64,000 nucleotides of DNA from PVC group bacterium. GTDB lineage: Bacteria; Omnitrophota; Gorgyraeia; B26-G9. The translations under genes were made by a program, and so were the position numbers. The notes under the pieces are model-generated. The model was not told where the DNA came from and did no database searches. It saw nothing but the letters and a program-made list of their open reading frames with translations. This document shows, piece after piece, positions 1 through 64,000 of this stretch (position 1 is its first letter; each line of letters begins with the position of its first letter). The stretch spans positions 142,755-206,754 of the forward strand of contig JAAEQR010000195.1 of the NCBI GenBank assembly GCA_024231215.1, read 5' to 3'.

Positions 1-653
1 TTAGAGTTTTGCAGGGTGAACGCCAGATGGCTAATGACAATGTTGAATTAGGTCAGTTTAATTTAGAAGGCATTCCTCCTGCACCGCGTGGTATTCCGCA
101 GATCGAAGTTGGCTTTGATATTGACGCTAACGGGATTGTGCATGTATCGGCAAAAGATCTTGGGACAGGAAAAGAACAGTCTATAAGAATTACTGCTCCG
201 AAAAAACTATCCAAAGAAGAGATTGAAAAAATGGTTAAAGATGCAGAACAATTTGCCGAAGCTGATGCTAAGAAAAAAGAAGAAGTAGAATCTCGTAATC
301 AGGCAGAACAGCTTGTTTATGCTACAGAAAAATCTCTAAAGGATTATGGGGATAAGGTTAGTGCGGAGGAGAAGGAAGCTATTGAAAAGAAAACAGCTGA
401 ATTAAAAGAAGCGTTAAAAGGAACTGATATTGAGGCGATAAAGAAAACACAGGAAGAACTAGGCAAAGCTTCGCATAAGTTAGCAGAAGCAGTTTATAAA
501 GCTCAGGCGGAACAACAGCAGCAACAGCAACAGGCTGCTGGAGCTGATGCCGGAGCGCAGGCGCAACAGCAGGAACAGTCTCAGGCAGAAGAAGATGCAA
601 AAAAGCCGGAAGATGTAGTTGACGCTGAATACAAGGTAGAAGAAGAAAAATGA
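1..653 (+). CDS. dnaK: Molecular chaperone DnaK, C-terminal portion (5' end lies outside window; reading frame starts at nt 3)
   Basis: Translation ...[93 protein letters not shown]... matches the conserved Hsp70 substrate-binding/lid region. It has the Q/A-rich tail and the terminal [10 protein letters not shown]. The frame is open to the window edge. Confidence 0.92.
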
Positions 654-660
654 GCAAGCT

Positions 661-737
661 AATAGCTAATAGTCAATAGCTAATAGTCAATAATCAATAA
701 CCAATAATCAATTAGCCATAAGCCATTAGCTATAGAC
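661..737. repeat. Array of about 11 tandem degenerate heptamers (AATAGCT/AATAGTC/AATAATC/AATAACC...) filling the dnaK-dnaJ spacer
   Basis: Read directly: aatagct aatagtc aatagct aatagtc aataatc aataacc aataatc aattagc cataagc cattagc tatagac. It starts 8 nt after the dnaK stop (651-653) and ends 9 nt before the dnaJ ATG. Confidence 0.7.
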
Positions 738-745
738 TGGAAAAT

Positions 746-1885
746 ATGACGAAAAGAGACTATTACGAAATATTGGGTGTAAGTAAAACTGCATCAGTGG
801 ATGAGATAAAAAAATCATACCGTAAATTGGCGATGAAATATCATCCGGATCGTGTGTCTGAGGATAAACGTAAAGAAGCAGAAGAACAGTTTAAGGAAAT
901 ATCTGAGTCATATGCAATCTTGTCCGATCAGGATAAGCGTTCAAAATACGATCAATTCGGACATGCCGGAATAAACAATCAATACTCATCAGAAGATATT
1001 TTCCGCGGAACTGATTTTGGTTCGATTTTTGAAGACTTTGGCGGTGGCGGTGGTATTTTTGAAGAACTGTTTTCCGGGTTTGGCGGAGGAGGCGGCAGAA
1101 GGCGCCAAGGACCTAGGCGTGGAGCAGATCTTGAATATCCGCTGAATATAACATTTGAAGAAGCAGCTGTAGGTATAGAGAAGAAGTTTTCCATAAGGCG
1201 CAAAGAAACCTGTAATACATGCAACGGCGAAGGTGCTCAGCCTGGTACAAAGAAAGCTACATGTCTTGTTTGTCAGGGCAGCGGCCAGGTTTCGCAGTCT
1301 GCGGGATTTTTTAGTATTGCCCGCACTTGTGAAAGATGCCGTGGAGAAGGACAGATAATTGAAACGCCATGTAAGACTTGTAGAGGCGGTGGAACTGTTC
1401 CGGTAGATAGAAAAATACAAGTAAAGATTCCTGCAGGTGTAGATAGTGGAGCGCACTTGCGTGTGCGGGGAGAAGGTGAACCTGGCGCAAAAGGCGGACC
1501 TCGCGGAGATCTCTATGTAACTATTCGATTGAAAAAACATGATCTTTTTGAGCGGCATAATAGTGATGTATATTGCAAAGTTCCGGTTAGTTTTGTAAAA
1601 GCAGCTTTAGGCAGTGAAATTGAAGTTCCGACAATATATAAAGAAAAAATAAAGATGAAAGTTCCAGCTGGGACCCAAAGTGGCAAGATGTTTCGTTTGA
1701 GTGGTAAGGGGTTTCCTGATTTGCGCGGATATAATAAAGGAGATGCTTATGTAGTGGTTAATATCTCTGTGCCGACAAAGATCAATGCTCAACAAAAGAA
1801 ATTACTGCTTGAATTCGCCAAGCTAAGCGGAGAAGACGTAACCCAGGGATCATTTACAGAAAAAATTAAGAAGGCTTTTAAGTGA
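746..1885 (+). CDS. dnaJ: Co-chaperone DnaJ (J domain, G/F-rich linker, four CxxCxGxG zinc-finger repeats, C-terminal domain)
   Basis: MTKRDYYEILGV...KKSYRKLAMKYHPDR J-domain with the HPD motif. A Gly/Phe-rich stretch follows, then CNTCNGEG, CLVCQGSG, CERCRGEG, CKTCRGGG. Confidence 0.93.
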   Translation: MTKRDYYEILGVSKTASVDEIKKSYRKLAMKYHPDRVSEDKRKEAEEQFKEISESYAILSDQDKRSKYDQFGHAGINNQYSSEDIFRGTDFGSIFEDFGGGGGIFEELFSGFGGGGGRRRQGPRRGADLEYPLNITFEEAAVGIEKKFSIRRKETCNTCNGEGAQPGTKKATCLVCQGSGQVSQSAGFFSIARTCERCRGEGQIIETPCKTCRGGGTVPVDRKIQVKIPAGVDSGAHLRVRGEGEPGAKGGPRGDLYVTIRLKKHDLFERHNSDVYCKVPVSFVKAALGSEIEVPTIYKEKIKMKVPAGTQSGKMFRLSGKGFPDLRGYNKGDAYVVVNISVPTKINAQQKKLLLEFAKLSGEDVTQGSFTEKIKKAFK

Positions 1886-1975
1886 AGATACAACTTAGGG
1901 GAGTTTTTACGAAAGTAAGTTGTATATTACTATGTGTTAACAAAAACAGAGTCTTTGACATCACAAAAACACGTC

Positions 1976-2081
1976 TTTGCGCTAAGTCCGCAGCGGCATC
2001 GTGCCTTGCGGCCGCGCGTCTCGCCTATTTTTACATCCGTGTAAAAATTACGGCTCAAAGCGCCGCTTAAAGAGAATTTTT
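1976..2081. repeat. Copy A of a roughly 105-nt conserved intergenic element (candidate small RNA / REP-like element), directly 3' of dnaJ
   Basis: cgctaagtccgcagcggcatcgtgccttgcggccgcgcgtctcgcctatttttacatccgtgtaaaaattacggctcaaagcgccgcttaaag...agaattttt aligns at about 75% identity, co-linear, with 54405-54541. Confidence 0.55.
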
Positions 2082-2163
2082 GTGCTATCTATTATTAAGT
2101 TTACTTTGTTAGAATAGTTATGGTTTATCTTTGATTTTTAAATGTATTAACCGGAGGTTAATT

Positions 2164-2490
2164 TTGCCAACATATGATTATGATTGTGATAAATGCGGAG
2201 TGTTTGAAGTTTTTCAGATGATGTCAGCTGAAAAATTCACAGAGTGTCCTCAATGCGGCTCTAAGAAAATTAAGCGTTTGATTGGAGCAGGTATGGGTAT
2301 TATTTTCAAAGGTACCGGATTTTACGAGACAGACTATAAACGCAAGGAAAACAAATCAAAAACTAAAGATATTGCTAATACAAATAAATCCGAAGCAAAA
2401 ACTGAATCAAAGCCTGAGGCTAAATCTAAAGGCGAAACTGATTCTAAACCCAAACCAGCTGAATCAAAAAAACAAAATGATAAAAAATAA
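2164..2490 (+). CDS. FmdB-family putative regulatory zinc-ribbon protein with a Lys/Ser/Glu-rich low-complexity tail
   Basis: TTG start preceded by GGAGG (2153-2157). N-terminus MPTYDYDCDKCGVFE...ECPQCGS is the canonical FmdB CxxC...CxxC signature. The ORF-track ATG at 2131 would add a non-conserved leader. Confidence 0.7.
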   Translation: MPTYDYDCDKCGVFEVFQMMSAEKFTECPQCGSKKIKRLIGAGMGIIFKGTGFYETDYKRKENKSKTKDIANTNKSEAKTESKPEAKSKGETDSKPKPAESKKQNDKK

Positions 2491-2836
2491 ATTTGTTTAT
2501 TATTGGATGCCGGTAATTATCTGGGCGGTACTTATTTTTATTGTCTCATCAATTTCGACTTTCCCTGAGTCGATCCAACCGGTCATCTCATTTGATAAAT
2601 TCTGGCATACTGTAGAATATGGAATATTAGCTTTTTTCCTGGCGCGGGCCTTTAAAAATTCCTCCCGGGAAGATTTTAAGCGTAATTTCCGGCTACTTGC
2701 CATTATTTTTACCGTATTTTACGCTATTTCCGATGAATTCCACCAATCTTTTGTTCCTATGCGCACAGCCAGCATTATTGATGTATTGTTTGACAGCCTC
2801 GGTGCGGTATTGGGACACCTTATTGTGCGTAAATAG
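2477..2836 (+). CDS. VanZ-like family membrane protein
   Basis: MIKNKFVYYWMPVIIWAVLIFIVSS...HTVEYGILAFFLARAF...SDEFHQSFVPMRTASIIDVLFDSLGAVLG is the typical VanZ architecture and motif set. The internal ATG is in frame with the 2282 ORF and overlaps the FmdB end by 14 nt. Confidence 0.7.
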   Translation: MIKNKFVYYWMPVIIWAVLIFIVSSISTFPESIQPVISFDKFWHTVEYGILAFFLARAFKNSSREDFKRNFRLLAIIFTVFYAISDEFHQSFVPMRTASIIDVLFDSLGAVLGHLIVRK

Positions 2837-2854
2837 GGGGTTTCCATTTCCCCC
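2836..2854 (+). terminator. Possible intrinsic terminator hairpin (GGGGG-tttccattt-CCCCC) after the VanZ-like gene
   Basis: 5-bp G/C stem with a 9-nt loop immediately after the stop. The trailing U-tract is weak (ttaatc). Confidence 0.3.
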
Positions 2855-2915
2855 TTAATCTGATACAATAAAAAGTTATTACAAATCATTAATAACTACT
2901 GACAGGAGATTCAAA

Positions 2916-4178
2916 ATGGCTAATATTTCTCCGTTTCGCGGATTACGTTACAACACAAAAAAAATAAAGAATATCAATAAAGTATTTGCACCGCCGTATG
3001 ATGTAATTTCTGAGGCAGAACGAGACAAGCTTTATAAACAGCATTCCAATAATGTGATTAAACTTATTCTCGGTAAGCAGTCTAAAAAAGACACGGTGAA
3101 GAATAATCGTTATACCCGGGCTAAAGCTGATTTTTTCCAGTGGATAGACGATGAAATTATGATTTTCGACGAAAAACCAAGCATTTATGTCTATACACAG
3201 GACTATACCTTTGAAGGTGTAAAGAAAAAAAGAATTGGGTTTGTCTCGTGTTTACGTTTTGACGATAAAGATGAAGGGTGCTTGCCGCATGAGCAGACAT
3301 TAGCTAAGCCAAAAAAAGACAGAATTCAACTGATGCAGTCTGTAGAGGCAAACTTAAGCCCGATATTTTCTTTTTATATTGATAATAAAAATGCGATTGA
3401 TACGGTTTTAAAACCTTATACTAGAAAGAAAGCCCTTATTGACTATACAGATAAAGATAATATTAGACATAAATTCTGGAAAGTAGATGATGTCAAGACG
3501 ATCAGCAAAGTAAAGACTTTAATGAAGGGCAAGCGAGTGTTTATTGCTGACGGTCATCATCGGTATGAAGTATCCCGTTCTTACTATGAGCAAATGCGCA
3601 AAAAATCAAAAGCAGGCAATCATAATCAGGTAATGGTTTACTTTACAGGGTTTAATGAAGAAAATTTGAGTGTTATGCCTACTCATAGGCTGGTAAAAGG
3701 AGTGAAAAACCTTGATGCAAGGATGAAGGATATTGAAAAATACTTTACTAAAACCCCTTGCAAGAACTTAAATGACATGCTTGCCAAGCAAGCAAAGGAG
3801 AAGGGTTTTACATTGGGCATGTGTTTTAAGGGTAAGTTTAATGTATTGACGATGAAAGATAATGTCTTACTTAACCGCTTAATGCGCAAGTCTCCCTCTC
3901 AGTGGAAAAAGCTTGATGTAGCAATGTTAAATAAAGTAGTGTTTGAACATATTTTTAAACTAAACGCTTCTCAAAAAGAAGAGAAGATCAGCTATACTCG
4001 TGATGCTCAGTTTGCGGCAACCGCGGTTAAAAAGAAACTGGCTGATGTGGCCTTTTTCCCTAATCCAACCAAGGCAGACCAGGTGAAAAAGATAGCTTTG
4101 GCTAAATACCGCATGCCTCAAAAATCCACATATTTTTATCCTAAGCCTATAACGGGACTAGTGATACATAAGTTCTAA
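2916..4178 (+). CDS. DUF1015 family protein (conserved, function unknown)
   Basis: N-terminus MANISPFRGLRYN...FAPPYDVIS and DGHHRYE are hallmark DUF1015 motifs. AGGAG RBS upstream. Confidence 0.75.
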   Translation: MANISPFRGLRYNTKKIKNINKVFAPPYDVISEAERDKLYKQHSNNVIKLILGKQSKKDTVKNNRYTRAKADFFQWIDDEIMIFDEKPSIYVYTQDYTFEGVKKKRIGFVSCLRFDDKDEGCLPHEQTLAKPKKDRIQLMQSVEANLSPIFSFYIDNKNAIDTVLKPYTRKKALIDYTDKDNIRHKFWKVDDVKTISKVKTLMKGKRVFIADGHHRYEVSRSYYEQMRKKSKAGNHNQVMVYFTGFNEENLSVMPTHRLVKGVKNLDARMKDIEKYFTKTPCKNLNDMLAKQAKEKGFTLGMCFKGKFNVLTMKDNVLLNRLMRKSPSQWKKLDVAMLNKVVFEHIFKLNASQKEEKISYTRDAQFAATAVKKKLADVAFFPNPTKADQVKKIALAKYRMPQKSTYFYPKPITGLVIHKF

Positions 4179-4314
4179 TTTGATGGCATGGTAAGTTTTT
4201 GAACACCAGATCAAGTCAAAACCATTGTTTTCAAGGGCCAGAACGATGGATACAATATTATATAATACTATATCCGCCACCCGGTTTTTCAAGAAATTAG
4301 TAGTATTTAATATA

Positions 4315-4342
4315 TTGACATAATTTTTATTACTAGTATAAT
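4315..4342 (+). promoter_or_regulatory. Sigma70-like promoter candidate (TTGACA-16nt-TATAAT) ending 9 nt before the MarR ATG, implying a leaderless or near-leaderless transcript for the cluster
   Basis: ttgaca 4315-4320, tataat 4337-4342, ATG at 4351. No SD sequence intervenes. Confidence 0.4.
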
Positions 4343-4350
4343 ATTGTTCA

Positions 4351-4713
4351 ATGAGTGAACATAAATTGAATGAAGATACTTTAAAGATCATAAAAGAAAT
4401 AGAGTCTTGCTCAACTCTCAACCAACGTTTTCTGTCTACGAAACTTGGCATATCATTAGGTAAAACCAATTACCTATTAAAAGAACTTATCAAAAAGGGT
4501 TTAGTCAAAATCCATAATTTTTCTCATGGTAAAAATAAAATCATCAAAGTAGGATATAGTCTTACTCCAAAAGGAATAGAAGAAAGACTGCGTCTTACAT
4601 ATCACTTTCTAAAGAGAAAAGAATTAGAGTATGACCAGCTTAAAAAAGAATGGGAAGATATGACTAAAGGGGTTCAAATTTATCAGGAAAATAAAGAAGC
4701 TGTAGAGTTGTGA
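4351..4713 (+). CDS. MarR-family winged-helix regulator of the EPS-associated subtype (first gene of the glycan locus)
   Basis: 120 aa: LNQRFLSTKLGISLGKTNYLLKELIKKGLVKIHNF...YSLTPKGIEE. Size and wHTH pattern match the MarR-type regulators found at the head of exopolysaccharide loci. Confidence 0.65.
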   Translation: MSEHKLNEDTLKIIKEIESCSTLNQRFLSTKLGISLGKTNYLLKELIKKGLVKIHNFSHGKNKIIKVGYSLTPKGIEERLRLTYHFLKRKELEYDQLKKEWEDMTKGVQIYQENKEAVEL

Positions 4714-4734
4714 TGGTTAAGGGGGAGCTAAAAA

Positions 4735-5376
4735 ATGGAAAAACAGAACATAATCTTAGTTGGCGGCGGCGGACATTGCCGGGCTTGTATTGATGTTATT
4801 GAGGCGCAATTCAGATACAGAATTGTTGGGATAGTTGATGCCAAAGAAATGATGCATAAGAAGGTTTTAGGGTATGAAATCATTGGTTGCGAGCAGGATT
4901 TGCCGAAATTACTTGATGGTTGTGACAATTTTTTTATCACAGTCGGGCAGATTAAAACTGCCGATGTAAGGATAGAGAAGTTTGAATATTTGAAAAAATT
5001 AGGAGCGAAATTCCCGGTAATAATATCCCCTTCTGCCTATGTAGCTGATTCTGCTCGGATTAGTGAGGGGACAATAGTAATGCATGGTGCGGTTGTAAAT
5101 GCGCAGGCAGTGGTTGGGAAAAATTCCATTAGTAATACTGGAGCGATAATAGAACATGATGCAAGTATCGGTGATTATTGTCACATAGCAACCGGAGCAG
5201 TTGTGAATGGAGAATGTGTTATCGGAGAACGAGTGTTTATTGGGAGTAATAGTGTTATTTCAAATGGCGTTAATGTTGAGAGTAATGTTGTGATTGGTGC
5301 AGGTTCCACAGTTATTAAAAGCATTCTTGAGTCGGGAACATATGTGGGCAATCCAGCTAGAAAAGTGAATGGTTAA
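4735..5376 (+). CDS. NeuD/PglD-family sugar N-/O-acetyltransferase (N-terminal Rossmann-like domain plus left-handed beta-helix)
   Basis: MEKQNIILVGGGGHCRACIDVIE... N-terminal domain followed by hexapeptide repeats (IGDYCHIATGAVVNGECVIGERVFIGSNSVI). Confidence 0.75.
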   Translation: MEKQNIILVGGGGHCRACIDVIEAQFRYRIVGIVDAKEMMHKKVLGYEIIGCEQDLPKLLDGCDNFFITVGQIKTADVRIEKFEYLKKLGAKFPVIISPSAYVADSARISEGTIVMHGAVVNAQAVVGKNSISNTGAIIEHDASIGDYCHIATGAVVNGECVIGERVFIGSNSVISNGVNVESNVVIGAGSTVIKSILESGTYVGNPARKVNG

Positions 5377-5390
5377 TACTAAAGGAGTAA

Positions 5391-7504
<2,114 letters not shown>

Positions 7505-7557
7505 GCAAGAGAATCTTAATAATATAAAAGTGTATGTTTTATGCAGGAGGAGTTGTT

Positions 7558-8598
7558 ATGCAGAAAAATATTTTGGGTCCAGTAGATCAGTTTTATTTAA
7601 TTGGAGGAGGAAGGCTTCTTTTTGAATTATCTGTTTGGCTAAAGTCCCAAGGAATTAAGGGGAGCATTATTGCTGCTGAGCGTCATGCGAAAGAAGAAGT
7701 TCTTGAGGATGATAGGACCTTAGAGCAATTAGCGAAAGAAGCACAGATAGAGATACATATAATAGAAGATATAAATAATATTCCCGATAATTCTAAAAGG
7801 ATCAATTTTACGGATACAAGCTTTGCTCTTTCTCTAGGCGCTGCGTGGATATTTAAAGAGCAGACAATAGAGAAACTTTTTAAAAACAGGTTGTTTAATT
7901 TGCATGGGTCAAGGCTGCCTCAATATCGTGGTGGTGGGGGCTTTTCTTGGCAGATATTACGAGGCAATCGCTTGGGGTTTTGTCTGATCCATTTTATAGA
8001 TGGGGGTGTAGATACAGGCAATATTTTAAAATATGAGGAGTTCTTATATCCTGCAGATTGTAGGATACCTTTAGATTACGAAGAGTGTTATAGAAAAAAC
8101 AATCTAGAATTTATGCAGAAGCTATTTAAAAAATTAGTGAAAGGGTCCATAACATTTCAACCAGTAGCACAACAGGAATATTTTTCTGCTTATTGGCCTA
8201 GATTGCATTCGCCGACACATTCCTGGATTGACTGGTCAATGCCTTTAAATGAGTTAGATAGATTTATTTGTGCTTTTGATGATCCCTATTGTGGAGCGCA
8301 AACTACTAGTGACGGGTCTTTGGTTTACTTAAAAAAGACTATGACAGATAATAATGATGGTAATTTTCATCCATTTCAATATGGTTTAGTTTACCGAAAT
8401 AATGGGAAATGGCTTTCTGTTGCTGCAAATGGTGGGACTATTATTATCCAAAGTGTTACCGGCAAGGATGGACAGGATTTGATTAGATCGATTAAGTCGG
8501 GTGACAGATTTTTTACTCCTGTCGAAAAACTTGAAGAAGCTTGTAGTCAACGTATCTTTTATACCCCTAGGGGATTATGCGAAGGAAGGAAGCCTTAG
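7558..8598 (+). CDS. Formyltransferase-fold protein (Formyl_trans_N-like N-terminus plus C-terminal extension); candidate sugar N-formyl/acyl transferase
   Basis: FNLHGSRLPQYRGGGGFSWQILRGNRLGFCLIHFIDGGVDTGNI resembles the N.HxSLLPxYRG...HxxxxxxDxG core of Fmt/ArnA-like formyltransferases. AGGAGGA RBS before the ATG at 7558. Confidence 0.55.
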   Translation: MQKNILGPVDQFYLIGGGRLLFELSVWLKSQGIKGSIIAAERHAKEEVLEDDRTLEQLAKEAQIEIHIIEDINNIPDNSKRINFTDTSFALSLGAAWIFKEQTIEKLFKNRLFNLHGSRLPQYRGGGGFSWQILRGNRLGFCLIHFIDGGVDTGNILKYEEFLYPADCRIPLDYEECYRKNNLEFMQKLFKKLVKGSITFQPVAQQEYFSAYWPRLHSPTHSWIDWSMPLNELDRFICAFDDPYCGAQTTSDGSLVYLKKTMTDNNDGNFHPFQYGLVYRNNGKWLSVAANGGTIIIQSVTGKDGQDLIRSIKSGDRFFTPVEKLEEACSQRIFYTPRGLCEGRKP

Positions 8599-8623
8599 AG
8601 GCGTTCACAAGACGGAGGATATA

Positions 8624-9940
8624 ATGAATAATACTAAAAATCTTAATATGCAGGAGCGTGCAAAAAAACGTATGCCTGGGATGACGCAGCTTCTTTCTAA
8701 AAGGCCGGATCAGTTTTCTTTGGGTGTTTGGCCGGGATATTATAGTAAAGCAAAAGGTGCAGAGGTATGGGATCTGGATGGGAATAAATATTTGGATATG
8801 AGTATTGGTGGTATTGGAGCTAATATTCTTGGTTTTGCTGATGATGATGTTAACGCGGCGGTTTATAAGGCAATTAAAAATGGATCAAGTTCCTCTCTTA
8901 ATTCTCCGGAAGAAGTAGAGCTTTCTGAATTGCTTTGCGAGATTCATCCCTGGGCGGATAAGGTCAGATATGCGCGTACCGGGGGAGAGGCAATGGCTGT
9001 TGCAGTCAGAATTGCCAGGGCGTCTACTGGCCGGGATAAAGTCGCCTTTTGTGGTTACCATGGCTGGCATGATTGGTATCTTTCGGCTAATTTAGGCACT
9101 GAGAATGCATTAGGGGAACATCTTCTCTCTGGATTGGATCCTTTGGGAGTACCAAAAGGTCTTACTGGGACGTCTTTTCCGTTTACTTATAATAAAATAG
9201 AAGAGCTTAGGGATATTGTTGCCAAGCATGGCAATGAAATAGCGGCAATAGTTATGGAACCGATACGAGATGATGCGCCTGATGCTGATTTTGTTGACGA
9301 AGTACGGGCTATTGCCGATAAAATAAAAACGGTTTTGGTCATTGATGAAATTTCTGCCGGATTTCGTTTAAATACCGGAGGCTCACACCTGCTTTATAAT
9401 ATAAAACCGGATATAGCGGTTTTTTCAAAAGCCTTGGGTAATGGCTTTCCTGTAGCGGCTATTATCGGAAAAGAAAAAGTTATGGATGCTGCGCAAAAAA
9501 CATTTATAAGCAGCACAATGTGGACAGAGTGTATTGGACCAACAGCTGCATTGGCAACAATTAAAAAACATAAAGCATGTAATGTGGCTGAGCATCTTAT
9601 TTCTATTGGAAGTAGTGTTCAGGAAGGATGGAAAACACTTTCTAAAAAACATGGCCTAAAAATTCATGTAGGAGGAATTGCTCCTATTAGTCATTTTTCT
9701 TTTGAATATAATAATGCCATGGTTTTAAAAGCATTTTTTGTTCAGTTGATGCTAGAGAGAGGATTTTTGGCTTCTACTTTATTTTATTCTATGTATGCGC
9801 ATCAAACGGCGCATGTTAACAGTTATCTACAGTCAGTTGATGAGGTATTCGCTATTATTGCAAATGCAAATCAAAAAGGAGAAGTAGAGACTAAATTAAA
9901 AGGCAAACCAGCAACTGCCGGTTTTAAGCGGATTACATAG
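8624..9940 (+). CDS. Class III PLP aminotransferase, glutamate-1-semialdehyde aminomutase-like
   Basis: GSA-AT-like motifs (YARTGGEAMAVAVRIARASTGRDKVAFCGYHGWHDWYL; DEISAGFRL; FSKALGNGFPVAA). GGAGG RBS before the ATG at 8624. The upstream overlap of the track ORF is not supported. Confidence 0.7.
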   Translation: MNNTKNLNMQERAKKRMPGMTQLLSKRPDQFSLGVWPGYYSKAKGAEVWDLDGNKYLDMSIGGIGANILGFADDDVNAAVYKAIKNGSSSSLNSPEEVELSELLCEIHPWADKVRYARTGGEAMAVAVRIARASTGRDKVAFCGYHGWHDWYLSANLGTENALGEHLLSGLDPLGVPKGLTGTSFPFTYNKIEELRDIVAKHGNEIAAIVMEPIRDDAPDADFVDEVRAIADKIKTVLVIDEISAGFRLNTGGSHLLYNIKPDIAVFSKALGNGFPVAAIIGKEKVMDAAQKTFISSTMWTECIGPTAALATIKKHKACNVAEHLISIGSSVQEGWKTLSKKHGLKIHVGGIAPISHFSFEYNNAMVLKAFFVQLMLERGFLASTLFYSMYAHQTAHVNSYLQSVDEVFAIIANANQKGEVETKLKGKPATAGFKRIT

Positions 9941-9958
9941 AGTGAAGGGTTTTATTAT

Positions 9959-10864
9959 ATGAACGAATCTTCTTGTTCGATAGTTTTAGGTACCGTACAG
10001 CTTGGTTTTTCTTATGGGATAGCTAATAAAACAGGCCAGCCGGATCAGGAAACAGTCAATAACATTGTGCGTATAGCCTGGAAACAGGGTATAAGAGAGT
10101 TTGATACGGCTCAGGATTATGGAGTAAGCGAGCAGGTTCTTGGGATTGCTTTTGAAAAACTGGGTATATCATCGCAGGCAAGGGTTATCAGTAAGATAGA
10201 TCCTGAAATAGATCATTGTGATCGGGAAGTGATGGTTAAAGCAGTTGAAACATCTTTGACAAAAATGTGTATACCAAATCTTTTTGGCTTAATGCTACAC
10301 AAAGAAGAATTGTTGGAACAATGGTCAAAAGGATTAAAAGATATATTTCTTGGATTTAGAACTTCAGGAAAAGTTAAAAAACTGGGGGTGTCTGTGTATT
10401 CACCGGATAAAGCGGAAGAGGCTTTGAATCTAGAAGGGATTGATCTCGTACAGATTCCCTCCAATATCCTGGATAGAAGATTTGAAAGAAAAAATATTTT
10501 TGAGCTCGCTAATACGAAAAAAAAACAGATTTATATAAGAAGTGTTTTTTTACAGGGTCTTATCCTTATGGGAGAGGGAGAAATCCCTGACTATATGCTT
10601 TTCGCAAAACCAATTATTGATAAGATAAAGCAGCTTTCTTTAAAGTTGAATATGTCTAAACAGGAGCTGGCTTTATTATATTTAAAACAAAAAGCTCCTG
10701 ATGCAAAACTGGTTATCGGATCAGAAACAAGTCAACAGGTCATGAAAAATGTTGATTGCTGGAGGAAAGATGCTTCGAAGGAGCTGGTTTCATCTGTATC
10801 AGAGACCTTTGACCAGGTGGATGAAAAGATTCTTAATCCGTCGTTATGGAGAAGTAAATCATGA
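9959..10864 (+). CDS. Aldo/keto reductase family oxidoreductase
   Basis: LGTVQLGFSYGIANKTGQPDQETV...REFDTAQDYGVSEQVLG typical AKR N-terminus. About 300 aa. Confidence 0.7.
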   Translation: MNESSCSIVLGTVQLGFSYGIANKTGQPDQETVNNIVRIAWKQGIREFDTAQDYGVSEQVLGIAFEKLGISSQARVISKIDPEIDHCDREVMVKAVETSLTKMCIPNLFGLMLHKEELLEQWSKGLKDIFLGFRTSGKVKKLGVSVYSPDKAEEALNLEGIDLVQIPSNILDRRFERKNIFELANTKKKQIYIRSVFLQGLILMGEGEIPDYMLFAKPIIDKIKQLSLKLNMSKQELALLYLKQKAPDAKLVIGSETSQQVMKNVDCWRKDASKELVSSVSETFDQVDEKILNPSLWRSKS

Positions 10865-12654
10865 TAATTACGTTTATTCAGGCCAGAATGTCTTCAACCC
10901 GTTTTCCGGGTAAAGTGCTTAAACATATACTGGGCAAACCAATCCTGCAATTACAGATTGAGAGAGCCCGGGCCTGTAAAACCGTAGACAAAGTAGTTGT
11001 GCTTACCAGTATTTCTGAAGATGACCGGCCGATTGTGGATATGTGTAAAAAGATTAATGTGGATTTTTTTTGCGGCAGTCTGGAAAATGTTTTGGATAGA
11101 TTTTATCAGGCGGCAGTAAAGTTTAAACCGGATCATATTATTCGCCTGACAGGAGATTGCCCTTTAATTGATGCCAAAGTTATTGATGATATGGTTAAGC
11201 TCTATTTAAAAGAAGAAGGAGATTATGGTACCAATTGTGTTCCCGTAACTTATCCGGATGGATTAGATGCGGAGATTCTTACATTTAAAGCACTTCAAGT
11301 CGCGCATACTGAGGCAGTGCTTCCGTCTCATCTGGAGCATTTAAGCCTCTTTTTTGAGGAACAGTCGGAGCGTTTTAAAATAGTGAATTTGGCAAATAAT
11401 ACTGATCTTTCTTCGCTGCGCTGGACAGTAGACGAATCAGAGGATTTCGAATTTGTAAAGGCAATATTTGAGGAACTCTATCCTAAAAAACCCTTATTTT
11501 GCATGCAGGATGTTCTGGACTTGCTCAAAAGAAGGCCTGAGCTGATTTTGCTTAATAATCGTTTTAACAGGAATGAGGGGCTGTTTAAATCAAAAGAACA
11601 AGATAATGTTTTTCTTGAAGGGAAAACTTCAACTAATATGTCTAATACTGTTTCGATTTTATTCAGAGTGGATGTGTATGAAAAATTGGGGTTGGGACAC
11701 TTGTCCCGGTGCAGGTCATTAATGGCGGCTTTTTTGCATTACTCCGAATGTCAATTTGCGGTATTAAGCAATAATGAAACAGTGGTTAGAGAGTTTATCC
11801 CAAATATTGCGTTTGATTTTTACCATAACCGTAATGAACTGAAAAATACTAATTTTGATATTCTAATAGTGGATGTGCCTGATATCGCGTCTGGAGAAGA
11901 TGAAGATTTCCGGGGAGTGGCAAAATTAGTTGTTTGTATCGAGGATGCAGGCCGGGGCTTAAGTTATCAGAATATTCTTATTCGTCCGAATCTGCTTAAT
12001 TTACCGATAAGTCCTAATCTGAAAATAGCAAAGAATAATTACTGGTCGGGACGGGATTATATAATTTTGCATAATGATTTTGCGAAACAGGTTGTTCGTA
12101 ACGATGTGCCTAAAGAAAAAGCCGAAGAGTTACTGCTCTGTTTCGGCGGTAGTGACCCTTGTGGATTGACTTTACGTGCAATACCGCTGTTTAAAGAGCT
12201 TGAAGGTAATATTAGTTTTCATGTAGTGATTGGTCCAGCATTTTCATGGAAGGATGAGGTTTCTTCTATAATCAATGATGATGCTCGTTTTCATTTAAGC
12301 ATTAACTGCCAGAATATGGCAGAACATTTTTCTAAAGCGGATATCGCTTTAATTAGCGGAGGCACAATGCTCTATGAGGCTTGTGCGATGGGAACACCTG
12401 CGTTAGTTTTTTCGCAAAACCAAGAGCAGGAGATTGAAGCCAAAATATGCCAGGCAGCAGGGGCGGTTGCGAGCCTTGGTGTAAGTAAGTCTGTTTCAGA
12501 TGATAAAATTTTTAGTGCGGTAAAGAAAATTATCAGGGATACCGATTTGCGGTTGAATATGGCAAAAGCAGGGCCTAAAATTGTATCCTCTGACGGAGCC
12601 GCGCACATTGTGTCTAGTTTACTTAAATATATCAAAAAAGAGAGCATAAAATGA
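10861..12654 (+). CDS. Fusion protein: SpsF/FlmC-like cytidylyltransferase domain plus PseG/SpsG-like UDP-2,4-diacetamido-2,4,6-trideoxy-L-altropyranose hydrolase domain (CMP-nonulosonic acid activation)
   Basis: N-terminal IITFIQARMSSTRFPGKVLK...LTGDCPLID (CMP-KDO-synthetase-like nucleotidyltransferase fold). C-terminal LLCFGGSDPCGLT...ISGGTMLYEACAMGTPALV (GT28-C/PseG-like). Confidence 0.7.
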   Translation: MIITFIQARMSSTRFPGKVLKHILGKPILQLQIERARACKTVDKVVVLTSISEDDRPIVDMCKKINVDFFCGSLENVLDRFYQAAVKFKPDHIIRLTGDCPLIDAKVIDDMVKLYLKEEGDYGTNCVPVTYPDGLDAEILTFKALQVAHTEAVLPSHLEHLSLFFEEQSERFKIVNLANNTDLSSLRWTVDESEDFEFVKAIFEELYPKKPLFCMQDVLDLLKRRPELILLNNRFNRNEGLFKSKEQDNVFLEGKTSTNMSNTVSILFRVDVYEKLGLGHLSRCRSLMAAFLHYSECQFAVLSNNETVVREFIPNIAFDFYHNRNELKNTNFDILIVDVPDIASGEDEDFRGVAKLVVCIEDAGRGLSYQNILIRPNLLNLPISPNLKIAKNNYWSGRDYIILHNDFAKQVVRNDVPKEKAEELLLCFGGSDPCGLTLRAIPLFKELEGNISFHVVIGPAFSWKDEVSSIINDDARFHLSINCQNMAEHFSKADIALISGGTMLYEACAMGTPALVFSQNQEQEIEAKICQAAGAVASLGVSKSVSDDKIFSAVKKIIRDTDLRLNMAKAGPKIVSSDGAAHIVSSLLKYIKKESIK

Positions 12655-13346
12655 TTGTCGTGATTATGCAACCGACATATCTGTCCTGGTCGGGTTATTT
12701 TGACATGATGGATAATGCTGATGTGTTTGTCCTCCTGGATACAGTGCAGTTTGAAAAACAGGCATGGCAGCAGCGTAATCGAATTAAAATCACAGAAGGT
12801 CAGTCTAAATGGCTAACTGTTCCGGTAGTGCAAAATCTGGGGCAGAAAATAAGCGATGTCCAAATCAAAAACTCAGAACCCTGGAGCAGGAAACACTGGG
12901 GAACAATAGAGCAATTTTATAAACAAACAGAGTATTGGAAAACATATAAAGAAGATTTGGCGCAGATATATTTAAAGGATTGGGATAAGCTTGCTGAGTT
13001 AAATATCGCTTTGATAAATTTCCTTAAAGAAAAATTTAATATTTCAACTAAGCTGCTCAGAGCATCGCAGCTACAGGTTTCAGGTGAAAAAGTCAGGTTA
13101 TTAGTAGACATTTGCCATGATTTAAAAGCAGATGTCTATATGTCAACACCGCGCGCTGCTGATTATCTAGAGCATAACAATATTTTTGCTGAAGAGGGGA
13201 TTGCTTTGAAGTACCATCAGTACGAACCTTCTATATATAGGCAGCTGCATGGAAAGTTTTTGCCCTATATGTCAGCACTTGATCTACTGTTAAATGAAGG
13301 GCCGAGAAGTCTTGAGATTATCCGCTCCGGGCGGATTAGAGGTTGA
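12651..13346 (+). CDS. WbqC-like family protein
   Basis: MIVVIMQPTYLSWSGYFDMMDNADVFVLLDTVQFEK... matches the conserved WbqC-family N-terminus (MQPTYLPW.GYFDL). Confidence 0.8.
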   Translation: MIVVIMQPTYLSWSGYFDMMDNADVFVLLDTVQFEKQAWQQRNRIKITEGQSKWLTVPVVQNLGQKISDVQIKNSEPWSRKHWGTIEQFYKQTEYWKTYKEDLAQIYLKDWDKLAELNIALINFLKEKFNISTKLLRASQLQVSGEKVRLLVDICHDLKADVYMSTPRAADYLEHNNIFAEEGIALKYHQYEPSIYRQLHGKFLPYMSALDLLLNEGPRSLEIIRSGRIRG

Positions 13347-13374
13347 ACAGCCTGCAAATATTAAAAAGGAAAAA

Positions 13375-14076
13375 ATGAACAAAAGAACATACATTGTAGC
13401 GACTATAAGAGAATGGAATATTTCTGCTTTCAAAGATGTTATAAGTAAGTATCCAGGTACCTGGCATTTGATAACAGATAAAAAAGAATTAACAATTAAA
13501 AGAATAAAACAGATAAAACCGCGGTATATTTTCTTCCCTCATTGGAGTTTTAAGGTGCCGAATGTGATAACAGAGTTTAGCGAATGTGTTTGTTTCCATG
13601 AGACAGAGGTGCCTTTTGGACGCGGGGGCAGCCCCATACAAAATCTGATTATGCGGGGATATGAAAAGACAAAAATATCCGCTTTAAAAATGACAAAAAA
13701 ATTAGATGCAGGACCTGTGTATCTAAGAAGAGATTTAGGATTAGATGGACTGGCGGAAGAAATTTTCATAAGGTCTTCAAAAATAATAGCTGGAATGATA
13801 AAAGAGATAATTCATAAAGAACCGTTACCTAAGGCACAGAAAGGAGAAATCGTGGTGTTTAAAAGGCGTACCCCGGAACAAAGTGTTATGACTAAAAAGC
13901 TGAAGAGTTTAGATGAAGTGTTTGATTTTTTACGGATGCTAGATGTCGCGGAATATCCCCGGGCATTTTTTGAGCGTGATGGATTAAGGTATGAGTTTTC
14001 CAGGCCGGCGCTTAGAACAAGCGCTATTGAAGCCGATGTTCGCATTACAAAGTGTAAAAACAGGAGCAAGAAATGA
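13375..14076 (+). CDS. Formyltransferase-fold protein (second copy, short form), typical partner of WbqC-like genes
   Basis: PHWSFKVPNVI...CFHETEVPFGRGGSPIQNLIMRG...KKLDAGPVY resembles the Formyl_trans_N core. The internal ATG at 13375 avoids overlapping wbqC. Confidence 0.55.
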   Translation: MNKRTYIVATIREWNISAFKDVISKYPGTWHLITDKKELTIKRIKQIKPRYIFFPHWSFKVPNVITEFSECVCFHETEVPFGRGGSPIQNLIMRGYEKTKISALKMTKKLDAGPVYLRRDLGLDGLAEEIFIRSSKIIAGMIKEIIHKEPLPKAQKGEIVVFKRRTPEQSVMTKKLKSLDEVFDFLRMLDVAEYPRAFFERDGLRYEFSRPALRTSAIEADVRITKCKNRSKK

Positions 14077-14771
14077 TCTTAGAAAATTATAATAAAATAT
14101 TAACGTTTTTCGCTCATCCTGATGATGAGACCTTGGCCGCCGGAGCTACTATTTCCAGGCTTAGCAGTTTAGGCGCAAAGGTGCATATAGCTATTCCTGC
14201 AACAGGTATTCACGGGCGTCGAAATTCATCCTCAAGGCAGTCAAGAAATAATGAACTTGCTAAATTAAGAAAAGATTGTCAAAAAGCCTGTGCCGCGTTG
14301 GGTGTTGATAATAAGCATATTTATCTGGGAGAATTTGCCGATAATGAAATGGACAAGAGTTCGTTGCTTGAAGTTATTAACTGGTTTGAAGACATAATTG
14401 CTAAGGTTAAGCCGGATTTGATTCTTACTCATCATCGGTATTGCACGAACATAGATCATCAGTACTCTCATCAGGCCGCGATAGTTGCTTCAAGGCCGGC
14501 GGCAAACAGTCATATTCCGATATTATGCGGAGAGGTTCCCAGCAGCACAGGATATCTAAAGCCTGTTCAATGGGAGCCGAATTTATATGTTGAAGTAACC
14601 GAAAAGAATGTAGAAGCAAAAATCTGCGCGATGCAGTTATATGAAGGGGAGGCTCGTCCGGATCCTCATCCCCGGTCACCGGAGGTATTAAAGGCTTTGG
14701 CAAAAGTGCGCGGTTCTGAATCCGGATTTATGTTCGCGGAAGCATTTATGATCCAGCGCATATTTAGCTGA
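14073..14771 (+). CDS. PIG-L/LmbE-family N-acetyl-sugar deacetylase
   Basis: ILTFFAHPDDETLAAGATISRL...LTHHRYCTNIDH (HPDDE plus H..D.H zinc-hydrolase motifs). Confidence 0.8.
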   Translation: MILENYNKILTFFAHPDDETLAAGATISRLSSLGAKVHIAIPATGIHGRRNSSSRQSRNNELAKLRKDCQKACAALGVDNKHIYLGEFADNEMDKSSLLEVINWFEDIIAKVKPDLILTHHRYCTNIDHQYSHQAAIVASRPAANSHIPILCGEVPSSTGYLKPVQWEPNLYVEVTEKNVEAKICAMQLYEGEARPDPHPRSPEVLKALAKVRGSESGFMFAEAFMIQRIFS

Positions 14772-14790
14772 GAGAAAGCACAAAAAATTC

Positions 14791-15864
14791 ATGTATATAA
14801 CTATAAACAATAGAAAGATTGGGAAAGGTAAGACTGTATATATTATTGCTGAGTTGTCGGCTAATCATAATCAAAGCATAGATAAAGCTATAAAGCTGAT
14901 CGAAGTAGCCAAGCAGGCAGGTGCTGATGCCGTAAAAATACAGACTTATACCGCTGATACCATGACCATTGATTCTGATAAAGAATGGTTTCAGATCAAA
15001 GGGACAATTTGGGAAGGGAATAATCTATATAAATTATATCAGGAGGCATTTACTCCTTGGGAATGGCAGTCACAGTTAAAACAAGTTAGCGAGAAGCTGG
15101 GGCTTGATTTCTTTTCTACCCCGTTTGATGTTACGGCAGTGGATTTTTTGCAGGGATTGAATGTCCCGGCATATAAGATTGCTTCATTTGAGCTTGTGGA
15201 TATCCCGCTGTTGAAAAAGATTGCGATTACTGGTAAGCCGGTGATTATGTCTACAGGAATGGCGACTCTAGAAGAAATAGACGAGGCAGTACAGACGCTT
15301 GTCTTAGCGGGTAATAAACAGCTGGTATTGCTCAAATGCACAAGCGCATATCCGGCAGCTGCCCAAGAGATGAACTTAAATGCCATTAGCTATATTTCAG
15401 AGAAATACAAAGTACCGGTTGGTCTTTCCGATCATACACTGGGCAGCGCTGTTGCTGTGGCTGCGGTTGCGTTAGGGGCATGTATTATTGAAAAACATCT
15501 CACCTTGACCCGCAAAGATCCGGGGCCTGATGCGACGTTTTCAATGGAACCCGCGGAATTTAAATCTATGGTTGATGATATAAGAATCGTAGAAAAGGCC
15601 TTGGGGAAAGTATCTTTTGAAGTGACGGAAAAGGAGAAAGAAAATCGTGTATTCCGCCGGTCATTGTTTGTAGTTAAAGATATTAAAAAAGGCGAGACTT
15701 TTTCTGCAAAAAATATACGTTCCATACGGCCGGGGCATGGATTGCACACAAGATATTTAGAGCAAATTTTAGACAAAAAAGCAGTCAAAGACATAGAAAA
15801 AGGGACGCCGCTGAACTGGAATTTAGTGGAAGGGTGTAATCGGGATGAGAAAGGCAGAGCATAA
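14791..15864 (+). CDS. pseI: Pseudaminic acid synthase (NeuB family, with C-terminal SAF/antifreeze-like domain)
   Basis: KTVYIIAELSANHNQSIDKAIKLIEVAKQAGADAVKIQTY...PAYKIASFEL...STGMATLEEIDEAV...GLSDHTLG. The C-terminal SAF domain is FSAKNIRSIRPGHGL. Confidence 0.85.
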   Translation: MYITINNRKIGKGKTVYIIAELSANHNQSIDKAIKLIEVAKQAGADAVKIQTYTADTMTIDSDKEWFQIKGTIWEGNNLYKLYQEAFTPWEWQSQLKQVSEKLGLDFFSTPFDVTAVDFLQGLNVPAYKIASFELVDIPLLKKIAITGKPVIMSTGMATLEEIDEAVQTLVLAGNKQLVLLKCTSAYPAAAQEMNLNAISYISEKYKVPVGLSDHTLGSAVAVAAVALGACIIEKHLTLTRKDPGPDATFSMEPAEFKSMVDDIRIVEKALGKVSFEVTEKEKENRVFRRSLFVVKDIKKGETFSAKNIRSIRPGHGLHTRYLEQILDKKAVKDIEKGTPLNWNLVEGCNRDEKGRA

Positions 15865-16869
15865 ATGATAAATGTTAATACACGAAACATCTCTCCGGAG
15901 GTTGCAGGTACGGATAAGCAACTGGGGCTGGTATTTAATGATAAAAAGTGGATTGAATACCGTAGAAAATGGGATGAAAACCCTAAACAGGGAATTGTGG
16001 AAAAGGTTCCATTGCAGATTGATCTATTTGCGGTTGATATATGCAATTTAAAATGCCCGATGTGTCCAAGGCAGGCATTTATCCCCGGAAAAGGATATAT
16101 GGATACAAAATCAATAAAGAGAATCCTGGATCAGGGGGCAGAGCATGGATTATGTGCCTTTAATTTTTCCGGATTGGGTGAGCCGACCTTACATCCTGAT
16201 GTGTTGGAAATTATCAGATATGCAAAGGAAAAAGGTGTTGTTGATGTGAATATGCATACAAATGGAACGCGTTTAGGCGCTGAATTCAATAAAAAGCTGC
16301 TTGAATCAGGGCTGGACAGGCTTATTGTTTCGCTTGATAGTGCGGATAAACAAAGATATGAGAGTATTCGTATAGGAGCAAGCTTTGAAAAGGTTTATGC
16401 CGGGGTTGAGGATTTGATTAAACAACGAAATGACCATAAGAGTGCAAGATTGCATATTAAAGCTAACTTTATAGAAATGGATGAAAAAGATGATACTGAA
16501 AAAAATAAGTTTATAACGTATTGGAAGGGCAAGGTCGATAGGATCGCAGTGTTGCGTTATCTTGATTGTAAGGATGTGGAGAGGCTTTTTTGGAAAGAAA
16601 ACTATGTTCAGGATAATGATTTTTGTTGTCCTGAACTATGGCGCAGATTGATAATCCTGAGTGATGGCACGGCAACTCTTTGCCCCAGAGATATGCAAAA
16701 GCATCATATAATCGGAAATGTCAACGACAAAACCATTTCAGAGATATGGACAGGGGAAAAGATTCAAAAGATTAGAGATATGCACCGGAAAGGTTGTTTT
16801 AAAGAGCTGGGTTTTTGTGCGGATTGTCCTGATTCTTATGATAAAAAGAAAGATGAGCAGAAAAAATGA
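15865..16869 (+). CDS. Radical SAM enzyme with C-terminal SPASM-type auxiliary cluster domain (paralog 1)
   Basis: CNLKCPMCP CxxxCxxC motif. C-terminal CCPELW...SDGTATLCP...GCFKELGFCADCP cysteine pattern typical of SPASM. Confidence 0.75.
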   Translation: MINVNTRNISPEVAGTDKQLGLVFNDKKWIEYRRKWDENPKQGIVEKVPLQIDLFAVDICNLKCPMCPRQAFIPGKGYMDTKSIKRILDQGAEHGLCAFNFSGLGEPTLHPDVLEIIRYAKEKGVVDVNMHTNGTRLGAEFNKKLLESGLDRLIVSLDSADKQRYESIRIGASFEKVYAGVEDLIKQRNDHKSARLHIKANFIEMDEKDDTEKNKFITYWKGKVDRIAVLRYLDCKDVERLFWKENYVQDNDFCCPELWRRLIILSDGTATLCPRDMQKHHIIGNVNDKTISEIWTGEKIQKIRDMHRKGCFKELGFCADCPDSYDKKKDEQKK

Positions 16870-17879
16870 AAAGGAATTGGAAAATAAAATCAGGGGTTTT
16901 AACAAAGATAAAAAATCTTTATAAAAAAGGTGGATTAAATCCCAGGTTTTATGCGTATCGCTATTGTTTCAATAGCTATCCTGATAATTTCAAGATCAGC
17001 AAATATCCATTTGATATAATTGCGGAGGCTTCTAATGTTTGCAACCTGAGATGCTCCATGTGCTTTCAGGTCGATGATGAACTTCCGGTTCGGACAACGA
17101 CAAAAGTTCCTTTCATGAAGATGAATTTGTTTAAAAAAATTACTGATGAATGTGCGAAATATAAGGTACCTGCTTTAAAATTAAGTTGGCGGGGTGAGCC
17201 AATGTTAAATGAAAACTTCACAGAAATGATCAGATATGCAAAATCCAAAGGGATCTTAGAGGTTACGTCTTTAACTAATGCGACATTAATGCATGAAAAT
17301 ATTTGCCGGGAAATTGTATCTGCAAAAATGGATCAGATTGTTATTTCCATAGATGGTTTTACAAAAGAGACATATGAAAAAATCAGGATTGGTGCTGATT
17401 ATGACGTTGTGTGTAATAATATAAAAAATTTACTTAAAATAAGAGGAAAGTCAAACAAGCCTTTTATTAGATTGCAATATACGGAATCTGATATAAATAA
17501 GCATGAAACAGAGAGATTTTATCATTATTGGAAAGATAAGGTCGATGAAATAACTGTGTCGTATTGTCAGGATTTTGGCTCTACTGAGAAGATTGATCCC
17601 GAGGATATTCCGGCACATAGCTTTGTTTGCAAACAGCCTTTTCAGCGCTTGGTTATTATGACTGACGGGACTGTTTGTGTTTGCGCTACAGATGTTATGG
17701 GTGAAATTTCAATAGGCAATATCCAGGACTCAAAGCTTATAGATTTATGGAATTGTTCTAAAATTAATGAGCTTCGCCAACAGCATAAGGCAGGGAAATA
17801 TCAGCATAATCCAATGTGTCGTATTTGCGTGCATAATGTATTCATGGCCAACAAAAATGCGGGTCTTTCTGTTAAATAA
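16866..17879 (+). CDS. Radical SAM enzyme with C-terminal SPASM-type domain (paralog 2)
   Basis: CNLRCSMC motif. C-terminal CKQPFQRLVIMTDGTVCVCATDVMGEI...CSKIN...CRICVH. Similar length and architecture to the upstream gene. ATGA start/stop overlap. Confidence 0.75.
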   Translation: MKRNWKIKSGVLTKIKNLYKKGGLNPRFYAYRYCFNSYPDNFKISKYPFDIIAEASNVCNLRCSMCFQVDDELPVRTTTKVPFMKMNLFKKITDECAKYKVPALKLSWRGEPMLNENFTEMIRYAKSKGILEVTSLTNATLMHENICREIVSAKMDQIVISIDGFTKETYEKIRIGADYDVVCNNIKNLLKIRGKSNKPFIRLQYTESDINKHETERFYHYWKDKVDEITVSYCQDFGSTEKIDPEDIPAHSFVCKQPFQRLVIMTDGTVCVCATDVMGEISIGNIQDSKLIDLWNCSKINELRQQHKAGKYQHNPMCRICVHNVFMANKNAGLSVK

Positions 17880-17917
17880 TCTTAATGTAAGAAATTAAAT
17901 CAGGCAATGACCAATAA

Positions 17918-19747
17918 ATGGATAATAGGCTTTATATTTTAGATAAGAAATATCGAAATGTATTTATAACTCAGAATCGGGATAGTTGGAATGTTTGTCC
18001 TTTTGAATTTGATAAAGATAAAGATTTGGTTCTTTCTTTCGACTTTGCAGTTGTTAATGAAGTCAGACAGACAGGGGGGCAGGCTTATTATATTGATCAT
18101 CTGGTAAATAGCCAATTGATGGAAGAATATAATCACAAAATGTATGAATTTTTTGCTAAATGGCATAAAAATTTATTAGGCAAGGATATTTTTAGCTATA
18201 AAGGTATGGATGTTGCGAGTGCCTTTAGGATCGAAATATGGAATGATCTTACTTTTTATATGCGGATATTAGTCAATCTACATGAATTGTTCAAAAAAAT
18301 CAAGCCTGAGAATGTGTATGTGGGAATAGAGAATCAAATAGTTAGGGAGGTTATTGGGGGGCTTAATATTAAGGTTGTTTTCTGGAATGCGCCAGAAAAC
18401 AAAAACAGTACTGAATATTATTTCCCGATTTTTAGATGGATGGATGAAGCTCTGCACCCTGCTGATTTTAAACACAAGGTTAGGTTGTTTGTTTTTAAGA
18501 TATTTGGATCAATATCAAGTTTTATTAAAAAAATCAAGTTTAATAAAAATAAAAAGCAGATATATGTTGAGTGGTATCATCCGACAAATGACATAATTAG
18601 AGAGTTGAAAAGGGAAAATAAGGTTGAAATAGTTCGCAGTGGGTTTAATTGTATCCAGGATATGTTTAACAGTGTGTATTTACCGGCAGCTAGTTTCTCG
18701 GGCAGCAGATGCTATAAGCTTGAGACAGAGAAAATGCTTAAAAATTTTGATAAGGAAAAATGCGCGACATTAAGTATTGATGACATTGATATGAGTAATG
18801 AGATTTATAAGTTGATCATTAAAAGAGTTTCACCTTTAATCCCTAGATCTTTACTGACTGTAGACATTATAATGAAGTTTTTTGCAAAAAAAAAGCTGAG
18901 TCTTATGATTACGGTTGCAAGTATTGGGCTTATAAATAGATTGATGATTAATTACTGCATCAAGGCAGATATACCTGTGTATATGATTATTAACGGCTGG
19001 CTGGGCAATTCTTTTCTTGATGAAGCTAAAGATGGTACATGGATAAATTCTTATAGTGAATCCGTTAAGAAAAATTATTTTAAGGGTATGAAAAATGTTA
19101 TTTGTTTAGGAGATCCTAGGATGGATAAATATGTTAATTGTCTTAAAAAAAAATATAGTGACTATGAAAATCCGACTATTGGTATCGGGGCAGCCGGATT
19201 TACTAATGTTGATTTGAATTGTTATGTAGCAATTGAATGGGAGTTTTTAAATGATATAATGCAGGTTTGTAAAAAAATAATAACCTCTGGCAAAAAGATG
19301 AGTATTATAATAAAAGTTCGTCAAAACGGTTATATACAGCAATATCGGAATTTTCTGGACGAGTATTATTCTGATGTACCAGTCGTTCTTGAGGATTCGG
19401 TCTCGATAGAAGAAGTATATAAAAAAGCTGATTTTTTTATATCCATTTATTCTCAAAGCTTATTCGAGGCATCCTGTTATGGATTGCCGGTTTTGTATTA
19501 TAAAAATGATACTCAGTATTTTGACCCTCCCTTTGACGGTAATTCTGAGCTTATTACGGCGATGACTCCGGATGATCTCAGGCAAAAGATCGAGGCTTTT
19601 TACAATAAAGATGCAATGTATGATAAATTTAAAGAAAAGAAAGTAATGGAAAAGTATATAGGATTGTTAGATGGACAAAATCTAAAGCGAAATATGGATT
19701 TTATATATTCTTTTATAGAAGATAAAAAACAGGCTCAGGCAAATTGA
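17918..19747 (+). CDS. Hypothetical 609-aa protein; C-terminal half resembles GT-B-like TagF/KpsS-type transferases (candidate nonulosonic-acid or glycerol-phosphate transferase)
   Basis: No N-terminal match recognised. C-terminal ...ADFFISIYSQSLFEASCYGLPVLYYKNDTQYFDPPFDG... resembles the TagF-like / Capsule_synth ...DYSS..FD.A.L.KP.IFY.PD.. region. Confidence 0.3.
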   Translation: MDNRLYILDKKYRNVFITQNRDSWNVCPFEFDKDKDLVLSFDFAVVNEVRQTGGQAYYIDHLVNSQLMEEYNHKMYEFFAKWHKNLLGKDIFSYKGMDVASAFRIEIWNDLTFYMRILVNLHELFKKIKPENVYVGIENQIVREVIGGLNIKVVFWNAPENKNSTEYYFPIFRWMDEALHPADFKHKVRLFVFKIFGSISSFIKKIKFNKNKKQIYVEWYHPTNDIIRELKRENKVEIVRSGFNCIQDMFNSVYLPAASFSGSRCYKLETEKMLKNFDKEKCATLSIDDIDMSNEIYKLIIKRVSPLIPRSLLTVDIIMKFFAKKKLSLMITVASIGLINRLMINYCIKADIPVYMIINGWLGNSFLDEAKDGTWINSYSESVKKNYFKGMKNVICLGDPRMDKYVNCLKKKYSDYENPTIGIGAAGFTNVDLNCYVAIEWEFLNDIMQVCKKIITSGKKMSIIIKVRQNGYIQQYRNFLDEYYSDVPVVLEDSVSIEEVYKKADFFISIYSQSLFEASCYGLPVLYYKNDTQYFDPPFDGNSELITAMTPDDLRQKIEAFYNKDAMYDKFKEKKVMEKYIGLLDGQNLKRNMDFIYSFIEDKKQAQAN

Positions 19748-19786
19748 ACGCTTTGAGTCGAAAACTACAATGTAAAGTGTTGATTT

Positions 19787-21307
19787 ATGTCAATTAAAAA
19801 AAAATCAGTTTTTAAAATTCTTACAAATATTGTGACTTTGCTTGTCGGGTTAGTGACTCAAGGCATTATACCGCGTACTTTAGGGCCGGCAGCATATGGT
19901 AATTTTTCTTTTCTCACTAATTTTTTCTTTTCTATATGCGGTTTTCTGAATTTAAATTCATCAACTGTTTTTTTTACTAAATTATCACAGAGACCTAAAG
20001 CAAAAGGACTGATTCGTTTTTATATGCATTTTCTGGCTTTCATTGCGCTTATAATTGCCATTTTTTTGTCCGGAAGCATTGTCTTTGGTCTAAAATCTGT
20101 TTTTTGGCCAGGGCAGCGTACTGTATTTATAATTTTAGCTGCGATTTTGGGTGTTTTCACATTTTATGATATGGTTTTTAAAGATATGTGTGATGCATAT
20201 GGGATTACTATAAAGGCTGAGCTTATTAAAATAGCTCTTAAGGTTATTGGATTGGGTCTAATCTTATTTTTGTTTTGGAAAAAGAGTCTTAATTTAGGAA
20301 CTTATTTTTCTTATCACATATTTATTCTTTTGTCAACGATAGGTTTTCTTATTTTCCTTATACATAAAAGCGGCCACTCATTGTTCAGCGGATTTATCGC
20401 TAAAAAAGATGAGTTTGAACCTTATTATAAAGAGTTTTCTAAAGTATGCTTTCCTTTATTCTTTTTTTTGTCTCTAGCTCTAATTGGACAGATATTTGAC
20501 CGCTGGTTTTTGCAGAAGTTTTCCGGAAGTGTTGATCAAGGGTATTATTCTTTTGCTTTTCAGGTAGGCAATCTTTGCATGCTTTTCACCAGTGCTATTA
20601 TGCCTCTTGTTTTACGGGAACAGTCGATACATTTCGGAAATATGGATTTTGAAAAATTAAGAAATGTTTTCTCACGTTCTATAAGCATTTTGGTAGCTTT
20701 AACTGCTTTTATATGTTGTTTTCTCGCTGTGGAATCTCAGACAGTTATTAATATCTTTGCTGGAAAGGCTTATTCTGCTGCTTTTGTACCCATGGTATTA
20801 ATGTGTTTGTTCCCAATTCATCGTACATACGGACAGTTGAATGGGAATTTCTTTTTTGCATCAGATAGAGTTCATATCTATCGAAATATAGGTATCGTAT
20901 TCACGCTTTTGGGAGTTGTTTTTACTTTTTTCTTACTGGGACCTCAAAAATATGGAGGGTTTAATCTGGGAGCAAATGGACTTTCTTTTAAAATGATGGG
21001 ATTGCAGGTGATCAGCGTTAATGTGCAGCTTTGGTTTAATGCAAAATACTTAAAATATTCTTTTAAAACACTTTTTTTGAATCAGATCGGGACGATAATT
21101 GTTTTTCTGGGCTTGTCGGGAATATCATCTGGCTTTGCAAGAGCGATATTCCCAAATTTAGCTCCAGTCATCCATTTTTGTTTAAGCGGGACAGTATACG
21201 TTATAATATGTTTTGTGGTTTTTAACTGTTGGCCGGAAACTATGGCTTTAAAGAAAACTGATGTTAATCAGTTAAATATATTTATCAAAGAGAAACTTGG
21301 CAAGTAA
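19787..21307 (+). CDS. MOP-superfamily polysaccharide flippase (Wzx-like), multi-pass membrane protein
   Basis: 506 aa, about 12-14 hydrophobic segments. N-terminal ...ILTNIVTLLVGLVTQGIIPRTLGPAAYGNFSF... typical of Wzx / polysaccharide biosynthesis protein family. Confidence 0.65.
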   Translation: MSIKKKSVFKILTNIVTLLVGLVTQGIIPRTLGPAAYGNFSFLTNFFFSICGFLNLNSSTVFFTKLSQRPKAKGLIRFYMHFLAFIALIIAIFLSGSIVFGLKSVFWPGQRTVFIILAAILGVFTFYDMVFKDMCDAYGITIKAELIKIALKVIGLGLILFLFWKKSLNLGTYFSYHIFILLSTIGFLIFLIHKSGHSLFSGFIAKKDEFEPYYKEFSKVCFPLFFFLSLALIGQIFDRWFLQKFSGSVDQGYYSFAFQVGNLCMLFTSAIMPLVLREQSIHFGNMDFEKLRNVFSRSISILVALTAFICCFLAVESQTVINIFAGKAYSAAFVPMVLMCLFPIHRTYGQLNGNFFFASDRVHIYRNIGIVFTLLGVVFTFFLLGPQKYGGFNLGANGLSFKMMGLQVISVNVQLWFNAKYLKYSFKTLFLNQIGTIIVFLGLSGISSGFARAIFPNLAPVIHFCLSGTVYVIICFVVFNCWPETMALKKTDVNQLNIFIKEKLGK

Positions 21308-21461
21308 ATTTATTGAGATTAATTTTTCTAGTGTTGGGTGCCGTAAGCATGAAATTACTGTTTAATTAAATTCAGTGGTAAGTTGATGAATACTTGTTTT
21401 TAGATGAAATATTAGTTGCGGGGATAAATATGAGAATTATCTGCAAGCTTTTTTAGGACCC

Positions 21462-21504
21462 TGTTATAATAGAACTGCTCTAAAGAGAAATAATCTGCTA
21501 TAAT
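21462..21504 (+). promoter_or_regulatory. Candidate promoter(s) in the 217-bp gap after the flippase gene: extended -10 TGtTATAAT (21462-21470) and a second TATAAT (21499-21504)
   Basis: Read from sequence. This is the only sizeable intergenic gap inside the 4.3-45 kb gene train. Confidence 0.3.
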
Positions 21505-21524
21505 GAAGGCATCAAAGAAAGAAG

Positions 21525-22208
21525 ATGGGTAGAGTGATGGTGTTAATTGATATACTAAAAAATCTGAAAAAGTTAATTCGATTACTTATCGATTTAAGAA
21601 AAACACGAAAAAAATTCCCCACATGTCAGATTTATAACAGCACCATTATCGATTCTAACTCAGTATTAGGGGGATATAATTTGATATGTGAAAATGTAAT
21701 AGCTATAAATTCCTATATAGGAGAGCATACTATTGTGCAAAAAAATACTACAATATTTAATTCAGAGATTGGTAAATTTTGCGGTATTGCTGCAAGATGT
21801 AGTGTGGGACAAGGAAGACATCAAACAACCTTTGTAAGTTCTCATCCAGCTTTTCATAGCAATCAAGAAATCCTGGTAAAATCTTTTCATGAAGAATCTG
21901 ATAAGGTAATATCAAAGCGTACCTGTATTGGACATGATACTTATATTGGAGAAAATGCTATGATTATGGACGGCATTAAAGTTGGCATAGGGGCGGTAAT
22001 AGGAATGGGGGCTGTTGTAATAGAAGATGTGCCAGATTATGCAATTGTTTTTGGGAATCCCGCTCGAATATATAAGTATCGTTTTGAAAAAGAGATAATA
22101 AAAAAACTTTTAGAAACTAAATGGTGGGATATGCCTGTAGAATTTTTTGAAAAAAATGGAAAATGTTTTAATAATCCCGAAACATTTTTTAAATGTCTAG
22201 ATTTGTGA
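21525..22208 (+). CDS. Hexapeptide-repeat (left-handed beta-helix) acyltransferase, xenobiotic/sugar O-acetyltransferase-like
   Basis: Hexapeptide repeats [39 protein letters not shown], then FGNPARI. The start could also be the ATG at 21537. Confidence 0.65.
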
Positions 22209-22295
22209 AATTAATAGACAAAGATTTTAATTAATTTATTCATTATATATACAATAAAATATTTAAATATAATGCATTTGTAACAAGGTAATAAT

Positions 22296-24077
22296 ATGAA
22301 AAAAAAGAGGTCTTTTTTAGAGATTCAAGAGATGCTTAGCAGCTCGGATATATCTAAATGCCCAATTTTGGAAATTGCAGTTCTTCGTAATGTGATTCTC
22401 GAACCTATAGAGCAGTACTTGAGATACGAAGCTTTTAAAATAGGATTTGCTGCCAATGTTAAATTGGGGGAATATGATAATATTTTTCAGGAGGCTGCTG
22501 GAGGTAATAATATATTATTTAGCAAAAATACAGATTGTGTTCTCATCTTTATGAAAATGGAAACAGTATCGTGGGATATCTCACGCAACTTTGCCGTACT
22601 TAAAGCTTCTCAAATTAGCGATGAAATTGAGCGTATTAAGGGTTATGTTGTTAACATCCTTAAAGGTATTCGATTGCAGTCCAATGCTATGATTTTGTGG
22701 CATGGTTTTGAATATTTGATTAACCCAAGCTTTGGGATTTGTGACAGCCAAATCAAAAATGGACAAAATAGTACGATTAGAGACTTAAATAATTTTTTGC
22801 AAACTAAAATACAAGATACCCCCAATGCTTATTTTGTTGATCTTAATATATGTTTAACAAGAGTAGGCGCTCAAGAATTTTATGATTTTCGATATTGGCA
22901 TATCGCGAAGGCCCCCTATTCAAAAAAAGCTCTTCAGCAAATATCATCGGAGGATTTTAAATATATTCGCGCTCTCAAAGGTAAGAATAAAAAATGTCTT
23001 ATCCTAGATTGTGACAATACTCTCTGGGGTGGAGTTGTTGGAGAGGATGGGTTTTCTAACATTAAATTGGGTAGAAATTATCCAGGATCTTCATATTTCG
23101 AATTTCAACAAGAGGTTGTTAATCTATACCATAGGGGCATCATTATTGCTCTTTGCAGTAAGAACAACGAAGAAGATGTTTGGGAAGTTTTCAATACCCA
23201 TCCAGATATGATTCTTAAGGCGGAACATATTGCTACCAGTCAAATTAACTGGCAAGATAAAGCTTCCAATATTCGTCAAATTGCATTGGATTTGAATATT
23301 GGATTGGATAGTATTGTGTTTATGGATGATAGCGAATTTGAAATAAAACTAATTCGTAATGCTCTACCTGATGTGACAACTATACATCTTTCCGAGAAAA
23401 ATGCTGTAGAATACAGAGAGATATTAGCATCATGTGGATTGTTTGATACGATAACTATTGCTAGTGAGGATAAAAATCGTGGTGTTGCTTATAGGGCTGA
23501 AGCTAATAGAAAAAAACTCATGAACCAAATTATTTGCATGGAGGATTATTATAAATCATTAGAAATGATCTTAGAAATTAATTTTGCTAATAATTTTAAT
23601 ATACCTCGCATTGCTCAGCTGACACAAAAAACTAACCAATTCAATTTGACTACAAAGCGGTATAACGATGTGGATATAAAGGAAATGTCAGAAAGTAATA
23701 ATTTTGATGTTATATCTATTAGCCTTAAGGATAAGTTTGGTAATTCGGGCATTATTGGTGTCTGTATTCTGAGATACAAATCCAGGAAGGCAAGCTTTGA
23801 TACTTTTCTTCTCTCGTGCCGCGCTTTAGGGCGTGGTGTTGAAAATGTATTTGTTGTCCAGGCTTTAAGGCTGGCTAAAAAACGTGGCAACCAGCTTGCT
23901 ATAGGTGAATATTATGCCACTCGGAAAAACAAACAAGTCGAGAATTTTTATGAAAAAAATAGTTTTATAGAAAATAATGAAGAAAACTTGAAGGCAGATG
24001 GAATATTTTGCTATGACTTGCAAGAAAAGATAAAAACTCAACCACATTTCTTTAAAGAAATTAAATCAGAAATTTAA
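22296..24077 (+). CDS. FkbH-like protein (HAD-superfamily subfamily IIIC phosphatase domain with DxDxT motif, plus C-terminal acyltransferase-like domain); predicted glyceryl/acyl loading enzyme for the adjacent ACP
   Basis: KCLILDCDNTLWGGVVGEDG (HAD motif I). ...IALCSKNNEEDV... and ...VFMDDSEFE... (HAD motifs III/IV). 593 aa with an N-terminal extension as in FkbH-family proteins. Immediately followed by a stand-alone ACP. Confidence 0.65.
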   Translation: MKKKRSFLEIQEMLSSSDISKCPILEIAVLRNVILEPIEQYLRYEAFKIGFAANVKLGEYDNIFQEAAGGNNILFSKNTDCVLIFMKMETVSWDISRNFAVLKASQISDEIERIKGYVVNILKGIRLQSNAMILWHGFEYLINPSFGICDSQIKNGQNSTIRDLNNFLQTKIQDTPNAYFVDLNICLTRVGAQEFYDFRYWHIAKAPYSKKALQQISSEDFKYIRALKGKNKKCLILDCDNTLWGGVVGEDGFSNIKLGRNYPGSSYFEFQQEVVNLYHRGIIIALCSKNNEEDVWEVFNTHPDMILKAEHIATSQINWQDKASNIRQIALDLNIGLDSIVFMDDSEFEIKLIRNALPDVTTIHLSEKNAVEYREILASCGLFDTITIASEDKNRGVAYRAEANRKKLMNQIICMEDYYKSLEMILEINFANNFNIPRIAQLTQKTNQFNLTTKRYNDVDIKEMSESNNFDVISISLKDKFGNSGIIGVCILRYKSRKASFDTFLLSCRALGRGVENVFVVQALRLAKKRGNQLAIGEYYATRKNKQVENFYEKNSFIENNEENLKADGIFCYDLQEKIKTQPHFFKEIKSEI

Positions 24078-24089
24078 TAGGAGGTTATT

Positions 24090-24314
24090 ATGAAAGAGAA
24101 GTTATTCAATATTTTAAGACGAGTTGCAAAGGTTTCAATTGAAGAGGTGAATGAGGAGTCATCACCTGATACGATTGATTCATGGGATTCTTTAACGCAT
24201 ATTAACTTAATTTTGGCAATTGAAGAGGAGTTTGAAGTGAATTTTTCTCATGATCAAATAGCGAGAATGCAGAGCTTTAAATCAATAGTAGAATGTTTAA
24301 ATGAGAATCTGTAA
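24090..24314 (+). CDS. Stand-alone acyl carrier protein
   Basis: 74 aa, four-helix pattern with the phosphopantetheine attachment motif DSWDSLTHINL. GGAGG RBS 6 nt upstream. Confidence 0.85.
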   Translation: MKEKLFNILRRVAKVSIEEVNEESSPDTIDSWDSLTHINLILAIEEEFEVNFSHDQIARMQSFKSIVECLNENL

Positions 24315-24344
24315 ATACAGAAGGATAATAGCAGTCTGGGATAT

Positions 24345-25253
24345 TTGAAGATGAAAGAAAGACTTTTGAAATATCTCTTCAGCAAAAACGCAAGGCACAA
24401 GAAAAAAGTCGAAACAGCGTTTGGAAAAAATCCAGATATGCTTTTTGACCTTGAAAAGTTTCTTGATCGATACGATTTATTCATGAAAAATGAAAGAATA
24501 ACTGTCGAAGAACTTGTAGACGCCTATCTTCTAATGCTTGAGCAAATGATGATAGCACGCTTGATATTTCTCAGAACAGGTAGGTATCCATCTAGTTCTC
24601 AGAAAGAGTCTTATGATAACGTTTATAGCAATAAAAAGGTTATGCGAAATTATATGCTTGGCCTTGCTCTTTCACAGTTTTTATGGGAGCACCATTATAA
24701 GATATTCAAGTTTTATTGTGATGAGCTTCTGTATTTGAGAAAGCACAGGGTGTGTTTAGAAATAGGCTCAGGGCATGGGCTTTTTACTTTAGAGTTCCTA
24801 GATAGGATAAGAGACTTTGAGACTCTTGATGTAATTGATATAAGCAGTACTTCTCTAGATATAACACGGGGAATTATTAAAACCCTCAAGTTAGAATGTC
24901 TGAAAAAAGTGAACTTTATTAAGGCAGATGTAAATCTATATCAACCACTATCCCAGTATGACTTTATTATGATGGGAGAAGTTTTAGAACATGTGGATGA
25001 TCCTTTAAAGATGCTTAAAAACGTTTATAGGCTGCTAGCTGCTGAAGGTTCTTTCTATTTGACGACATGTGCAAATGCACCTGCGATGGATCATGTCTAT
25101 CTTTTTAACAATGTCGATGAGATAAGGATGCTTATAAAAGAGGCAGGTTTTTTAATATCAAAAGAACTTGTTGTGCCATCAGAATGCAAGAATTGGAAAG
25201 AAATAGAGTCACAAAAAATTGATATATCTTACGCGGCACTACTTGCAAAATAA
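24345..25253 (+). CDS. Class I SAM-dependent methyltransferase
   Basis: VCLEIGSGHGLFTLEF (motif I), DFIMMGEVLEHVDDP (motif II/III). Confidence 0.7.
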   Translation: MKMKERLLKYLFSKNARHKKKVETAFGKNPDMLFDLEKFLDRYDLFMKNERITVEELVDAYLLMLEQMMIARLIFLRTGRYPSSSQKESYDNVYSNKKVMRNYMLGLALSQFLWEHHYKIFKFYCDELLYLRKHRVCLEIGSGHGLFTLEFLDRIRDFETLDVIDISSTSLDITRGIIKTLKLECLKKVNFIKADVNLYQPLSQYDFIMMGEVLEHVDDPLKMLKNVYRLLAAEGSFYLTTCANAPAMDHVYLFNNVDEIRMLIKEAGFLISKELVVPSECKNWKEIESQKIDISYAALLAK

Positions 25254-25266
25254 AGGTTCATTTATT

Positions 25267-26706
25267 ATGATAAGTCGTAATTTTACATTTGAAGATCAAG
25301 AAAACTTTGCACAGCTTTCCGGTGACTATAATCCTGCGCATTTGGATGAAATAGCTACTCGTAGATTTCAATTTGGAAAGCCTGTTGCGCATGGAGTTCA
25401 CCTGCTTTTATGGACACTTGATTGCTGGCTAAAGGATCATTATGAATATGTGAAATTACGTTCATTGAAAGTTGATTTTAAAAAACCGGTATTTTTAAAT
25501 GAGAATGTACATTGTTTTTTTTATTCGCACACAGATGATAGAGTTAGCATTGAAGTTTCAATAGAAGATTCTGTAATTGCAAATATAGAAGTAGAATGGA
25601 GTACTTCAAGATTGTTTTTAGATAATAAACTGTGCGGAAAAGATCCAGATCGCCTTAATTGTAAAGTTTTGAATGCAGAAAAAGTCACTACTGTTTCAGG
25701 GAAATTAGATTTATGTGTTAACGAGGAGACTTCCTCAAAATTATTCCCTGTCTTGACTAAAAAAATGCCATTACAACAGTTAGCGGAGCTACTTGCAGTT
25801 ACAAGACTTGTGGGAATGGAGTGCCCAGGATATCATTCTGTATTATCTGCATTAGATATATCTTTTGTTGATAATCCCGATGCTCTATTAGAATTAACAT
25901 ATAATGTTTCTGAATATGACAAAAGATTTTCTTTGTTATCGATAAACTTACGAGGCCCTAGTCTAAATGGTACAGTAAGAGCATTTTTTCGACCGCCCCC
26001 TAAAAGTCAAAAAAGCATTTTTTGTTTACGCAAAAAAATTACCAATAAAGAATTTAAAGGGCAAAATGCGTTAATAATAGGTGGTTCTCGTGGGTTGGGG
26101 GAAGTTGCCGCTAAGCTTCTTGCCGCAGGTGGAGCAAATGTGAAAATAACGTATTATAGAGGCAAAGAAGATGCACTCAAGATAGTTGATGAGATAGTTT
26201 CAGTGGGAGGGTATGCTGATTGTACGCCTTTTAATATATTGGATATAGAAAACGCTTTGTCTAACAAACTAATTGCCGAAACAAAAATAACTCATTTGTA
26301 TTATTTTGCTACACCATCTATCTTTGCTATTAAATATAAAAAATATTTTTCTTCAAAGCTATTTAAAAAATTCTGTAAATATTATGTGACAGGGTTTGAG
26401 TCAACAGTGAACAGTTTGTGTGCAATATCTCCGGGAATAACGAATATTTTTTATCCATCTTCGATCGCTATTGATGAATTACTGCCATCTTTGGCTGAAT
26501 ATACTTGCGCTAAAGTAGCGGGTGAGATTTTGTGCAATTTGCTTGAGAAATATCATAAAGGATTATCCATTTATAAACCGCGTTTACCCAGAATGGCTAC
26601 GGATCAAACAGCTAGTGTTTTGATCCATAATAGTCAAGATGCTGCTCCAGTTATGCTTGGGCATATTAGAAAATTTTGTGACATGAAGAAAAAAGAAGTT
26701 TATTGA
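25267..26706 (+). CDS. Bifunctional MaoC-like (hot-dog) dehydratase / short-chain dehydrogenase-reductase fusion
   Basis: N-terminal FEDQENFAQLSGDYNPAHLDEIATRRFQFGKPVAHGVHL (MaoC hydratase motif). C-terminal NALIIGGSRGLGEVAAKLLAAGGANVKITY (Rossmann TGxxxGxG-like) with downstream Y...K. The start is moved to ATG 25267; the ORF-track TTG start overlaps the upstream gene. Confidence 0.65.
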   Translation: MISRNFTFEDQENFAQLSGDYNPAHLDEIATRRFQFGKPVAHGVHLLLWTLDCWLKDHYEYVKLRSLKVDFKKPVFLNENVHCFFYSHTDDRVSIEVSIEDSVIANIEVEWSTSRLFLDNKLCGKDPDRLNCKVLNAEKVTTVSGKLDLCVNEETSSKLFPVLTKKMPLQQLAELLAVTRLVGMECPGYHSVLSALDISFVDNPDALLELTYNVSEYDKRFSLLSINLRGPSLNGTVRAFFRPPPKSQKSIFCLRKKITNKEFKGQNALIIGGSRGLGEVAAKLLAAGGANVKITYYRGKEDALKIVDEIVSVGGYADCTPFNILDIENALSNKLIAETKITHLYYFATPSIFAIKYKKYFSSKLFKKFCKYYVTGFESTVNSLCAISPGITNIFYPSSIAIDELLPSLAEYTCAKVAGEILCNLLEKYHKGLSIYKPRLPRMATDQTASVLIHNSQDAAPVMLGHIRKFCDMKKKEVY

Positions 26707-26732
26707 TGAATAAACAAATCCAAAGGCGCTGA

Positions 26733-27326
26733 ATGATGAAAATGAAAAAACTTAGATTTCAAAGGTTGTATGGCCTGATAAAAGCAGGTATTTTTTTTAT
26801 TTGCAATAAGGGTAAGTATAAGAAACTGGAAATTGGTGCTTTTGTAATCAAACCTTTGCGTTTAAACGGCACCCCACATATGTCTATTTTAAAAGGTGCT
26901 GTTGTTCAGAAATATACCTGGCTGTTTGCTTTGCAGATAGATGAACATGTTCCGGAATTAGTTATAAAAGAGGGGTGCTCGATAGGAGATTTTAACCATA
27001 TTGCTGCAGTCAGGAAAGTTATAATTGGGAAAAATGTTTTAACTGCTAATAGAGTTTATATTTCTGATAATATTCATTGCTATAAAGATGTAAATACACC
27101 TATTATGCATCAGCCCGTTGAATTTAAGTCAGAGGTTGCTATCGGGGATGGTTCCTGGATTGGTGAGAATGTTTGTGTTATCGGCGCTAAGATAGGAAAA
27201 AATTGTGTTATCGGTGCAAATTCTGTTGTAACAAATGATATCCCCGATTACTGTGTCGCTGTGGGTGCCCCGGCCAAGATAATAAAGAGATTTAATGCTG
27301 CAACAAAAGAATGGAAGAAGGTCTAA
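26733..27326 (+). CDS. Hexapeptide-repeat acyltransferase (WbbJ/LacA/MAT-like)
   Basis: IGKNVLTANRVYISD..., IGDGSWIGENVCVIGAKIGKNCVIGANSVV, VAVGAPAKIIKRF. Paralogous to the 40142 ORF. Confidence 0.7.
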   Translation: MMKMKKLRFQRLYGLIKAGIFFICNKGKYKKLEIGAFVIKPLRLNGTPHMSILKGAVVQKYTWLFALQIDEHVPELVIKEGCSIGDFNHIAAVRKVIIGKNVLTANRVYISDNIHCYKDVNTPIMHQPVEFKSEVAIGDGSWIGENVCVIGAKIGKNCVIGANSVVTNDIPDYCVAVGAPAKIIKRFNAATKEWKKV

Positions 27327-27334
27327 AATAGATT

Positions 27335-28132
27335 ATGAAAAGTTGGTTAGCAGAACAATATAAGTCTAAAGCTTCACAATTTGATGCGGAGGTCATTAGC
27401 CGTTATCCTGATTCACAAAAGATATTCAGCGATCCGCATGAATTTTATAAGGGCCTTGTCGGTGAATGGAATTATCTTGATGCTGTCAAGGCTTTAGACT
27501 GGGATAAATATATTAAAAAGGATGCGGTTATTATTGATATCGGCGGCGGGACAGGATGGCTCAGCGCATATATCTCAAGTTTTGAGCAGGTAAAAGAAAT
27601 AAGCCTTATTGATTCAAGCCGATTTTTTTTAGAAAAAATGGTTCCCGAAATGATAAAGCTTATGAAGGGAGTTCCGGAAAAAATCAAGATAGTGGAAGGA
27701 CTTTTTTCGCCATTACTTCTTGATGATGAATCGATTGATGTTGCTTTTATATGTTCATCAATGCATCATGCCGATAATATTTCTAAGTTATTAATTGAAA
27801 TAAAAAGAGTTTTAAAAAAAGGCGGCTATCTTTTTATCTTAAATGAAACCCCATATAATAATTTCTCGTATTTAGGGGCAATTATAAAACAATTTTTAAT
27901 TATTGTCAGAGACATTATTTTTCACCGTTTCAAGGCTGTCTCGACATCAATTGCATCTAACGGATTTTTGTATGATCCGTATTTGAATGATAAGGCATAT
28001 CCCTTCTGGTACTGGGAAAAAGCTATTAAAGAAAGCGGGTTTTTGCTTGCTGATGTGGTAAACACCGGATTATCTACTCTCAAACAAAAAAAAGGGATAA
28101 TGCTAAGGCATTTTATCTGTAGGAAAAATTGA
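27335..28132 (+). CDS. Class I SAM-dependent methyltransferase
   Basis: VIIDIGGGTGWLSAYI (motif I), FICSSMHHADN..., LKKGGYLFI. Confidence 0.65.
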   Translation: MKSWLAEQYKSKASQFDAEVISRYPDSQKIFSDPHEFYKGLVGEWNYLDAVKALDWDKYIKKDAVIIDIGGGTGWLSAYISSFEQVKEISLIDSSRFFLEKMVPEMIKLMKGVPEKIKIVEGLFSPLLLDDESIDVAFICSSMHHADNISKLLIEIKRVLKKGGYLFILNETPYNNFSYLGAIIKQFLIIVRDIIFHRFKAVSTSIASNGFLYDPYLNDKAYPFWYWEKAIKESGFLLADVVNTGLSTLKQKKGIMLRHFICRKN

Positions 28133-28134
28133 AT

Positions 28135-29622
28135 ATGTTACGTATAGGGCTTATCTCATTCCTCACTAATAACTTGAGTATTCGGTTGCTTTCAGCTTAT
28201 TTAAAACAAAATGGAGTTGAAGTTATATCTATTTTTTGTCCGCCTGATTTTAATGAAAAAAAAGCCAAAGATATCATGGATATTCTAAAAGAGCACGATG
28301 TAATGCTTGCCGGAATAACACTGGTTACAGATGATTATAAAAAAGCTGTTGTGCTTACTCAAATGATTAAAAGCCGTCTTAATATCCCTGTGATTTGGGG
28401 CGGAGCACATCCAAGTGTATTGCCGCAGGAGTCTCTAAGGCATGCGGATATGGTCTGTATCGGAGAAGGTGAAGAAGCATTATTAGAATTGATCAAGAGT
28501 TTGTCTTTAGGGGAGAGGAACCAAAGCATAAAGAATATTTGGTTTAAGGATGGAGACAATATAGTAAAAAATGAGTTAAGGGATTTAACCGAAGACTTAG
28601 ATGAATACCCTTTTCCTGACATGGATTGGAATTCACAGATAGTTATAACAGAAAACGGCGCTGAGAAAATGCACGAAGATCACTTCCAGGGAGAGTATAA
28701 TATTATCACCTCTCGTGGCTGCCCTTATTCATGTTGTTATTGTTACAATAGTTACCGAAGGCAGCAGTATAAAGGAAAAGGTAAGTATTTACGCATGCGC
28801 ACTATTGGTAATGTGATTGATGAGTTGATAATAGCCAAGGCTCAGCTTAAGAATGTTCATTTGATCAATTTTTGGGACGATAGTTTTATGGCGAGGAGTA
28901 ATAGTGATTTTTTGTTATTCAAAGAACTGTATTCTAAGAATATAAATTTGTCTTTTTTTGCTTTGGCTGAACCGATGGCTTTTAATGAAGCGAAAGTCAG
29001 TATCTTAAGAGAATGCGGACTGGAAATGTTGCAAATAGGTATACAGACTGGCAGTGAAAGGGTAAACCGGGAAGTTTACAATCGCCGGGTAACTAGAGAT
29101 CAGACTCTGGCAACTGCGCAGGTTATTAGTCGCTTAGGGATCAAGGTTATTTATGATGTTATTTTTAACAATCCTTATGAAAACGAAGATGATTTACGAG
29201 AGACCGTAAGGCTTTTTGCAAATTTCCCGCGACCTTTTGCTTTGCAAGGATTTAACCTGATTTTTTATCCCGGGACTGAAATGGCGAAAAGGGCGTTGAA
29301 GGATGGTTTTATATCGCAAAAGGGAAATCAGGAGGATTTTTCTACAATACAAGGTCGAAAAAATTCGCCGCTTTCTTTCAAGATGAAACCGGTTATTAGC
29401 GGAAGATTTTACAGAGTTAATTATGATAGTCGGAGTAAGAAGTATTATAATTTAGTTATTTTGCTTACTTCCTATTTATGGGTTCCTCGATGGATTATTG
29501 AATTTTTTGCTAAGTCCAAAAATTTTTTGAAGTTAGTAATGTTGAATCTTTTTATCCATGCATATTCATTTCTATCTCGGGTAAAAAATAAAAAGTTTTT
29601 TGTGGATGGGAATAATGTCTGA
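28135..29622 (+). CDS. B12-binding-domain radical SAM enzyme (class B radical SAM; candidate methylcobalamin-dependent C-methyltransferase)
   Basis: N-terminal B12-binding-like region (LRIGLISFL..., ...DVMLAGITLVTDDY...). Radical SAM core ITSRGCPYSCCYCYN. About 495 aa, typical of this class. Confidence 0.65.
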   Translation: MLRIGLISFLTNNLSIRLLSAYLKQNGVEVISIFCPPDFNEKKAKDIMDILKEHDVMLAGITLVTDDYKKAVVLTQMIKSRLNIPVIWGGAHPSVLPQESLRHADMVCIGEGEEALLELIKSLSLGERNQSIKNIWFKDGDNIVKNELRDLTEDLDEYPFPDMDWNSQIVITENGAEKMHEDHFQGEYNIITSRGCPYSCCYCYNSYRRQQYKGKGKYLRMRTIGNVIDELIIAKAQLKNVHLINFWDDSFMARSNSDFLLFKELYSKNINLSFFALAEPMAFNEAKVSILRECGLEMLQIGIQTGSERVNREVYNRRVTRDQTLATAQVISRLGIKVIYDVIFNNPYENEDDLRETVRLFANFPRPFALQGFNLIFYPGTEMAKRALKDGFISQKGNQEDFSTIQGRKNSPLSFKMKPVISGRFYRVNYDSRSKKYYNLVILLTSYLWVPRWIIEFFAKSKNFLKLVMLNLFIHAYSFLSRVKNKKFFVDGNNV

Positions 29623-30592
29623 ATTAGTAAGTGTAATTATTACAAGTTATAATCATGGTGAGTATTTAAAAGAGCGTTTGGATACTATCCTGGGACAGAC
29701 TTATAAAAATATTGAAATTATTGTAGTAGATGATTGTTCGATAGATAATAGCCTTGAGGTATTAAAGGGTTATGCTGGTTATTCGAATGTGAAGGTGATT
29801 GCACTTAAAGAAAATGTCGGATATGCCCTTGCTTGCCACAAGGGAGTAGGCGAAAGTAAGGGAAATTTTATTATTTTTGCTGAATCTGACGACTTTAGTG
29901 AACCTGAGCAGATAGAAATGCTCTTTGACGTAATAGTAAAAGATGAACGTATCGGAGTTGCCTGGTGCAGAAGTAATATCGTAGATGAAAATGGAAAAGT
30001 GCTAGGTGATGATTATTCAGGACGAGAAAAATCCTTTCGTCTGATGTGCAAAGAGAGCACATTTATAAGAAAAGAATATATGCAGAGGCTTTTTTTGTCT
30101 TCTTGCGTTATTCCGAATATGAGCGCTGCGCTTTTAAGAAGGTCTTTTTTTGAGCAAACAGGGGGACTTTCTCCTAATTATAAAGCTTGTGCGGATTGGG
30201 ATTTTTGGAATAGGATGGCAATGGTTTGTGATTTTTTTTATATTACAAAAACTTTAAATAATTTTAGAACACATGGGCAAACCGTAAGGAATACTTTTGA
30301 ATCAAATCTTCAGGCACAAGAGATTCTTAAACTTACAGCTGATGCCAGCAATACGGTTTATTCAACGAGAAAAGGGCGATTAAAGTCATGTTTTAATTTG
30401 GGCTATATTGGGGCATATATGATTATTTATAGTTTAGGGAATAGGTTTAAAAATGCTATTTTTATTTATAAGGAAGGCAGTCGATATGTAGGTTTTTTTA
30501 TTTTTTTTCTACTGTTTGGGTTCTTAAAAAATTTCTGGAAATACATAGGTATGGTTTTTAATAGACAAGTATTTTTAAAAGGTTGGTTTTAA
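29615..30592 (+). CDS. Glycosyltransferase family 2
   Basis: VSVIITSYNHGEYLKERLDTILGQTYKNIEIIVVDDCSIDNS... and the DxD region FAESDDF. Confidence 0.75.
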   Translation: MSELVSVIITSYNHGEYLKERLDTILGQTYKNIEIIVVDDCSIDNSLEVLKGYAGYSNVKVIALKENVGYALACHKGVGESKGNFIIFAESDDFSEPEQIEMLFDVIVKDERIGVAWCRSNIVDENGKVLGDDYSGREKSFRLMCKESTFIRKEYMQRLFLSSCVIPNMSAALLRRSFFEQTGGLSPNYKACADWDFWNRMAMVCDFFYITKTLNNFRTHGQTVRNTFESNLQAQEILKLTADASNTVYSTRKGRLKSCFNLGYIGAYMIIYSLGNRFKNAIFIYKEGSRYVGFFIFFLLFGFLKNFWKYIGMVFNRQVFLKGWF

Positions 30593-30594
30593 CA

Positions 30595-31581
30595 ATGGGA
30601 ACAGGTAATGTGATAAAAAATACCGAAGAGTTTTATGATCAACGTTACTCTAAGGGTTATATGGAAGAATGGCCTTTAGAGCAAAAACAGAGGGTTTTTA
30701 AGCTAATCAGAGAGCTGAATTTGCCAGAAACTGGAAAAGTTTTGGATTTTGGCTGTGGCAACGGAGAATTTACAAGTGTTTTAAAACAGGCGTTACCAGG
30801 AGGGGATGTAACTGGAGTTGATATAAGTTCTGTAGCTATTGAAAATGCCCGGAAACGTTATCCTGAATGCTCATTTTCGCTGATCAGTGAGCTTAGTTCA
30901 CAGAATAAAGAATTTGATTTTTTATTCACTCATCATGTGCTTGAGCATGTAAGTGATATTGATAGCACCTGGCTTGAGATCAATAAAGTTTTAAAAGATA
31001 AAGCTCATGTCCTTCATATCCTGCCGTGCGGTAATACCGGCAGCTTTGAATATATGCTCTGCATGTTAAAGCGTGACGGAATTGAAAAAAATTTTTGTAA
31101 CAGGTTTTATTTTGAAGATAAAAGTCATTTACGGCGATTAACCTCAGCTCAAATGAATGAACTGGCATCTAAATATTCTTTTAAGTCAGAGTTTGCGTAT
31201 TTCAGCAATCACTTTTATGGGGCAATTGACTGGATCAGCTCAGCTAGGCCCGAGACAATATGGCAAATATTTAATCCGCAGAAATCTGCTGATATGTTTT
31301 CTTCTCTTAAATTGATTGGTTTCTTGATTTTATTTATGTTTATTAAAGTAATGCGTTTTCCGGCAAATACAATAGATTATAAGATAAAAAGTTTAAAAAG
31401 TTATCAGTATTACTTTTTCTTGTTAATATTTTTACTCATTTATCCGTTATCGAAATTGATAAACATTTACTTGAAGTATAAAACTCGAATAGAATGGAAG
31501 AATAATAGAAATGAAATAAACGGAAGTGAAATGTATATTTATTATAAAAAGATAGGATCTATACAAAAAGGAGGTTTTTAA
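30595..31581 (+). CDS. Class I SAM-dependent methyltransferase with a hydrophobic C-terminal tail; its last ~80 codons are duplicated at 32482-32706
   Basis: VLDFGCGNGEFTSVL (motif I), DFLFTHHVLEHV. The C-terminal ...MFIKVMRFPANTIDYKIKSLKSYQYYFFLLIFLLIYPLSKL... is repeated downstream. Confidence 0.65.
   Translation: MGTGNVIKNTEEFYDQRYSKGYMEEWPLEQKQRVFKLIRELNLPETGKVLDFGCGNGEFTSVLKQALPGGDVTGVDISSVAIENARKRYPECSFSLISELSSQNKEFDFLFTHHVLEHVSDIDSTWLEINKVLKDKAHVLHILPCGNTGSFEYMLCMLKRDGIEKNFCNRFYFEDKSHLRRLTSAQMNELASKYSFKSEFAYFSNHFYGAIDWISSARPETIWQIFNPQKSADMFSSLKLIGFLILFMFIKVMRFPANTIDYKIKSLKSYQYYFFLLIFLLIYPLSKLINIYLKYKTRIEWKNNRNEINGSEMYIYYKKIGSIQKGGF
31336..31575. repeat. Direct repeat copy 1 (about 220 bp; a roughly 100-bp core is near-identical to 32494-32590)
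   Basis: atgcgttttccggcaaatacaatagattataagataaaaagtttaaaaagttatcagtattactttttcttgttaatattttt is shared with copy 2 with only 2-3 mismatches. The flanks diverge but stay co-linear. Confidence 0.8.
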
Positions 31582-32438
31582 TGAAAAGTATGGTGGGAAG
31601 AATCACTGAAGCAGGACGTTTATTGGTCACTAACCCAAGATTGTTTTTTTTAAAAATTTATGCTACTTTGAGATCGTTGTATCCCTTATCAAAATATCCG
31701 ATCTTAAAAAAAATAAATGGAATTAACTTTGAGTTTGATTTTTCCTATGACGCTGCTATAAAACATATGTATACTGGAACTTATGAGGCAGAGACAGTTC
31801 AAGTGATGAAGAGATTCCTGAAGGAAGGAGATACTTTTGTAGATATAGGTTCTAATGTGGGTTATTTATCTGCTATCGCTGCAGGATTTGTAGGGACAAG
31901 AGGGCAAGTTCATAGTTTTGAGCCAGTACCAAAATATTTCTCAAAATTGCAAAATGTAGCTTTGCTTAACTCGCAATATAACATTAAACCAAATCAATTT
32001 GCGTTAGGGGAAAAAGATGGGGTTGCTAGGATTTCGATCACCAATCTTCCTAACATTGGATGGAATACAATTGTGCCTGGTTTTATGAGTAAAGATACAA
32101 CTAAAGAATCTATTGAGGTTTCTGTTCGTAAATTTGATGATTATGCTCGAGAGAATTCCTTGAATAAAGTTTCCTTAATAAAAGTAGATACAGAAGGCTT
32201 TGAATTTCCTGTATTAAAGGGATTCAGCAGGTTTTTTGATGATAGAAGTATTTTACCTATAGTGATTTGTGAAATTGCGCCCATGGCATATTCATTTTTA
32301 GGTTGTACGCTTGAACAGTTGTCTCAATATATGAGAGGATATAGCTATGAAGCGTTTGAGGTTACAAATATAAGCAAAAAAATAGACATCTTAGCATTGA
32401 AAAAAACTACAAATGTTATATTTATACATTCGAGATAA
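31581..32438 (+). CDS. FkbM-family methyltransferase
   Basis: FVDIGSNVGYLSAIAA...VHSFEPVPKYF...IKVDTEGFEFPVLKG are canonical FkbM-family motifs. AAAGGAGG RBS. Confidence 0.8.
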   Translation: MKSMVGRITEAGRLLVTNPRLFFLKIYATLRSLYPLSKYPILKKINGINFEFDFSYDAAIKHMYTGTYEAETVQVMKRFLKEGDTFVDIGSNVGYLSAIAAGFVGTRGQVHSFEPVPKYFSKLQNVALLNSQYNIKPNQFALGEKDGVARISITNLPNIGWNTIVPGFMSKDTTKESIEVSVRKFDDYARENSLNKVSLIKVDTEGFEFPVLKGFSRFFDDRSILPIVICEIAPMAYSFLGCTLEQLSQYMRGYSYEAFEVTNISKKIDILALKKTTNVIFIHSR

Positions 32439-32481
32439 TGTTAAATTTAAGGCATAGTTGATATAGTTATAGTGCGTATTT

Positions 32482-32702
32482 GTGTTCATTGTAATAATGC
32501 GTTTTCCTGTAAATACAATAGATTATAAGATAAAAAGTTTAAAAAGTTATCAGTATTACTTTTTCTTGTTAATATTTTTGCCTATTTATCCGTTTTCAAA
32601 ACTAATGAATTTTTATTTACAGGATAAGTCGGAACAGGAATGGAAGAAGAAAATAAATAAGAATAACGGAAGCGAAATGTATTTATACTACAAAAGGATA
32701 TT
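32482..32702. repeat. Direct repeat copy 2 (partner of 31336-31575), flanking the FkbM methyltransferase gene
   Basis: See copy 1. Confidence 0.8.
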
Positions 32703-32706
32703 ATGA
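32482..32706 (+). pseudogene. Remnant: duplicated 3' end of the 30595-31581 methyltransferase gene (74-codon ORF with no N-terminal catalytic part)
   Basis: Translation MFIVIMRFPVNTIDYKIKSLKSYQYYFFLLIFLPIYPFSKLMNFYLQDKSEQEWKKKINKNNGSEMYLYYKRIL parallels the tail of the upstream MT nearly residue for residue. Confidence 0.55.
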
Positions 32707-34484
32707 AGAATGGGCCGTTAGTTTCAATAATAACACCGTCATATAACTCGGCACGTTTTTTATCTGAAGCAGTAGCGTCTGTGTTGAATCAGACTTATCG
32801 GAATTGGGAAATGCTGATTGTCGATGACGGTTCTACGGATGACACTTTATTGCTGGCAAGAAGATATGAAGAAAAAGACAAACGGATCAAGGTGTTTGCA
32901 TTAGATCCTAGCAGTGGCGGGCCTGCGATACCAAGAAACTATGGAATGCGGCAAGCGAAGGGCAGTTATATCGCTTTTTTGGATTCCGATGATATGTGGT
33001 TTGCGGAAAAACTTCAAAAGCAGGTTGATTTGATGGAGAAGAGCAAAGATGTTTTTTTATTATATTCGCAGTGTATTGTCGAAAAAGACGGCAGGCAGTG
33101 TAGTATAAAGCCGGCAAATCCGAAGAAGGGTTGTATTTTTAATGATCTTTTATACGGAAATATCATTGCTTGTAATACAGTGATGATAAGAAATAATAAG
33201 GATGATAATGCCTATTTTTTCGATGAGGATAAAAAGCTTGTTGCCGTTGAGGACTATGCTATGTGGTTATCAATTGCCTCTAAAGAACAAATATCTTTTA
33301 TAAAGGAGCCTCTTGCTGTTTATCGAATTCATTTAGGAGGTATATCGTCTAGTGCATTTGTAAATTTTAAAAAAAGCGGCTTAGTTATTAGGAGATTTAG
33401 GCATTTAGTCTCTAAATTGACTTGGCTTAAAGTTCAAATAAATTTTTATATGAAACTTGGCTTTGTGGGGATAATGGTTTCTTTAATAAAAATTAAAAAT
33501 TTTATTATGAAAAATGCACCAGATAAGCAGAAGATAGCAGCGCTTTGCAAATTGTCATTTATTATTGCGACTGTTGATAGAGATGAGCAATTACAGCAAT
33601 GTATTAACTCAATTGAGGAAGCACATCAATTTAGGAAGGATATTTCAATTGAAATATTAATAATTATTCAAAACGCAAAGAAAAATAAAAATATCAAAAT
33701 ACGCTATCCGGAATTTACTTATATCTATCAAATAAATGATCGGGGATTATCTGTATCCAGAAATTTTGCTATAGAAAAAAGCACAGGGGATTATCTTGTG
33801 TTTTTAGACGATGATGCGACAGTAAAAATGGATTTTATTGACGAATTGACTAAAAAAATCTTAGCATATCCGAAAATTAACGCTTTTTGCGGGAAACTTT
33901 TAGACATTGATCAGCATACTCCTTTTTCAGTTCTTTTTAAAAATAACAGTATTAAAAAATTACGCAGGATAGATTACCAGTATTTTATGGGCAGCGCTCA
34001 TGTGTTAAGCCGGAGAGTTATTGAAAAGATTGGTATGTATGACAGCCGTTTTGGAGTAGGTTCAGCATGTTATGGTGGAAGCGAAGAAACGGACATGTTT
34101 TTTAGATTAAAGGCTCAGAGAGAACTAGTTTTATATTTACCCGGCTTAATTTTTTATCATCCAATCCCAGAAATGCGGCCTGAGAATGTTTATGATTATT
34201 CGTATAGCATTGGAGCAGTATTTGTAAAAAATGCGGCAAAGGATAGGCTCTTTTTTTTCATATATTTTGTGGTGGCGTGTAAAATTATATTAAAAGCACT
34301 AATACGGATATTACAGCAGGTAATTTTAGCCATATTCAATATACAGTATAAAAAAGAATATAAGTATAGTTTTGTTCTTAAGGGGCTTTTAGCTGGTATA
34401 ATTAACTACATTAGAGGTAAAAAACAAACTGTTGAAACATTGAAGGGTAAATTTAATTCTCAAGATGGAAAAACGAGGGCATAA
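32703..34484 (+). CDS. Two-domain glycosyltransferase (tandem GT2 modules)
   Basis: Module 1: VSIITPSYNSARFLSEAVASVLNQTYRNWEMLIVDDGSTDDT, FLDSDD. Module 2: LSFIIATVDRDEQL...FLDDDA. Confidence 0.75.
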   Translation: MKNGPLVSIITPSYNSARFLSEAVASVLNQTYRNWEMLIVDDGSTDDTLLLARRYEEKDKRIKVFALDPSSGGPAIPRNYGMRQAKGSYIAFLDSDDMWFAEKLQKQVDLMEKSKDVFLLYSQCIVEKDGRQCSIKPANPKKGCIFNDLLYGNIIACNTVMIRNNKDDNAYFFDEDKKLVAVEDYAMWLSIASKEQISFIKEPLAVYRIHLGGISSSAFVNFKKSGLVIRRFRHLVSKLTWLKVQINFYMKLGFVGIMVSLIKIKNFIMKNAPDKQKIAALCKLSFIIATVDRDEQLQQCINSIEEAHQFRKDISIEILIIIQNAKKNKNIKIRYPEFTYIYQINDRGLSVSRNFAIEKSTGDYLVFLDDDATVKMDFIDELTKKILAYPKINAFCGKLLDIDQHTPFSVLFKNNSIKKLRRIDYQYFMGSAHVLSRRVIEKIGMYDSRFGVGSACYGGSEETDMFFRLKAQRELVLYLPGLIFYHPIPEMRPENVYDYSYSIGAVFVKNAAKDRLFFFIYFVVACKIILKALIRILQQVILAIFNIQYKKEYKYSFVLKGLLAGIINYIRGKKQTVETLKGKFNSQDGKTRA

Positions 34485-34485
34485 A

Positions 34486-35736
34486 ATGTACACAGAGATA
34501 AATAAATGTAGGATTTGTGGTAATACTAATCTGGAGCAGGTGCTTGATTTAGGAGAGCAGATGTTGACTGGGGTATTCCCATGCGAGAAGGGTGAGAAGC
34601 TTACAGTCGGTCCTTTACGACTGGTAAAATGTATGGGAGCAGATGATGTTTGCGGGTTATTACAGCTTGAGCATTCTTATGATTCAGAAGAGATGTATGG
34701 GGAAAACTATGGTTATCGTTCCGGCTTAAATTCCAGCATGGTTGCGCATTTGCATGATAAGGTGAAAAAAATCATTGAACAGGTCGAGCTGAATAAAGGT
34801 GATCTGATCATTGATATTGGCAGTAATGATAGTACTTTGCTTCAAGCTTATCCCAGAGAAGGATTGGACCTTGTCGGTATGGACCCTACCGGTGAAAAAT
34901 TTAAGAAATATTACCCTGAACATATAAAATTAATTCCTGAGTTTTTCTCCTCAGAATCTTTTAAGAAGAATTTTGGGGAAAGAAAAGCAAAAGTTGTTAC
35001 TTCTATTGCGATGTTTTATGATCTAGAGCGACCGCTTGATTTTGTTAGGCAAGTGCATGAAATATTAGCTGATGACGGTATTTGGGTGTTTGAACAGAGC
35101 TATCTGCCCACAATGTTGGAAATGAATGCATATGATACTGTTTGCCATGAACATTTAGAGTACTACTGTTTGAAGCAAATAAAATGGATGGCTGAACAAC
35201 TTGAATTTAAAATTGTTGATGTAGAATTAAATGAAATTAATGGAGGGAGCTTTTCAGTTACTATTGCCAAGTCGACTTCTGCGTATCCTTGTAATACGAA
35301 ATTTATTGAAAAGATATTGCAGGAAGAAGCGGCCAAGGAATTGCATACTATAAAGCCCTATGATGAATTTAAAAAAAGAGTTTTAGCTAGTCGAAGTGAA
35401 TTGATGGGGTTTATTCAAAAAGTGAAAAGTGAAAATAAATGCTTATTAGGTTACGGTGCTTCTACTAAAGGTAATGTGATTTTGCAATTTTGTGATTTAG
35501 GAACAGCAGACATCCCGGCTATTGCGGAAGTAAATGTAGATAAGTATGGTTGTTATACCCCAAATACCAATATTCCTATTATATCCGAAGAAGATGTAAA
35601 AAAAATGAATCCTGATTATTTGTTGGTTTTTCCTTGGCATTTTAAAGATAATATTATTGACCGCGAAACAGAGTATTTGAATTCAGGTGGGAAATTAGTA
35701 TTTCCTTTGCCTCATTTGGAGGTTGTGCAGAAATGA
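34486..35736 (+). CDS. TylCIII/Coq-like sugar C-methyltransferase family (NDP-hexose 3-C-methyltransferase-like; N-terminal Zn-ribbon CxxC plus SAM MT plus C-methyltransferase C-terminal domain)
   Basis: MYTEINKCRICGNTNLEQVLDLGEQMLTGVFP (zinc-binding N-terminus), LIIDIGSNDSTLL (motif I), C-terminal ...LGYGASTKGNVILQ... as in the C-methyltransferase C-terminal domain. Confidence 0.65.
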   Translation: MYTEINKCRICGNTNLEQVLDLGEQMLTGVFPCEKGEKLTVGPLRLVKCMGADDVCGLLQLEHSYDSEEMYGENYGYRSGLNSSMVAHLHDKVKKIIEQVELNKGDLIIDIGSNDSTLLQAYPREGLDLVGMDPTGEKFKKYYPEHIKLIPEFFSSESFKKNFGERKAKVVTSIAMFYDLERPLDFVRQVHEILADDGIWVFEQSYLPTMLEMNAYDTVCHEHLEYYCLKQIKWMAEQLEFKIVDVELNEINGGSFSVTIAKSTSAYPCNTKFIEKILQEEAAKELHTIKPYDEFKKRVLASRSELMGFIQKVKSENKCLLGYGASTKGNVILQFCDLGTADIPAIAEVNVDKYGCYTPNTNIPIISEEDVKKMNPDYLLVFPWHFKDNIIDRETEYLNSGGKLVFPLPHLEVVQK

Positions 35737-36680
35737 AAAAAGCAGTAATTGTCGGATGTAATGGACAAGATGGTAAAGTACTCAATAAATACTTACTTGA
35801 AAAAGAGTATATAATTGTAGGGATAGACAGAGAATTTATTAGTTGCTCTGACAACCTTAGTTGTAATTCTGTTGATATTATAAATTCAAAGGATGTGTAT
35901 GATCTGATAAGTAATTTTCAGCCGGATGAAGTTTATTATTTAGCAGCATTCCATCACTCATCGGAAGATGCGACTATTGAAAATAATACATTACTTCAAA
36001 AAAGCTATGATGTCCAGGTGCGGGGATTTGCTAATTTCCTTGAGGGAATAAGGCAGTATTCTCCGCAAACTAGGATATTCTATGCTGCTTCTTCTCACAT
36101 TTTTGGCAAACCTGAAAGTGAGTTGCAAGATGAAAATACTGCAATAAATCCGACCAATATCTATGGCATTACTAAAGCTGCGGGGTTGTTCATGTGTCGT
36201 TTGTACAGAAGTAGTTATTCTGTTTTTGCATCAGCCGGTATATTATATAATCATGAATCGTTGTTCCGCGAAGAAAAATTTATTTCAAAGAAAATAATCA
36301 ATAGTGCTGTAAAAATTAAAAATAAAAGTCAGGAGAAAATTGTTATTGGCAATCTAAAGCATGAAGCTGATTGGGGTTATGCTCCGGATTATGTCAGGGC
36401 GATGCATGCAATGCTTAATATTGAAAAAGCCGATGATTTTATTGTTGCTACCGGGAAGAAGCATAGTGTTCTTGATTTTATTAAGATAGCATTTGGTTAT
36501 TTAGATTTAGATTGGCAGTTATATGTTGAAGAAAATAACTTAATAATTTCAAAAGATAATAATTGTCTCGTAGGGAATTCGCAAAAGTTGCGGGAGGTTA
36601 CGGGATGGCAGCCATCGGTTGATTTTAAAGAAATGATACAGAAGATGATTGATGAAACAACTTTAGCTGAGGAGGTTTGA
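35733..36680 (+). CDS. Short GDP-mannose 4,6-dehydratase-like NAD(P)-dependent sugar dehydratase (divergent)
   Basis: KAVIVGCNGQDGKVLNKYLLEKEY..., YGITKAAG (YxxxK), ILYNHESLFREEKFISKKI...NLKHEADWGYAPDYVRAMHAMLN parallels Gmd LYNHESPRRG...FVTRKIT...NLDAKRDWGHAKDYVEAMW. Confidence 0.55.
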   Translation: MKKAVIVGCNGQDGKVLNKYLLEKEYIIVGIDREFISCSDNLSCNSVDIINSKDVYDLISNFQPDEVYYLAAFHHSSEDATIENNTLLQKSYDVQVRGFANFLEGIRQYSPQTRIFYAASSHIFGKPESELQDENTAINPTNIYGITKAAGLFMCRLYRSSYSVFASAGILYNHESLFREEKFISKKIINSAVKIKNKSQEKIVIGNLKHEADWGYAPDYVRAMHAMLNIEKADDFIVATGKKHSVLDFIKIAFGYLDLDWQLYVEENNLIISKDNNCLVGNSQKLREVTGWQPSVDFKEMIQKMIDETTLAEEV

Positions 36681-36681
36681 A

Positions 36682-37728
36682 ATGGCGAATAATATAGCTC
36701 TTTCGATATGTATACCAACTCGTAATCGAGCCAGTTTGCTTGCTGAAACTCTTGAAAATATAATTTCGCAGGCAAATGATGCTGTTGAAATAGTAATAGT
36801 AGATGGAGCTTCAAAAGATAATACAACGGAGGTTGTAGAGCAGTTTAAGAGAAAGTTTAGTAATCTGGTATATTATCGCGGCGAAAAAAATATGGGTGTT
36901 GATAGAGATATGGCAAAAACTATTGAAATCGCTAGTGGGGAATATTGCTGGATGCTTTCTGATGATGATCTGCTTGCTTCGGGAGCAATTGAAAGAATGT
37001 TAAAAGAGATAGAATCAAAATGTGAAATATATTTATGCAATATAACGGCGTGCAATTTATATATGAAGCATTACAAGGAGATATCCTGGCTTTCAAGGGA
37101 TGTAAAAGATAGGGTTTTTAATCTTCATGATAAAAAGGAATTAGAGCAGTACTGCAATAATGCAAGATCGATTGGTGCATTATTTAGCTATATGAGTTCA
37201 ATTATAGTAAATCGTAAGGAATGGAGTAAAGTTGGATTCCAACACGATTCTGATGGCACTGCTTATGCGCTTGCTGCTTCACTCATGTCGCTTATTAAAA
37301 CCAAGTGTAGACTTAAGTACATCAAAAGCTCGCTTGTTCTTTGGCGTGGTGATAATGAAAGTTTTCAGACCCCCGGAGGATTAATAAAAAGATTCTTACT
37401 TGATCTTGACGGGTATTTAAAACTGGCCGATAAGTATTTAATAGATGATAAAAATGTGAGAAATTCATTTTTAAAGGTTATGACACGTGAACATCCATGG
37501 TATACAATTATACATGTTGCATCATATTTTAAAGATATTGAATCATGGAAAGATTTTAAGCGCAAACTAATTGCTTTTGGATATAATTCCAGCATGGTTG
37601 ATTTTTTTTATTTTTGCGGAAGGAATAAGTCTCTGGTATCCATTGCCGTTAAGATCAAGCGCAGCATAGTCCGCAGCGGAATTTATCTATGGCTAAATAA
37701 AATAAAGGGGATGCAAGACCCGGTATAA
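36682..37728 (+). CDS. Glycosyltransferase family 2
   Basis: LSICIPTRNRASLLAETLENIISQANDAVEIVIVDGASKDNT...MLSDDD. GAGGAGG RBS. Confidence 0.7.
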   Translation: MANNIALSICIPTRNRASLLAETLENIISQANDAVEIVIVDGASKDNTTEVVEQFKRKFSNLVYYRGEKNMGVDRDMAKTIEIASGEYCWMLSDDDLLASGAIERMLKEIESKCEIYLCNITACNLYMKHYKEISWLSRDVKDRVFNLHDKKELEQYCNNARSIGALFSYMSSIIVNRKEWSKVGFQHDSDGTAYALAASLMSLIKTKCRLKYIKSSLVLWRGDNESFQTPGGLIKRFLLDLDGYLKLADKYLIDDKNVRNSFLKVMTREHPWYTIIHVASYFKDIESWKDFKRKLIAFGYNSSMVDFFYFCGRNKSLVSIAVKIKRSIVRSGIYLWLNKIKGMQDPV

Positions 37729-37749
37729 TTCAGAACATATATTTTACAT

Positions 37750-39018
37750 ATGAAAAAAATATTTAATTATTTAATGATATCCAATATTTTTACCGGTGGC
37801 TTTGTTTTTACAACAGAGCTGTTTGATCTGTATTTGAGTTATCTTTTTATATTCTTTTTCACATTTTCGTATATATTTTCCCATAACAAATTAAATATTA
37901 ATCGAAAATTCATTTATATTTTAGTACTTTTCTCTTTTTTTTCATTTTTAAATGTTTTGCTTGGGAATAATTCCATTTCTTTTCTATCAAAGACAGTAGT
38001 TGGATTTATCGTTAATGGCATACCATATTATTTGCTAATTCGCTTAAATGATAACAACATAGATAAGCTCTTTCGTATATACTTGAAACTCGCGTGCGTT
38101 GTTGCTCTTATCGGAGTTTTTCAGGAAATAAGTTTCTTGGTTGGATTTGAATATGGTTATGATTTCCGATTTTTCATTCCCAGAATGGTGGCTCCTCATT
38201 CGCAATTAGGAATGCTTAAAGTTACATCGATTATCCCGGAACCAGCTCATTTTGGCGCAGTCATGGCTCCTGCGATCTTTGTATCAATCTTAAATATTTT
38301 TCAAAAGAAAAAATATTTCATAAGTCAAAAGATGAGTTGCTTGATAATTATAAGTGTTATGTTGTCATTTTCGTTAGTTGCCTATCTGAGCATTGTTGTT
38401 GTTTTTATTTTAATAATGTTAAATTATAAAAGAGTTCAATTAATAACTGTGTTTGCAATAATTTTAGGGTCTTTAATGTTTACAACCTACAAACATTTTC
38501 CTGAATTTAGATTTAAGATCAATGATACAGTTTCAGTTATTAGCGGTAATGTTCCGCTTTATAAGGTCAATCTAAGCACGTTTGCTTTTTGTAGTAATGG
38601 TTTTGTGGCTTATAAAAGTTTTATGAGTAACCCATTGATCGGGTCGGGACTGGGGAGTCATCCAATGTCTTATGACCGCTATATTGCTGCTGTTATAGAT
38701 TCAAAAATTAATAAGTGGGCTTTAAATAGAAAAGATGCATCAGCGTTGTTTTTTAGGGTTGTTTCGGAAACAGGTTTGATTGGGATATTTTTGGTTTTTA
38801 GTTTTATGTTTAAATTCCATGTGTCTAGAAAGAAGGACGATTATTTATGGATTATAAGTAATGCAATAACTTGCTTGTTTGTTTTGAAATTGTTGAGACA
38901 GGGAAATTATTTTTATAATGGATTTTTTTTCTTTGTGTGGGTATATTATTTTGCATATAAGAATATGCCTATTAAAGCAAGATTTTTACTGGAGAAAAAA
39001 TATAGTGAGAGAGAATAG
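37750..39018 (+). CDS. Polytopic membrane protein, O-antigen polymerase/ligase (Wzy/WaaL-like)
   Basis: About 10-12 TM segments, a large periplasmic loop near the C-terminus and ...PLIGSGLGSHPMSY... in the region where Wzy_C-family proteins carry their conserved loop. Confidence 0.5.
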   Translation: MKKIFNYLMISNIFTGGFVFTTELFDLYLSYLFIFFFTFSYIFSHNKLNINRKFIYILVLFSFFSFLNVLLGNNSISFLSKTVVGFIVNGIPYYLLIRLNDNNIDKLFRIYLKLACVVALIGVFQEISFLVGFEYGYDFRFFIPRMVAPHSQLGMLKVTSIIPEPAHFGAVMAPAIFVSILNIFQKKKYFISQKMSCLIIISVMLSFSLVAYLSIVVVFILIMLNYKRVQLITVFAIILGSLMFTTYKHFPEFRFKINDTVSVISGNVPLYKVNLSTFAFCSNGFVAYKSFMSNPLIGSGLGSHPMSYDRYIAAVIDSKINKWALNRKDASALFFRVVSETGLIGIFLVFSFMFKFHVSRKKDDYLWIISNAITCLFVLKLLRQGNYFYNGFFFFVWVYYFAYKNMPIKARFLLEKKYSERE

Positions 39019-40102
39019 AAGTTTGAAGAAAATTGTTGTTTCAGCGATAAATATCTCTGATGGTGGGGCACTATCAATTTTGAAAGAATGCTTAGGCTAC
39101 CTTTCGAGTAATTTAGCAAATGAGTACGAAATTATTGCTCTAGTTAACAATAAGGCGATTTTTGACTATAAAAATATAAAATTTTACTCCTTTCCAAAAT
39201 CAAAAAAATCATGGTTAGCAAGATTATATTATGAGTATATTTATTTTTATGGTTTTTCAAAAAAATTAAAGCCATATCTATGGGTTTCCTTGCATGATAT
39301 GACTCCAAATGTTAAAGCGGATATTCAGGCTGTTTATTGTCATAACCCTTCACCTTTTTATAAATTATCTTCGAAGGAGGCATTTTTAGGAGGTTATAAG
39401 TTCTTATTGTTTAATTTGTTTTATCGTTATTTGTATGCTATTAATATAAAGAGAAATAAATATGTAATTGTGCAGCAGGATGCTTTGAGAAGAAAATTTA
39501 AAAAGTTTGCCGAAGCTGAGAAGGTTGTTGTGGCTCATCCGACTATGAGCAATAAAAAACAAGCCGTTGTTTCTGAAACTGCTGGCAATTCTTTTTTTTA
39601 TCCGGCCTTTGCACGAATATTTAAGAATTTCGGGGTTATTTGCAAGGCTACAGAGATTCTACTAAGCCAGGGAATAAATAACTTTCAGGTCATTTTGACT
39701 ATAAGCGGCAATGAAAATAAGTATGCCAGATATATATATAATTCTTACAAGCACGTAGAAAACATTAAATTCATAGGTGTTCAATCCAGAGAGAAGACTT
39801 TTGAATTATATAATGAATCTGATTGTGTTATATTTCCGTCAAAGTTGGAAACATGGGGTCTGCCGATAACTGAAGCTAAATCTTTTTCTAAACCTATACT
39901 TCTGGCAGATCTGGATTATGCGCATGAGGCTATAGGCGCATACGATAGGGTTAAATTTTTTAATCCTGAAGGCCCTGCGGAATTGGCTGCGATAATGAAA
40001 GAGTTTATAAATAAAAAGATTAAATTCAGAAGCACTAGTGCGAGATATATTGAACATCCCTATGCTCAAAATTGGAAACAGCTTTTTGATATTTTATTAT
40101 AA
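39005..40102 (+). CDS. Glycosyltransferase family 1 (GT4-type, GT-B fold)
   Basis: C-terminal ...DCVIFPSKLETWGLPITEAKSFSKPILLADLDYAHEA (EX7E-like). The start is ambiguous (GTG 39005 or TTG 39023). The ORF-track start at 38918 overlaps the upstream gene and is unsupported. Confidence 0.6.
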   Translation: MRENRSLKKIVVSAINISDGGALSILKECLGYLSSNLANEYEIIALVNNKAIFDYKNIKFYSFPKSKKSWLARLYYEYIYFYGFSKKLKPYLWVSLHDMTPNVKADIQAVYCHNPSPFYKLSSKEAFLGGYKFLLFNLFYRYLYAINIKRNKYVIVQQDALRRKFKKFAEAEKVVVAHPTMSNKKQAVVSETAGNSFFYPAFARIFKNFGVICKATEILLSQGINNFQVILTISGNENKYARYIYNSYKHVENIKFIGVQSREKTFELYNESDCVIFPSKLETWGLPITEAKSFSKPILLADLDYAHEAIGAYDRVKFFNPEGPAELAAIMKEFINKKIKFRSTSARYIEHPYAQNWKQLFDILL

Positions 40103-40141
40103 AGAAAACCAAACCTATTTTTATGAATAAAGGTAAATTTT

Positions 40142-40741
40142 ATGAAAAATATGATTAAACGATATGGCTGCTTTGGATTGTTGAAACTTTCGATTACTTT
40201 AATTAGGAGCAAACTGTTGTATCCTAAAGCTCGTTTAATACGATTTCCAATTGACATTAGAGGTAGGAAGTATATTAATTATGGGAAAGGGTTTACTACG
40301 GGTAGAGGCTGTCGTATTGAAGCATATCCAATTGATGGTAAATCAACGACCATCATTATTGGTAATAATGTTCAGATAAATGATTATGTCCATATTACTG
40401 GTGTAAAAAAGGTTCTTATTGGGAATAATGTGTTAATAGCAGGGAAAGTTTATATTTCTGATTCAAACCATGGAAATTATTCAGGGAGTAAAGAGGATAG
40501 TAATCCATTAGTTGTTCCTACAGATAGACCATTATTTTCGAAGGAAGTTATTATTGAAGATTGTGTTTGGATAGGAGAAGCCGTTTCTATATTACCTGGG
40601 GTTACTGTTGGGAAAGGTTCAGTTATTGGAGCTAATAGTGTTGTTACAAAAAATATTCCTGAAAATGTGATAGCCGTAGGTAGTCCCGCACGTGTAATTA
40701 AAAAATTTAATTTTGTGATTAATAAATGGGAAAGGCTTTAA
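40142..40741 (+). CDS. Hexapeptide-repeat acyltransferase (WbbJ/LacA-like), paralog of 26733-27326
   Basis: IGNNVQINDYVHITG, IGNNVLIAGKVYISDSNHG, IGEAVSILPGVTVGKGSVIGANSVVTKNIPENVIAVGSPARVIKKF. Confidence 0.7.
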   Translation: MKNMIKRYGCFGLLKLSITLIRSKLLYPKARLIRFPIDIRGRKYINYGKGFTTGRGCRIEAYPIDGKSTTIIIGNNVQINDYVHITGVKKVLIGNNVLIAGKVYISDSNHGNYSGSKEDSNPLVVPTDRPLFSKEVIIEDCVWIGEAVSILPGVTVGKGSVIGANSVVTKNIPENVIAVGSPARVIKKFNFVINKWERL

Positions 40742-40747
40742 ATATTT

Positions 40748-41884
40748 ATGAATAAAAATAGAAATATTTTAATTTCTGGAGGAGCAGGCTTTATTGGAAG
40801 TAGCTTGGCTCTTTATTTAAAGTCATTAGATTATAATGTGTCTGTCTTGGATAATTTAAGCCAACAGATTCATGGCGAATGTCCTGATAATTCAGATTTA
40901 TATCAAAATATTAAAGGTGAAGTTAAATTTATATTAGGGGATGTTAGAGTAAAGGAAGATTGGATTAAAGCTATTGATGGGCAGGATGTGATAATTCACT
41001 TAGCAGCAGAGACAGGAACAGGGCAGTCAATGTATGAGATTAGTAAGTATGTTGAAGTAAATGTTGGGGGCACTGCTGCATTATGGGATGTTTTAGCCAA
41101 TAATAAACATTCAATAAAAAAAGTGGTTTTAGCATCGTCAAGGGCTGTGTATGGAGAAGGGGCATATCAATGCCAAGTGGGCTGTGGTTTGGTTGCTGTG
41201 AAGTCACGCATGAAAGCGGAGCTTCAGAAAGGGCATTGGGAGCCTATTTGCTTGAAATGTGGCGGCTTGGTGGAACCTATAGCAACTTCTGAAACAGCAA
41301 CTCCAAGACCTGTTTCTTTGTATGCTTGTACAAAATTGGCTCAAGAACAAATGTCGTTAACTATTGGGGAGGCGCAAGGAATTTCGGTTGGTGTTTTGCG
41401 TTTTCAAAATGTATATGGACCGGGTCAGTCCTTGCAAAATCCTTATACGGGTATTTTATCTATTTTTTCTAATCAATTGCGTCAGAATTTACCAGTAAAT
41501 ATTTATGAGGATGGGGCTGAAAGCAGAGATTTTGTTTTCATTCAAGATGTTGTGCAGGCTTGTAAGCGAACGATGGAGCTCAGAGATTTTAATATTGTGA
41601 TTAATGTTGGGAGTGGACGACCGACGACTGTTTTGGAATTAGCTCATGTTTTAAAACAGCGCTGGAGAAGTAAGTCTTTGGTTACGGTGACAGGTGCATT
41701 TAGAGTGGGTGATATTCGGCATAACTGGGCAGACCTGACGCAGTTTTATCGGCTATGGCCAGATTGTAAGATGACGACTCTAGATGCTGGACTAGTGTCA
41801 TTTATAGAATGGGCCAGAGGACAGTTAGTTTTTGAGGATAAAACTCATAATGCAGAACAAGAATTAAAGTCTCGCAATTTATAA
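40748..41884 (+). CDS. NAD-dependent epimerase/dehydratase (extended SDR) carrying an inserted four-cysteine segment
   Basis: ILISGGAGFIGSSL (GxxGxxG), YACTK (YxxxK), with the insert ...YQCQVGCGLVAVKSRMKAELQKGHWEPICLKCGG... between them. Confidence 0.7.
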   Translation: MNKNRNILISGGAGFIGSSLALYLKSLDYNVSVLDNLSQQIHGECPDNSDLYQNIKGEVKFILGDVRVKEDWIKAIDGQDVIIHLAAETGTGQSMYEISKYVEVNVGGTAALWDVLANNKHSIKKVVLASSRAVYGEGAYQCQVGCGLVAVKSRMKAELQKGHWEPICLKCGGLVEPIATSETATPRPVSLYACTKLAQEQMSLTIGEAQGISVGVLRFQNVYGPGQSLQNPYTGILSIFSNQLRQNLPVNIYEDGAESRDFVFIQDVVQACKRTMELRDFNIVINVGSGRPTTVLELAHVLKQRWRSKSLVTVTGAFRVGDIRHNWADLTQFYRLWPDCKMTTLDAGLVSFIEWARGQLVFEDKTHNAEQELKSRNL

Positions 41885-41910
41885 AAAATGAATTAATAAG
41901 GGAGTGAAGT

Positions 41911-42825
41911 ATGAAGCGATGTGATTTATCAATAATTATAGCTAGTTATAATACGAAGCAATTGTTGGAGATGTGCTTGCAATCTATTTATCAGAATACT
42001 CAGGGGATTTTGTTTGAGGTAATTGTAGTGGATGATGGATCGAAAGATGAAAGTCCTGGAATGGTACGCAAGCTTTTTCCTAAGGTACGGTTGATATGCA
42101 ATGAACGCAATCTTAAATACGTGGGGACTAATAACGTGGGATTGCGTGCTGCTTCCGGACGGTATGGGTTGCTGTTAAATAGTGACGTGGAGGTTAAGCC
42201 AGGTGCTTTTGTTACGCTTGTGCGATTTATGGATGCGCATCCGGATGCAGCTGCGGCTGGCCCGAAGCTTATCAACCCTGACGGTTCCATTCAACAATGC
42301 ATTCGAAGTTTTGCAGGGGTGTTTCCTATGATTTGCCAGACGCTCAATTTGCATAAACTTTGGCCGAATAATTTAGTTACTAATAGATATTATTCGGATA
42401 TTGACTATGATCGTATTCAGGTGGTACCTCATATTGGGACTACGGCTTTTATTATTCGTCGTCAGACTTGGGAAACGTTTGGACTGTTGGATGAACGGTT
42501 TGAACAATTCTTTGGCGATTTTTCCTATTGTTATATATTAGGTCAGCATAATCAGAAGATATATTATGTTCCGGAAGCGGTAGTTGTGCATTACGGAAGT
42601 CAATCTATTAATCAGAATGGAATCAAACAGATTCGAGCTTTGCATAAGGCATTGCGAGTTTTTTTTGATATTTATTATGCTCCGCGCTATTTACGTCCAA
42701 TACGTTGGGTTGTGCGAATAGGCATTCGAATGCGGGAAATTTTTAAGGTGTTGGAGTTTAGGCTTTCTCGAGATAAGCGGGTGATTACCGGACCAGGCGC
42801 CCCGTTTTTGAAACGTTCCTCTTAG
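41911..42825 (+). CDS. Glycosyltransferase family 2
   Basis: LSIIIASYNTKQLLEMCLQSIYQNT...EVIVVDDGSKDES...LLNSDVEV. AGGGAG RBS. Confidence 0.75.
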   Translation: MKRCDLSIIIASYNTKQLLEMCLQSIYQNTQGILFEVIVVDDGSKDESPGMVRKLFPKVRLICNERNLKYVGTNNVGLRAASGRYGLLLNSDVEVKPGAFVTLVRFMDAHPDAAAAGPKLINPDGSIQQCIRSFAGVFPMICQTLNLHKLWPNNLVTNRYYSDIDYDRIQVVPHIGTTAFIIRRQTWETFGLLDERFEQFFGDFSYCYILGQHNQKIYYVPEAVVVHYGSQSINQNGIKQIRALHKALRVFFDIYYAPRYLRPIRWVVRIGIRMREIFKVLEFRLSRDKRVITGPGAPFLKRSS

Positions 42826-42914
42826 AAAAATCATATTTAGACCGTAGGCATAGAACCAAATTCATTGTGGTCGCAATGCATTATAAAGTTATGGAAGCGT
42901 GGCAAGGAGAACCG

Positions 42915-43688
42915 ATGTTTTTTATCGCATCAAAAATATTTCAGATGATTGCTCAGCCGTTTAATGTTGTGCTTATATTGCTTGCGTCTGCTTGGTTTTT
43001 AGGGAAAAGGAATCCATCCGCGGCGAGAATAATAATTGGCATTATTCTTATCTTTTGTTTTGTTTGCGGTTCCGAGGTGTTTTCAGATTATATGTTAAGG
43101 GCTCTTGAACAGCAGGTGCCAAGAGATGTTATCTCCGAAAATATCGATGGAATAATTGTTTTGGTCGGGATAGTGAATATTTATTCAATGCGGGAAGGCG
43201 TGACGGAACTTGTGGAATCTGCCGACCGCATTGTCCAAGGGGTTGTGCTGGCGCGGCAATATCCAAAGGCAAAACTTATAATAACCGGGGCTTCCGGATT
43301 GCTGGATAAATCTGCTTATTTTCGTGAGGCGGATTTGTTAAATGAGCTTGTATTAGCATTGGGGATAAGTAAAGACAGGATTATTCTTGAACGTAACGCG
43401 CGAAATACTCATGAGCATGCGACAGAACTCTCGGCAATGCTGCCTAAAGATGGTAAATGGGTTTTAGTAACATCAGCGTTTCATATGCCCAGGGCGGTGG
43501 GGTGTTTTAAAAAAGCAGGATTTATGGTTAAAGCTTATCCAGTAGATTACCGAACAAGATCAAAGAAGTTTTGTAAAACATCCTTGGAATTATTTGTTCC
43601 GACGCTTTCCGGTTTTAAAAATTTCAATATTGCATTGAAAGAATATATTGGTTTAATAGTATACAGGTTAGCAGGATATATGAATTAG
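42915..43688 (+). CDS. YdcF/DUF218 (ElyC/SanA-like) family protein
   Basis: DGIIVLVG...RIVQGVVLARQYPKAKLIITGASG...VLVTSAFHMPRA, the classic DUF218 pattern. AAGGAG RBS 5 nt before the ATG at 42915. Confidence 0.7.
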   Translation: MFFIASKIFQMIAQPFNVVLILLASAWFLGKRNPSAARIIIGIILIFCFVCGSEVFSDYMLRALEQQVPRDVISENIDGIIVLVGIVNIYSMREGVTELVESADRIVQGVVLARQYPKAKLIITGASGLLDKSAYFREADLLNELVLALGISKDRIILERNARNTHEHATELSAMLPKDGKWVLVTSAFHMPRAVGCFKKAGFMVKAYPVDYRTRSKKFCKTSLELFVPTLSGFKNFNIALKEYIGLIVYRLAGYMN

Positions 43689-43699
43689 GTGTTTGCCAG

Positions 43700-44650
43700 A
43701 TGAAAAAAATATTGGTTACCGGAGCAACCGGATTTATTGGGCGTGCAGTATGTGTTAAACTTCTGGAAAATGGATGGAAATTTAAGGCTGTTGTTCGTAA
43801 AGATTTTAACCCCAGTGTTTTGCCGACCGGAATTGAAAAAGTATATATAGAATCGATTGAAAACTATAATTTTTGTGATAAGGATTTTTCCGAAGTAGAA
43901 GCGGTTATTCATTTGGCTGCACGAGTGCATATGATTAATGATAAAGCTGTTGCTCCGCTGGATGCCTTTCGTAAGGTTAATGTGCTTGGGACTAAACGTC
44001 TGGCGCTTGCGGCGGCTAAAGCCGGAGTGAAAAGATTTATTTTTCTTAGTTCAGTTAAAGTCAACGGGGAGACGACTGTCCGGCCTTATACGGAAAAAGA
44101 TAAGCCTGATCCCCAAGATGCGTATGGTGTTAGTAAAAAAGAAGCTGAAGATGCCTTGGCTGATATGGCGGCTGAAACAGGGATGCAAATAGTAATTATC
44201 CGGCCGCCTTTAGTCTATGGGCTTGGAGTTAAGGCTAACTTTAGGAGTTTGATAAAGATCACCAAGGCCGGTATACCTTTACCGTTTAAAAATATTTATA
44301 ATAAGCGTAGTTTTGTTTATCTTGGTAATTTGGCAGATGCTATTATCATATGCATAGACCATATCCGTGCAGCAGGTGAGACGTTCTTGATAAGCGATGG
44401 AGAAGATGTTTCTGTAGCGGAGTTAATAAATAAGATTGCAATTGCTATGAATAGAAAACCGGCGTTATTTTCTTTTAACCAGGGAATATTAAGATCATTT
44501 TGTAAGGTGATTGGTAAAAGCGAAGAGTTAGAAAAATTAGCAGGATCGCTCTTGGTTGACAGTAGTAAGATGAGGAATATACTGGGATGGACTCCTCCAT
44601 TTAGTCTGGAAGAAGGTTTGAAAGAAACGGTTAAACCCTATAAATCATGA
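43700..44650 (+). CDS. NAD-dependent epimerase/dehydratase family (UDP-sugar 4-epimerase/reductase-like), directly upstream of the initiating phosphoglycosyltransferase
   Basis: KILVTGATGFIGRAV (GxxGxxG), YGVSK (YxxxK). Confidence 0.7.
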   Translation: MKKILVTGATGFIGRAVCVKLLENGWKFKAVVRKDFNPSVLPTGIEKVYIESIENYNFCDKDFSEVEAVIHLAARVHMINDKAVAPLDAFRKVNVLGTKRLALAAAKAGVKRFIFLSSVKVNGETTVRPYTEKDKPDPQDAYGVSKKEAEDALADMAAETGMQIVIIRPPLVYGLGVKANFRSLIKITKAGIPLPFKNIYNKRSFVYLGNLADAIIICIDHIRAAGETFLISDGEDVSVAELINKIAIAMNRKPALFSFNQGILRSFCKVIGKSEELEKLAGSLLVDSSKMRNILGWTPPFSLEEGLKETVKPYKS

Positions 44651-45186
44651 TAAAACGTATTTCGGATATTGTTATTGCTGTTTTCCTATTGGCATGCTTA
44701 AGCTTACCGTTTTTTATTTTTGCGATAATCATCAAATTAACCTCTCTTGGGCCGGTATTCTATTGGTCGGACAGAGTGGGTAAGAATAATAAAATATTTA
44801 AGATGTGTAAATTTCGTACTATGCGGATAAATACTCCTGCAGTTGCGACGCATCTTTTAAAAGACGCTTCACAATATATTACCCCAATAGGTTCTTTCTT
44901 GCGCAAGTTTAGTTTAGACGAATTACCGCAGATATTTAATATAATAGCAGGGGACATGACATTTGTCGGACCCAGGCCGGCATTATTTAATCAAGATGAT
45001 TTAATAAATTTGAGAACAAAAAAGAATGTACATACACTTATCCCGGGAGTTACCGGATGGGCTCAGGTCAATGGCCGGGATGAACTTTCTATACCGGTAA
45101 AGGTTGAATTTGATGAGTATTATTTGAAAAACAAAAGCTTGTTTTTAGATGCTAAAATCATACTGCTTACATTGCTAAAGTTATAA
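44647..45186 (+). CDS. Small bacterial sugar transferase (PglC/WbaP-C-terminal-like initiating phosphoglycosyltransferase, polyprenyl-phosphate hexose-1-phosphate transferase)
   Basis: ISDIVIAVFLLACLSLPFFIF (re-entrant helix)...GPVFYWSDRVGKNNKIFKMCKFRTM...DELPQIFNIIAGDMTFVGPRP. Confidence 0.85.
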   Translation: MIKRISDIVIAVFLLACLSLPFFIFAIIIKLTSLGPVFYWSDRVGKNNKIFKMCKFRTMRINTPAVATHLLKDASQYITPIGSFLRKFSLDELPQIFNIIAGDMTFVGPRPALFNQDDLINLRTKKNVHTLIPGVTGWAQVNGRDELSIPVKVEFDEYYLKNKSLFLDAKIILLTLLKL

Positions 45187-45333
45187 AGCAAGAAGGTGTA
45201 GAACATTAACAACTGTAAAAGTGTTCATTCCGGCCGTCCAATTATTCTCCAACTTTAATCTTGATATACAGTTACAAGTATTTATCTCTAAAATTTCAGA
45301 ATTGGTCTGAGAAATTGCCGGGATGCGCAATCG

Positions 45334-45362
45334 TTGATAAAAAACTAGCTATATGGTAATAT
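45334..45362 (+). promoter_or_regulatory. Candidate sigma70-type promoter (TTGATA-17nt-TAATAT) in the 261-bp gap before the PglF/CapD-like gene
   Basis: Read from sequence. A strong AAGGAG RBS precedes the ATG at 45448. Confidence 0.35.
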
Positions 45363-45447
45363 AAACTAAAGTAATTAGTATAAAATAGAGTAATAATAAA
45401 TAAACTTTCATAATAAATTTTATAAAAGCTGAGGATAAGGAGAAATA

Positions 45448-47274
45448 ATGATCGAGCGTTTTAGGAAACCAATACTTTTAATTTGTGATTTGATTTTAAT
45501 AAATTTGTCTATGGGGTTGGCCTTTCTAGTACGATTCGACTGGAATTTGGTGAATGTTGGTGAGAATTGTTTGTATTTTATGGTTTGGACGAGTTTAATT
45601 AGAGTTGTTTTATTTAGTATGTCCGGGCTATACCAATGGTCTTTTCGGTATGCAAGTATCAGTGAGGCGATGAATGTTTTTAGAGTAGTGACTTTAGGCA
45701 GTTTGCTGCTTACCGCAGTTGCCTTTTTTTCTAAACACATGATTATGGGACGGTCTGTTTTAATTATTGATTATCTGGGCTGCTTATTTTTAGTTATTGC
45801 TTCTCGTTTTCTCCCGCGTGTTATTATTAAATTTAAACAACGTCGGATTATTAATCTTAAAAGAGTGCTTATTGTCGGAGCCGGATCTGCGGGGGAAATG
45901 GTTGCCCGGGAATTGATTACTTCTAAGGAGAGAGTTTATGATCCGGTTGGATTTATAGATGATAAGCCAAGTAAGAGGAACGCGCGTATTCACGGTATAA
46001 AAGTTCTTGGGAAGATGAGTGATATCAGTGTTCTTGTGAAATACTGTAGCATTGAAGAAATAATTATTGCTATTCCATCTGCTTCCGGGAAAATAATACG
46101 GGATATAATCGAAAAATGTAAAAAGACAGGTGTGAAGATTAAAATTGTTCCGGAGCTGCATAAAATTCTCACTGGAGAGGTTTCTATACGGCAGATACGG
46201 GAAGTGCGGCCGGAAGATCTTTTAGGTCGGGAAAGTATAAATATTGATATAAAAAATATAAATTCTTTTATCCAAGATAAAGTAGTTTTAGTTACCGGAT
46301 CAGCCGGAACAATTGGCTCAGAACTTTGTCGTCAGATTATAAAATTTAAACCCCGGCTGCTAGTTTTATATGATTATAATGAAAATGATTTTTACTTTTT
46401 ACAGTTAGAACTCAGGGATAAATATCCAGATATAAAATTAAAGACAATTATCGGAGATATAAAAGATCTGGGATTGCTTAACCATATATTTTCTCAGTTC
46501 AGGCCTCATATTGTATTTCATTCTGCAGCACATAAGCATGTGCCGCTTATGGAAGAAAACCCTGTGGCTGCGGTAAAAAACAATGTGATTGGGACAAAGA
46601 ATTTTATGAACGCAGTTGAGCATTACGGGGTTGAGCGGTTTGTGTTGATTTCTACAGATAAGGCAGTAAATCCGACGAGTATTATGGGAGCATCCAAGCG
46701 TATTGCTGAGATGATGGTTCAGGCAAGGACGAAAACTTCTCAGACAAAATTTATGGCAGTACGGTTTGGGAATGTTATTGGTTCCAGCGGAAGCGCCGTA
46801 TTGATCTTTAAAAAACAGATTGAAAAAGGTGGTCCGGTTACGGTAACTCATCCGGATGTCAAACGCTTTTTTATGACCGCAAGTGAAGCAGTTCAGCTGG
46901 TTATTCAGGCTGCGGTATTGGGTAAGGGCGGAGAAGTATTTATTCTGGATATGGGCCAGCAAATAAAAATTGCGGATCTAGCTAAAGGGCTGATTACTTT
47001 GTCCGGATTAAAGCCGGAAGAAGATATCCCAATTACGTTTACCGGATTGCGGCCGGGAGAAAAATTATATGAAGAAGTATTACTTAATATAGAAAAAGAT
47101 AAGGCTACGAAACATGATAAAATTTATATCACCCAGCCAAACCATTTTGATCCACGGAAACTGCAGTCTCAGATAAAAGAACTGGAAGAGCTGGCTAATA
47201 TTATAGATAACGAAGGTGTTATTAGCAAAATAAAAGAACTTGTCCCGACTTATTCCGGGAATAAAAAAAAGTAG
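45448..47274 (+). CDS. Membrane-anchored polysaccharide biosynthesis protein CapD/PglF/WbpM family (UDP-GlcNAc 4,6-dehydratase)
   Basis: N-terminal 4 TM helices. VLIVGAGSAGEMVAREL and VLVTGSAGTIGSEL (two Rossmann motifs). HSAAHKHVPLMEENP...ISTDKAVNPTSIMGASKRIAE. Confidence 0.85.
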   Translation: MIERFRKPILLICDLILINLSMGLAFLVRFDWNLVNVGENCLYFMVWTSLIRVVLFSMSGLYQWSFRYASISEAMNVFRVVTLGSLLLTAVAFFSKHMIMGRSVLIIDYLGCLFLVIASRFLPRVIIKFKQRRIINLKRVLIVGAGSAGEMVARELITSKERVYDPVGFIDDKPSKRNARIHGIKVLGKMSDISVLVKYCSIEEIIIAIPSASGKIIRDIIEKCKKTGVKIKIVPELHKILTGEVSIRQIREVRPEDLLGRESINIDIKNINSFIQDKVVLVTGSAGTIGSELCRQIIKFKPRLLVLYDYNENDFYFLQLELRDKYPDIKLKTIIGDIKDLGLLNHIFSQFRPHIVFHSAAHKHVPLMEENPVAAVKNNVIGTKNFMNAVEHYGVERFVLISTDKAVNPTSIMGASKRIAEMMVQARTKTSQTKFMAVRFGNVIGSSGSAVLIFKKQIEKGGPVTVTHPDVKRFFMTASEAVQLVIQAAVLGKGGEVFILDMGQQIKIADLAKGLITLSGLKPEEDIPITFTGLRPGEKLYEEVLLNIEKDKATKHDKIYITQPNHFDPRKLQSQIKELEELANIIDNEGVISKIKELVPTYSGNKKK

Positions 47275-47282
47275 GAGAGTAT

Positions 47283-49760
47283 ATGGCAAAACAGATATTA
47301 AAAAACGGATTTAGAAATATTTGCGTATATTTAACTTGTCTGGGGTTATTGTTAAGTGCGGCTTTGCCGATGGCAGTTGCCTATGAGCCCGATGAGGGTC
47401 GTGAAAAACTGAAACAGGTAATGCGGGATTCAGATCTTTCCGAAGAAGAATCTAATTTGCTAAATGAAGAAATGCAAGGGGATGAAGGGATAGAGGGTGA
47501 AGAACCGGAAGAAGCTGATCTTGGTGAAGAAAGCAAAGAAGATGAGAAGATGTTAGAAGAGGAAGAATTGGCCAAGAATATTCCGAATATATCTTCCCTG
47601 GAACAGATGTTTGAGGGGAAAGCATCGCTTGATCTTTCTCGTTCCATAAAACAGTTTGGATATGATATTTTTCAGGCATCTTCTACCTTTGCGCCGGTAC
47701 AAAATGTTCCGGTGGGGCCGGATTATGTTATTGGTTCCGGAGACAGCTTGATTGTTTATATCTGGGGGAAAGTTGTTCAGGAAACATTTAACGTAAAAGT
47801 AGACAGGGACGGCAAAATTACGTTACCTAAATCTGGTAATATCTATGTTTGGGGTTTAAAATTTTCTGAGGTTGAGAAGTTAATTAAAAACACACTTGCT
47901 CAGCATTATGCGAATTTACAGATTAGTGTGACTATGGGCAGGCTGCGATCGATAAAGGTGTTTGTTTTGGGTGATGTTACCCGGCCGGGAGCTTATACAA
48001 TGAGTTCACTTTCGACGGTGTTCCACTCTATCTATGAGGCTGGCGGCCCGACAAAATTAGGCAGTATGCGTTTTGTAAAGCTGATTCGGAATAATGAGAC
48101 TATCGATACGATTGATCTTTATAACTTTTTGTTAGAAGGGGATAAAAGTCAGGATCATAAGCTGCTTTCTAATGATACGATATTTGTTCCTTCGATTGGC
48201 CGGGTTGCCGGTGTTGCCGGAAGAGTAAAACGCCCGGGTATTTATGAGATAACGCAGGATGTGAAAATGAGTGAGCTGATAAAAATGAGCGGCGGGCTTA
48301 CACCTGAAGGTTATGTTCAGCGTATACAATTAGAACGTATTCAGGAGCGTCAGCGTAGAGTGGTTATTGATCTAAAATTAAAAGATATTGATGAATTAGA
48401 AAATTCTCAGGAGGATATTGCCATTCAGGATGGTGATTTAGTGCTGATTTTTTCTATTCTGCCTGAAAAATATAATTTTGTTTCAGTAAGTGGTAATGTG
48501 TTTAGACCGGGAGATTATGAATTTACAGCGCAAATGAGAGTTAAGGACTTGCTGGATAATGCCGGAGGTATTTCCGTGGGGACTTACTTGGAAAGAGCTG
48601 AACTTTTTAGATATAAAGATGATCGTTCTAGAGAAGTCATCCCTGTGAATTTAAAAGTACTTTTACAGGGAAAAGACGAAAAGGAAAATTTATTATTGCA
48701 GGACTGGGACGATTTGGTGGTTTACGCGAAAAGTGATGTTTTGCCGGAGCGCTATGTACAGATAAGCGGGGCAATATATAAGCCGGGTGAGTATGAGCTT
48801 ACTTCGAACATGAAGATCAATGATTTAATTTTTAGGGCTGGAAATTTAAAACAAACAGCTTCTTTAGCGAATGCGGAATTATTTCGCGTGGGCAACGGAG
48901 AAGGGACAAAAATATACAGCCTTGATCTTTCTAAAAAAATAGGGGGAGATAGCTGCCCTTATAAGATATTACTTCATGAGGATGATCACTTATATATCAG
49001 AGAAGAAAAGGAGCGGAGAGAGAAGAGGATAATTACACTTAAAGGGGAAGTGAAGTTTCCCGGGGAATATGTGGCTGCGAAAGATGAGAGTTTAAGTTCA
49101 ATTGTTAAGCGTGCCGGTGGGTTTACAAAAGAGGCATTTTTAAAAGGTGCGGTTTTTACACGTGAATCTGTAAAGGAAGTTCAGCAGCAAATGGTGGATA
49201 GATTTATTGCCTCGGAGAAAAAATCGCTTCTGCAGCTTGAATCTAAATTGGAGAAGAGTGATATTTCGCAGGCAGAACAGCAGGAAAAAGAAACTACATT
49301 CCAGCGCAGAAAAGAACTAGTGGAGCTTGTATCTTCGATAGAGGTTGTGGGGCGTATGGTGATTGATCTGAAAGATCCTTATGAGTTGAGTGGTACACAG
49401 AGTGATGTAGTGATTGAAGACGAAGATATATTGTATGTCCCTCCGGTGCCTTCTTCAGTCCAGATTGTGGGCAGTGTATATAATCCAACATCTGTTGTTT
49501 TCGAAACGGAAAAGACAATGAAATATTATTTGAAGAAGGCGGGTGGTTTCACTAAAAACGCTGATAAAAAATCGATTTATATTGTACGTGCAAATGGAGA
49601 AGTTGAATCGGAATTTGTACGAATACAGGAAGTAGACAAAGGGGATACGATTGTAGTTCCCGAAGAGTTTAAGACAAAGACACAATGGGGTAAACTGTGG
49701 CTAGATACAACACAGATAATGTATAACATGGCTGTGGGTGCTGCGGTGGTATTGGACTAA
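47283..49760 (+). CDS. Polysaccharide export protein (Wza/Poly_export family) with multiple SLBB domains, 825 aa, signal peptide
   Basis: Signal peptide, ...PVGPDYVIGSGDSLIVYIWGK...DGKITLPKSGNIYVWGLKFSEVEKLIKN (Poly_export motif). Repeated PG.Y soluble-ligand-binding beta-grasp-like units (VRPGDYEFT, YKPGEYELT, KFPGEYVAA). Confidence 0.8.
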   Translation: MAKQILKNGFRNICVYLTCLGLLLSAALPMAVAYEPDEGREKLKQVMRDSDLSEEESNLLNEEMQGDEGIEGEEPEEADLGEESKEDEKMLEEEELAKNIPNISSLEQMFEGKASLDLSRSIKQFGYDIFQASSTFAPVQNVPVGPDYVIGSGDSLIVYIWGKVVQETFNVKVDRDGKITLPKSGNIYVWGLKFSEVEKLIKNTLAQHYANLQISVTMGRLRSIKVFVLGDVTRPGAYTMSSLSTVFHSIYEAGGPTKLGSMRFVKLIRNNETIDTIDLYNFLLEGDKSQDHKLLSNDTIFVPSIGRVAGVAGRVKRPGIYEITQDVKMSELIKMSGGLTPEGYVQRIQLERIQERQRRVVIDLKLKDIDELENSQEDIAIQDGDLVLIFSILPEKYNFVSVSGNVFRPGDYEFTAQMRVKDLLDNAGGISVGTYLERAELFRYKDDRSREVIPVNLKVLLQGKDEKENLLLQDWDDLVVYAKSDVLPERYVQISGAIYKPGEYELTSNMKINDLIFRAGNLKQTASLANAELFRVGNGEGTKIYSLDLSKKIGGDSCPYKILLHEDDHLYIREEKERREKRIITLKGEVKFPGEYVAAKDESLSSIVKRAGGFTKEAFLKGAVFTRESVKEVQQQMVDRFIASEKKSLLQLESKLEKSDISQAEQQEKETTFQRRKELVELVSSIEVVGRMVIDLKDPYELSGTQSDVVIEDEDILYVPPVPSSVQIVGSVYNPTSVVFETEKTMKYYLKKAGGFTKNADKKSIYIVRANGEVESEFVRIQEVDKGDTIVVPEEFKTKTQWGKLWLDTTQIMYNMAVGAAVVLD

Positions 49761-49788
49761 TCTCGTATTTAGTATCTAGTATCTCGTG
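49761..49788. repeat. Four tandem heptamers (tctcgta tttagta tctagta tctcgtg) starting 1 nt after the Wza-like stop codon
   Basis: Read directly from sequence. Confidence 0.5.
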
Positions 49789-49840
49789 AATGGGGTAAAT
49801 CTTGTAGAGACAGGGAGTGTCGGAGATTAAAATATAAAGG

Positions 49841-51385
49841 ATGATGTTGAAAAAGAAACAGTTAATTGTTTTATATATTTTTGCATTTTTTTTGATAGCA
49901 TCGAATATTTATGCTGGGGATTTGCAGCTTGGGAGTAGTAGTTATGATGATCTGGATAAGCTGGTTGTTTGCGGCTTAGCAGAAATGTCTGAAGTTGGAC
50001 CTAAGCCTGTTTCACGCTTAAGAGCTGCCGGGGTTGTGGTCGAAGCGGTGTACAGGATCCGAGAAAAAGATGTTGAACATGTTATATATTCGCATGATTT
50101 AGAAAGTGCTCTTTTGCGTTTAAGTAAAGAATTGCGTCTGGAAGTAGATATGATCGCACCCGGATTATTTAGTTCAGAAAAAGAAGAAGCAAAATTTATC
50201 AGTTCTTTGATTGTTTTGGAAAAGCGTTTGGACTGTGGGGTATTTGATAAGGTCAAAACATATGATGTGCCGAATGCTTACGGCCGCAAGACATTTGACG
50301 GAGGGAATGCCCAGATATCAGCAAAAGGTGATTTTTACTATGGGGAGAACTTAAGTTTTTCTCTGGAACCAATATTATTTTATGGGGCGGAAGAGAGAGA
50401 AACACTTCTACACCAGGCATATTGTGCGATAGGCTATTCTAACTTAGAGCTTAAATTAGGTCGAATGCCGATGTGGTATGGAAATGGATATCATGGCAGT
50501 TTACTTCTTTCCAATAACAGCTCTCCGTTTGAAACAATAGAGATAAAAAACAGGGAGTCTTTTTTACTGCCAGGATTTTTGGAATACTTAGGCTTGTTTA
50601 ATACTCAGGTTTTTCTGGCTCGCTTAAGCGCAGACCGGGAATTTCCTCGATTATCTTTTATTGGTACAAGAGTAGAGATGTATCCATTTTCGTTTGTCGG
50701 AGTTGGGGTTAATCATACGGCGATGTTTGGCGGTAAGGGCAACGGTGGTTTAAACGGAGAAAATTGGCTCGAGAATTTTATTGCTAATGGCGCGGGATCA
50801 ACTGCTGATGCAGCCAACCATCTTACTTCTATTGATATGCAGGTAGTTTTGCCTGCGTATTTACATGAATATTTTCCTTTGGCTAACGGCTTGAAAGTTT
50901 TTGCTGAAATGGGAGCAGAAGATAGCGGGGCTGACGCAGGCCTGGATTTTACGCACAAAGGCTATTTGTGCGGGGCTTATTTGCCTGGGCTTTTTAAAAT
51001 TGATACAGTTGATTTGCGTTTAGAATTTGCCCAAACTGATAGTGTTTGGTATGTTCACGGTAGGTTGGTTGATGGATATACTTATAAAAGAGATGTTATC
51101 GGTCATCATATGGGGACAGATGCCCAGGATATCTTTGCCCAGATAAGTTGGCATCTTTATGAAAACCTATTGTTTAAGTTTGCTCTTAATCGGGAACAGA
51201 GGTTGAGAACTCAACCGATATCAGAAACAAGGAATGAATTGAATATCAGCATGGAGCATGATTTCCGGAAACATTGGACGATACTGTGCGGATATTCTTT
51301 TATTGATATTACTAATTTAGAAAATATAAGTGGTAGGGACGATATAATCCACATTTTTTCTGTGGGCAGCAAATACCGGTTTTGA
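49841..51385 (+). CDS. Secreted protein, probable outer-membrane beta-barrel associated with polysaccharide export (Wzi/porin-like; family not resolved)
   Basis: Signal peptide MMLKKKQLIVLYIFAFFLIASNIYA, alternating amphipathic strands, aromatic-rich, C-terminal ...FSVGSKYRF ending in Phe. Confidence 0.35.
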   Translation: MMLKKKQLIVLYIFAFFLIASNIYAGDLQLGSSSYDDLDKLVVCGLAEMSEVGPKPVSRLRAAGVVVEAVYRIREKDVEHVIYSHDLESALLRLSKELRLEVDMIAPGLFSSEKEEAKFISSLIVLEKRLDCGVFDKVKTYDVPNAYGRKTFDGGNAQISAKGDFYYGENLSFSLEPILFYGAEERETLLHQAYCAIGYSNLELKLGRMPMWYGNGYHGSLLLSNNSSPFETIEIKNRESFLLPGFLEYLGLFNTQVFLARLSADREFPRLSFIGTRVEMYPFSFVGVGVNHTAMFGGKGNGGLNGENWLENFIANGAGSTADAANHLTSIDMQVVLPAYLHEYFPLANGLKVFAEMGAEDSGADAGLDFTHKGYLCGAYLPGLFKIDTVDLRLEFAQTDSVWYVHGRLVDGYTYKRDVIGHHMGTDAQDIFAQISWHLYENLLFKFALNREQRLRTQPISETRNELNISMEHDFRKHWTILCGYSFIDITNLENISGRDDIIHIFSVGSKYRF

Positions 51386-51429
51386 TAGATTTTAGAATGT
51401 CTCGCATTTAGCGGGATTAATTCGCGCAA

Positions 51430-51463
51430 ATGATTTACGTCATAGAAATAATCCGTAAATCAT
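51430..51463 (+). terminator. Perfect 10-bp inverted repeat (ATGATTTACG...CGTAAATCAT) with a 14-nt spacer in the gap before the wzz-like gene; terminator/attenuator or palindromic operator
   Basis: Read from sequence. Flanked by GCGC on both sides (extends pairing). Followed by gcgcttatt and the RBS of the 51488 ORF. Confidence 0.35.
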
Positions 51464-51487
51464 GCGCTTATTAAGAAAGGGAAAAAC

Positions 51488-52186
51488 ATGGAAGAAAGAG
51501 AAATGCGAGACGAAGATGAGCTTAATCTATTGGATTTTTTCAGGGTGATATGGAAATATAAAATTCTGATCGTTCTTATCGTAATAGCAACTTGTACTAT
51601 ATCTTGGGTAAATAATATTAGGGCTCCGAAAATATATGAGTCTACAGCTACAGCTCTTCCTCCTGAAAGTGAAACTAAGTCCATGGGTTCATTGTCTCAA
51701 TTTACGCAAGGTGTTGTGGGTCAAATGCTTCCTAGCTTATCTTACGGGTCATCAACCAATATGGTTCTGGCCATGTTGAAGAGCCGGCGCATGGCTGAAG
51801 ATATTATTAAAAATTATGGTTTAAAAAAACGTTGGAAAGCTGAATTTCTTATTGATGCGATTGGAAGAATTAAAGGGAATACTCGTATTTCTGTATCAGA
51901 GGAAGGGGTTATTGCGATAGCCGTAGAATCAGAAGATTCTCAGCTTGCTGCTAATATCGCAAATTTTTATGTATCTAATCTTAATACAATGAATGAACAG
52001 CTCGAACTTAGTTCTTCAAAGCCGGTTGTAAGAAGTATTGATATAGCTAAACCAGCGGAGAAGAAATCAAAACCGGTAATCAGAAAGAACGTGATGATGG
52101 CTGGGCTGGGAGCTTTGTTATTGGGAATATTCCTGGCTTTTTTAAAAGAATATATTAATAGACATAAAGAAAAACTTAACGTATAA
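51488..52186 (+). CDS. Wzz-like polysaccharide chain-length determinant (short form, no tyrosine-kinase domain)
   Basis: LNLLDFFRVIWKYKILIVLIVIATCTI (N-terminal TM), periplasmic coiled region, C-terminal TM MMAGLGALLLGIFLAFLKEY. 232 aa. Confidence 0.65.
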   Translation: MEEREMRDEDELNLLDFFRVIWKYKILIVLIVIATCTISWVNNIRAPKIYESTATALPPESETKSMGSLSQFTQGVVGQMLPSLSYGSSTNMVLAMLKSRRMAEDIIKNYGLKKRWKAEFLIDAIGRIKGNTRISVSEEGVIAIAVESEDSQLAANIANFYVSNLNTMNEQLELSSSKPVVRSIDIAKPAEKKSKPVIRKNVMMAGLGALLLGIFLAFLKEYINRHKEKLNV

Positions 52187-52198
52187 TACGACCTTCCT

Positions 52199-52771
52199 AT
52201 GAATAAAGAAATTTTAAATTTATTTGCTGAAACTGGCTTGCTCAAAAGAGTTAAGAGAACAGGTTGGTGGGTGATCGGGATTAAAGATCCGGAAAGCGTA
52301 GCGGAGCATTCCTTTCGCTGTGCGGTGATCGGGTATGTGCTGGCAAAGATGGAGAAGGCTCAGGTGCATTCTGCGACGATGATGTGTCTTTTTAATGACT
52401 TACATGAGGCTAGGACAAACGATCATCATAAAATGAATATCCGTTATATAGATCATAAAAAAGCGGAAGATAAAGCCTTTAAAGAGCAAGTACAATCTTT
52501 ACCCAAAGGGCTTAAAGACGAGATGTGGGGTTGGCGTACCGAATACACAGGCCAAAAGACAAAAGAAAGTCTTATTGCGCGTGACGCGGATATTTTAGAA
52601 TGTTTAATCCAGGCAAAAGAATATCTGGATCAGGGAGTTCCCCAGGCAAAGTTGTTTTTCCAGAAAGCGCCGAAATTTTTAAAGACAAAAAGTGCTAAAG
52701 CATTATGGAAAAGTTTGCAGAAATGGGATAGTAGTAAGTGGTGGCAGAAAGTTTGCGAGTTCGAGAGATAA
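52199..52771 (+). CDS. HD-domain metal-dependent phosphohydrolase (YfbR-like)
   Basis: ESVAEHSFRCAVIGYVLA...LFNDLHEARTNDHH (H...HD...D arrangement). Confidence 0.55.
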   Translation: MNKEILNLFAETGLLKRVKRTGWWVIGIKDPESVAEHSFRCAVIGYVLAKMEKAQVHSATMMCLFNDLHEARTNDHHKMNIRYIDHKKAEDKAFKEQVQSLPKGLKDEMWGWRTEYTGQKTKESLIARDADILECLIQAKEYLDQGVPQAKLFFQKAPKFLKTKSAKALWKSLQKWDSSKWWQKVCEFER

Positions 52772-52786
52772 ACGAGGAGTATTATT

Positions 52787-53263
52787 ATGGCTGCAGGAGA
52801 TGTATTTTTAACACGTGATGGATATGAAAAATTAAAAAAAGAATATGAACATCTAAAAAAAGTAAAACGTCCGGAAATATCAAGGGCAATAGAAAAGGCA
52901 AGAGAATTTGGAGATCTGAAAGAAAACGCAGAATATCATGCGGCTAAAGAAGCTATGGGCATGAGCGAAGCGCGGATTTCTGAACTCGAAGATATAATTA
53001 GCCGTGGCCGGATAGTGGATGATGAGAATATAGATAAAGATAAAGTATTGCTTGGCGCGACAGTAAAGATTCGTGATGTTGCCGATAATGAAATAGAAGA
53101 ATATATGCTTGTCTCAGAGGCAGAAGCTGACTTTAGCCAAAACAAGATATCAACGGCTTCTCCGTTAGGGCAGGGTATTCTAGGGCATAAAAAAGGTGAT
53201 ATTGTGCAGGTGAAGATTCCCGCTGGCATGATGACAATTGAAATATTGGAAATAACAAGATAG
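52787..53263 (+). CDS. greA: Transcription elongation factor GreA
   Basis: LTRDGYEKLKKEYEHLKKVKRPEISRAIEKAREFGDLKENAEYHAAKEAMGMSEARISELEDII...SPLGQGILGHKKGDIV. 158 aa. GAGGAG RBS. Confidence 0.9.
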   Translation: MAAGDVFLTRDGYEKLKKEYEHLKKVKRPEISRAIEKAREFGDLKENAEYHAAKEAMGMSEARISELEDIISRGRIVDDENIDKDKVLLGATVKIRDVADNEIEEYMLVSEAEADFSQNKISTASPLGQGILGHKKGDIVQVKIPAGMMTIEILEITR

Positions 53264-53271
53264 AGAAACAG

Positions 53272-53300
53272 TCGATAGTCAATGGTCAATAGTCTATAGA
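53272..53300. repeat. Four tandem heptamers (cgatagt caatggt caatagt ctataga) of the same AATAGTC-type unit as in the dnaK-dnaJ spacer, starting 9 nt after the greA stop
   Basis: Read directly from sequence. The unit is a phase-shifted AATAGTC. Confidence 0.55.
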
Positions 53301-53337
53301 AAAACAAAACAAATAGAAAAAATACAATGTCCTGTAG

Positions 53338-53357
53338 GGGCGGCCGGCTGGCCGCCC
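53338..53357 (+). terminator. Intrinsic terminator candidate after greA (GGGCGGCC-ggct-GGCCGCCC, then gttattaatatatt)
   Basis: 8-bp all-G/C stem with a 4-nt loop and an A/U-rich tail. Confidence 0.5.
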
Positions 53358-53383
53358 GTTATTAATATATTGGGAGTTTAAAT

Positions 53384-54367
53384 ATGAACAAACAGGTTAG
53401 GGCCATTGGCCTTTTATCCGGGGGATTAGATAGTATTCTTGCGATTAAAGTTGTTCAACAACAGGGTATAGAAGTCACCGGGCTTTCTTTTGTTACCCCG
53501 TTCTTTAACGCTAACGCTGCTCAAAAAGCAGCGGATCAACTTGGGGTTCCCCTTATTATTAAAGATATTACCGCAGAGCATTTCAAAATAGTTAAAAACC
53601 CACCGCATGGCTATGGCAAAACTATGAATCCCTGTATAGATTGTCATGCTTTAATGGTTAAGATTGCCGGGGGGATAATGCAAGGGGAAGGTTTTGATTT
53701 TATCTTTACCGGAGAAGTTCTTAATGAACGACCTATGTCGCAAAACAGAGCGTCTTTGGAGATCGTGGCCAAAACTTCCGGGTATAAAGAGTACTTGATA
53801 CGTCCTTTAAGCGCGAAATTTTTAAACCAGACAAAGCCGGAGCAAGAAGGAATAGTAGATCACAGTAAATTTTTAGATCTTCAGGGGCGCTCCAGGAAAA
53901 GGCAGATAGCTATGGCTCGGGAGTTTGGGGTAAAAGAGTATCCTAACCCTGCAGGCGGCTGTTTGCTTACAGATAAAGGCTTTTCCAATCGTCTTCGGGA
54001 ATTATTGTCCTACAATGAAGATCCTAGTGTTAGAGAGCTGAGGCTTTTGAGACTTGGACGCCACTTTCGTCTGGCTGATACAGCTAAGTTGATTGTCGGT
54101 AGAAATCAACAAGAGAATGAGGTATTGGAATCCTTATTTGAATCGCAAGGTTATATGATTATGACCGACGATGAGATTTCCGGGCCAACATGTCTATTAA
54201 TCGGAGATAACTTATCTGAGTATTTGGAAAGATGTGCACTTATTTGTGCGGCTTATAGTGATGTGGCACCTGGCATAGAATGTCCGGTGAATATAAAGCA
54301 TGCTAGTAAGGTAAGTAAAACAACTGTGATTACAGATAGATCCCACCGAGAGACAGATAGAATTTAA
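53384..54367 (+). CDS. PP-loop superfamily ATP pyrophosphatase (ThiI/MnmA-like; probable tRNA thiolation or related sulfur/nitrogen transferase)
   Basis: AIGLLSGGLDSILAIKV (SGGxDS PP-loop) and NPCIDCH cysteine motif. 327 aa. Confidence 0.5.
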   Translation: MNKQVRAIGLLSGGLDSILAIKVVQQQGIEVTGLSFVTPFFNANAAQKAADQLGVPLIIKDITAEHFKIVKNPPHGYGKTMNPCIDCHALMVKIAGGIMQGEGFDFIFTGEVLNERPMSQNRASLEIVAKTSGYKEYLIRPLSAKFLNQTKPEQEGIVDHSKFLDLQGRSRKRQIAMAREFGVKEYPNPAGGCLLTDKGFSNRLRELLSYNEDPSVRELRLLRLGRHFRLADTAKLIVGRNQQENEVLESLFESQGYMIMTDDEISGPTCLLIGDNLSEYLERCALICAAYSDVAPGIECPVNIKHASKVSKTTVITDRSHRETDRI

Positions 54368-54400
54368 GAGAACTGTATATAAATAATTCAAAAATCTCTC

Positions 54401-54541
54401 TTTTCGCTAAGCTCGCTACGACTTCCTGTCTTGCGACCGCGCGTTTTCACTATTTTAACATCCTTGTTAAAATTACGTTCAAAAGCGTCGCTTAAACCTT
54501 TAAGGGTTCCACGAGTGTAGCGAAGTGCAAGAGAATTTTTC
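54401..54541. repeat. Copy B of the roughly 105-nt conserved intergenic element (with a roughly 35-nt insertion), 3' of the PP-loop ATPase gene
   Basis: cgctaagctcgctacgacttcctgtcttgcgaccgcgcgttttcactattttaacatccttgttaaaattacgttcaaaagcgtcgcttaaac...gagaattttt, co-linear with 1980-2081. Confidence 0.55.
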
Positions 54542-54574
54542 GATTATTTATCATCGAGTTTTAGGAAAATAAAA

Positions 54575-54604
54575 AAGGGATAGAAGCAAGAGCCTCTATC
54601 CCTT
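54575..54604 (-). terminator. Intrinsic terminator for the minus-strand lipoprotein gene (10-bp stem AAGGGATAGA/TCTATCCCTT; the T-run is on the minus strand)
   Basis: Hairpin read from sequence. The top strand upstream is aaaataaaaaa, which is a U-tract after the hairpin on the minus-strand transcript. Confidence 0.55.
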
Positions 54605-54621
54605 AAAATATATCTTATTAT

Positions 54622-55011
54622 TTATTCGTCATCTTCCATGTCTTCATCGTCGTCCATGTCGTCTTCATCTTCATCATCGACAGATTTTTTCTTGTTTTGG
54701 ATGTACAATTCTGGAAATGCCTGCAATTCTTCGCGTTTTCCCCATTGTGAGACCTGATCATTTAAGAAGTATATTTGATAAGTGGATTTTGATTTCTTAT
54801 CGTAGAATTCCCAGAGATCGAGTAAATTACCTTCAGCATCAACTTTAGAGGCTTTAGCTACAAAGCCGGTCTTGAAAATAGCTCTTACTTCTTCTTTATG
54901 CATGTTGATAGAAAGCTGGTTCATCTTGTCTAACATATTTCCACAACCGACAATGCTAAATACCATAATACTTACTAATAAAATTCCCCAAAATTTATTT
55001 TTTGCTGCCAT
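54622..55011 (-). CDS. Small lipoprotein with an extremely acidic C-terminal tail
   Basis: Signal peptide plus lipobox (SIMVFSIVGCG). C-terminus SVDDEDEDDMDDDEDMEDDE. AAAGGGG RBS on the minus strand. Confidence 0.6.
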   Translation of the reverse strand: MAAKNKFWGILLVSIMVFSIVGCGNMLDKMNQLSINMHKEEVRAIFKTGFVAKASKVDAEGNLLDLWEFYDKKSKSTYQIYFLNDQVSQWGKREELQAFPELYIQNKKKSVDDEDEDDMDDDEDMEDDE

Positions 55012-55156
55012 TGTTCCCCTTTCGTTTTTTACTAATAATTAAATTATAACGATCCATACCCTACAGGATTATATTACTATGTTACTATGTTTCTAGGTTT
55101 TGTCAAGAGAGTAGGTTGAATTGACAAATGAGCTTAAGAGGATTAAACTAAGGAAC

Positions 55157-56206
55157 ATGAAGTTAGGAAAAAAAGTCAAAAAGATATTGGTGTTTGGGCA
55201 TAGCAATATCGGAGATGTTTGCTATGATTTGATTGGTATTAAGCCATTACGGGAGGCTTTCCCGCATGCTCACATCAGCTTTGTTACCTCATTAAAAGCT
55301 CAGGAAGTGGTAAAGACTGTTTTTGCAATAGATGAAGTGATAATCTTTGATAAGCAGGGGAAAGACCGTGGTATGTTGAGATATCTCAGATTTATAGGTG
55401 AAATACGTAAGAATTGTTTTGATTTAAGTATTATTCTGCGTAGAATGCAAATGTATTATTTTTTCGGCATACCTGTGCAAATAAAAGCGCAAGAGGTCGA
55501 GCAAAGGCATGTTGCTTTACGAAATTTGCAGATACTGGAAGTGCTTGGCATAAAACCGGCAACTCCGGAATTTGGTACTTCGACGAAACTAAGCTCAGCA
55601 TCAATCATGAGCAAAGATAGTCGAATGATTGGTTTTAGTTTTTCAGATGAAGAAAATAAATTTACCCAAGAAAGATTGGGTGAGAAAAACCAGGACGAAT
55701 TATTTGTCGGAATCATGCCGTTTTCCGCCTGGAAATTAAAGTGCTGGCCTGTAGAAAAATGGAATGAATTGATTGAGTTTTTAACTGGTGAGTTAAAGGC
55801 CAAAGTTTTTGTTTTTGGCAAGACCGGGGATACTGCCTGGGAAACGGACTTTGTTAAGCGGATTTCAAAAGATGCTGTCTCTGTGATTAATAAATGCACT
55901 TTACGGCAAAGTCTGGCTATAATTAATAAATTAGATTTATTTGTTGGGGTTGATACCAGTTTACTGCACTTTGCTAGTTGTATGCAGGTGCCGGCGATCG
56001 GATTATACGGTCCGACCGATCATAAAGTTTTCTATCCGTTTTTTCATGAAGATTATGCAATTGTTTCTAAGGATCAGTTAAAATGTGCGCCTTGTTATCG
56101 TCAGTCGGAAGTAGGCCCTTGTGGGGTTAAGGATAATCCTGCCCAATGTATGATTGATATTGATATAAATCAGATTGTAGAAAAAATAAAAACAGTCTAT
56201 AGTTGA
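55157..56206 (+). CDS. Glycosyltransferase family 9 (ADP-heptose:LPS heptosyltransferase-like)
   Basis: KILVFGHSNIGDVCYDLIGIKPLREAFPHAHISFV mirrors the GT9 N-terminus (ILIIR.S.LGDV..T.P.L..L...P.A.I). C-terminal ...GVDTSLLHFASCMQVPAIGLYGPT. The ORF-track TTG start at 55121 is also possible. Confidence 0.65.
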   Translation: MKLGKKVKKILVFGHSNIGDVCYDLIGIKPLREAFPHAHISFVTSLKAQEVVKTVFAIDEVIIFDKQGKDRGMLRYLRFIGEIRKNCFDLSIILRRMQMYYFFGIPVQIKAQEVEQRHVALRNLQILEVLGIKPATPEFGTSTKLSSASIMSKDSRMIGFSFSDEENKFTQERLGEKNQDELFVGIMPFSAWKLKCWPVEKWNELIEFLTGELKAKVFVFGKTGDTAWETDFVKRISKDAVSVINKCTLRQSLAIINKLDLFVGVDTSLLHFASCMQVPAIGLYGPTDHKVFYPFFHEDYAIVSKDQLKCAPCYRQSEVGPCGVKDNPAQCMIDIDINQIVEKIKTVYS

Positions 56207-56258
56207 TCGCTAATGGCTCATAGATAAAAAATTTCAAAAACAAAAAGATTGAGAAAAT

Positions 56259-57053
56259 ATGATGAAAATATTCTTAACAATTCTTGCGTTTTTCTTGTTC
56301 GTGTATTGTTATGCACGTTATCTGGAGAGGAGTGCGCTTTATTATCCGGAAAAAGAGATAGTATTAAAGCCAAATGATGTAGGCCTTGCTTTTGAAGAAG
56401 TACATTTTACGGCAAAGGATAAAGTCAAACTGCATGGTTGGTATATCCCGGCTAAAGACGCGCAGACTAGCTTGATTTTCTGTCATGGTAATGGAGGCAA
56501 TATCAGCCATCGCATGGATAAAATACTTCTTTTTAATAACCTCGGGGTAAATATGTTTATATTTGATTATCGCGGATATGGGAAAAGTAAAGGGAGGTCT
56601 TCAGAAGCTGGATTTTATAATGATGCTGAAGCTGCTTATAAATATCTAAAATCACGGGGTGATGCGGGACGGAAAATTATTATTTACGGAGAATCATTAG
56701 GCGGGGCAGTAGCTGTGGATCTGGCGGCTAAGGTGCCGGTTGCCGGACTTATTTTAGAAAGTACATTTACAAATGTATTGGATATGGCAAAAGTAGTTTA
56801 TCCTTTACTGCCTGGGTTTTTAGTGCAGAGTAAGTTTGATTCTCTGTCTAAAATAAAGACCATAGATGTTCCAAAACTGTGTATGCATAGCCAAGATGAT
56901 AATATAGTTCCGTTCCGGTTAGGGAAAAAGCTTTTTGATGCTGCTTCAGAACCTAAGCAGTTTTTAGAGATATACGGGGCTCATAACGATTCATTTCTAA
57001 ATTCTGAAGAAGAAATTAAAATAAAACTGCGTAATTTTTTCAGAGAAATCTAA
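56259..57053 (+). CDS. Alpha/beta-fold hydrolase with N-terminal membrane anchor
   Basis: FCHGNGGNISHR, IIIYGESLGGAVAV (GxSxG nucleophile elbow), distal D and H (HSQDDN..., GAHND). Confidence 0.65.
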   Translation: MMKIFLTILAFFLFVYCYARYLERSALYYPEKEIVLKPNDVGLAFEEVHFTAKDKVKLHGWYIPAKDAQTSLIFCHGNGGNISHRMDKILLFNNLGVNMFIFDYRGYGKSKGRSSEAGFYNDAEAAYKYLKSRGDAGRKIIIYGESLGGAVAVDLAAKVPVAGLILESTFTNVLDMAKVVYPLLPGFLVQSKFDSLSKIKTIDVPKLCMHSQDDNIVPFRLGKKLFDAASEPKQFLEIYGAHNDSFLNSEEEIKIKLRNFFREI

Positions 57054-57583
57054 TTTTTTTTCGGCTGCCTAGGGGGTATGGGAGGCGGCGGTATCTGTTG
57101 TTGACGTAATATTCTCATCTGCTGTTGATGCTGGATTTGCATTTGTGTGTTTTGGTAATTCTGGTAGGAATTTATTGTATCCATGGTTCTTTTTGTCTTT
57201 TGTGCTTCTTCGGCAATAGAATTCAGCCACTGATGATATTGCTGAATTCCAAAATCTGTTTTTTCTTCCTTAACTACACCTAATTTGTGTAATGTATTCA
57301 TGATTGCAGCATGATCGTCAACTGCCCAACTATACAGTTCTTCGTCTACAAAAATAAGGCTATATATCTTTTTCTTGCATCGCTTTTGACGATATTCCCA
57401 GACTTGAACCGGAAAATTATTTCGTGTTACTCCCAGGGCTATTTTTTGAGTTGGTTCTCCCCAGGACTGGATAACTTCTTCTGCGGTAAGGCCGTTTTCA
57501 AGCTCTGGTTTCTTCTTGCAGGCTCCGCTGCAGCCGTATACAGTGAACATAATTAAGATTAGAATTAAGACAATTTTCTTCAT
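57050..57583 (-). CDS. Lipoprotein, function unknown, with Gln-rich and Pro-rich C-terminal tail
   Basis: MKKIVLILILIMFTVYGCSG (signal peptide plus lipobox). Tail QNTQMQIQHQQQMRILRQQQIPPPPIPPRQPKKN. The ORF-track start at 57670 would bury the signal peptide, so the internal Met was chosen. Confidence 0.5.
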   Translation of the reverse strand: MKKIVLILILIMFTVYGCSGACKKKPELENGLTAEEVIQSWGEPTQKIALGVTRNNFPVQVWEYRQKRCKKKIYSLIFVDEELYSWAVDDHAAIMNTLHKLGVVKEEKTDFGIQQYHQWLNSIAEEAQKTKRTMDTINSYQNYQNTQMQIQHQQQMRILRQQQIPPPPIPPRQPKKN

Positions 57584-57811
57584 ATATTGGAATGTAACAC
57601 AAATACCATTTCTTGTCAATTCGGACAGAAAGTAAATTGGCAGAAATTCAAAAGGTGTGGTATACTTCATCTAAGAGGATCGGTGCAAGCATAGGTTACG
57701 TTTTAAGGTTTGAGAGGTTTTGAAAAAGGTTCACAAGCTTAAATAGTAGGTAAGGCACCGTTCCTCCTTTTTATGCCCATTTCCCCCTGAATATCCCCGA
57801 TATTTGTGCTC

Positions 57812-57840
57812 TTGATACCTATAGGCGTTTGTGTTAAGAT
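57812..57840 (+). promoter_or_regulatory. Candidate sigma70 promoter for uvrA (TTGATA-17nt-TAAGAT) ending 7 nt before the ATG (leaderless-type geometry)
   Basis: Read from sequence. No SD between the -10 box and the ATG at 57848. Confidence 0.35.
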
Positions 57841-57847
57841 TTATCTC

Positions 57848-60655
57848 ATGAGTAAAGAGTACATTTCTATTAAAGGTGCGAAAGAGCACAACCTTAAATC
57901 CATAGACCTGGATCTACCGCGAAATAGTCTGGTAGTTATTACTGGTCTTTCCGGTTCCGGGAAATCTTCTCTGGCGTTTGATACTATTTATGCCGAGGGA
58001 CAGCGCAGATATGTAGAGAGTTTATCTGCTTATGCGCGGCAGTTTCTAGAGCAGCTGCATAAGCCGGATGTAGAATATATCGAAGGATTGTCTCCGGCGA
58101 TTGCTATAGAACAGCGTAATACTGGCTCTAATCCGCGCTCTACCGTAGCTACCCAGACGGAAATCTACGATTACTTACGATTACTTTTTGCCCGGATCGG
58201 AACAGCGTTTTGCTATCGCTGCGGCAAGAAAATATCCCGGCAGACATCGCAGCAAATTGTAGACCAGATATTGGCATTGCCGGCTAACTCCAGACTTTAT
58301 TTACTGGCACCTCTTGTACGTGGTAGAAAAGGAGAATATCGTCAGGTATTTGAAGATGTGGCAAAGTCCGGTTTTGTGAGAGTACGGGTAGACGGTGTAA
58401 TTTATGATATAAATGATAAGATAAAATTAAATAAAAAGAAAAAACATTCTATTGAAGTAGTGGTCGACAGGCTTATTTTAAAAAAGGATATTAAAAAAAG
58501 ACTCACTGACTCTGTGGAAACCGCATTAAAAGTAGGCAATAGTACATTGATTGTCGGGGTTGAAGAAAAACCCGGGCAGATGAAGGAAATTATATTTAGC
58601 GAGGTATACGCTTGTACCGAATGCAGTATTAGTTATGAAGAGCTGCAGCCGCGCATGTTTTCCTTTAACAGTCCCTATGGGGCTTGTCCGGCTTGTGCGG
58701 GCTTAGGCACAAAGGTGGAAATAGATGAAGACCTGGTGGTGCAGGATAAAAATAAAAGTTTAAGAGAAGGAGCTTTGGAACCCTGGCGTCGGGGAGGTAA
58801 AGGATATTTGATGTATTACCGGAGTTTACTGTTGGAGTTATCGGCAGTTGAAGGCTTTAGTATGGATACTCCGTTTAAAAAACTACCGAAAGATATGCAA
58901 AAACTTATCCTTTACGGTGGTGATACCCAGGTGTGGGGGAAGCCTTACGAAGGGATAATACCTCATTTAGAAAGGTTGTTCCATCAGACAGACAGCGATT
59001 TTCTTAAACAGGAAATTAATAAATACATGAGTAATCTTCCTTGTCCGGCTTGTAACGGGATGCGCTTACGCCCTGAAAGCCTGGCAGTTAAAATCGGCGG
59101 GTTATCTATACACCAGATCACACATCTATCTATTGCTTCAGGGATTAAATTATTTAATACGTTGAAATTATCAGCCAAAGAAAAACTTATTGCGCATCAG
59201 GTATTAAAAGAAATTCGCCAGCGTTTAGAGTTTATGATGAACGTTGGGTTGGGGTATTTAACTTTAGACCGGCAGAGCAGTACACTTTCCGGTGGGGAGG
59301 CGCAGCGTATTCGTTTAGCTACACAAATTGGTTCGCGGCTTACGGGTGTGATTTATATATTAGATGAGCCGAGCATTGGTCTGCACCAGAGAGATAATGA
59401 GAAACTGCTGGAAACTCTAAAAGCTTTACGTGATCTGGGTAATACCCTGATAGTGGTTGAGCATGACGAAGCAACAATTATGGCGGCGGATTATATTGTG
59501 GATTTAGGTCCGGGAGCAGGTAGAGAAGGCGGTCAGGTCGTGTGCAAGGGAACGTTGGCACAAGTTTTGAAATGTAAAAATTCACCGACTGCGAATTATC
59601 TTAAAGGTGATTTAAAAATAGCGCCTGAGTTTAAAAAACGTACTTATAACGCGAAGAAATGTTTGAAAATAATCGGAGCTAAAGAAAACAACTTAAAAGA
59701 TATTGATGTAACTATTCCGCTGGGTCTTTTTGTCTGTGTGACCGGAGTATCCGGTTCAGGCAAATCCACACTGATTGATGAGATAACTTACAAAGCTTTA
59801 GCGAAAAAATTATATCGTTCTAAAGAAAAACCCGGAAAGCATAAAAAAATTACAGGGATTGATAAAATAGATAAAGTAATTGTTATTGATCAGTCGGCGA
59901 TCGGTAGAACTCCGCGGTCTAATCCGGCGACTTATACCGGATTATTCTCTCCCATACGGGATTTTTTCTCTCAATTGCCTGAATCGCGTTTAAGAGGTTA
60001 TAAGCCGGGGCGTTTTAGTTTTAATGTTAAAGGCGGACGCTGTGAAGCTTGTCAGGGCGACGGAATTAAAAAGATTGAAATGCATTTCCTGCCGGATATC
60101 TATGTGGAATGCGAAGTGTGTAAGGGCAAGCGATATAACGAACAGACTCTGGAAGTGAAGTTTAAAGGGAAGTCAATCTCCGATGTTTTGGAAATGACGG
60201 TTGAAGATGCAAAAGATTTGTTCGGCAATATCCCCCGGGTAATTAATAAACTTAAGGTTTTAAACGATGTGGGATTGGGATATATACAATTAGGGCAGGC
60301 GGCAACTACACTTTCCGGCGGAGAAGCTCAACGCGTAAAACTGTCTACGGAACTATCTAAAAAAGCTACGGGCCGTACTTTATATATATTGGATGAGCCG
60401 ACGACAGGATTGCATTTTGCCGATGTGGATAAACTTTTGAAAGTATTGCATACACTAGTTGATTACGGAAATACGATTGTGGTTATTGAGCATAACCTGG
60501 ACGTAATAAAAACTGCGGATTATATTATTGATTTAGGACCTGAAGGCGGTGAGAAAGGCGGTGAAATCATCGGCTGCGGCAGTCCTCGGGATTTAATGAA
60601 GAATAAACGTTCATATACCGGTAAATATTTAAAACAACATTTAAAAAAACACTGA
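57848..60655 (+). CDS. uvrA: Excinuclease ABC subunit A
   Basis: [67 protein letters not shown]..., two ABC modules, zinc-finger cysteines. 936 aa from the canonical MS(K)..I.IRGA start. Confidence 0.93.
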
Positions 60656-60800
60656 ATAAGCTGTAAGTTGTAAGATAGAAGGACTAAAAGTGCAACTCAA
60701 AAATATAAAGTGTAATATAATAGAGATGTGCTATAGTTGTTAAAACATGTTTTTGTGTTTTAACGTTTAACCCATATGTTTTTGTTTAGCGAAAATTAAA

Positions 60801-63257
60801 ATGAAAAAAATAATGAAATACATTTTTCTCTTAGGACTTATAGCTTACAGCTTATGTCTTGTTTCTCCTGTCTACTCACAGTACGACGAGTACAAGGATT
60901 TGTTTTTGGCAAAGCAGGCGTTTGAGGACGGTTTTCATGATGTTGCTGTGAGGCAGATGGAGAAATTCCTGCAATACTATCCTGATAGTAAGCGCAAACT
61001 TGATGTGCAGCTTTTACTCGGACGCAGCTATTTGAGCCAGGGACAGCTGTATAAAGCATCCAGTCTTTTTGCCGAGCTCTTAGCGAAAAAAAATGATAAT
61101 GCAGATGAACTTAACTTCTGGATGGGAGAGACTTATTTTAAAGGCAAAGATTATGAGCAGGCCCTTGCATTCTATAAGAAAATAATTCAGGAATTTCCAA
61201 ATTCGAAATGGTTAAGTCATGCGGTATATAACAATGCCTGGTGCTTATATGAATTAAAACAATTTGATGCGGCAAAATCCGGGTTTGAAAAATTCATAAA
61301 TACATATCCGAAACATAAATATGTAGCTGAAGCAGAGTATAAAATCGGTGAGATCTTATTTGAACTCCAGAAATATTCAGAAGCAAAGAAATATCTGATC
61401 ACCTACAATAAAAGGCATATTAAGCAAGGTAATTTAACCCGGGTTTATTGTTTGCTGGGTGAAATACACTACCGCATTTCAGATTATCCTCTGGCAATTA
61501 AGTATTACAGTGCAGCAGTTAAAGTTGGCCCGCGTTCTACGTACGGTCCTTACGCGCGTTATGGAATAGCCTGGGCGTATTTTAAATTGGGGAAATACAA
61601 AGAGAGCTTAGCGGCTTTTGGCCGGTTTATGGAGTTCTTTCCAAAACATAATTTGGCCCAGTTGGTAATCTTGCAGATGGGGGAATGTAGTTTTAATTTA
61701 AAAGATTACGACGCGGCACTTTCTTCTTACCGGCAGATGATACGAAAATTCCCTAAGGGAAGATGGGTTTATAAAGCGTATCTGGCCAAGGCAAAAACTA
61801 TATTTGAACTAGGGCGTTTTAAAGATGCGGTTATTGCCTACCAGTATTTCTTGAAAGAATTTCCACAGGTAGATGTTGTTCCGGAAGCACGTTATTCTTT
61901 GGGAAAGGCATATTTAAAGATCAATAAAAAACAGGAAGCTTTAAAAGAATTCGAACTTATCGATAGCCTTACTACAGACGCGATGCTAACGGTTAATGCC
62001 TTAAATGAAATTGCTGATATTCATATGGGTTCGGGTGAGGTAGACCGTGCTCAAAAAATATACGATAAAATTTTAGAGGATTTTTCCGATACTGAATACG
62101 CGGATTATGCCCAGTATCAATTAGGTATGAGTTTTCTTCAGAAGGGAAGATTTGATGCAGCGATCCTGGCTTTTCAAAACGTTTCTAAAACTGAATATGC
62201 AGTTAAAGCAAGATATCAGCTGGGTATTGCTTATTTTAAAAAGGGAAATTTTTCAGTAGCCGCAGGCAAACTTGCGGAGTTTATCGCAAAATGGCCGCAA
62301 AACGAACTAAAAGACGATGCTTTATTCTATCGTGCGACTTGTTTTTATAATCTAAAGGATTTTAAACAGGCAATCAATATCTATACTGTAGTGATCAAAA
62401 CAAGCCGGGAGCATGAATTGTTGTGGCGTTCTATGTATCAGCGTGCATGGTGCTATTATCATATGGGTAATGAAAAAGAGGCGATAACTGGTTTTGTTAA
62501 ATGTCTGGCTCAGTTTTCTGATTTACCGATTAGTGTGGATATCCAATTCTGGCTGGGGCAATATTATTTGCAGAAAAATAATTTCAATAAAGCCCGGGAT
62601 TATTTTCTGGCTGTAGCCCAACAGCCAATAGAGAGTGAATTAAAAGATGATGCTGTTTTTCAATTGGGATTGTGTTATCGCAAACAGAAAAAGGCTAATC
62701 TTGCTATAAAACAATTTGTTGTTTTGAAAAAAATATATCCAAAAAGTGAATTTGTGCCGGAAAGCATGCTGCGGGTGGCCGAGCTTTTTTCCGAGCAGAA
62801 AAAGAACAGAGAGGCAAAAGCCGAATTAAAGAGTTTATTAAACGAATATGCGGGATCTATCTATGAAAGTATGTCGTATAAAAAATTAGCTCATCTTGAA
62901 GAATTAGAAAATAATTTAATGCAGGCCAGAGAATATCTTTCGTTGGCTTTACAAAATAAACAGCTGGTAGCTGATTTTAAGGTGCAGTTACAATACGATC
63001 TGGGTCGTTTATGGGAAGTAGAGCAGGATTACGAACATGCAGTCGAAGAATATCTAAAGGTTGCATATCTATATCCACAGCATAAAAATCTTGTTGGTAA
63101 AGCTTTCTGGCAGGTGGGGCGTATTTTTGAAAATAAAAAAGAATATGAAAAAGCAGGACATATTTATGAAAAAATTATAGAAGGGGAATTCTCACAAAAA
63201 AAACAAGCCAAGGAGAGATTAGAATGGATAAAAGAACAATTAGCCGCATCATCTTAA
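60801..63257 (+). CDS. Secreted tetratricopeptide-repeat protein (about 20 TPR-like units), 818 aa
   Basis: Signal peptide MKKIMKYIFLLGLIAYSLCLVSPVYSQ. Reiterated ...A.Y.LG..Y...G.Y..A...F..FL..YP.S......A.Y.....Y 34-residue units throughout. Confidence 0.7.
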   Translation: MKKIMKYIFLLGLIAYSLCLVSPVYSQYDEYKDLFLAKQAFEDGFHDVAVRQMEKFLQYYPDSKRKLDVQLLLGRSYLSQGQLYKASSLFAELLAKKNDNADELNFWMGETYFKGKDYEQALAFYKKIIQEFPNSKWLSHAVYNNAWCLYELKQFDAAKSGFEKFINTYPKHKYVAEAEYKIGEILFELQKYSEAKKYLITYNKRHIKQGNLTRVYCLLGEIHYRISDYPLAIKYYSAAVKVGPRSTYGPYARYGIAWAYFKLGKYKESLAAFGRFMEFFPKHNLAQLVILQMGECSFNLKDYDAALSSYRQMIRKFPKGRWVYKAYLAKAKTIFELGRFKDAVIAYQYFLKEFPQVDVVPEARYSLGKAYLKINKKQEALKEFELIDSLTTDAMLTVNALNEIADIHMGSGEVDRAQKIYDKILEDFSDTEYADYAQYQLGMSFLQKGRFDAAILAFQNVSKTEYAVKARYQLGIAYFKKGNFSVAAGKLAEFIAKWPQNELKDDALFYRATCFYNLKDFKQAINIYTVVIKTSREHELLWRSMYQRAWCYYHMGNEKEAITGFVKCLAQFSDLPISVDIQFWLGQYYLQKNNFNKARDYFLAVAQQPIESELKDDAVFQLGLCYRKQKKANLAIKQFVVLKKIYPKSEFVPESMLRVAELFSEQKKNREAKAELKSLLNEYAGSIYESMSYKKLAHLEELENNLMQAREYLSLALQNKQLVADFKVQLQYDLGRLWEVEQDYEHAVEEYLKVAYLYPQHKNLVGKAFWQVGRIFENKKEYEKAGHIYEKIIEGEFSQKKQAKERLEWIKEQLAASS

Positions 63258-64000
63258 TTGCTGTTGTGTGCTACGGGGCATGGGGAAGTGCCGGGATATC
63301 GTATGGAGAGGATTTGAAAAAACCGTCATTGGAGATACCTCAGGTGAATATCGATTCTTCCCCGGAAGAATTGATGTTTGAAGCAGATATCGAAGATAAT
63401 GAGGAAGTTATTGATGATAGTCACGGAACAGTCAATATTGCTTATGGCCGGTTTAGGTCCAGTCTTTACGATCTCGAGACTTCGGCAAGAAACGAAAATT
63501 TCTATCATTCCTTCCGGCTTAGTGTTAATACAGCTGACGGGGAGCGTGATAATAGCCAGTTTAGTACGTATCGTCCTAGTTTTGAGCTAGGTATTCCCTT
63601 TGATCAGGAAAATGAATTTGTTTTTAAAATGAAATACTTTGATAAAATTATGGGGTTACCGGGGAAAATGGATGCGCTTACGCCCAGTGCCAAGCGGAGA
63701 AACAGCGATTTTCAGGTTTCCGGGCAATTAACCCATGGCTTAGAGAACGGAACAATAAGTATTGAGCCGTATTACGGACATTCATTACTTAATGAAGATA
63801 TTATGCGTCGTAATTTTAAGAATAAGATGGCTGGTATGCGGGTTGATACCGAAGTATATGGAAACACTTTAGATTTTAATATATACCAAAATAGGTTGAT
63901 TGATAATTATGAGCAGACAGTTGCTGATGCGCGGTTAAGACTGATGCCATTATCTTGGGGGGATAAGTGGCAGTTGTTACTGGGCGCAAATGCATTTGCA
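63224..64000 (+). CDS. Hypothetical secreted protein, partial (runs off the 3' end of the window); not in the supplied ORF track because no stop is reached
   Basis: ATG at 63224 (overlaps the TPR gene end). Frame is open for 259 codons to the window edge. MDKRTISRIILIAVVCYGAWGSAGISYG signal-like N-terminus. The track ORF 63378-63590 is in a different frame. Confidence 0.45.
   Translation, partial: MDKRTISRIILIAVVCYGAWGSAGISYGEDLKKPSLEIPQVNIDSSPEELMFEADIEDNEEVIDDSHGTVNIAYGRFRSSLYDLETSARNENFYHSFRLSVNTADGERDNSQFSTYRPSFELGIPFDQENEFVFKMKYFDKIMGLPGKMDALTPSAKRRNSDFQVSGQLTHGLENGTISIEPYYGHSLLNEDIMRRNFKNKMAGMRVDTEVYGNTLDFNIYQNRLIDNYEQTVADARLRLMPLSWGDKWQLLLGANAFA

Follow-up and report, generated by a model that had tools for sequence, protein, structure and literature searches.

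A putative FkbH-acyl carrier protein cassette for acyl decoration of a surface polysaccharide, encoded in a pseudaminic acid locus of a PVC group bacterium

The window, the whole 64-kb stretch of DNA analyzed here, contains a capsule/O-antigen locus of ~47 kb encoded on one strand, and all features described below are on the + strand. Within this locus, pseB, pseC, and pseI passed NCBIfam equivalog cut-offs. A NeuD/PglD-type N-acetyltransferase (TIGR03570, 208 bits vs. 161), PseB (536 vs. 408), and PseC (480 vs. 424), the sole DegT-type aminotransferase found across the 64 kb, are encoded at 4735..7504. A fusion of a PseF-like cytidylyltransferase (CTP_transf_3, 104.6 bits) with a PseG-like UDP-sugar hydrolase is found at 10861..12654, its PseG model score of 125 bits lying below the cut-off of 153.6, and the pseudaminic acid (Pse) synthase PseI is encoded at 14791..15864 (TIGR03586, 503.6 bits vs. 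a cut-off of 340). The pse block also includes two formyltransferase-like genes and a PIG-L/LmbE-type de-N-acetylase (14073..14771; PF02585, 87.2 bits), which is the only deacetylase homolog found in the window. Two tandem radical SAM/SPASM paralogs (15865..17879; Radical_SAM and SPASM domains) lie 3′ of pseI, and together with a 609-aa gene, a flippase, and a hexapeptide transferase they separate it from the FkbH cassette, 6.4 kb away on the far side of the flippase. The cassette occupies the variable, low-GC center of the locus amid glycosyltransferases and methyltransferases, outside the pse block; genes for a 6-deoxy/C-methyl sugar are located at 34465-36680.

All four open reading frames (ORFs) of the cassette were confirmed. 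The first (22296..24077) encodes a 593-aa FkbH-like loader of three domains: an extra ~185-aa N-terminal domain (FkbH_N), a HAD-IIIC phosphatase domain, and a GNAT-fold transferase domain carrying Cys508. The NCBI name for this protein is "HAD-IIIC family phosphatase." Its assignment to the FkbH family in an earlier sequence-only reading was borne out by profile searches, with 300.2 bits against TIGR01686 "FkbH domain" (cut-off 146.65), in a match spanning both the HAD and GNAT-fold domains, and 70.7 bits against TIGR01681 HAD-IIIC (cut-off 35.75). HAD motifs II to IV, whose absence would have spoken against FkbH identity, are present: in an alignment of 25 relatives, motif I (D238/D240, DCDNTLWGG), motif II (S288, CSKNN), motif III (K322), and motif IV (D344-D345) are invariant, as is S507-C508-R509. 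The C-terminal domain resembles GNAT folds (TM 0.6-0.74), and the invariant Cys508 sits directly before an R-x-x-G-x-G loop; we take it to be the acyl-transfer residue, by analogy with work on OzmB. The only solved relative of the loader is Bacteroides fragilis BF1531 (~38% identity; PDB 3SLR), whose crystal structure is limited to the N-terminal and HAD parts and aligns with loader residues 122-389 (E = 3e-50). The BF1531 gene is the first of a capsule locus (UpxY, UpxZ), ahead of an acyl carrier protein (ACP) gene.

The second ORF (24090..24314), with an AGGAGG ribosome-binding site 7 nt ahead of its ATG, encodes a dedicated 74-aa ACP that narrowly passes PF00550 (21.7 vs. 20.8 bits). A W-D-S motif is kept in 50 of 51 FkbH-neighboring homologs, and the attachment serine is therefore Ser34, the second serine of DSWDSL, which agrees with the earlier claim of an ACP with a conserved attachment serine. 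The third ORF (24345..25253, likely starting at ATG 24351) encodes a class I SAM methyltransferase (Pfam Methyltransf_23/12/11, with weak BioC and UbiG matches) comprising a UbiG/BioC-like core and an N-terminal extension of ~120 aa. The fourth (25267..26706) encodes a fusion of a double hot-dog (MaoC-type) dehydratase with an SDR reductase (PF01575, 53.5 bits; adh_short, 26.5 vs. 26.6 bits), with a true start at 25267 and a length of 479 aa, in agreement with the NCBI record. It has 1956 relatives, and fusions of the same type adjoin FkbH in loci L001, L002, and L088 of the comparison described below. Its invariant residues include the hydratase motif D20/H25, GGSRGLG, S398, and Y412-x3-K416, and an AF2 model (pLDDT 85) consists of two hot-dog units and an SDR fold. 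The proposed methyltransferase, dehydratase/SDR, and hexapeptide transferase identities were thus upheld by Pfam matches, invariant catalytic residues, and the fold model.

Hexapeptide transferases flank the cassette on both sides. Downstream, 26733..27326 encodes a left-handed β-helix acyltransferase that is a diverged WbbJ/Maa-like protein (Hexapep; WbbJ 114.9 bits, below the cut-off of 243) and a candidate acyl-ACP:sugar transferase. The proteins of solved structure nearest to it are Maa, LacA, the N-acetyltransferase WlbB, and the sialic acid O-acetyltransferase NeuO. Upstream by 88 bp of the FkbH gene, and additional to the genes listed in the sequence-only reading, an XAT/CatB/Vat-like hexapeptide transferase (21525..22208; Hexapep; sub-cut-off matches to TIGR03308, 130 bits, and CatB, 99.5 bits) is an alternative candidate. 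Both are closest to O-acetyltransferases that use acetyl-CoA (Maa/LacA/WbbJ/XAT). Farther downstream, a BioC/UbiE-like methyltransferase (27335-28132) and a B12-binding radical SAM protein (28129-29622), both identified with Pfam, are translationally coupled to the cassette with gaps or overlaps of <10 bp, but their membership of it is uncertain; the B12-binding radical SAM family also occurs ~6 kb or less from FkbH in L071.

Clustered at 50% identity, the FkbH family has 13,730 representatives, bacterial as well as archaeal, and with thousands of members in the family, the copy in the window is not special. We compared 88 related loci. In 75 of them, across bacteria and archaea, an ACP is encoded no more than 5 kb from FkbH, and AcpS-type phosphopantetheinyl transferases adjoin FkbH in 11 of the 88. 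These neighbors, and the fusion of a GNAT-fold domain with an invariant cysteine to the HAD domain, both covered by the TIGR01686 match, make it highly improbable that the 593-aa protein does no more than dephosphorylate a sugar phosphate as a HAD phosphatase, with the ACP, methyltransferase, and dehydratase/SDR as unrelated neighbors, even though the database name would suit such a role and stand-alone members are known from sequence, 3SLR having no assigned function.

The other neighbors in the 88 loci are glycosyltransferases, flippases, sugar aminotransferases, and deacetylases, a glycan context that is nearly always present and that bears out the glycan association proposed for the cassette. 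A lipid A or fatty acid module was rejected on the same neighbors. Partners of FkbH vary and include methyltransferases (the family of 24345-25253 in 13-16 loci), deacetylases, and various acyltransferases (hexapeptide, GNAT, AAC(3)-like, or MBOAT), the last two groups being the most frequent neighbors apart from the ACP. In 21 loci, a small hexapeptide transferase is encoded no more than 4 kb from FkbH, and the order of hexapeptide transferase followed by FkbH recurs in L034 and L038; neither 26733 nor 21525 showed specific orthology to the FkbH-linked transferases in the compared loci. Three of the five genes that supply hydroxymalonyl- or methoxymalonyl-ACP extender units to polyketide synthases (PKSs) in the FK520 and tetronate pathways have counterparts in the cassette: FkbH, an ACP, and an O-methyltransferase-like gene. 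However, a dehydratase/reductase takes the place of the oxidases here amid glycan genes throughout, no ketosynthase, acyl-CoA dehydrogenase-like, or 3-hydroxyacyl-CoA dehydrogenase-like oxidase was found across the 64 kb, and no PKS was found beside FkbH in the 88 loci; gene content effectively refutes an extender-unit function.

A MaoC dehydratase adjoins FkbH in 13 of 15 NeuB-positive loci vs. 13 of 73 NeuB-negative loci (Fisher p = 6e-7, with no correction for shared ancestry). The NeuB-positive loci with this arrangement span at least eight phyla, including Thaumarchaeota, and cassettes are embedded among nonulosonic acid (NulO) genes in L002, L030, L071, L082, L085, and L086. The proposed link to NulOs is therefore statistically visible for the dehydratase-bearing form, but cassettes of this type are also found where NeuB is missing: L001 has all five cassette families together in a different order, L088 has FkbH, ACP, the MaoC-SDR, and a hexapeptide transferase together, and NeuB is absent within 10 kb of both, as it is from 6 of 10 close ortholog loci. 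Because of such loci, Pse is a plausible but not a settled acceptor. The proposal that the cassette supplies an acyl donor for Pse gains from the statistical NulO link and is weakened by L001 and L088, by the 6.4 kb between the cassette and pseI, and by the O-acetyltransferase-like character of the candidate transferases.

The latter evidence is what would be expected if the same path led to an acyl-ACP whose acyl group was placed elsewhere in the repeat unit, without involvement of Pse and with an O-ester as the likeliest linkage, for example on the sugar made by 34465-36680. The position of the cassette outside the pse block, the likeness of 26733 and 21525 to O-acetyltransferases, and the exopolysaccharide loci without NeuB that hold same-type cassettes (L001, L088, and L081) favor this alternative, as does a variant on Sinorhizobium meliloti pSymB in which FkbH and ACP are coupled to an MBOAT protein beside rkp capsule genes, suggesting O-acylation of the finished polymer. 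It is nevertheless somewhat unlikely in view of the strong enrichment of the dehydratase-bearing form beside NulO synthases, the relationship of 26733 to WlbB and NeuO, and the PIG-L proteins of related cassettes. The family of the window PIG-L protein is encoded between ACP and MaoC within FkbH cassettes of three Nitrospinota loci (L044, L057, and L069), and other deacetylases repeatedly adjoin FkbH: Polysacc_deac_1 proteins and Cj1295-like proteins of aminopeptidase fold, the latter in L007, L011, and L050. The suggestion that PIG-L frees the amine that is acylated gains support from the Nitrospinota cassettes and from these other deacetylases, and the PIG-L identity of the window gene was confirmed; the formyltransferase-like genes of the pse block could equally use that amine.

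FkbH proteins load ACPs with glyceryl from 1,3-bisphosphoglycerate (PMC7489565, PMC8949500, PMC5318452). The window loader resembles FK520 FkbH, OzmB, and the tetromadurin proteins Mad7/Mad8 and Mad14/Mad12 in domain family, HAD motifs, conserved cysteine, adjacent small carrier, and presumed substrate. It differs from FkbH/FkbJ-type systems in its FkbH_N domain, its polysaccharide locus, and its presumed sugar acyltransferase consumer, and the window lacks PKS/NRPS genes, FkbI/FkbK-type oxidases, and a FabH-like tetronate synthase. FkbH-containing PKS loading modules produce D-lactate-ACP (PMC7901079), combining a loader with dehydratase and ketoreductase functions on a carrier-bound C3 unit; the double hot-dog and SDR are the same fold pair as PKS DH-KR, although the window enzymes stand free, are not PKS domains, and descend from MaoC and classical-SDR proteins, and a lactyl product would here be inferred.

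Glyceroyl substituents are known on Pse, as in Pse5Am7Gra and Pse5(2,3-di-O-methylglyceroyl)7Ac, and the responsible genes are called unknown in the literature searched. In Campylobacter jejuni NCTC 11168, the flagellar glycosylation locus around cj1295-cj1302 is, by its description, a similar case: cj1302 has been noted to have an FkbH domain and belongs to a Pse locus, a strain with a cj1302 pseudogene lacks dimethylglyceroyl sugars, and Cj1295 has been proposed to strip the N5 acetyl from Pse before re-acylation with the glycerate-derived, O-methylated group. No role for cj1302 was assigned in the literature searched. The window differs in having a PIG-L deacetylase rather than an aminopeptidase-fold protein and in having the dehydratase/SDR. 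The statement that an FkbH/ACP route had not been described was roughly right for the literature searched, with the qualifications that cj1302 had already been noted and that the family is so large.

Small carriers also feed acyl groups to cell-envelope polymers in Dlt-type carrier-protein/MBOAT systems; in contrast, no MBOAT was detected in Pfam scans of the window ORFs, and transfer would presumably be cytoplasmic, via soluble hexapeptide transferases. The rfbK-O genes of Vibrio cholerae O1 serve the tetronate N-acylation of perosamine; a carrier protein and a hexapeptide-type transferase are proposed to make a small hydroxy-acyl group and place it on this O-antigen amino sugar. There, an adenylating enzyme rather than FkbH loads the carrier, and the acyl group is C4.

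Homology and gene neighborhood together suggest that the cassette works as an independent carrier-protein pathway producing a small acyl group of glycolytic origin for the polysaccharide of the locus, with Pse as the leading candidate acceptor (probability roughly 0.55). Judging by family membership, the FkbH-like enzyme would take 1,3-bisphosphoglycerate, its HAD domain would remove the 3-phosphate, and glyceryl would pass via Cys508 of the GNAT-fold domain to phosphopantetheine on Ser34 of the ACP. Domain chemistry and PKS precedent suggest that the dehydratase/SDR may then remove the 3-hydroxyl, converting glyceryl to enol-pyruvoyl/pyruvoyl-ACP, and reduce the 2-keto group to give a lactyl-type C3 acyl-ACP, whose hydroxyl the adjacent methyltransferase might O-methylate to a methoxy-acyl group. 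Gene neighborhood points to 26733 or 21525 as the transferase that would move the acyl group from ACP to sugar. In the least certain step, the acceptor would be Pse or a nucleotide-linked precursor, its amine exposed by PIG-L. We are fairly confident in loading and transfer taken together, i.e., that a C3 acyl-ACP is used to decorate a glycan. Pse as the acceptor falls a little short of an even chance, the lactyl/methoxy chemistry is tentative, and acylation at N5 after PIG-L deacetylation is doubtful.

Homologs of the radical SAM/SPASM pair (15865..17879) head the three Nitrospinota cassettes, and the pair may belong to this tailoring set. These homologs, the three radical SAM enzymes in the operon-like array of the window, and the FkbH-ACP pairs of L087 and L090, which lack obvious sugar acceptors nearby, could also indicate that the C3 unit is a glycerate or lactate residue rather than an acyl decoration, e.g., a reducing-end aglycone/primer or a radical SAM substrate. 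This is improbable, as the frequent acyltransferase and deacetylase neighbors of FkbH fit transfer to amines or hydroxyls. A gene set normally known from antibiotic factories is found here in a surface-sugar locus, where it probably makes an unusual acyl decoration.

Every substantial open reading frame (ORF) from 4.7 to 52 kb of the window lies on the plus strand, in one long polysaccharide locus bounded by dnaK/dnaJ (9–1885) and uvrA (57806–60655) in a metagenome-assembled genome of an uncultured PVC-group bacterium. The locus consists of a pseudaminic acid (Pse) block, a variable center, and an export end encoding an initiating phosphotransferase, a PglF-like dehydratase, Wza, Wzi, and Wzz. 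PseB, PseC, and PseI (14791–15864) all score above their NCBIfam equivalog cut-offs (536 vs. 408, 480 vs. 424, and 504 vs. 340 bits, respectively). We did not find a GNAT-type PseH in the window; instead, a NeuD/PglD-type hexapeptide acetyltransferase gene (4735–5376, plus strand) is found immediately 5′ of pseB. A 597-aa fusion protein (10861–12654) matches CTP_transf_3 with 104.6 bits and the PseG model with 125 bits, the latter below the 153.6 cut-off, and is predicted from these matches to be a PseF-like cytidylyltransferase joined to a PseG-like UDP-sugar hydrolase domain. Also encoded on the plus strand of the Pse block are two formyltransferase-like proteins (7534 and 13294), a class III aminotransferase resembling glutamate-1-semialdehyde aminomutase (8501), an aldo-keto reductase (9959), WbqC (12651), and a PIG-L deacetylase (14073). 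The accessory genes at 7534–14076 suggest further nonulosonic acid (NulO) modification of some kind. Two radical SAM/SPASM paralogs (15865–17879) lie in tandem directly 3′ of pseI, and distant homologs of them head FkbH-containing cassettes in three Nitrospinota loci (L044, L057, and L069).

The variable center comprises the two radical SAM/SPASM genes, a 609-aa ORF, a flippase, the acyl-tailoring cassette, five further methyltransferase-type genes, a B12-radical SAM gene, and seven glycosyltransferases. GC content drops to 32 to 35% here (18000–40000), vs. 38 to 41% in the flanks, as is usual for an exchangeable serotype-specific region. Methylation genes are unusually dense at 24345–35736, a stretch that encodes three class I methyltransferases (24345, 27335, and 30583), an FkbM-type methyltransferase (31581), the B12-radical SAM enzyme (28129), and a sugar C-methyltransferase (34465), all on the plus strand. 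The 609-aa ORF (17918–19747) had no significant match in Pfam, NCBIfam, or PDB sequences, and a 422-aa ORF (37750–39018) had none in Pfam or NCBIfam; as a guess, these may be a NulO transferase and a Wzy polymerase. A 74-aa and 593-aa ORF pair at 32482–34484, considered as a duplicate of the acyl carrier protein (ACP) and FkbH genes, coincides with them in length only: the 74-aa product gave no PP-binding match, and the 593-aa product is a double GT2 glycosyltransferase. Promoter and terminator sites at 21000–33000 were no commoner than in shuffled sequence, so the scan is uninformative on operon limits.

By every sequence test applied, the 593-aa protein encoded at 22296–24077 belongs to the FkbH loader family, as the sequence-only reading had proposed. 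It scores 300.2 bits with the FkbH-domain model TIGR01686, about twice the cut-off of 146.65, in a match spanning the HAD and C-terminal domains (residues 232 to 557 on profile positions 3 to 319 of 323), and 71 bits with the HAD-IIIC profile. HAD motifs I to IV never vary in an alignment of 25 sequences (D238-C-D240-N-T, S288, K322, and D344-D345), and motifs II to IV, on which that assignment had been made to depend, are thus present; S507-C508-R509 is also invariant among these relatives. An AF2 model built from the 25-row alignment is good in the N- and C-terminal domains but has pLDDT <50 in the HAD domain, and our structural reading is therefore limited to the former two; the last ∼170 residues adopt a GNAT fold. 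In the sequence, Cys508 directly precedes an R-x-x-G-x-G loop, the element of GNAT enzymes that binds the pantetheine pyrophosphate. In work on OzmB, a conserved cysteine of the C-terminal transferase domain reportedly carries the glyceryl intermediate.

The remaining cassette assignments also held. The ACP (24090–24314) passes the PF00550 threshold narrowly, and its W-D-S motif is retained in 50 of 51 ACP homologs adjoining FkbH genes, which places the phosphopantetheine attachment site at Ser34 in the serine context originally recognized. Profile matches confirmed the methyltransferase (24345–25253) as an ordinary class I enzyme with an N-terminal extension of ∼120 residues. The MaoC dehydratase/short-chain reductase (SDR) fusion starts at 25267, as in the NCBI record, and is 479 aa long (25267–26706); the hydratase Asp/His, the glycine-rich nucleotide loop, and the SDR Ser/Tyr/Lys triad are invariant in 19 relatives, and a model with a pLDDT of 85 places an SDR fold after two hot-dog units. 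Two hexapeptide transferases bracket the cassette, one XAT/CatB-like (21525–22208) and the other a diverged WbbJ-like protein (26733–27326) paralogous to the near-canonical WbbJ at 40142.

FkbH enzymes transfer a glyceryl unit from 1,3-bisphosphoglycerate to a carrier protein (PMC7489565, PMC8949500, PMC5318452), and we take this loading as the first step here: the FkbH enzyme would load glyceryl from 1,3-bisphosphoglycerate onto the ACP. The steps after loading we infer. The MaoC hydratase, run in reverse, would strip the 3-hydroxyl from the 2,3-dihydroxypropanoyl thioester and so give the enol of pyruvoyl-ACP, and the fused SDR would reduce the enol/pyruvoyl-ACP to lactyl-ACP, for which FkbH loading modules yielding D-lactate-ACP provide a precedent (PMC7901079). 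The methyltransferase would then add an O-methyl group, and a hexapeptide transferase would carry the finished acyl group to a sugar. A role for the cassette in the methoxymalonyl-ACP/polyketide pathway (FkbG-K) was rejected on gene content: a Pfam scan of the window ORFs found neither of the two oxidases of that pathway (an FkbK-like 3-hydroxyacyl-CoA dehydrogenase and an FkbI-like acyl-CoA dehydrogenase) and no polyketide synthase as consumer.

An exhaustive search found 13,730 representatives at 50% identity of the stand-alone ∼600-aa form of FkbH, of which 6,041 fall below 1e-30. The closest 120 proteins are 55 to 65% identical to the window FkbH, yet come from many phyla. We compared 88 FkbH-bearing loci (L001 to L087 and the window), made up of 80 loci from species genomes, seven of ten close-ortholog loci, and the window itself; for the other three ortholog loci, the reading was confined to gene content. 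In 75 of the 88, a homologous ACP is encoded no more than 5 kb from FkbH. Recurrent partners, identified by de novo clustering of neighbors, include small hexapeptide transferases (25 loci), a methylmalonyl-CoA epimerase-type glyoxalase/VOC protein (19 loci), the MaoC-SDR fusion (14 loci) or MaoC alone (8 loci), the methyltransferase family of the window (13 loci), AcpS-type phosphopantetheinyl transferases (11 loci, mostly archaeal), two families of polysaccharide deacetylases (9 loci each), PIG-L (4 loci including the window), GNAT/FemAB-like and AAC(3)-like acyltransferases, and sulfotransferases. Deacetylases other than PIG-L adjoin FkbH in ∼20 loci, and a Cj1295-like aminopeptidase-fold protein is encoded near FkbH in three. 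The FkbH-linked hexapeptide transferases were considered as one orthologous family, but those of other loci score no better against the 26733 protein than against its paralogs at 40142 and 21525 and are not its specific orthologs. None of the 88 loci encodes a polyketide synthase, and nearly all encode glycosyltransferases, flippases, or nucleotide-sugar enzymes. The picture that emerges is one in which loader and carrier together furnish glycans with a glycerate-derived acyl group, and in which tailoring enzymes and transferases are interchangeable.

The cassettes take two mutually exclusive forms, one with a MaoC dehydratase (26 loci) and one with a VOC epimerase-like protein (24 loci), none having both. 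A conserved block in Acidobacteriota loci (L008 to L033) encodes a sulfotransferase, VOC, FkbH, ACP, a 376-aa protein, a second sulfotransferase, and a FemAB-like GNAT, which hints at sulfated glycerate-type decorations. On Sinorhizobium meliloti pSymB (L092; CP140934.1, 1032067–1037948), genes for VOC, an MBOAT protein, a “TonB-dependent receptor” (a label we suspect to be wrong), ACP, and an FkbH-like protein adjoin the rkpR capsule export genes; this may be a Dlt-like variant that O-acylates the K-antigen. The window differs from it, as a Pfam scan of its ORFs found no MBOAT. In a Bacteroides fragilis-type contig (L093), BF1531, the gene whose product was solved as a fragment (3SLR), forms the first biosynthetic block in a capsule locus under UpxY/UpxZ regulation, with a ferredoxin/hexapeptide fusion 5′ and an ACP 3′.

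The sequence-only reading had looked to co-occurrence of FkbH and ACP with NulO genes, and this is borne out in part of the family: 15 of the 88 loci encode a NeuB-family synthase no more than 10 kb from FkbH. Of these 15, 13 also have a MaoC dehydratase within 4 kb of FkbH, vs. 13 of the 73 others (Fisher p = 6e-7, kinship among loci being ignored), and only the MaoC form, not the VOC form, is enriched near NeuB. Because the NeuB-positive loci come from many phyla (Acidobacteriota, Verrucomicrobiota, KSB1, Omnitrophota, Clostridium, Thaumarchaeota, and others), a single inheritance event does not explain this pattern. Several loci carry the cassette in the midst of their NulO genes: one (L002) encodes PseB, PseC, an aldo-keto reductase, a 480-aa MaoC-SDR of the same type, FkbH, ACP, a cytidylyltransferase, PIG-L, and NeuB; another (L085) FabH, NeuB, GNAT, a methyltransferase, MaoC-SDR, FkbH, and ACP; and a third (L082) a full legionaminic-type set around the cassette. 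Gene families dispersed between positions 14 and 27 kb of the window are contiguous in the three Nitrospinota loci, which encode, in this order, radical SAM/SPASM, hexapeptide transferase, ACP, PIG-L, MaoC, MaoC-SDR, and FkbH.

On this neighborhood evidence, a role for the cassette as acyl donor for the polysaccharide of the locus is well supported, and the cassette represents a glycan-associated variant of the FkbH loader system with a predicted function. That Pse is the acceptor, the earlier proposal, is about an even bet. The tie between the MaoC form and NeuB speaks for Pse, as does the presence of PIG-L in related cassettes. Since pseC is the only DegT-type aminotransferase gene in the window and PIG-L the only deacetylase homolog found, Pse would be the obvious acceptor if the acyl group is amide-linked. 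Against Pse, and in favor of another sugar of the polysaccharide, the best matches to the exact cassette type of the window, a Syntrophobacter locus encoding all five families (L001) and a Planctomycetes exosortase-type EPS locus (L088), have no NeuB within 10 kb, and NeuB is that close in only 4 of the 10 close-ortholog loci (55 to 64% identity). The window cassette is on the far side of the flippase, in the company of glycosyltransferases, and the transferases at 21525 and 26733 resemble acetyl-CoA-dependent O-acetyltransferases, although the N-acetyltransferase WlbB and the sialate O-acetyltransferase NeuO are also among the solved relatives of 26733. The amine freed by PIG-L could also be used by the formyltransferase-like proteins of the Pse block.

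Glycerate-derived N-acyl groups are known from Pse5Am7Gra in Tannerella forsythia, 7-N-glyceroyl Pse in Vibrio vulnificus, and Pse5(2,3-di-O-methylglyceroyl)7Ac in Campylobacter jejuni, and the genes for the Pse glyceroyl group have been called unknown or “elusive” by two groups (PMC5378307, PMC6120980). In T. forsythia, several unexplained ORFs that break up the pse genes were set aside as foreign to carbohydrate metabolism; none of the best 120 matches to a BF1531 fragment came from Tannerella, all being proteins of other Bacteroidales or of metagenomes. C. jejuni Cj1295 is needed for the dimethylglyceroyl modification and was proposed to take off the N5 acetyl group. Compared with this deacetylation and reacylation model, PIG-L lies 7.5 kb upstream of the cassette in the window and inside it in L044, L057, and L069. 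At the same C. jejuni locus, cj1302 was described in a passing remark as an FkbH-domain gene, and a strain with a cj1302 pseudogene lacks dimethylglyceroyl sugars. The claim that an FkbH/ACP route to sugar N-acylation is undescribed roughly holds, with this remark as a qualification: a literature search, with most subscription journals outside its reach, brought up that remark alone and no paper tying FkbH and an ACP mechanistically to sugar acylation.

N-acyl groups of nonulosonic acids shape antigenicity, phage recognition, and immune evasion. We propose, with a probability of roughly 0.45, that stand-alone FkbH-ACP modules constitute a widespread, biochemically undescribed pathway, in thousands of families from bacteria and archaea, drawing 1,3-bisphosphoglycerate off into glyceroyl, lactyl, and O-methylated C3 acyl decorations of surface sugars, and that the MaoC form would supply the missing path to the glycerate-derived N-acyl groups of Pse and legionaminic acid, including those of N-glyceroyl-Pse in T. 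forsythia and V. vulnificus and of dimethylglyceroyl-Pse in C. jejuni. The window copy is one of thousands, and the value accordingly lies in the family-level hypothesis. If correct, the FkbH/ACP route would give a concrete answer to the genetics of glyceroyl on Pse, bring at least 6,000 sequence clusters into glycan-tailoring enzymology, improve the annotation of genes now named “HAD-IIIC phosphatase,” and provide enzymes with which modified nonulosonic acids could be made. Should the acceptor be another sugar, the cassette would still mark a new source of O- or N-acyl diversity in polysaccharides.

What the first reader, a model, noticed from the sequence alone, without database searches (positions are those of the whole stretch)
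28135..29622. B12-binding radical SAM (class B) flanked by SAM methyltransferases; together with the TylCIII-like gene (34486-35736) this gives two routes to C-methylated sugars
The B12-rSAM class contains the known sugar and phosphonate C-methyltransferases acting on unactivated carbons (GenK, Fom3 types). The core motif is CPYSCCYC rather than the strict CxxxCxxC, which is slightly atypical. This gene sits between two class I MTs, a GT2 and another MT. Further downstream is a TylCIII-like NDP-hexose C-methyltransferase next to a Gmd-like dehydratase. The locus therefore seems to produce more than one branched-chain or methylated sugar.
Basis: partly seen in the sequence, partly recalled or inferred. 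Interest (0 to 1): 0.6.

Follow-up and report, generated by a model that had tools for sequence, protein, structure and literature searches.

The report
B12 radical SAM in glycan cassette
This is a real cobalamin-type radical SAM gene from an uncharacterised but widely conserved enzyme group, and it sits in a cell-surface sugar gene cassette in the exact slot that a sugar 4-epimerase fills in sister cassettes; C-methylation of a sugar is the likeliest chemistry but is unproven.

Summary
The gene (28135-29622, +) is real. It has an N-terminal cobalamin-type Rossmann domain and a radical SAM barrel, and its AlphaFold model matches TsrM, OxsB, TokK, MgmA and AprD4. The extra Cys is not conserved.

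The protein reaches no curated family cut-off (HpnJ, BchE, PhpK, KedN5 and others). It belongs to a tight unnamed clade (45-60% identity, about 490 aa) found across many mostly anaerobic phyla.

The new result concerns context. The clade sits in a conserved cassette downstream of nonulosonic-acid genes (here PseB, PseC, PseI): GT-B protein, two hexapeptide acyltransferases, the rSAM, then an overlapping GT2. In an unbiased scan for GT2 orthologues, the gene directly upstream was this rSAM in 16 loci and a UDP-sugar 4-epimerase-like SDR in 37. None had both within about 7 kb.

The flanking methyltransferases and the FkbH/ACP genes are optional extras. The TylCIII-like gene is a true full-length homologue of sugar 3-C-methyltransferases.

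Sugar C-methylation is the most likely chemistry (about 0.5). Neither fold nor sequence can exclude non-methylating radical chemistry. Interest is moderate.

The parts
28135..29622 (+). B12-binding radical SAM gene (495 aa from the ATG; a TTG at 28129 is an alternative start)
   Evidence: ORF. Pfam PF02310 and PF04055. 100% identical to NCBI MCP4650703.1. AF2 model with pLDDT 89 and pTM 0.87.
28135..28509 (+). N-terminal five-stranded Rossmann (cobalamin-type) domain, aa 1-125
   Evidence: PF02310. Strands 3-8, 29-34, 58-62, 86-89 and 106-108 in the model. 21 invariant residues, mean conservation 0.66 against 0.72 for the rSAM core.
28327..28335 (+). T65-D66-D67 loop after strand 3. It aligns with the residues that lie under the corrin in OxsB (N186, about V64) and TokK (W76, at D66).
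   Evidence: Translation. T65 and D66 invariant. phmmer alignments to 5ul2 and 7kdx. Role of this loop described in PMC13331322. The alignment is weak, so the register is uncertain by 1-2 residues.
28396..28410 (+). WGGAH motif after strand 4 (W88, G89, G90 and H92 invariant), aligned to 'AGGPH' of TokK
28720..28743 (+). CPYSCCYC, a canonical CxxxCxxC [4Fe-4S]/SAM cluster motif (C196, C200, C203)
   Evidence: Invariance.
28690..29229 (+). Radical SAM partial TIM barrel, aa 186-365
   Evidence: PF04055. Model secondary structure. Foldseek matches.
29600..30592 (+). GT2 glycosyltransferase (GT2_330) overlapping the rSAM stop codon; the conserved downstream partner
   Evidence: PF00535 at 108 bits. 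Orthologue at 44-55% identity directly downstream of the rSAM in 26 loci, with gaps of -16 to +31 nt.
27335..28132 (+). Class I SAM methyltransferase (MT265); an optional accessory gene
   Evidence: Orthologues occur in only a few rSAM-type loci (L011, L039, L052) and also in epimerase-type loci (L058, L064, L080, L095, L108).
26733..27326 (+). WbbJ-like hexapeptide acyltransferase (AcT197); cassette member
   Evidence: Orthologues at 46-66% identity in both cassette types.
21525..22208 (+). XAT-type hexapeptide acyltransferase (AcT227); cassette member
   Evidence: Orthologues in both cassette types.
17918..19747 (+). 609-aa protein with no Pfam domain and a GT-B fold; cassette member and candidate nonulosonic-acid transferase (inferred)
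   Evidence: No family hit. 268 homologues, all unnamed. AF2 model with pLDDT 86. Foldseek matches to UDP-GlcNAc 2-epimerases, TarL, BshA and MurG.
19787..21307 (+). Wzx-type flippase
   Evidence: Weak PF01943 hit. 12 predicted TM segments. Orthologues present in the cassettes.
40748..41884 (+). UDP-sugar 4-epimerase-like SDR (Epim378) with a Cys-rich insert. Its orthologues fill the rSAM's slot in sister cassettes.
   Evidence: PDB sequence hits MoeE5 at 1.3e-34, 6wjb, UDP-glucose 4-epimerase and WbpP. Orthologues at 43-51% identity directly upstream of GT2_330 orthologues in 39 loci.
5394..15864 (+). Pseudaminic acid biosynthesis block: PseB, PseC, PseF/PseG fusion and PseI, plus accessory formyltransferase-like, aminotransferase, AKR, WbqC and PIG-L genes
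   Evidence: PseB 536 bits against 408, PseC 480 against 424, PseI 504 against 340. Pfam.
34465..35736 (+). TylCIII/TcaB9-family NDP-hexose 3-C-methyltransferase homologue (ATG at 34486 is an alternative start)
   Evidence: PF08421 at 59.8 bits and PF08484 at 164 bits. Full-length hits to 4rv9, 3ndi and 5t64.
35733..36680 (+). Gmd-family SDR with the catalytic Glu replaced by His

Best explanation
The gene encodes a class B radical SAM enzyme: a cobalamin-type Rossmann domain plus a [4Fe-4S]/SAM barrel. It belongs to an uncharacterised orthologous clade dedicated to tailoring a cell-surface glycan.

The gene is translationally coupled to a GT2 glycosyltransferase. Both lie in a conserved cassette (GT-B protein, two hexapeptide acyltransferases, rSAM, GT2) that follows nonulosonic-acid biosynthesis genes in a Wzx/Wzy-type locus. 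Here those genes make pseudaminic acid. In the sister lineage of the same cassette, a UDP-sugar 4-epimerase-like SDR occupies the identical slot. The rSAM is therefore the step that sets the identity of one sugar of the repeat unit, most probably the sugar handled by the adjacent GT2.

Most likely mechanism (inferred). Reductive cleavage of SAM at the C196/C200/C203 cluster gives a 5'-deoxyadenosyl radical. The radical abstracts H from an unactivated sugar carbon of a nucleotide-linked or undecaprenyl-linked substrate. Methylcobalamin then transfers a methyl radical to give a C-methyl-branched sugar, as in GenK, GenD1 and MoeK5.

Shown: the architecture, the fold, the canonical cluster motif, membership of a distinct clade, the conserved cassette, and the rSAM/epimerase alternation. 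Inferred: cobalamin binding, the substrate, and methyl transfer.
For: Architecture and fold: PF02310 and PF04055 above threshold. The AF2 model has pLDDT 89. It matches TsrM at E = 1e-19 and TM 0.68, and also OxsB, MgmA, AprD4 and TokK over the full length.

The Rossmann domain is as constrained as the core, with 21 invariant residues. It shares the GG-x-H and GEGE motifs with TokK.

The clade has more than 100 clusters at 45-60% identity and about 490 aa. It occurs in Patescibacteria, Desulfobacterota-type, Nitrospirota, Omnitrophota, Planctomycetota, Verrucomicrobiota and Bacteroidota MAGs, and in Formivibrio citricus DSM 6150.

Cassette synteny appears. In the GT2-seeded metagenome scan, the gene directly upstream of the GT2 was the rSAM in 16 loci, the Epim378 orthologue in 37, something else in 10, and unreadable (contig end) in 17. 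No locus had both within its flanks (about ±7-10 kb), and gaps to the GT2 were -16 to +31 nt.

Wzx, which is usually specific to the repeat unit, differs most between the two cassette types: 27% identity between them against 44-48% within.

The FkbH/ACP block and the methyltransferases are absent from most rSAM cassettes, so the conserved role does not depend on them.

Methylases are the most common function among Cbl-dependent rSAM enzymes (PMC11659888 abstract). The sugar-acting members GenK, GenD1, Fms7 and MoeK5 are all C-methylases (PMC9204698). Relatives are recurrently fused to class I methyltransferase domains: P0120 and P0259.
Against: No curated methylase family is matched: PhpK 60 bits against 600, KedN5 54 against 700, HpnR 34 against 650, TsrM-type 26 against 500.

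The best profile hits are to non-methylating or unknown families: ladderane-type at 106 bits, HpnJ at 103 and MJ_1487 at 98. The best PDB profile hit for the core is AprD4, a cobalamin-free sugar diol dehydratase, at 1.8e-11.

Non-methylating class B enzymes cannot be told apart from methylases by structure (PMC12931638).

An epimerase in the equivalent slot would fit a stereochemical or rearrangement role as well as it fits methylation.

All cassette genes co-diverge between the two cassette types. The GT2 clade split therefore shows one ancient swap and not GT2-specific co-adaptation.

Cobalamin binding and the substrate were not tested. No C-methyl sugar is known from any organism that carries the cassette.
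Confidence: 0.5

Rival explanations
1. A non-methylating cobalamin-dependent radical SAM enzyme that rearranges or inverts the sugar. It could contract the ring to a cyclitol or furanose-like unit as proposed for HpnJ and OxsB, or carry out a radical epimerisation at the carbon that the SDR epimerase inverts in sister cassettes.
For: HpnJ is the second-best curated profile hit, at 103 bits over aa 43-401. HpnJ is proposed to act on a lipid-linked glucosamine (PMC9204698). A 4-epimerase-like SDR fills the same slot in 37 of 63 informative cassettes. Non-methylases lie inside the main class B group without distinguishing features (PMC12931638). An invariant Cys108 precedes the GEGE motif, and OxsB has a Cys at the aligned position.
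Against: The HpnJ score is far below its 577.6-bit cut-off, and identity to an annotated HpnJ is only about 24%. No hopanoid genes are present. The carbohydrate radical SAM epimerases I recall from memory (e.g. NeoN) have no B12-binding domain. An NAD-dependent epimerase works anaerobically, so replacing one with a costly B12/Fe-S enzyme for the same product has no evident advantage (inference).
Confidence: 0.22
2. An AprD4-like, cobalamin-independent radical SAM 1,2-diol dehydratase. It would deoxygenate a sugar, with a separate reductase completing the step, and the N-terminal Rossmann domain would be structural only.
For: AprD4 (6fd2) is the best PDB hit to the family profile, at 1.8e-11 over aa 188-400. 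It is also a full-length fold match with TM 0.63. AprD4 acts on an aminoglycoside sugar.
Against: NCBIfam AprD4 scores 34 bits against a cut-off of 500. The sequence hit covers only the rSAM core. The N-terminal domain aligns instead with the Cbl-binding domains of TokK and OxsB and keeps 21 invariant residues, including the GG-x-H and GEGE motifs. No conserved partner reductase lies next to the gene in most cassettes.
Confidence: 0.1
3. The enzyme modifies something other than the GT2's sugar. Candidates are the pseudaminic/legionaminic acid residue or its N-acyl group, or the acyl chain built by the FkbH/ACP/MaoC-SDR genes of this window.
For: The cassette always accompanies nonulosonic-acid genes: CTP_transf_3, NeuB and PseB/C. 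The window carries an FkbH-ACP acyl module close by. Other B12-rSAM families sit inside the nonulosonic-acid gene blocks.
Against: The FkbH/ACP module is absent from all other rSAM cassettes examined. Nonulosonic-acid genes are shared by rSAM-type and epimerase-type cassettes, so they do not explain the alternation. The gene is tightly coupled to the GT2, not to the nonulosonic-acid genes.
Confidence: 0.12
4. One reading: a GenK/Fom3-type sugar C-methylase with an unusual cluster motif that works together with the flanking class I methyltransferases.
For: The class B architecture, adjacent methyltransferases in this window, and fusions of relatives to class I methyltransferase domains.
Against: The motif is canonical. 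The flanking methyltransferases are absent from most orthologous cassettes and occur in rSAM-free cassettes too. The fused methyltransferase domain of P0120 is not orthologous to MT265 or MT332. No curated methylase family is matched.
Confidence: 0.06

Closest known systems
GenK, GenD1 and Fms7 (aminoglycoside) and MoeK5 (moenomycin): cobalamin-dependent radical SAM sugar C-methyltransferases
   Same: Same N-terminal B12-type Rossmann domain plus radical SAM core. They act on sugar carbons inside glycosylation pathways (PMC9204698). In the moenomycin pathway a UDP-GlcA 4-epimerase (MoeE5) and a B12-rSAM (MoeK5) act on the same sugar unit (my own knowledge). MoeE5 is the best PDB hit of the window's Epim378.
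   Different: Those enzymes tailor antibiotics in actinomycetes. This clade sits in Wzx/Wzy surface-glycan loci of mostly anaerobic, uncultured phyla. Its product is unknown.
HpnJ (hopanoid cyclitol-ether formation)
   Same: One of the two best curated profile hits, at 103 bits. It is a B12-rSAM proposed to act on a lipid-anchored amino sugar made by a GT2 (PMC9204698; the GT2 HpnI is from my own knowledge).
   Different: The score is far below the 577.6-bit cut-off and identity is about 24%. There is no hopanoid context. HpnJ is a proposed ring-contracting enzyme, not a methylase.
TsrM, TokK and OxsB (class 1 Cbl-dependent radical SAM enzymes with solved structures)
   Same: Full-length fold matches: E = 1e-19 to 8e-14, TM 0.60-0.68. 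No His ligand motif, consistent with base-off, His-off binding (PMC13331322).
   Different: 12-19% identity. Their C-terminal domains and substrates differ (tryptophan, carbapenam, dAMP). Here the loop under the corrin is an invariant T-D-D, where those enzymes have R69, W76 and N186.
AprD4 (radical SAM sugar 1,2-diol dehydratase)
   Same: Best PDB match to the family profile in the rSAM core. Its substrate is a sugar.
   Different: AprD4 does not use cobalamin. Its N-terminal domain does not align by sequence. The curated model scores 34 bits against a cut-off of 500.
TcaB9, MtmC, KijD1 and TylCIII (for the second gene, 34465-35736)
   Same: Full-length homology at E = 1.5e-51, with the same three-domain Pfam pattern.
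   Different: No NCBIfam equivalog is matched. The substrate nucleotide and sugar are unknown. The neighbouring Gmd-family gene lacks the catalytic Glu.

Membership tests
Radical SAM superfamily | CxxxCxxC motif ligating the [4Fe-4S] cluster | tested here: met
   CPYSCCYC at 28720-28743. C196, C200 and C203 are invariant in 26 homologues.
Radical SAM superfamily | PF04055 above the gathering score, and a partial TIM-barrel fold | tested here: met
   77.3 bits against 29.5. Model and Foldseek matches to many rSAM structures.
Class B / class 1 cobalamin-dependent radical SAM | N-terminal Rossmann-type B12-binding domain | tested here: met
   PF02310 at 62.8 bits against 32.1. Five-stranded Rossmann fold in the model. 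Full-length fold matches to TsrM, OxsB and TokK.
Class B / class 1 cobalamin-dependent radical SAM | Base-off, not His-on binding (no DxHxxG His loop); a residue from the loop after strand 3 lies under the cobalt | tested here: inconclusive
   There is no His in the loop after strand 1 (sequence). The invariant T65-D66 loop aligns with OxsB N186 and TokK W76 (PMC13331322). This fits the class but does not prove binding.
Class B / class 1 cobalamin-dependent radical SAM | Actually binds and uses cobalamin | not testable with these tools
   Needs purified protein. AprD4 shows that a B12-like domain can be cofactor-free.
Class B methylases (GenK, Fom3, PhpK, KedN5, HpnR, TsrM, MgmA types) | Sequence membership of a curated methylase family | tested here: not met
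   PhpK 60 bits against 600, KedN5 54 against 700, Sden_1168 51 against 575, RiPP C-methyltransferase 44 against 282, MgmA-type 43 against 360, HpnR 34 against 650, TsrM-type 26 against 500. No curated model exists for GenK, GenD1, MoeK5 or Fom3.
Class B methylases (GenK, Fom3, PhpK, KedN5, HpnR, TsrM, MgmA types) | Transfers a methyl group from SAM through methylcobalamin | not testable with these tools
   Biochemical assay required.
HpnJ | TIGR03471 equivalog score and hopanoid gene context | tested here: not met
   103 bits against 577.6. About 24% identity to an annotated hpnJ. No hopanoid genes in the window.
BchE | TIGR02026 equivalog score | tested here: not met
   61 bits against 481.
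AprD4 diol dehydratase | NF033070 equivalog score | tested here: not met
   34 bits against 500.
TylCIII/TcaB9 NDP-hexose 3-C-methyltransferases (gene 34465-35736) | N-terminal zinc-binding domain, class I methyltransferase domain and C-terminal PF08484 domain, with full-length alignment to solved members | tested here: met
   PF08421 at 59.8 bits against 31.3, PF13489 at 48 bits, PF08484 at 164 against 23.5. 4rv9 at 1.5e-51 over aa 12-421.
GDP-mannose 4,6-dehydratase (gene 35733-36680) | TIGR01472 equivalog score and the catalytic T-x-E triad element | tested here: not met
   203.7 bits against 415. 'SSH' aligns with Gmd 'TSE'. The Y-xxx-K and NHES motifs are kept.

The most novel reading that the evidence does not exclude
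The clade is the first cobalamin-dependent radical enzyme of Wzx/Wzy-type surface-polysaccharide assembly. It performs chemistry that replaces a C4 epimerisation: either a MoeK5-like C-methyl branch at the carbon the SDR would invert, or a non-methylating radical inversion or ring rearrangement. Many anaerobic phyla would then decorate nonulosonic-acid-containing glycans with a sugar type not yet described in polysaccharides, and their surface antigen structure would depend on vitamin B12.
Probability: 0.25. Interest if true: 0.75.

Novelty: new member of a known kind. Interest (0 to 1): 0.45.

Why it matters
In the papers I searched and read, class B radical SAM enzymes that act on sugars are described only from antibiotic pathways (gentamicin, fortimicin, moenomycin). 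I found no description of one in O-antigen or capsule-type loci.

This clade is conserved across many phyla and has a clean natural comparison: the same cassette carries either the rSAM or a 4-epimerase. That makes its function directly testable. Compare the glycans of a cultured rSAM-type carrier (Formivibrio citricus DSM 6150) and an epimerase-type carrier (Rhodoferax lithotrophicus).

If it is a C-methylase, it predicts branched-chain sugars in the surface glycans of anaerobes. It would also tie surface antigen structure to cobalamin supply.

Tried and rejected
- Four literature searches for B12-rSAM in O-antigen, capsule or nonulosonic-acid contexts found nothing relevant.
- The moenomycin pathway papers (PMC2747051, PMC2987538, PMC3438383, DOI 10.1021/bi901018q) are not held. 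MoeK5 and MoeE5 chemistry is therefore cited partly from memory, and no MoeK5, GenK or Fom3 sequence could be compared.
- The look-up of the Formivibrio protein P0100 failed. Its locus was read from L009 instead.
- I tested whether GT2_330 is a GtrB/ArnC-like polyprenyl-phosphate sugar synthase by hydropathy. It has only a borderline C-terminal hydrophobic segment, so I made no claim.
- I tested whether the methyltransferase domain fused in P0120 is the orthologue of MT265 or MT332. It is not.
- I tested whether the GT2 specifically co-adapts with its partner. Rejected, because all cassette genes co-diverge to a similar degree.
- The plasmid database holds no orthologue, only HpnJ-level relatives at 24-27% identity.
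- Acyl-chain methylation linked to FkbH/ACP was rejected as the conserved role, because that module is unique to this window.
Full report
**Observation.** The ORF at 28129 (TTG) or 28135 (ATG) to 29622 on the + strand is real. It is identical to NCBI protein MCP4650703.1 from a 'PVC group bacterium' MAG contig of 506 kb. Pfam finds a B12-binding domain (PF02310, 62.8 bits against a cut-off of 32.1) followed by a Radical_SAM domain (PF04055, 77.3 against 29.5).

Bases 28720-28743 translate to CPYSCCYC. That is C-PYS-C-CY-C, which is the strict CxxxCxxC. C196, C200 and C203 are invariant in 26 homologues, and the extra Cys at position 201 is variable.

**Fold.** An AlphaFold2 model built on 26 homologues is confident (pLDDT 89, pTM 0.87). 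It shows a five-stranded Rossmann domain (aa 1-125), a partial TIM barrel (aa 186-365) and a helical C-terminal region. Foldseek against the PDB returns full-length matches only to class B-type enzymes. TsrM scores E = 1e-19 with TM 0.68, followed by OxsB, MgmA, AprD4 and TokK. Ordinary rSAM barrels come far behind.

[quoted passage not shown] In this family that loop is an invariant T65-D66(-D67). Weak phmmer alignments place it opposite OxsB N186 and TokK W76. The Rossmann domain is nearly as conserved as the catalytic core, with 21 invariant residues including WGGAH and GEGE. This argues against a vestigial domain.

**Family.** No curated NCBIfam model is reached. The best scores are ladderane-type B12 rSAM (106 against 360), HpnJ (103 against 578), MJ_1487 (98 against 251), BchE (61 against 481) and PhpK (60 against 600). 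Every methylase model scores lower still. Against PDB sequences the family profile hits AprD4 in the core (1.8e-11), then CysS and TokK at about 5e-6.

The protein nevertheless has more than 100 close relatives at 45-60% identity and about 490 aa, none carrying a specific functional name. The wider superfamily neighbourhood holds 2258 50%-identity representatives at E ≤ 1e-30. In genomes the clade occurs in Patescibacteria, delta-proteobacterial, Nitrospirota, Omnitrophota, Planctomycetales, Verrucomicrobiota and Bacteroidota MAGs, and in the cultured anaerobe Formivibrio citricus DSM 6150.

A 2026 review states that non-methylating class B enzymes, OxsB excepted, lie within the main group and show no structural features that distinguish them from alkylating enzymes (PMC12931638). 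Homology therefore cannot settle 'methylase'.

**Context.** The window is one large Wzx/Wzy-type glycan locus.
- 5394-15864 encodes pseudaminic acid synthesis. PseB, PseC and PseI all score above their equivalog cut-offs, and there is a PseF/PseG fusion.
- Two rSAM/SPASM genes follow.
- Then come a 609-aa protein with no Pfam domain, Wzx, an XAT-type acyltransferase (AcT227), an FkbH-ACP-methyltransferase-MaoC/SDR module, a WbbJ-like acyltransferase (AcT197), MT265, the rSAM and a GT2 (GT2_330).

I compared ORFs of 25 loci that encode rSAM relatives with the window proteins (20 from the genome scan, 5 from protein look-ups). The order GT-B protein, AcT227, AcT197, rSAM, GT2_330 recurs, usually with overlapping genes and regardless of phylum. 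Nonulosonic-acid genes such as CTP_transf_3 lie just upstream. The 609-aa protein has a GT-B fold: model pLDDT 86, with matches to UDP-GlcNAc 2-epimerases, TarL, BshA and MurG. The FkbH/ACP module is unique to this window. MT265 and MT332 are present in only a few cassettes.

**The alternation.** Homologues of the GT-B protein at about 40% identity, for example in Rhodoferax lithotrophicus, lie in the same cassette without the rSAM. Between AcT197 and the GT2_330 orthologue there is instead an orthologue (47-50% identity) of the window's own gene 40748-41884. That gene is a UDP-sugar 4-epimerase-like SDR. Its best PDB hits are MoeE5, 6wjb, UDP-glucose 4-epimerase and WbpP. It has SSRAVYG and YxxxK motifs and a Cys-rich insert.

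To remove ascertainment bias I scanned metagenome contigs with an alignment of GT2_330 orthologues from both cassette types.

| Gene directly upstream of the GT2 | Loci (of 80) |
|---|---|
| Epimerase (Epim378) orthologue | 37 |
| rSAM orthologue | 16 |
| Something else | 10 |
| Unreadable (contig end) | 17 |

No locus carried both within its flanks (about ±7-10 kb), and either gene abuts or overlaps the GT2 with gaps of -16 to +31 nt. With the earlier loci the totals are 26 rSAM and 39 epimerase.

In an NJ tree all 25 rSAM-linked GT2s form one pure clade. However, AcT197, AcT227, the GT-B protein and Wzx all diverge between the two cassette types as well, and Wzx diverges most: 27% identity between types against 44-48% within. 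The split therefore shows one ancient exchange within a cassette that is inherited as a unit. It does not show GT2-specific co-adaptation.

The window is the only locus seen with both genes. The epimerase lies 11 kb downstream in a second triad: WbbJ-like acyltransferase, epimerase, a different GT2.

**Interpretation.** The rSAM is a dedicated glycan-tailoring enzyme. Its role is independent of the flanking methyltransferases and of the FkbH/ACP module. It occupies the position of the enzyme that sets the identity of a sugar used next to the GT2.

C-methylation of an unactivated sugar carbon is the best single guess (about 0.5). Methylation is the most common reaction of the class. All characterised sugar-acting members (GenK, GenD1, Fms7, MoeK5) are C-methylases. 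Relatives are repeatedly fused to class I methyltransferase domains. There is also a suggestive parallel with moenomycin, where a UDP-GlcA 4-epimerase (MoeE5, the best structural homologue of Epim378) and a B12-rSAM (MoeK5) act on the same sugar (my own knowledge). MoeK5, Fom3 and HpnJ co-cluster in a similarity network (PMC9204698).

The rivals remain open:
- HpnJ- or OxsB-like rearrangement, or radical epimerisation (about 0.22).
- Action on the nonulosonic acid or its acyl group (about 0.12).
- AprD4-like dehydration (about 0.1).

**The second half of the finding.** The gene at 34465-35736 is a full-length homologue of MtmC, TcaB9 and KijD1 (E = 1.5e-51 to 4e-45) with the expected Pfam domains. 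A conventional 3-C-methyl branched sugar is therefore plausible. Its neighbour is a Gmd-family SDR that scores below the equivalog cut-off and has His where Gmd has its catalytic Glu. It may be a ketoreductase or a variant rather than the dehydratase.

**Verdict.** The gene is a new, uncharacterised member of the class B radical SAM kind. Its conserved cassette context and its alternation with an epimerase are new and make its function directly testable. Interest is moderate.

Noticed in passing
window 15865-16869 and 16866-17879: Two tandem radical SAM/SPASM genes sit directly after PseI. An orthologue of the second (74-77% identity) lies next to the GT-B gene in L011 and L046. The locus therefore contains three radical SAM enzymes.
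   Followed up: partly
window 22296-26706: An FkbH-domain protein (TIGR01686, 300 bits), a 74-aa ACP (24090-24314), a class I methyltransferase and a MaoC-dehydratase/SDR fusion are inserted between the two acyltransferases of the conserved cassette. The module is absent from every other cassette examined. It suggests a glyceryl-ACP-derived acyl decoration, possibly on pseudaminic acid.
   Followed up: partly
window 17918-19747 (also L026 10001-11827): A protein family of about 600 aa with no Pfam or NCBIfam match (268 homologues, all 'hypothetical') has a GT-B fold. In the contexts examined it lies close to Wzx and downstream of the nonulosonic-acid cytidylyltransferase. It is a candidate nonulosonic-acid transferase.
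   Followed up: partly
window 40142-42825: A second triad runs WbbJ-like acyltransferase, 4-epimerase-like SDR, GT2. The SDR carries a Cys-rich insert of about 45 aa (CQVGC...CLKC) that splits the Pfam match in two, possibly a zinc ribbon.
   Followed up: partly
window 35733-36680: A Gmd-family SDR has 'AASSHIFG' aligned to Gmd 'QASTSEMFG', so the catalytic Glu is replaced by His. It scores below the gmd equivalog cut-off.
   Followed up: partly
L006 445-1914; L027 755-2167; the JGI contig carrying P0085: A second, unrelated B12-binding radical SAM family lies inside the nonulosonic-acid gene block of both rSAM-type and epimerase-type cassettes. Its two members are 60% identical to each other and 21-26% identical to the target. 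Several further distant B12-rSAM genes occur in these glycan loci (L013, L021, L025, L081).
   Followed up: partly
window 30583-31581: The class I methyltransferase MT332 has two predicted C-terminal transmembrane segments, which suggests it acts at the membrane on a lipid-linked glycan.
   Followed up: no
window 10861-12654: A 597-aa fusion of a cytidylyltransferase (PseF/KdsB-like) with a PseG-like UDP-sugar hydrolase domain.
   Followed up: no
window 1-64000: GC skew is positive in every 2-kb bin (0.085 to 0.33), and almost all long ORFs are on the + strand. The whole window appears to be co-directional leading-strand sequence.
   Followed up: no
L001, L003, L009, L026, L027: Carbamoyltransferase genes (L001, L003, L009, L027) and asparagine-synthase-like amidotransferase genes (L009, L026) recur beside the cassette. 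The same enzyme types decorate the uronic-acid unit of moenomycin (my own knowledge). Neither was found among the window genes scanned (about 0.7-47 kb).
   Followed up: no

Follow-up and report, generated by a model that had tools for sequence, protein, structure and literature searches.

In the O-antigen clusters of Salmonella, gene remnants mark past recombination, as do the wzy remnants in groups B1 and D1 (PMC3715488). In Rhs, CDI and T6SS effector loci, displacement orphans 3' regions, possibly via homology-facilitated illegitimate recombination (PMC5361080). Here we analyze a glycan locus from a PVC group bacterium, contained in a stretch of 64,000 nucleotides (the window), in which a gene for an FkbM-family methyltransferase (FkbM) is enclosed by a direct repeat. 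Our main reading, to which we assign a probability of about 0.72, is that FkbM was brought in by recombination, which left the 3' end of a second methyltransferase (MT) gene stranded.

All features described are on the forward (+) strand, and positions are those of the window. The MT gene that precedes FkbM (MT_A; 30595-31581, MCP4650705.1) begins with the catalytic head of a class I SAM methyltransferase (30595-31335; Methyltransf_23/11/12, E about 1e-16). Its conserved left neighbour is a GT2 glycosyltransferase gene (GT2up; 29600-30592, PF00535, E = 4.9e-31), which shares 70% amino acid identity with the partial gene located 5' of the MT in L001, the closest syntenic relative (about 70-75% amino acid identity); in P0243, a GT2up-type gene is fused to an MT of the same tailed type. 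FkbM itself (31581-32438, MCP4650706.1) is complete at both ends and is clearly assigned to its family (PF05050, E = 1.9e-18, 67.6 bits vs a gathering cut-off of 22.7); it has 236 homologues, its alignment spans residues 1-285, and 30 homologues match it at full length. Exact look-ups of the MT_A and FkbM proteins gave no match, though both are deposited as NCBI MAG entries. Further downstream lies a two-domain GT2 gene (GT2dn; 32703-34484, MCP4650707.1), with PF00535 found in two stretches. The sequence-only reading had described ATGA overlaps at two of the boundaries; this holds for the downstream repeat copy, whose TGA overlaps the ATG of GT2dn (32703) and whose last codons contain the AAAGGA Shine-Dalgarno of GT2dn, and does not hold for MT_A and FkbM, where the stop and the ATG share 1 nt (TAATG). 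MT_A ends with an 8-codon C-terminal extension (GSIQKGGF*; 31555-31581) that most of 119 aligned MT homologues lack, and that carries AAAGGAGG, the Shine-Dalgarno of FkbM. Scans for promoters and terminators gave no signal beyond shuffle expectation, and Rfam covariance models gave no match at E <= 1 in positions 30000-34000.

FkbM sits between the two copies of the repeat. Copy A (31331-31554) comprises the last ~74 codons of MT_A before the extension, and encodes the end of a first hydrophobic segment, the motif RFPANTIDYK, a second hydrophobic segment and the C-terminal NGSEMY.YYK. Copy B (32477-32700) is a headless 3' MT fragment, with an ORF of 74 codons (32482-32706). The copies align in direct orientation over 224 nt without gaps, at an offset of 1146 nt, with about 81-82% identity (self-BLAST E = 3e-57). 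This is far above the random expectation of 27%, and the direct repeat is beyond chance. When the whole window was compared with itself by BLAST, this was the sole strong internal repeat, the other match being an 81-nt paralog match. The 224-nt repeat around FkbM is therefore real, in agreement with the ~220 bp initially noticed from the sequence alone.

The 42 differences between the copies leave untouched a core of 69 nt (31365-31433 in copy A, 32511-32579 in copy B), which is identical without exception (permutation p = 5e-6). The core had been described as near-identical over 100 bp, which overstated its length: the perfect run is set within an 85-nt stretch with two mismatches. For comparison, the core of copy A is 84% identical to its orthologue in L001, with pS 0.34. 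Since the run is longer than divergence predicts, synonymous sites included, the 69-nt core is a tract left recently by gene conversion or a crossover. The sequence comes from a metagenome-assembled genome, and an exact repeat of 69 nt is below some assembler k-mers, so that a chimeric contig, mis-joined across 69 nt common to co-occurring strains, has to be considered. However, an assembly with this path requires real DNA in which the right flank of tail A joins FkbM and in which FkbM joins the left flank of tail B, the divergence of the flanks lets 150-nt reads span the core, and the contig, of 506,687 bp, shows clean synteny with L001 at both sides; we regard an assembly artefact as very improbable.

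The repeated segment belongs to a well-populated protein family. MT_A has 645 homologues, which among the matches listed are mostly 315-335 aa long, with query coverage of 94-97%. The family is characterized by a methyltransferase domain and a conserved C-terminal tail (RFPAN...YP.SK...EW...NGSEMYLYYKR), and MT_A has both; its hydropathy peaks lie at residues ~232-257 and ~271-291. We aligned 119 homologues (P0002-P0120), and found the tail contiguous with the head in 69/84 MT loci at the tblastn threshold used. These comparisons indicate that the tail is an integral conserved domain of a widespread class I SAM methyltransferase family. The gene with copy A is a full member of this family, which has a hydrophobic tail of ~80 aa and occurs in Omnitrophota, Margulisbacteria and others. 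In copy B none of the invariant tail residues (R, P, Y, Y, S, K, E, W, NGSEMY) is missing, but the methyltransferase domain and most of the first hydrophobic segment are.

Outside the core, the two copies have diverged to pS 0.64 and pN 0.205 (omega about 0.16). In the right flank pS reaches 0.74, with synonymous sites near saturation, while pN is 0.20. The right flanks of A and B share 72% nucleotide identity, vs 68-74% for copy A against the tails of other organisms, and they are equidistant from L001 (23/40 aa each). Sliding windows of 62-70% identity are also present elsewhere in the MT gene. When tails were compared by segment-wise distances to L001, L002, L003 and L005, the non-synonymous distances of copy B to the outgroups were not larger than those of copy A. 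Where the copies differ, agreement with the family consensus is split about evenly between them; copy B is the closer one at L420, R424, F390 and S402, and also at its C-terminal end, which is the canonical LYYKRI. The right flank of copy B has kept 11/11 family-invariant residues and has no stop codon; with random substitutions placed at the density observed, the probabilities of these outcomes are 1e-5 and 0.08, respectively. Non-synonymous change is not in excess there, and nothing points to relaxed constraint. In the left flank of copy B, 5 non-synonymous changes fall in 10 codons over which copy A matches L001 exactly, and conserved K and A positions have degenerated. Near-saturated pS together with low pN and intact invariant residues implies that the tails diverged within functional genes, and the substitution pattern thus indicates deep divergence of the A and B flanks under purifying selection.

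These values bear directly on a more familiar scenario, in which the 3' end of the MT gene was recently duplicated, either in tandem or as a long target-site duplication upon insertion of FkbM, with copy B decaying neutrally ever since. Such an event would produce a direct repeat around a single gene and a headless copy B, and could explain the excess of non-synonymous changes in the left flank of the latter. It should also leave pN about equal to pS and a low dS, and, with only one copy decaying neutrally, omega would be expected at around 0.5 or above; the right flank departs from this, every family-invariant residue was kept, copy B surpasses copy A in its match to the consensus at several sites, and the flanks are as distant as the tails of different organisms. 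We give this scenario hardly any credence. For the same reasons, the sequence-only reading that copy B duplicates the 3' end of the upstream gene, or arose by a tandem duplication followed by decay, is not supported. The same reading called the rearrangement recent; this is correct for the 69-nt patch only, and not for the flanks of the repeat (pS 0.64-0.74).

Because the flanks are as distant as between organisms and the invariant residues are kept, copy B appears to derive from a separate, long-diverged functional gene. In our best reading, it would be the C-terminal tail of a second MT gene of the same family, either a former resident or a long-diverged paralogue or xenologue. One version of this history starts with an old tandem duplication, after which two functional MT paralogues diverged and FkbM later replaced the head of the second. 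It fits all sequence data in the window, and would also yield near-saturated pS with low pN, a headless tail, and conversion between neighbouring paralogues. Against it, none of the 84 loci carrying this MT family has a second tail, a headless tail or tandem MTs, and the window contains no other member of the MT_A family. An illegitimate insertion or deletion would still be required, so this history is a variant of our main explanation rather than a simpler one, and we consider it unlikely.

We then consider what copy B is today. It starts inside the first hydrophobic segment, most of which is missing, and is directly preceded by three in-frame TAG stops (32455, 32464 and 32470; 32455-32472). 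They belong to the junction between the FkbM stop and copy B (32439-32476), with its microrepeat TAGTTGATATAGTTATAGTG. Homology to MT_A ends at about 32455-32477, that is, 17-38 nt past the FkbM stop; there is weak residual similarity between the junction and the first hydrophobic segment of MT_A (15/27 nt over 32455-32481, read from the sequence). We found no similarity to an MT head in 32439-32481 nor elsewhere in the window, and none between the junction and the FkbM flanks in L005 and L007. The ORF of copy B has no Pfam match, and the catalytic methyltransferase domain is absent. Copy B is thus a tail-only remnant of 74 codons, as had been recognized from the start. It has the features of an orphan 3' fragment: it is truncated, lies downstream of an intact homologue, has an independent, diverged origin, and is joined upstream by an illegitimate junction.

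No Shine-Dalgarno was found 5' of either the GTG (32482) or the ATG (32497) of copy B, while 25/39 genes in the window have one. The fragment is absent among the deposited proteins, in which the neighbouring accessions are consecutive. A word-index search with the 74-aa ORF returned no homologue candidate, although P0001 shares 23 identical residues with it; an exhaustive HMMER search with copy B gave 21 matches among 1.84 billion representatives, many of them short. One short match, P0248, was examined as a possible stand-alone tail gene and discarded: its frame runs open into the edge of the contig, which makes it a truncated gene. Judging from these features, copy B is most likely untranslated, with its 3' end supplying the ribosome-binding site of GT2dn.

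Alternatively, copy B could be a functional small gene, selected to encode a membrane peptide of 69-74 aa with the second hydrophobic segment and the C-terminal motif. Its 74-codon frame is indeed intact (P about 0.08, for the right flank alone), the invariant residues are kept, the right flank is free of excess non-synonymous change, and the ATGA coupling to GT2dn is preserved. However, such a gene would be unannotated and without a Shine-Dalgarno at either start, would have lost most of its first hydrophobic segment just behind three stops, and would be degenerate at the conserved K and A positions of its left flank. With so few matches in the database, the contig-edge truncation P0248 among them, and a headless tail in 0/84 related loci, we find a small gene improbable.

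The comparison with relatives suggests how the locus may have looked before. In L001 the order is GT2-MT-GT2, with one tail and no FkbM, and the MT stop is 21 nt from the start of the following GT2. The MT head of L001 is 75% identical to that of MT_A in amino acids, and the GT2 behind it is 69% identical to the N-terminal domain of GT2dn. FkbM is thus placed between MT and GT2dn in our genome, which supports the notion of a rearrangement footprint in the glycan locus. At strain level no relative is available (apart from MT_A itself, the best MT match has 74% amino acid identity), so the pre-event state is deduced from a distant one. Relatives of FkbM are found elsewhere, as epimerase-FkbM-GT2, and the tail-FkbM-tail architecture was seen in 0/84 MT loci and in 0/83 loci with FkbM relatives. 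Composition gave no foreign signature for FkbM, with GC of 0.33-0.355 in within-gene windows, near the values of its neighbours; a scan of genome contigs with FkbM revealed no close relative (best match 49%). On the left side of the region, synonymous divergence from L001 (pS) is 0.43-0.46, and on the right side it rises to 0.64; this step may mark a breakpoint. The direction could also be the opposite, with FkbM lost in the lineage of L001, and a former MT-FkbM-MT arrangement is possible as well.

Under our main reading, that FkbM was brought in by recombination, we infer the following course of events. The ancestral order would have been GT2up-MT-GT2dn. Recombination would then have put FkbM behind a tailed MT gene, FkbM probably arriving already coupled to a tail, as its Shine-Dalgarno lies within the C-terminal extension of the tail. 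The other MT gene would have lost its catalytic head, with its last ~74 codons remaining in place, ATGA-fused to GT2dn. The right-hand join would be illegitimate, and would fall within 38 nt past the FkbM stop. A patch of at least 69 nt would have been homogenized, either during the event, as crossover heteroduplex, or later, by intrachromosomal conversion between the direct repeats. Candidate mechanisms are homology-facilitated illegitimate displacement and single-crossover integration of a circular tail-FkbM intermediate. Direction, order and mechanism of the event are all presented here as a tentative reconstruction.

The repeat could also be thought to have evolved as a switch, with FkbM excised and reinserted by homologous recombination at the tail, so that glycan methylation would vary. 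With RecA of E. coli, the minimal length for efficient homologous recombination is roughly 25-30 bp, which the 69 nt of perfect identity exceed; the copies are in direct orientation 1146 nt apart, and the predicted pop-out would be an in-frame MT of 321 aa with the canonical C-terminus, overlapping the start of GT2dn. But the unit contains no recombinase, IS or inverted repeats, deletion would go one way, the architecture recurs in 0/84 MT and 0/83 FkbM loci, and these properties are accidental to any pair of homologous direct repeats. An evolved switch is thus extremely unlikely. The on/off switching of FkbM that had been suggested is not supported: nothing suggests reversibility, a recombinase is lacking, and the arrangement does not recur in 167 related loci; one-way deletion is conceivable. 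We also discarded a mobile cassette (IS, transposon or integron): the 1146-nt unit holds FkbM alone and has no flanking inverted repeats, and the repeat is long (224 nt) and diverged. A more general conjecture, which we regard as a long shot, is that the tail coding sequence is a shared recombination handle, by which genes for glycan modification, FkbM among them, enter as tail-gene circles and pop out at the 69-nt identity. If true, it would amount to recombinase-free cassette exchange, or to a one-way off-switch, for surface-glycan methylation in uncultured PVC/Omnitrophota-like bacteria.

Overall, the arrangement is best read as an ordinary recombination scar, an example of a well-known process. 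It makes the glycan locus of an uncultured PVC-group bacterium a recombinational mosaic, with one junction placed within about 40 nt. Given the 69-nt identity, deletion variants without FkbM are predicted as a possibility, and glycan methylation would be altered in them. For annotation, we recommend that the 74-codon ORF be treated as a gene fragment, and that synonymous divergence be checked before a gene-flanking direct repeat is read as a fresh duplication. As in O-antigen and capsule clusters, a non-functional fragment of a glycan gene between intact genes records a past replacement or rearrangement, and the locus combines, as a mosaic, blocks that have diverged to different degrees (PMC3715488). 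Unlike those remnants, this one forms a direct repeat with an intact homologue at a distance of only 1.1 kb, and 69 nt of it make up a perfect conversion patch; unlike in Salmonella, the genome is an uncultured PVC-group/Omnitrophota-like MAG without a strain series. Whereas a variable toxin domain is displaced in Rhs, CDI and T6SS loci, it is a conserved membrane tail in our case, and it is a single orphan, with no array, no immunity gene and no recurrence (0/84 MT loci with a second tail). The likeness to these loci lies in the process: a segment that comes in, anchored by conserved sequence upstream, pushes the old 3' end downstream, and the orphan keeps its homology to the main gene, so that recombination can fuse both and delete the intervening DNA (PMC5361080).

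A repeat search of the window (GC 36.8%; parent contig 506,687 bp, from a "PVC group bacterium" MAG) found one long direct repeat, in which 31331-31554 (copy A) matches 32477-32700 (copy B) over 224 ungapped nucleotides at 81% identity and an offset of 1146. In self-BLAST this was the only strong internal repeat in the 64 kb (E = 3e-57), and it surrounds an FkbM-family methyltransferase gene (31581-32438; PF05050; MCP4650706.1), as the sequence-only reading had observed. Copy A encodes the C-terminal portion of a 328-aa class I SAM methyltransferase (MT, 30595-31581; MCP4650705.1); copy B is a 74-codon ORF (32482-32706) whose TGA runs into the start codon of the following glycosyltransferase gene, GT2dn (32703-34484; MCP4650707.1), forming ATGA. 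The reading frames proposed earlier held on ORF check, with two amendments: the identical part measures 69 nt (31365-31433, equal to 32511-32579), not the longer core first described, and the MT stop does overlap the FkbM start, but by one base (TAATG) and not as ATGA. The assembly is presumably correct. Neither inner junction could have been assembled unless it existed in real DNA, and the divergence of the flanks is sufficient for reads to span the core, which makes an artefact unlikely. The sole other internal DNA similarity, 26988-27068 against 40382-40462 (74% over 81 nt), is a paralog match within two ~198-aa ORFs (26733-27326 and 40142-40741; 38% amino acid identity), with a third, more distant paralog at 21525-22208.

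MT homologs in the database (n = 645; query coverage 94-97%) come mostly from Omnitrophota-like and other uncultured lineages, and are almost always 315-335 aa long. An alignment of 119 homologs and a hydropathy profile revealed a conserved tail in the last ~80 residues, made up of a first hydrophobic segment, an RFPANTIDYK motif, a second hydrophobic segment ending YP.SK, an invariant EW, and a C-terminal NGSEMYLYYKR. Since the tail is conserved across homologs, copy A is an integral domain of the family; its own ending is IYYKKI, after which come eight extra residues whose codons include the ribosome-binding site of FkbM. The translations of the upstream glycosyltransferase (GT2up, 29600-30592) and of a radical SAM protein (28129-29622) likewise have hydrophobic C-terminal stretches, which show no sequence relationship to the MT tail. 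A 652-aa comparison protein, P0243, is a natural fusion of a GT2up-like glycosyltransferase and a tailed methyltransferase of the MT family, which suggests that the GT2up-MT pair (29600-31581) works together. Two ORFs of the size of B12-binding radical SAM proteins, at 25219-26706 (495 aa, size match only) and 28129-29622 (497 aa, PF02310 and PF04055), share a co-directional cluster with several further methyltransferases, suggesting that the glycan is heavily methylated. Across the 64 kb, every large ORF that does not overlap another lies on the forward strand, except 57050-57670.

Of the first hydrophobic segment, copy B has only the final six residues, with which it starts; directly upstream are three in-frame TAG codons within a microrepeat, TAGTTGATATAGTTATAGTG (32455-32474), which is placed right at the left homology boundary and may be the scar of an illegitimate join. 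Neither possible start has a Shine-Dalgarno sequence (25 of 39 window genes have one), and copy B was not found among deposited proteins. Copy B is a headless fragment, as had been proposed, and is probably not translated.

The two copies differ at pS 0.47 and pN 0.14 (proportions of synonymous and non-synonymous differences, Nei-Gojobori) over 74 aligned codons, at 0.64 and 0.205 excluding the core, and at 0.74 and 0.20 in the 40-codon right flank; with pS high and pN low, synonymous sites are near saturation while amino acid changes are restrained. Right-flank DNA identity between the copies (72%) falls within that of copy A to the tails of other organisms (loci L001, L002 and L003; 68-74%). 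Copy B is no further than copy A from these outgroups in non-synonymous distance, retains all near-invariant tail residues of the family alignment, and ends in the canonical LYYKRI; consensus matches at differing positions are about evenly divided. When the right flank of copy A was randomly substituted at the observed density, all 11 invariant residues were kept in 1 of 100,000 trials, and 8% of trials were stop-free. The two tails evidently diverged inside functional genes, and the earlier suggestion of a duplication followed by decay is ruled out.

Given 42 mismatches in 224 nt, a mismatch-free run of 69 nt is not expected by chance (permutation p = 5e-6). The core is only 84% identical to its L001 ortholog (pS 0.34), too low for general sequence conservation to be the explanation, and searches of Rfam and for promoters and terminators found nothing to account for it. 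To judge from these comparisons, the two direct repeats recently exchanged sequence here, and the core is the resulting gene-conversion or crossover tract. Recombination within it is predicted to delete FkbM, leaving an in-frame 321-aa MT that ends in LYYKRIL over the GT2dn start, a locus like L001; pop-out at the core is thus a plausible one-way route of FkbM loss. An evolved or reversible FkbM switch, an idea related to the on/off switching raised by the sequence-only reading, has no support: ORF, Pfam and repeat searches found no recombinase or inverted repeats in the FkbM-containing unit, and the arrangement does not recur in the surveyed loci.

The closest relative, L001 (ENA ERZ23498475, a 2.6 kb contig), is syntenic, with identities of 70% in GT2up, 75% in the MT head and 69% in the GT2dn N-terminal domain. 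It carries one MT tail, with 21 nt from MT stop to GT2 start, and lacks FkbM. L003 and L004 have the order GT2-MT-GT2 followed by DegT, C-methyltransferase and epimerase genes, resembling the window downstream. The closest FkbM relatives (66% and 59%) occur as epimerase-FkbM-GT2, where the GT2 is of the same family as the GT2dn N-terminal domain. No second tail, headless tail, or FkbM directly downstream of MT was seen in 84 MT loci (80 metagenome loci and 4 others), nor a tail adjoining an FkbM relative in 83 FkbM loci (80 genome loci and 3 others). The architecture is therefore a one-off, with FkbM extra relative to the nearest relative. Against L001, pS is 0.46 (GT2up) and 0.43 (MT head) to the left and 0.64 (GT2dn) to the right; the bootstrap intervals hardly overlap, as would fit a recombination breakpoint in the repeat region. 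Within MT, nucleotide identity to L001 varies between 0.62 and 0.93; together with the pS contrast, this makes the syntenic block (30020-33500) a mosaic. GT2dn is a 593-aa two-domain protein whose halves are separate adjacent genes in L001 (1556-2579), and in L003 (11032-11931) and another locus, L099, the gene immediately 3' of MT is homologous to the C-terminal half only, a sign of gene fusion or fission within this family.

The tail A-FkbM junction looks mature (a Shine-Dalgarno embedded in the tail extension, 1-nt overlap), as does the tail B-GT2dn junction (ATGA overlap, Shine-Dalgarno within the final codons of copy B); the FkbM-tail B junction (32439-32476) is a scar. An old tandem pair of MT paralogs, one of which later lost its head, finds no support in any of the 84 MT loci. 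In the simplest history, an MT-tail-FkbM segment would have recombined into a locus of GT2up-MT-GT2dn type; we infer the order and direction of events from the comparison with L001. A circular tail-FkbM intermediate could have integrated by a single crossover, the core being heteroduplex. Alternatively, the segment could have recombined homologously at an upstream anchor and joined illegitimately within the resident MT at its right end, with a short gene conversion afterwards. Segment-wise distances do not separate these two variants, because the right flanks of both copies are equally near L001 (23 of 40 residues each). The repeat around FkbM is a fresh example of an already known type of recombination scar, of low general importance. 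Its reading as a rearrangement footprint is supported, and Salmonella O-antigen clusters offer well-documented cases of gene remnants left as footprints of recombination (PMC3715488); the variant with an illegitimate right end would correspond to homology-facilitated illegitimate displacement, a mechanism put forward to explain the orphaned 3' regions of T6SS and Rhs loci (PMC5361080).
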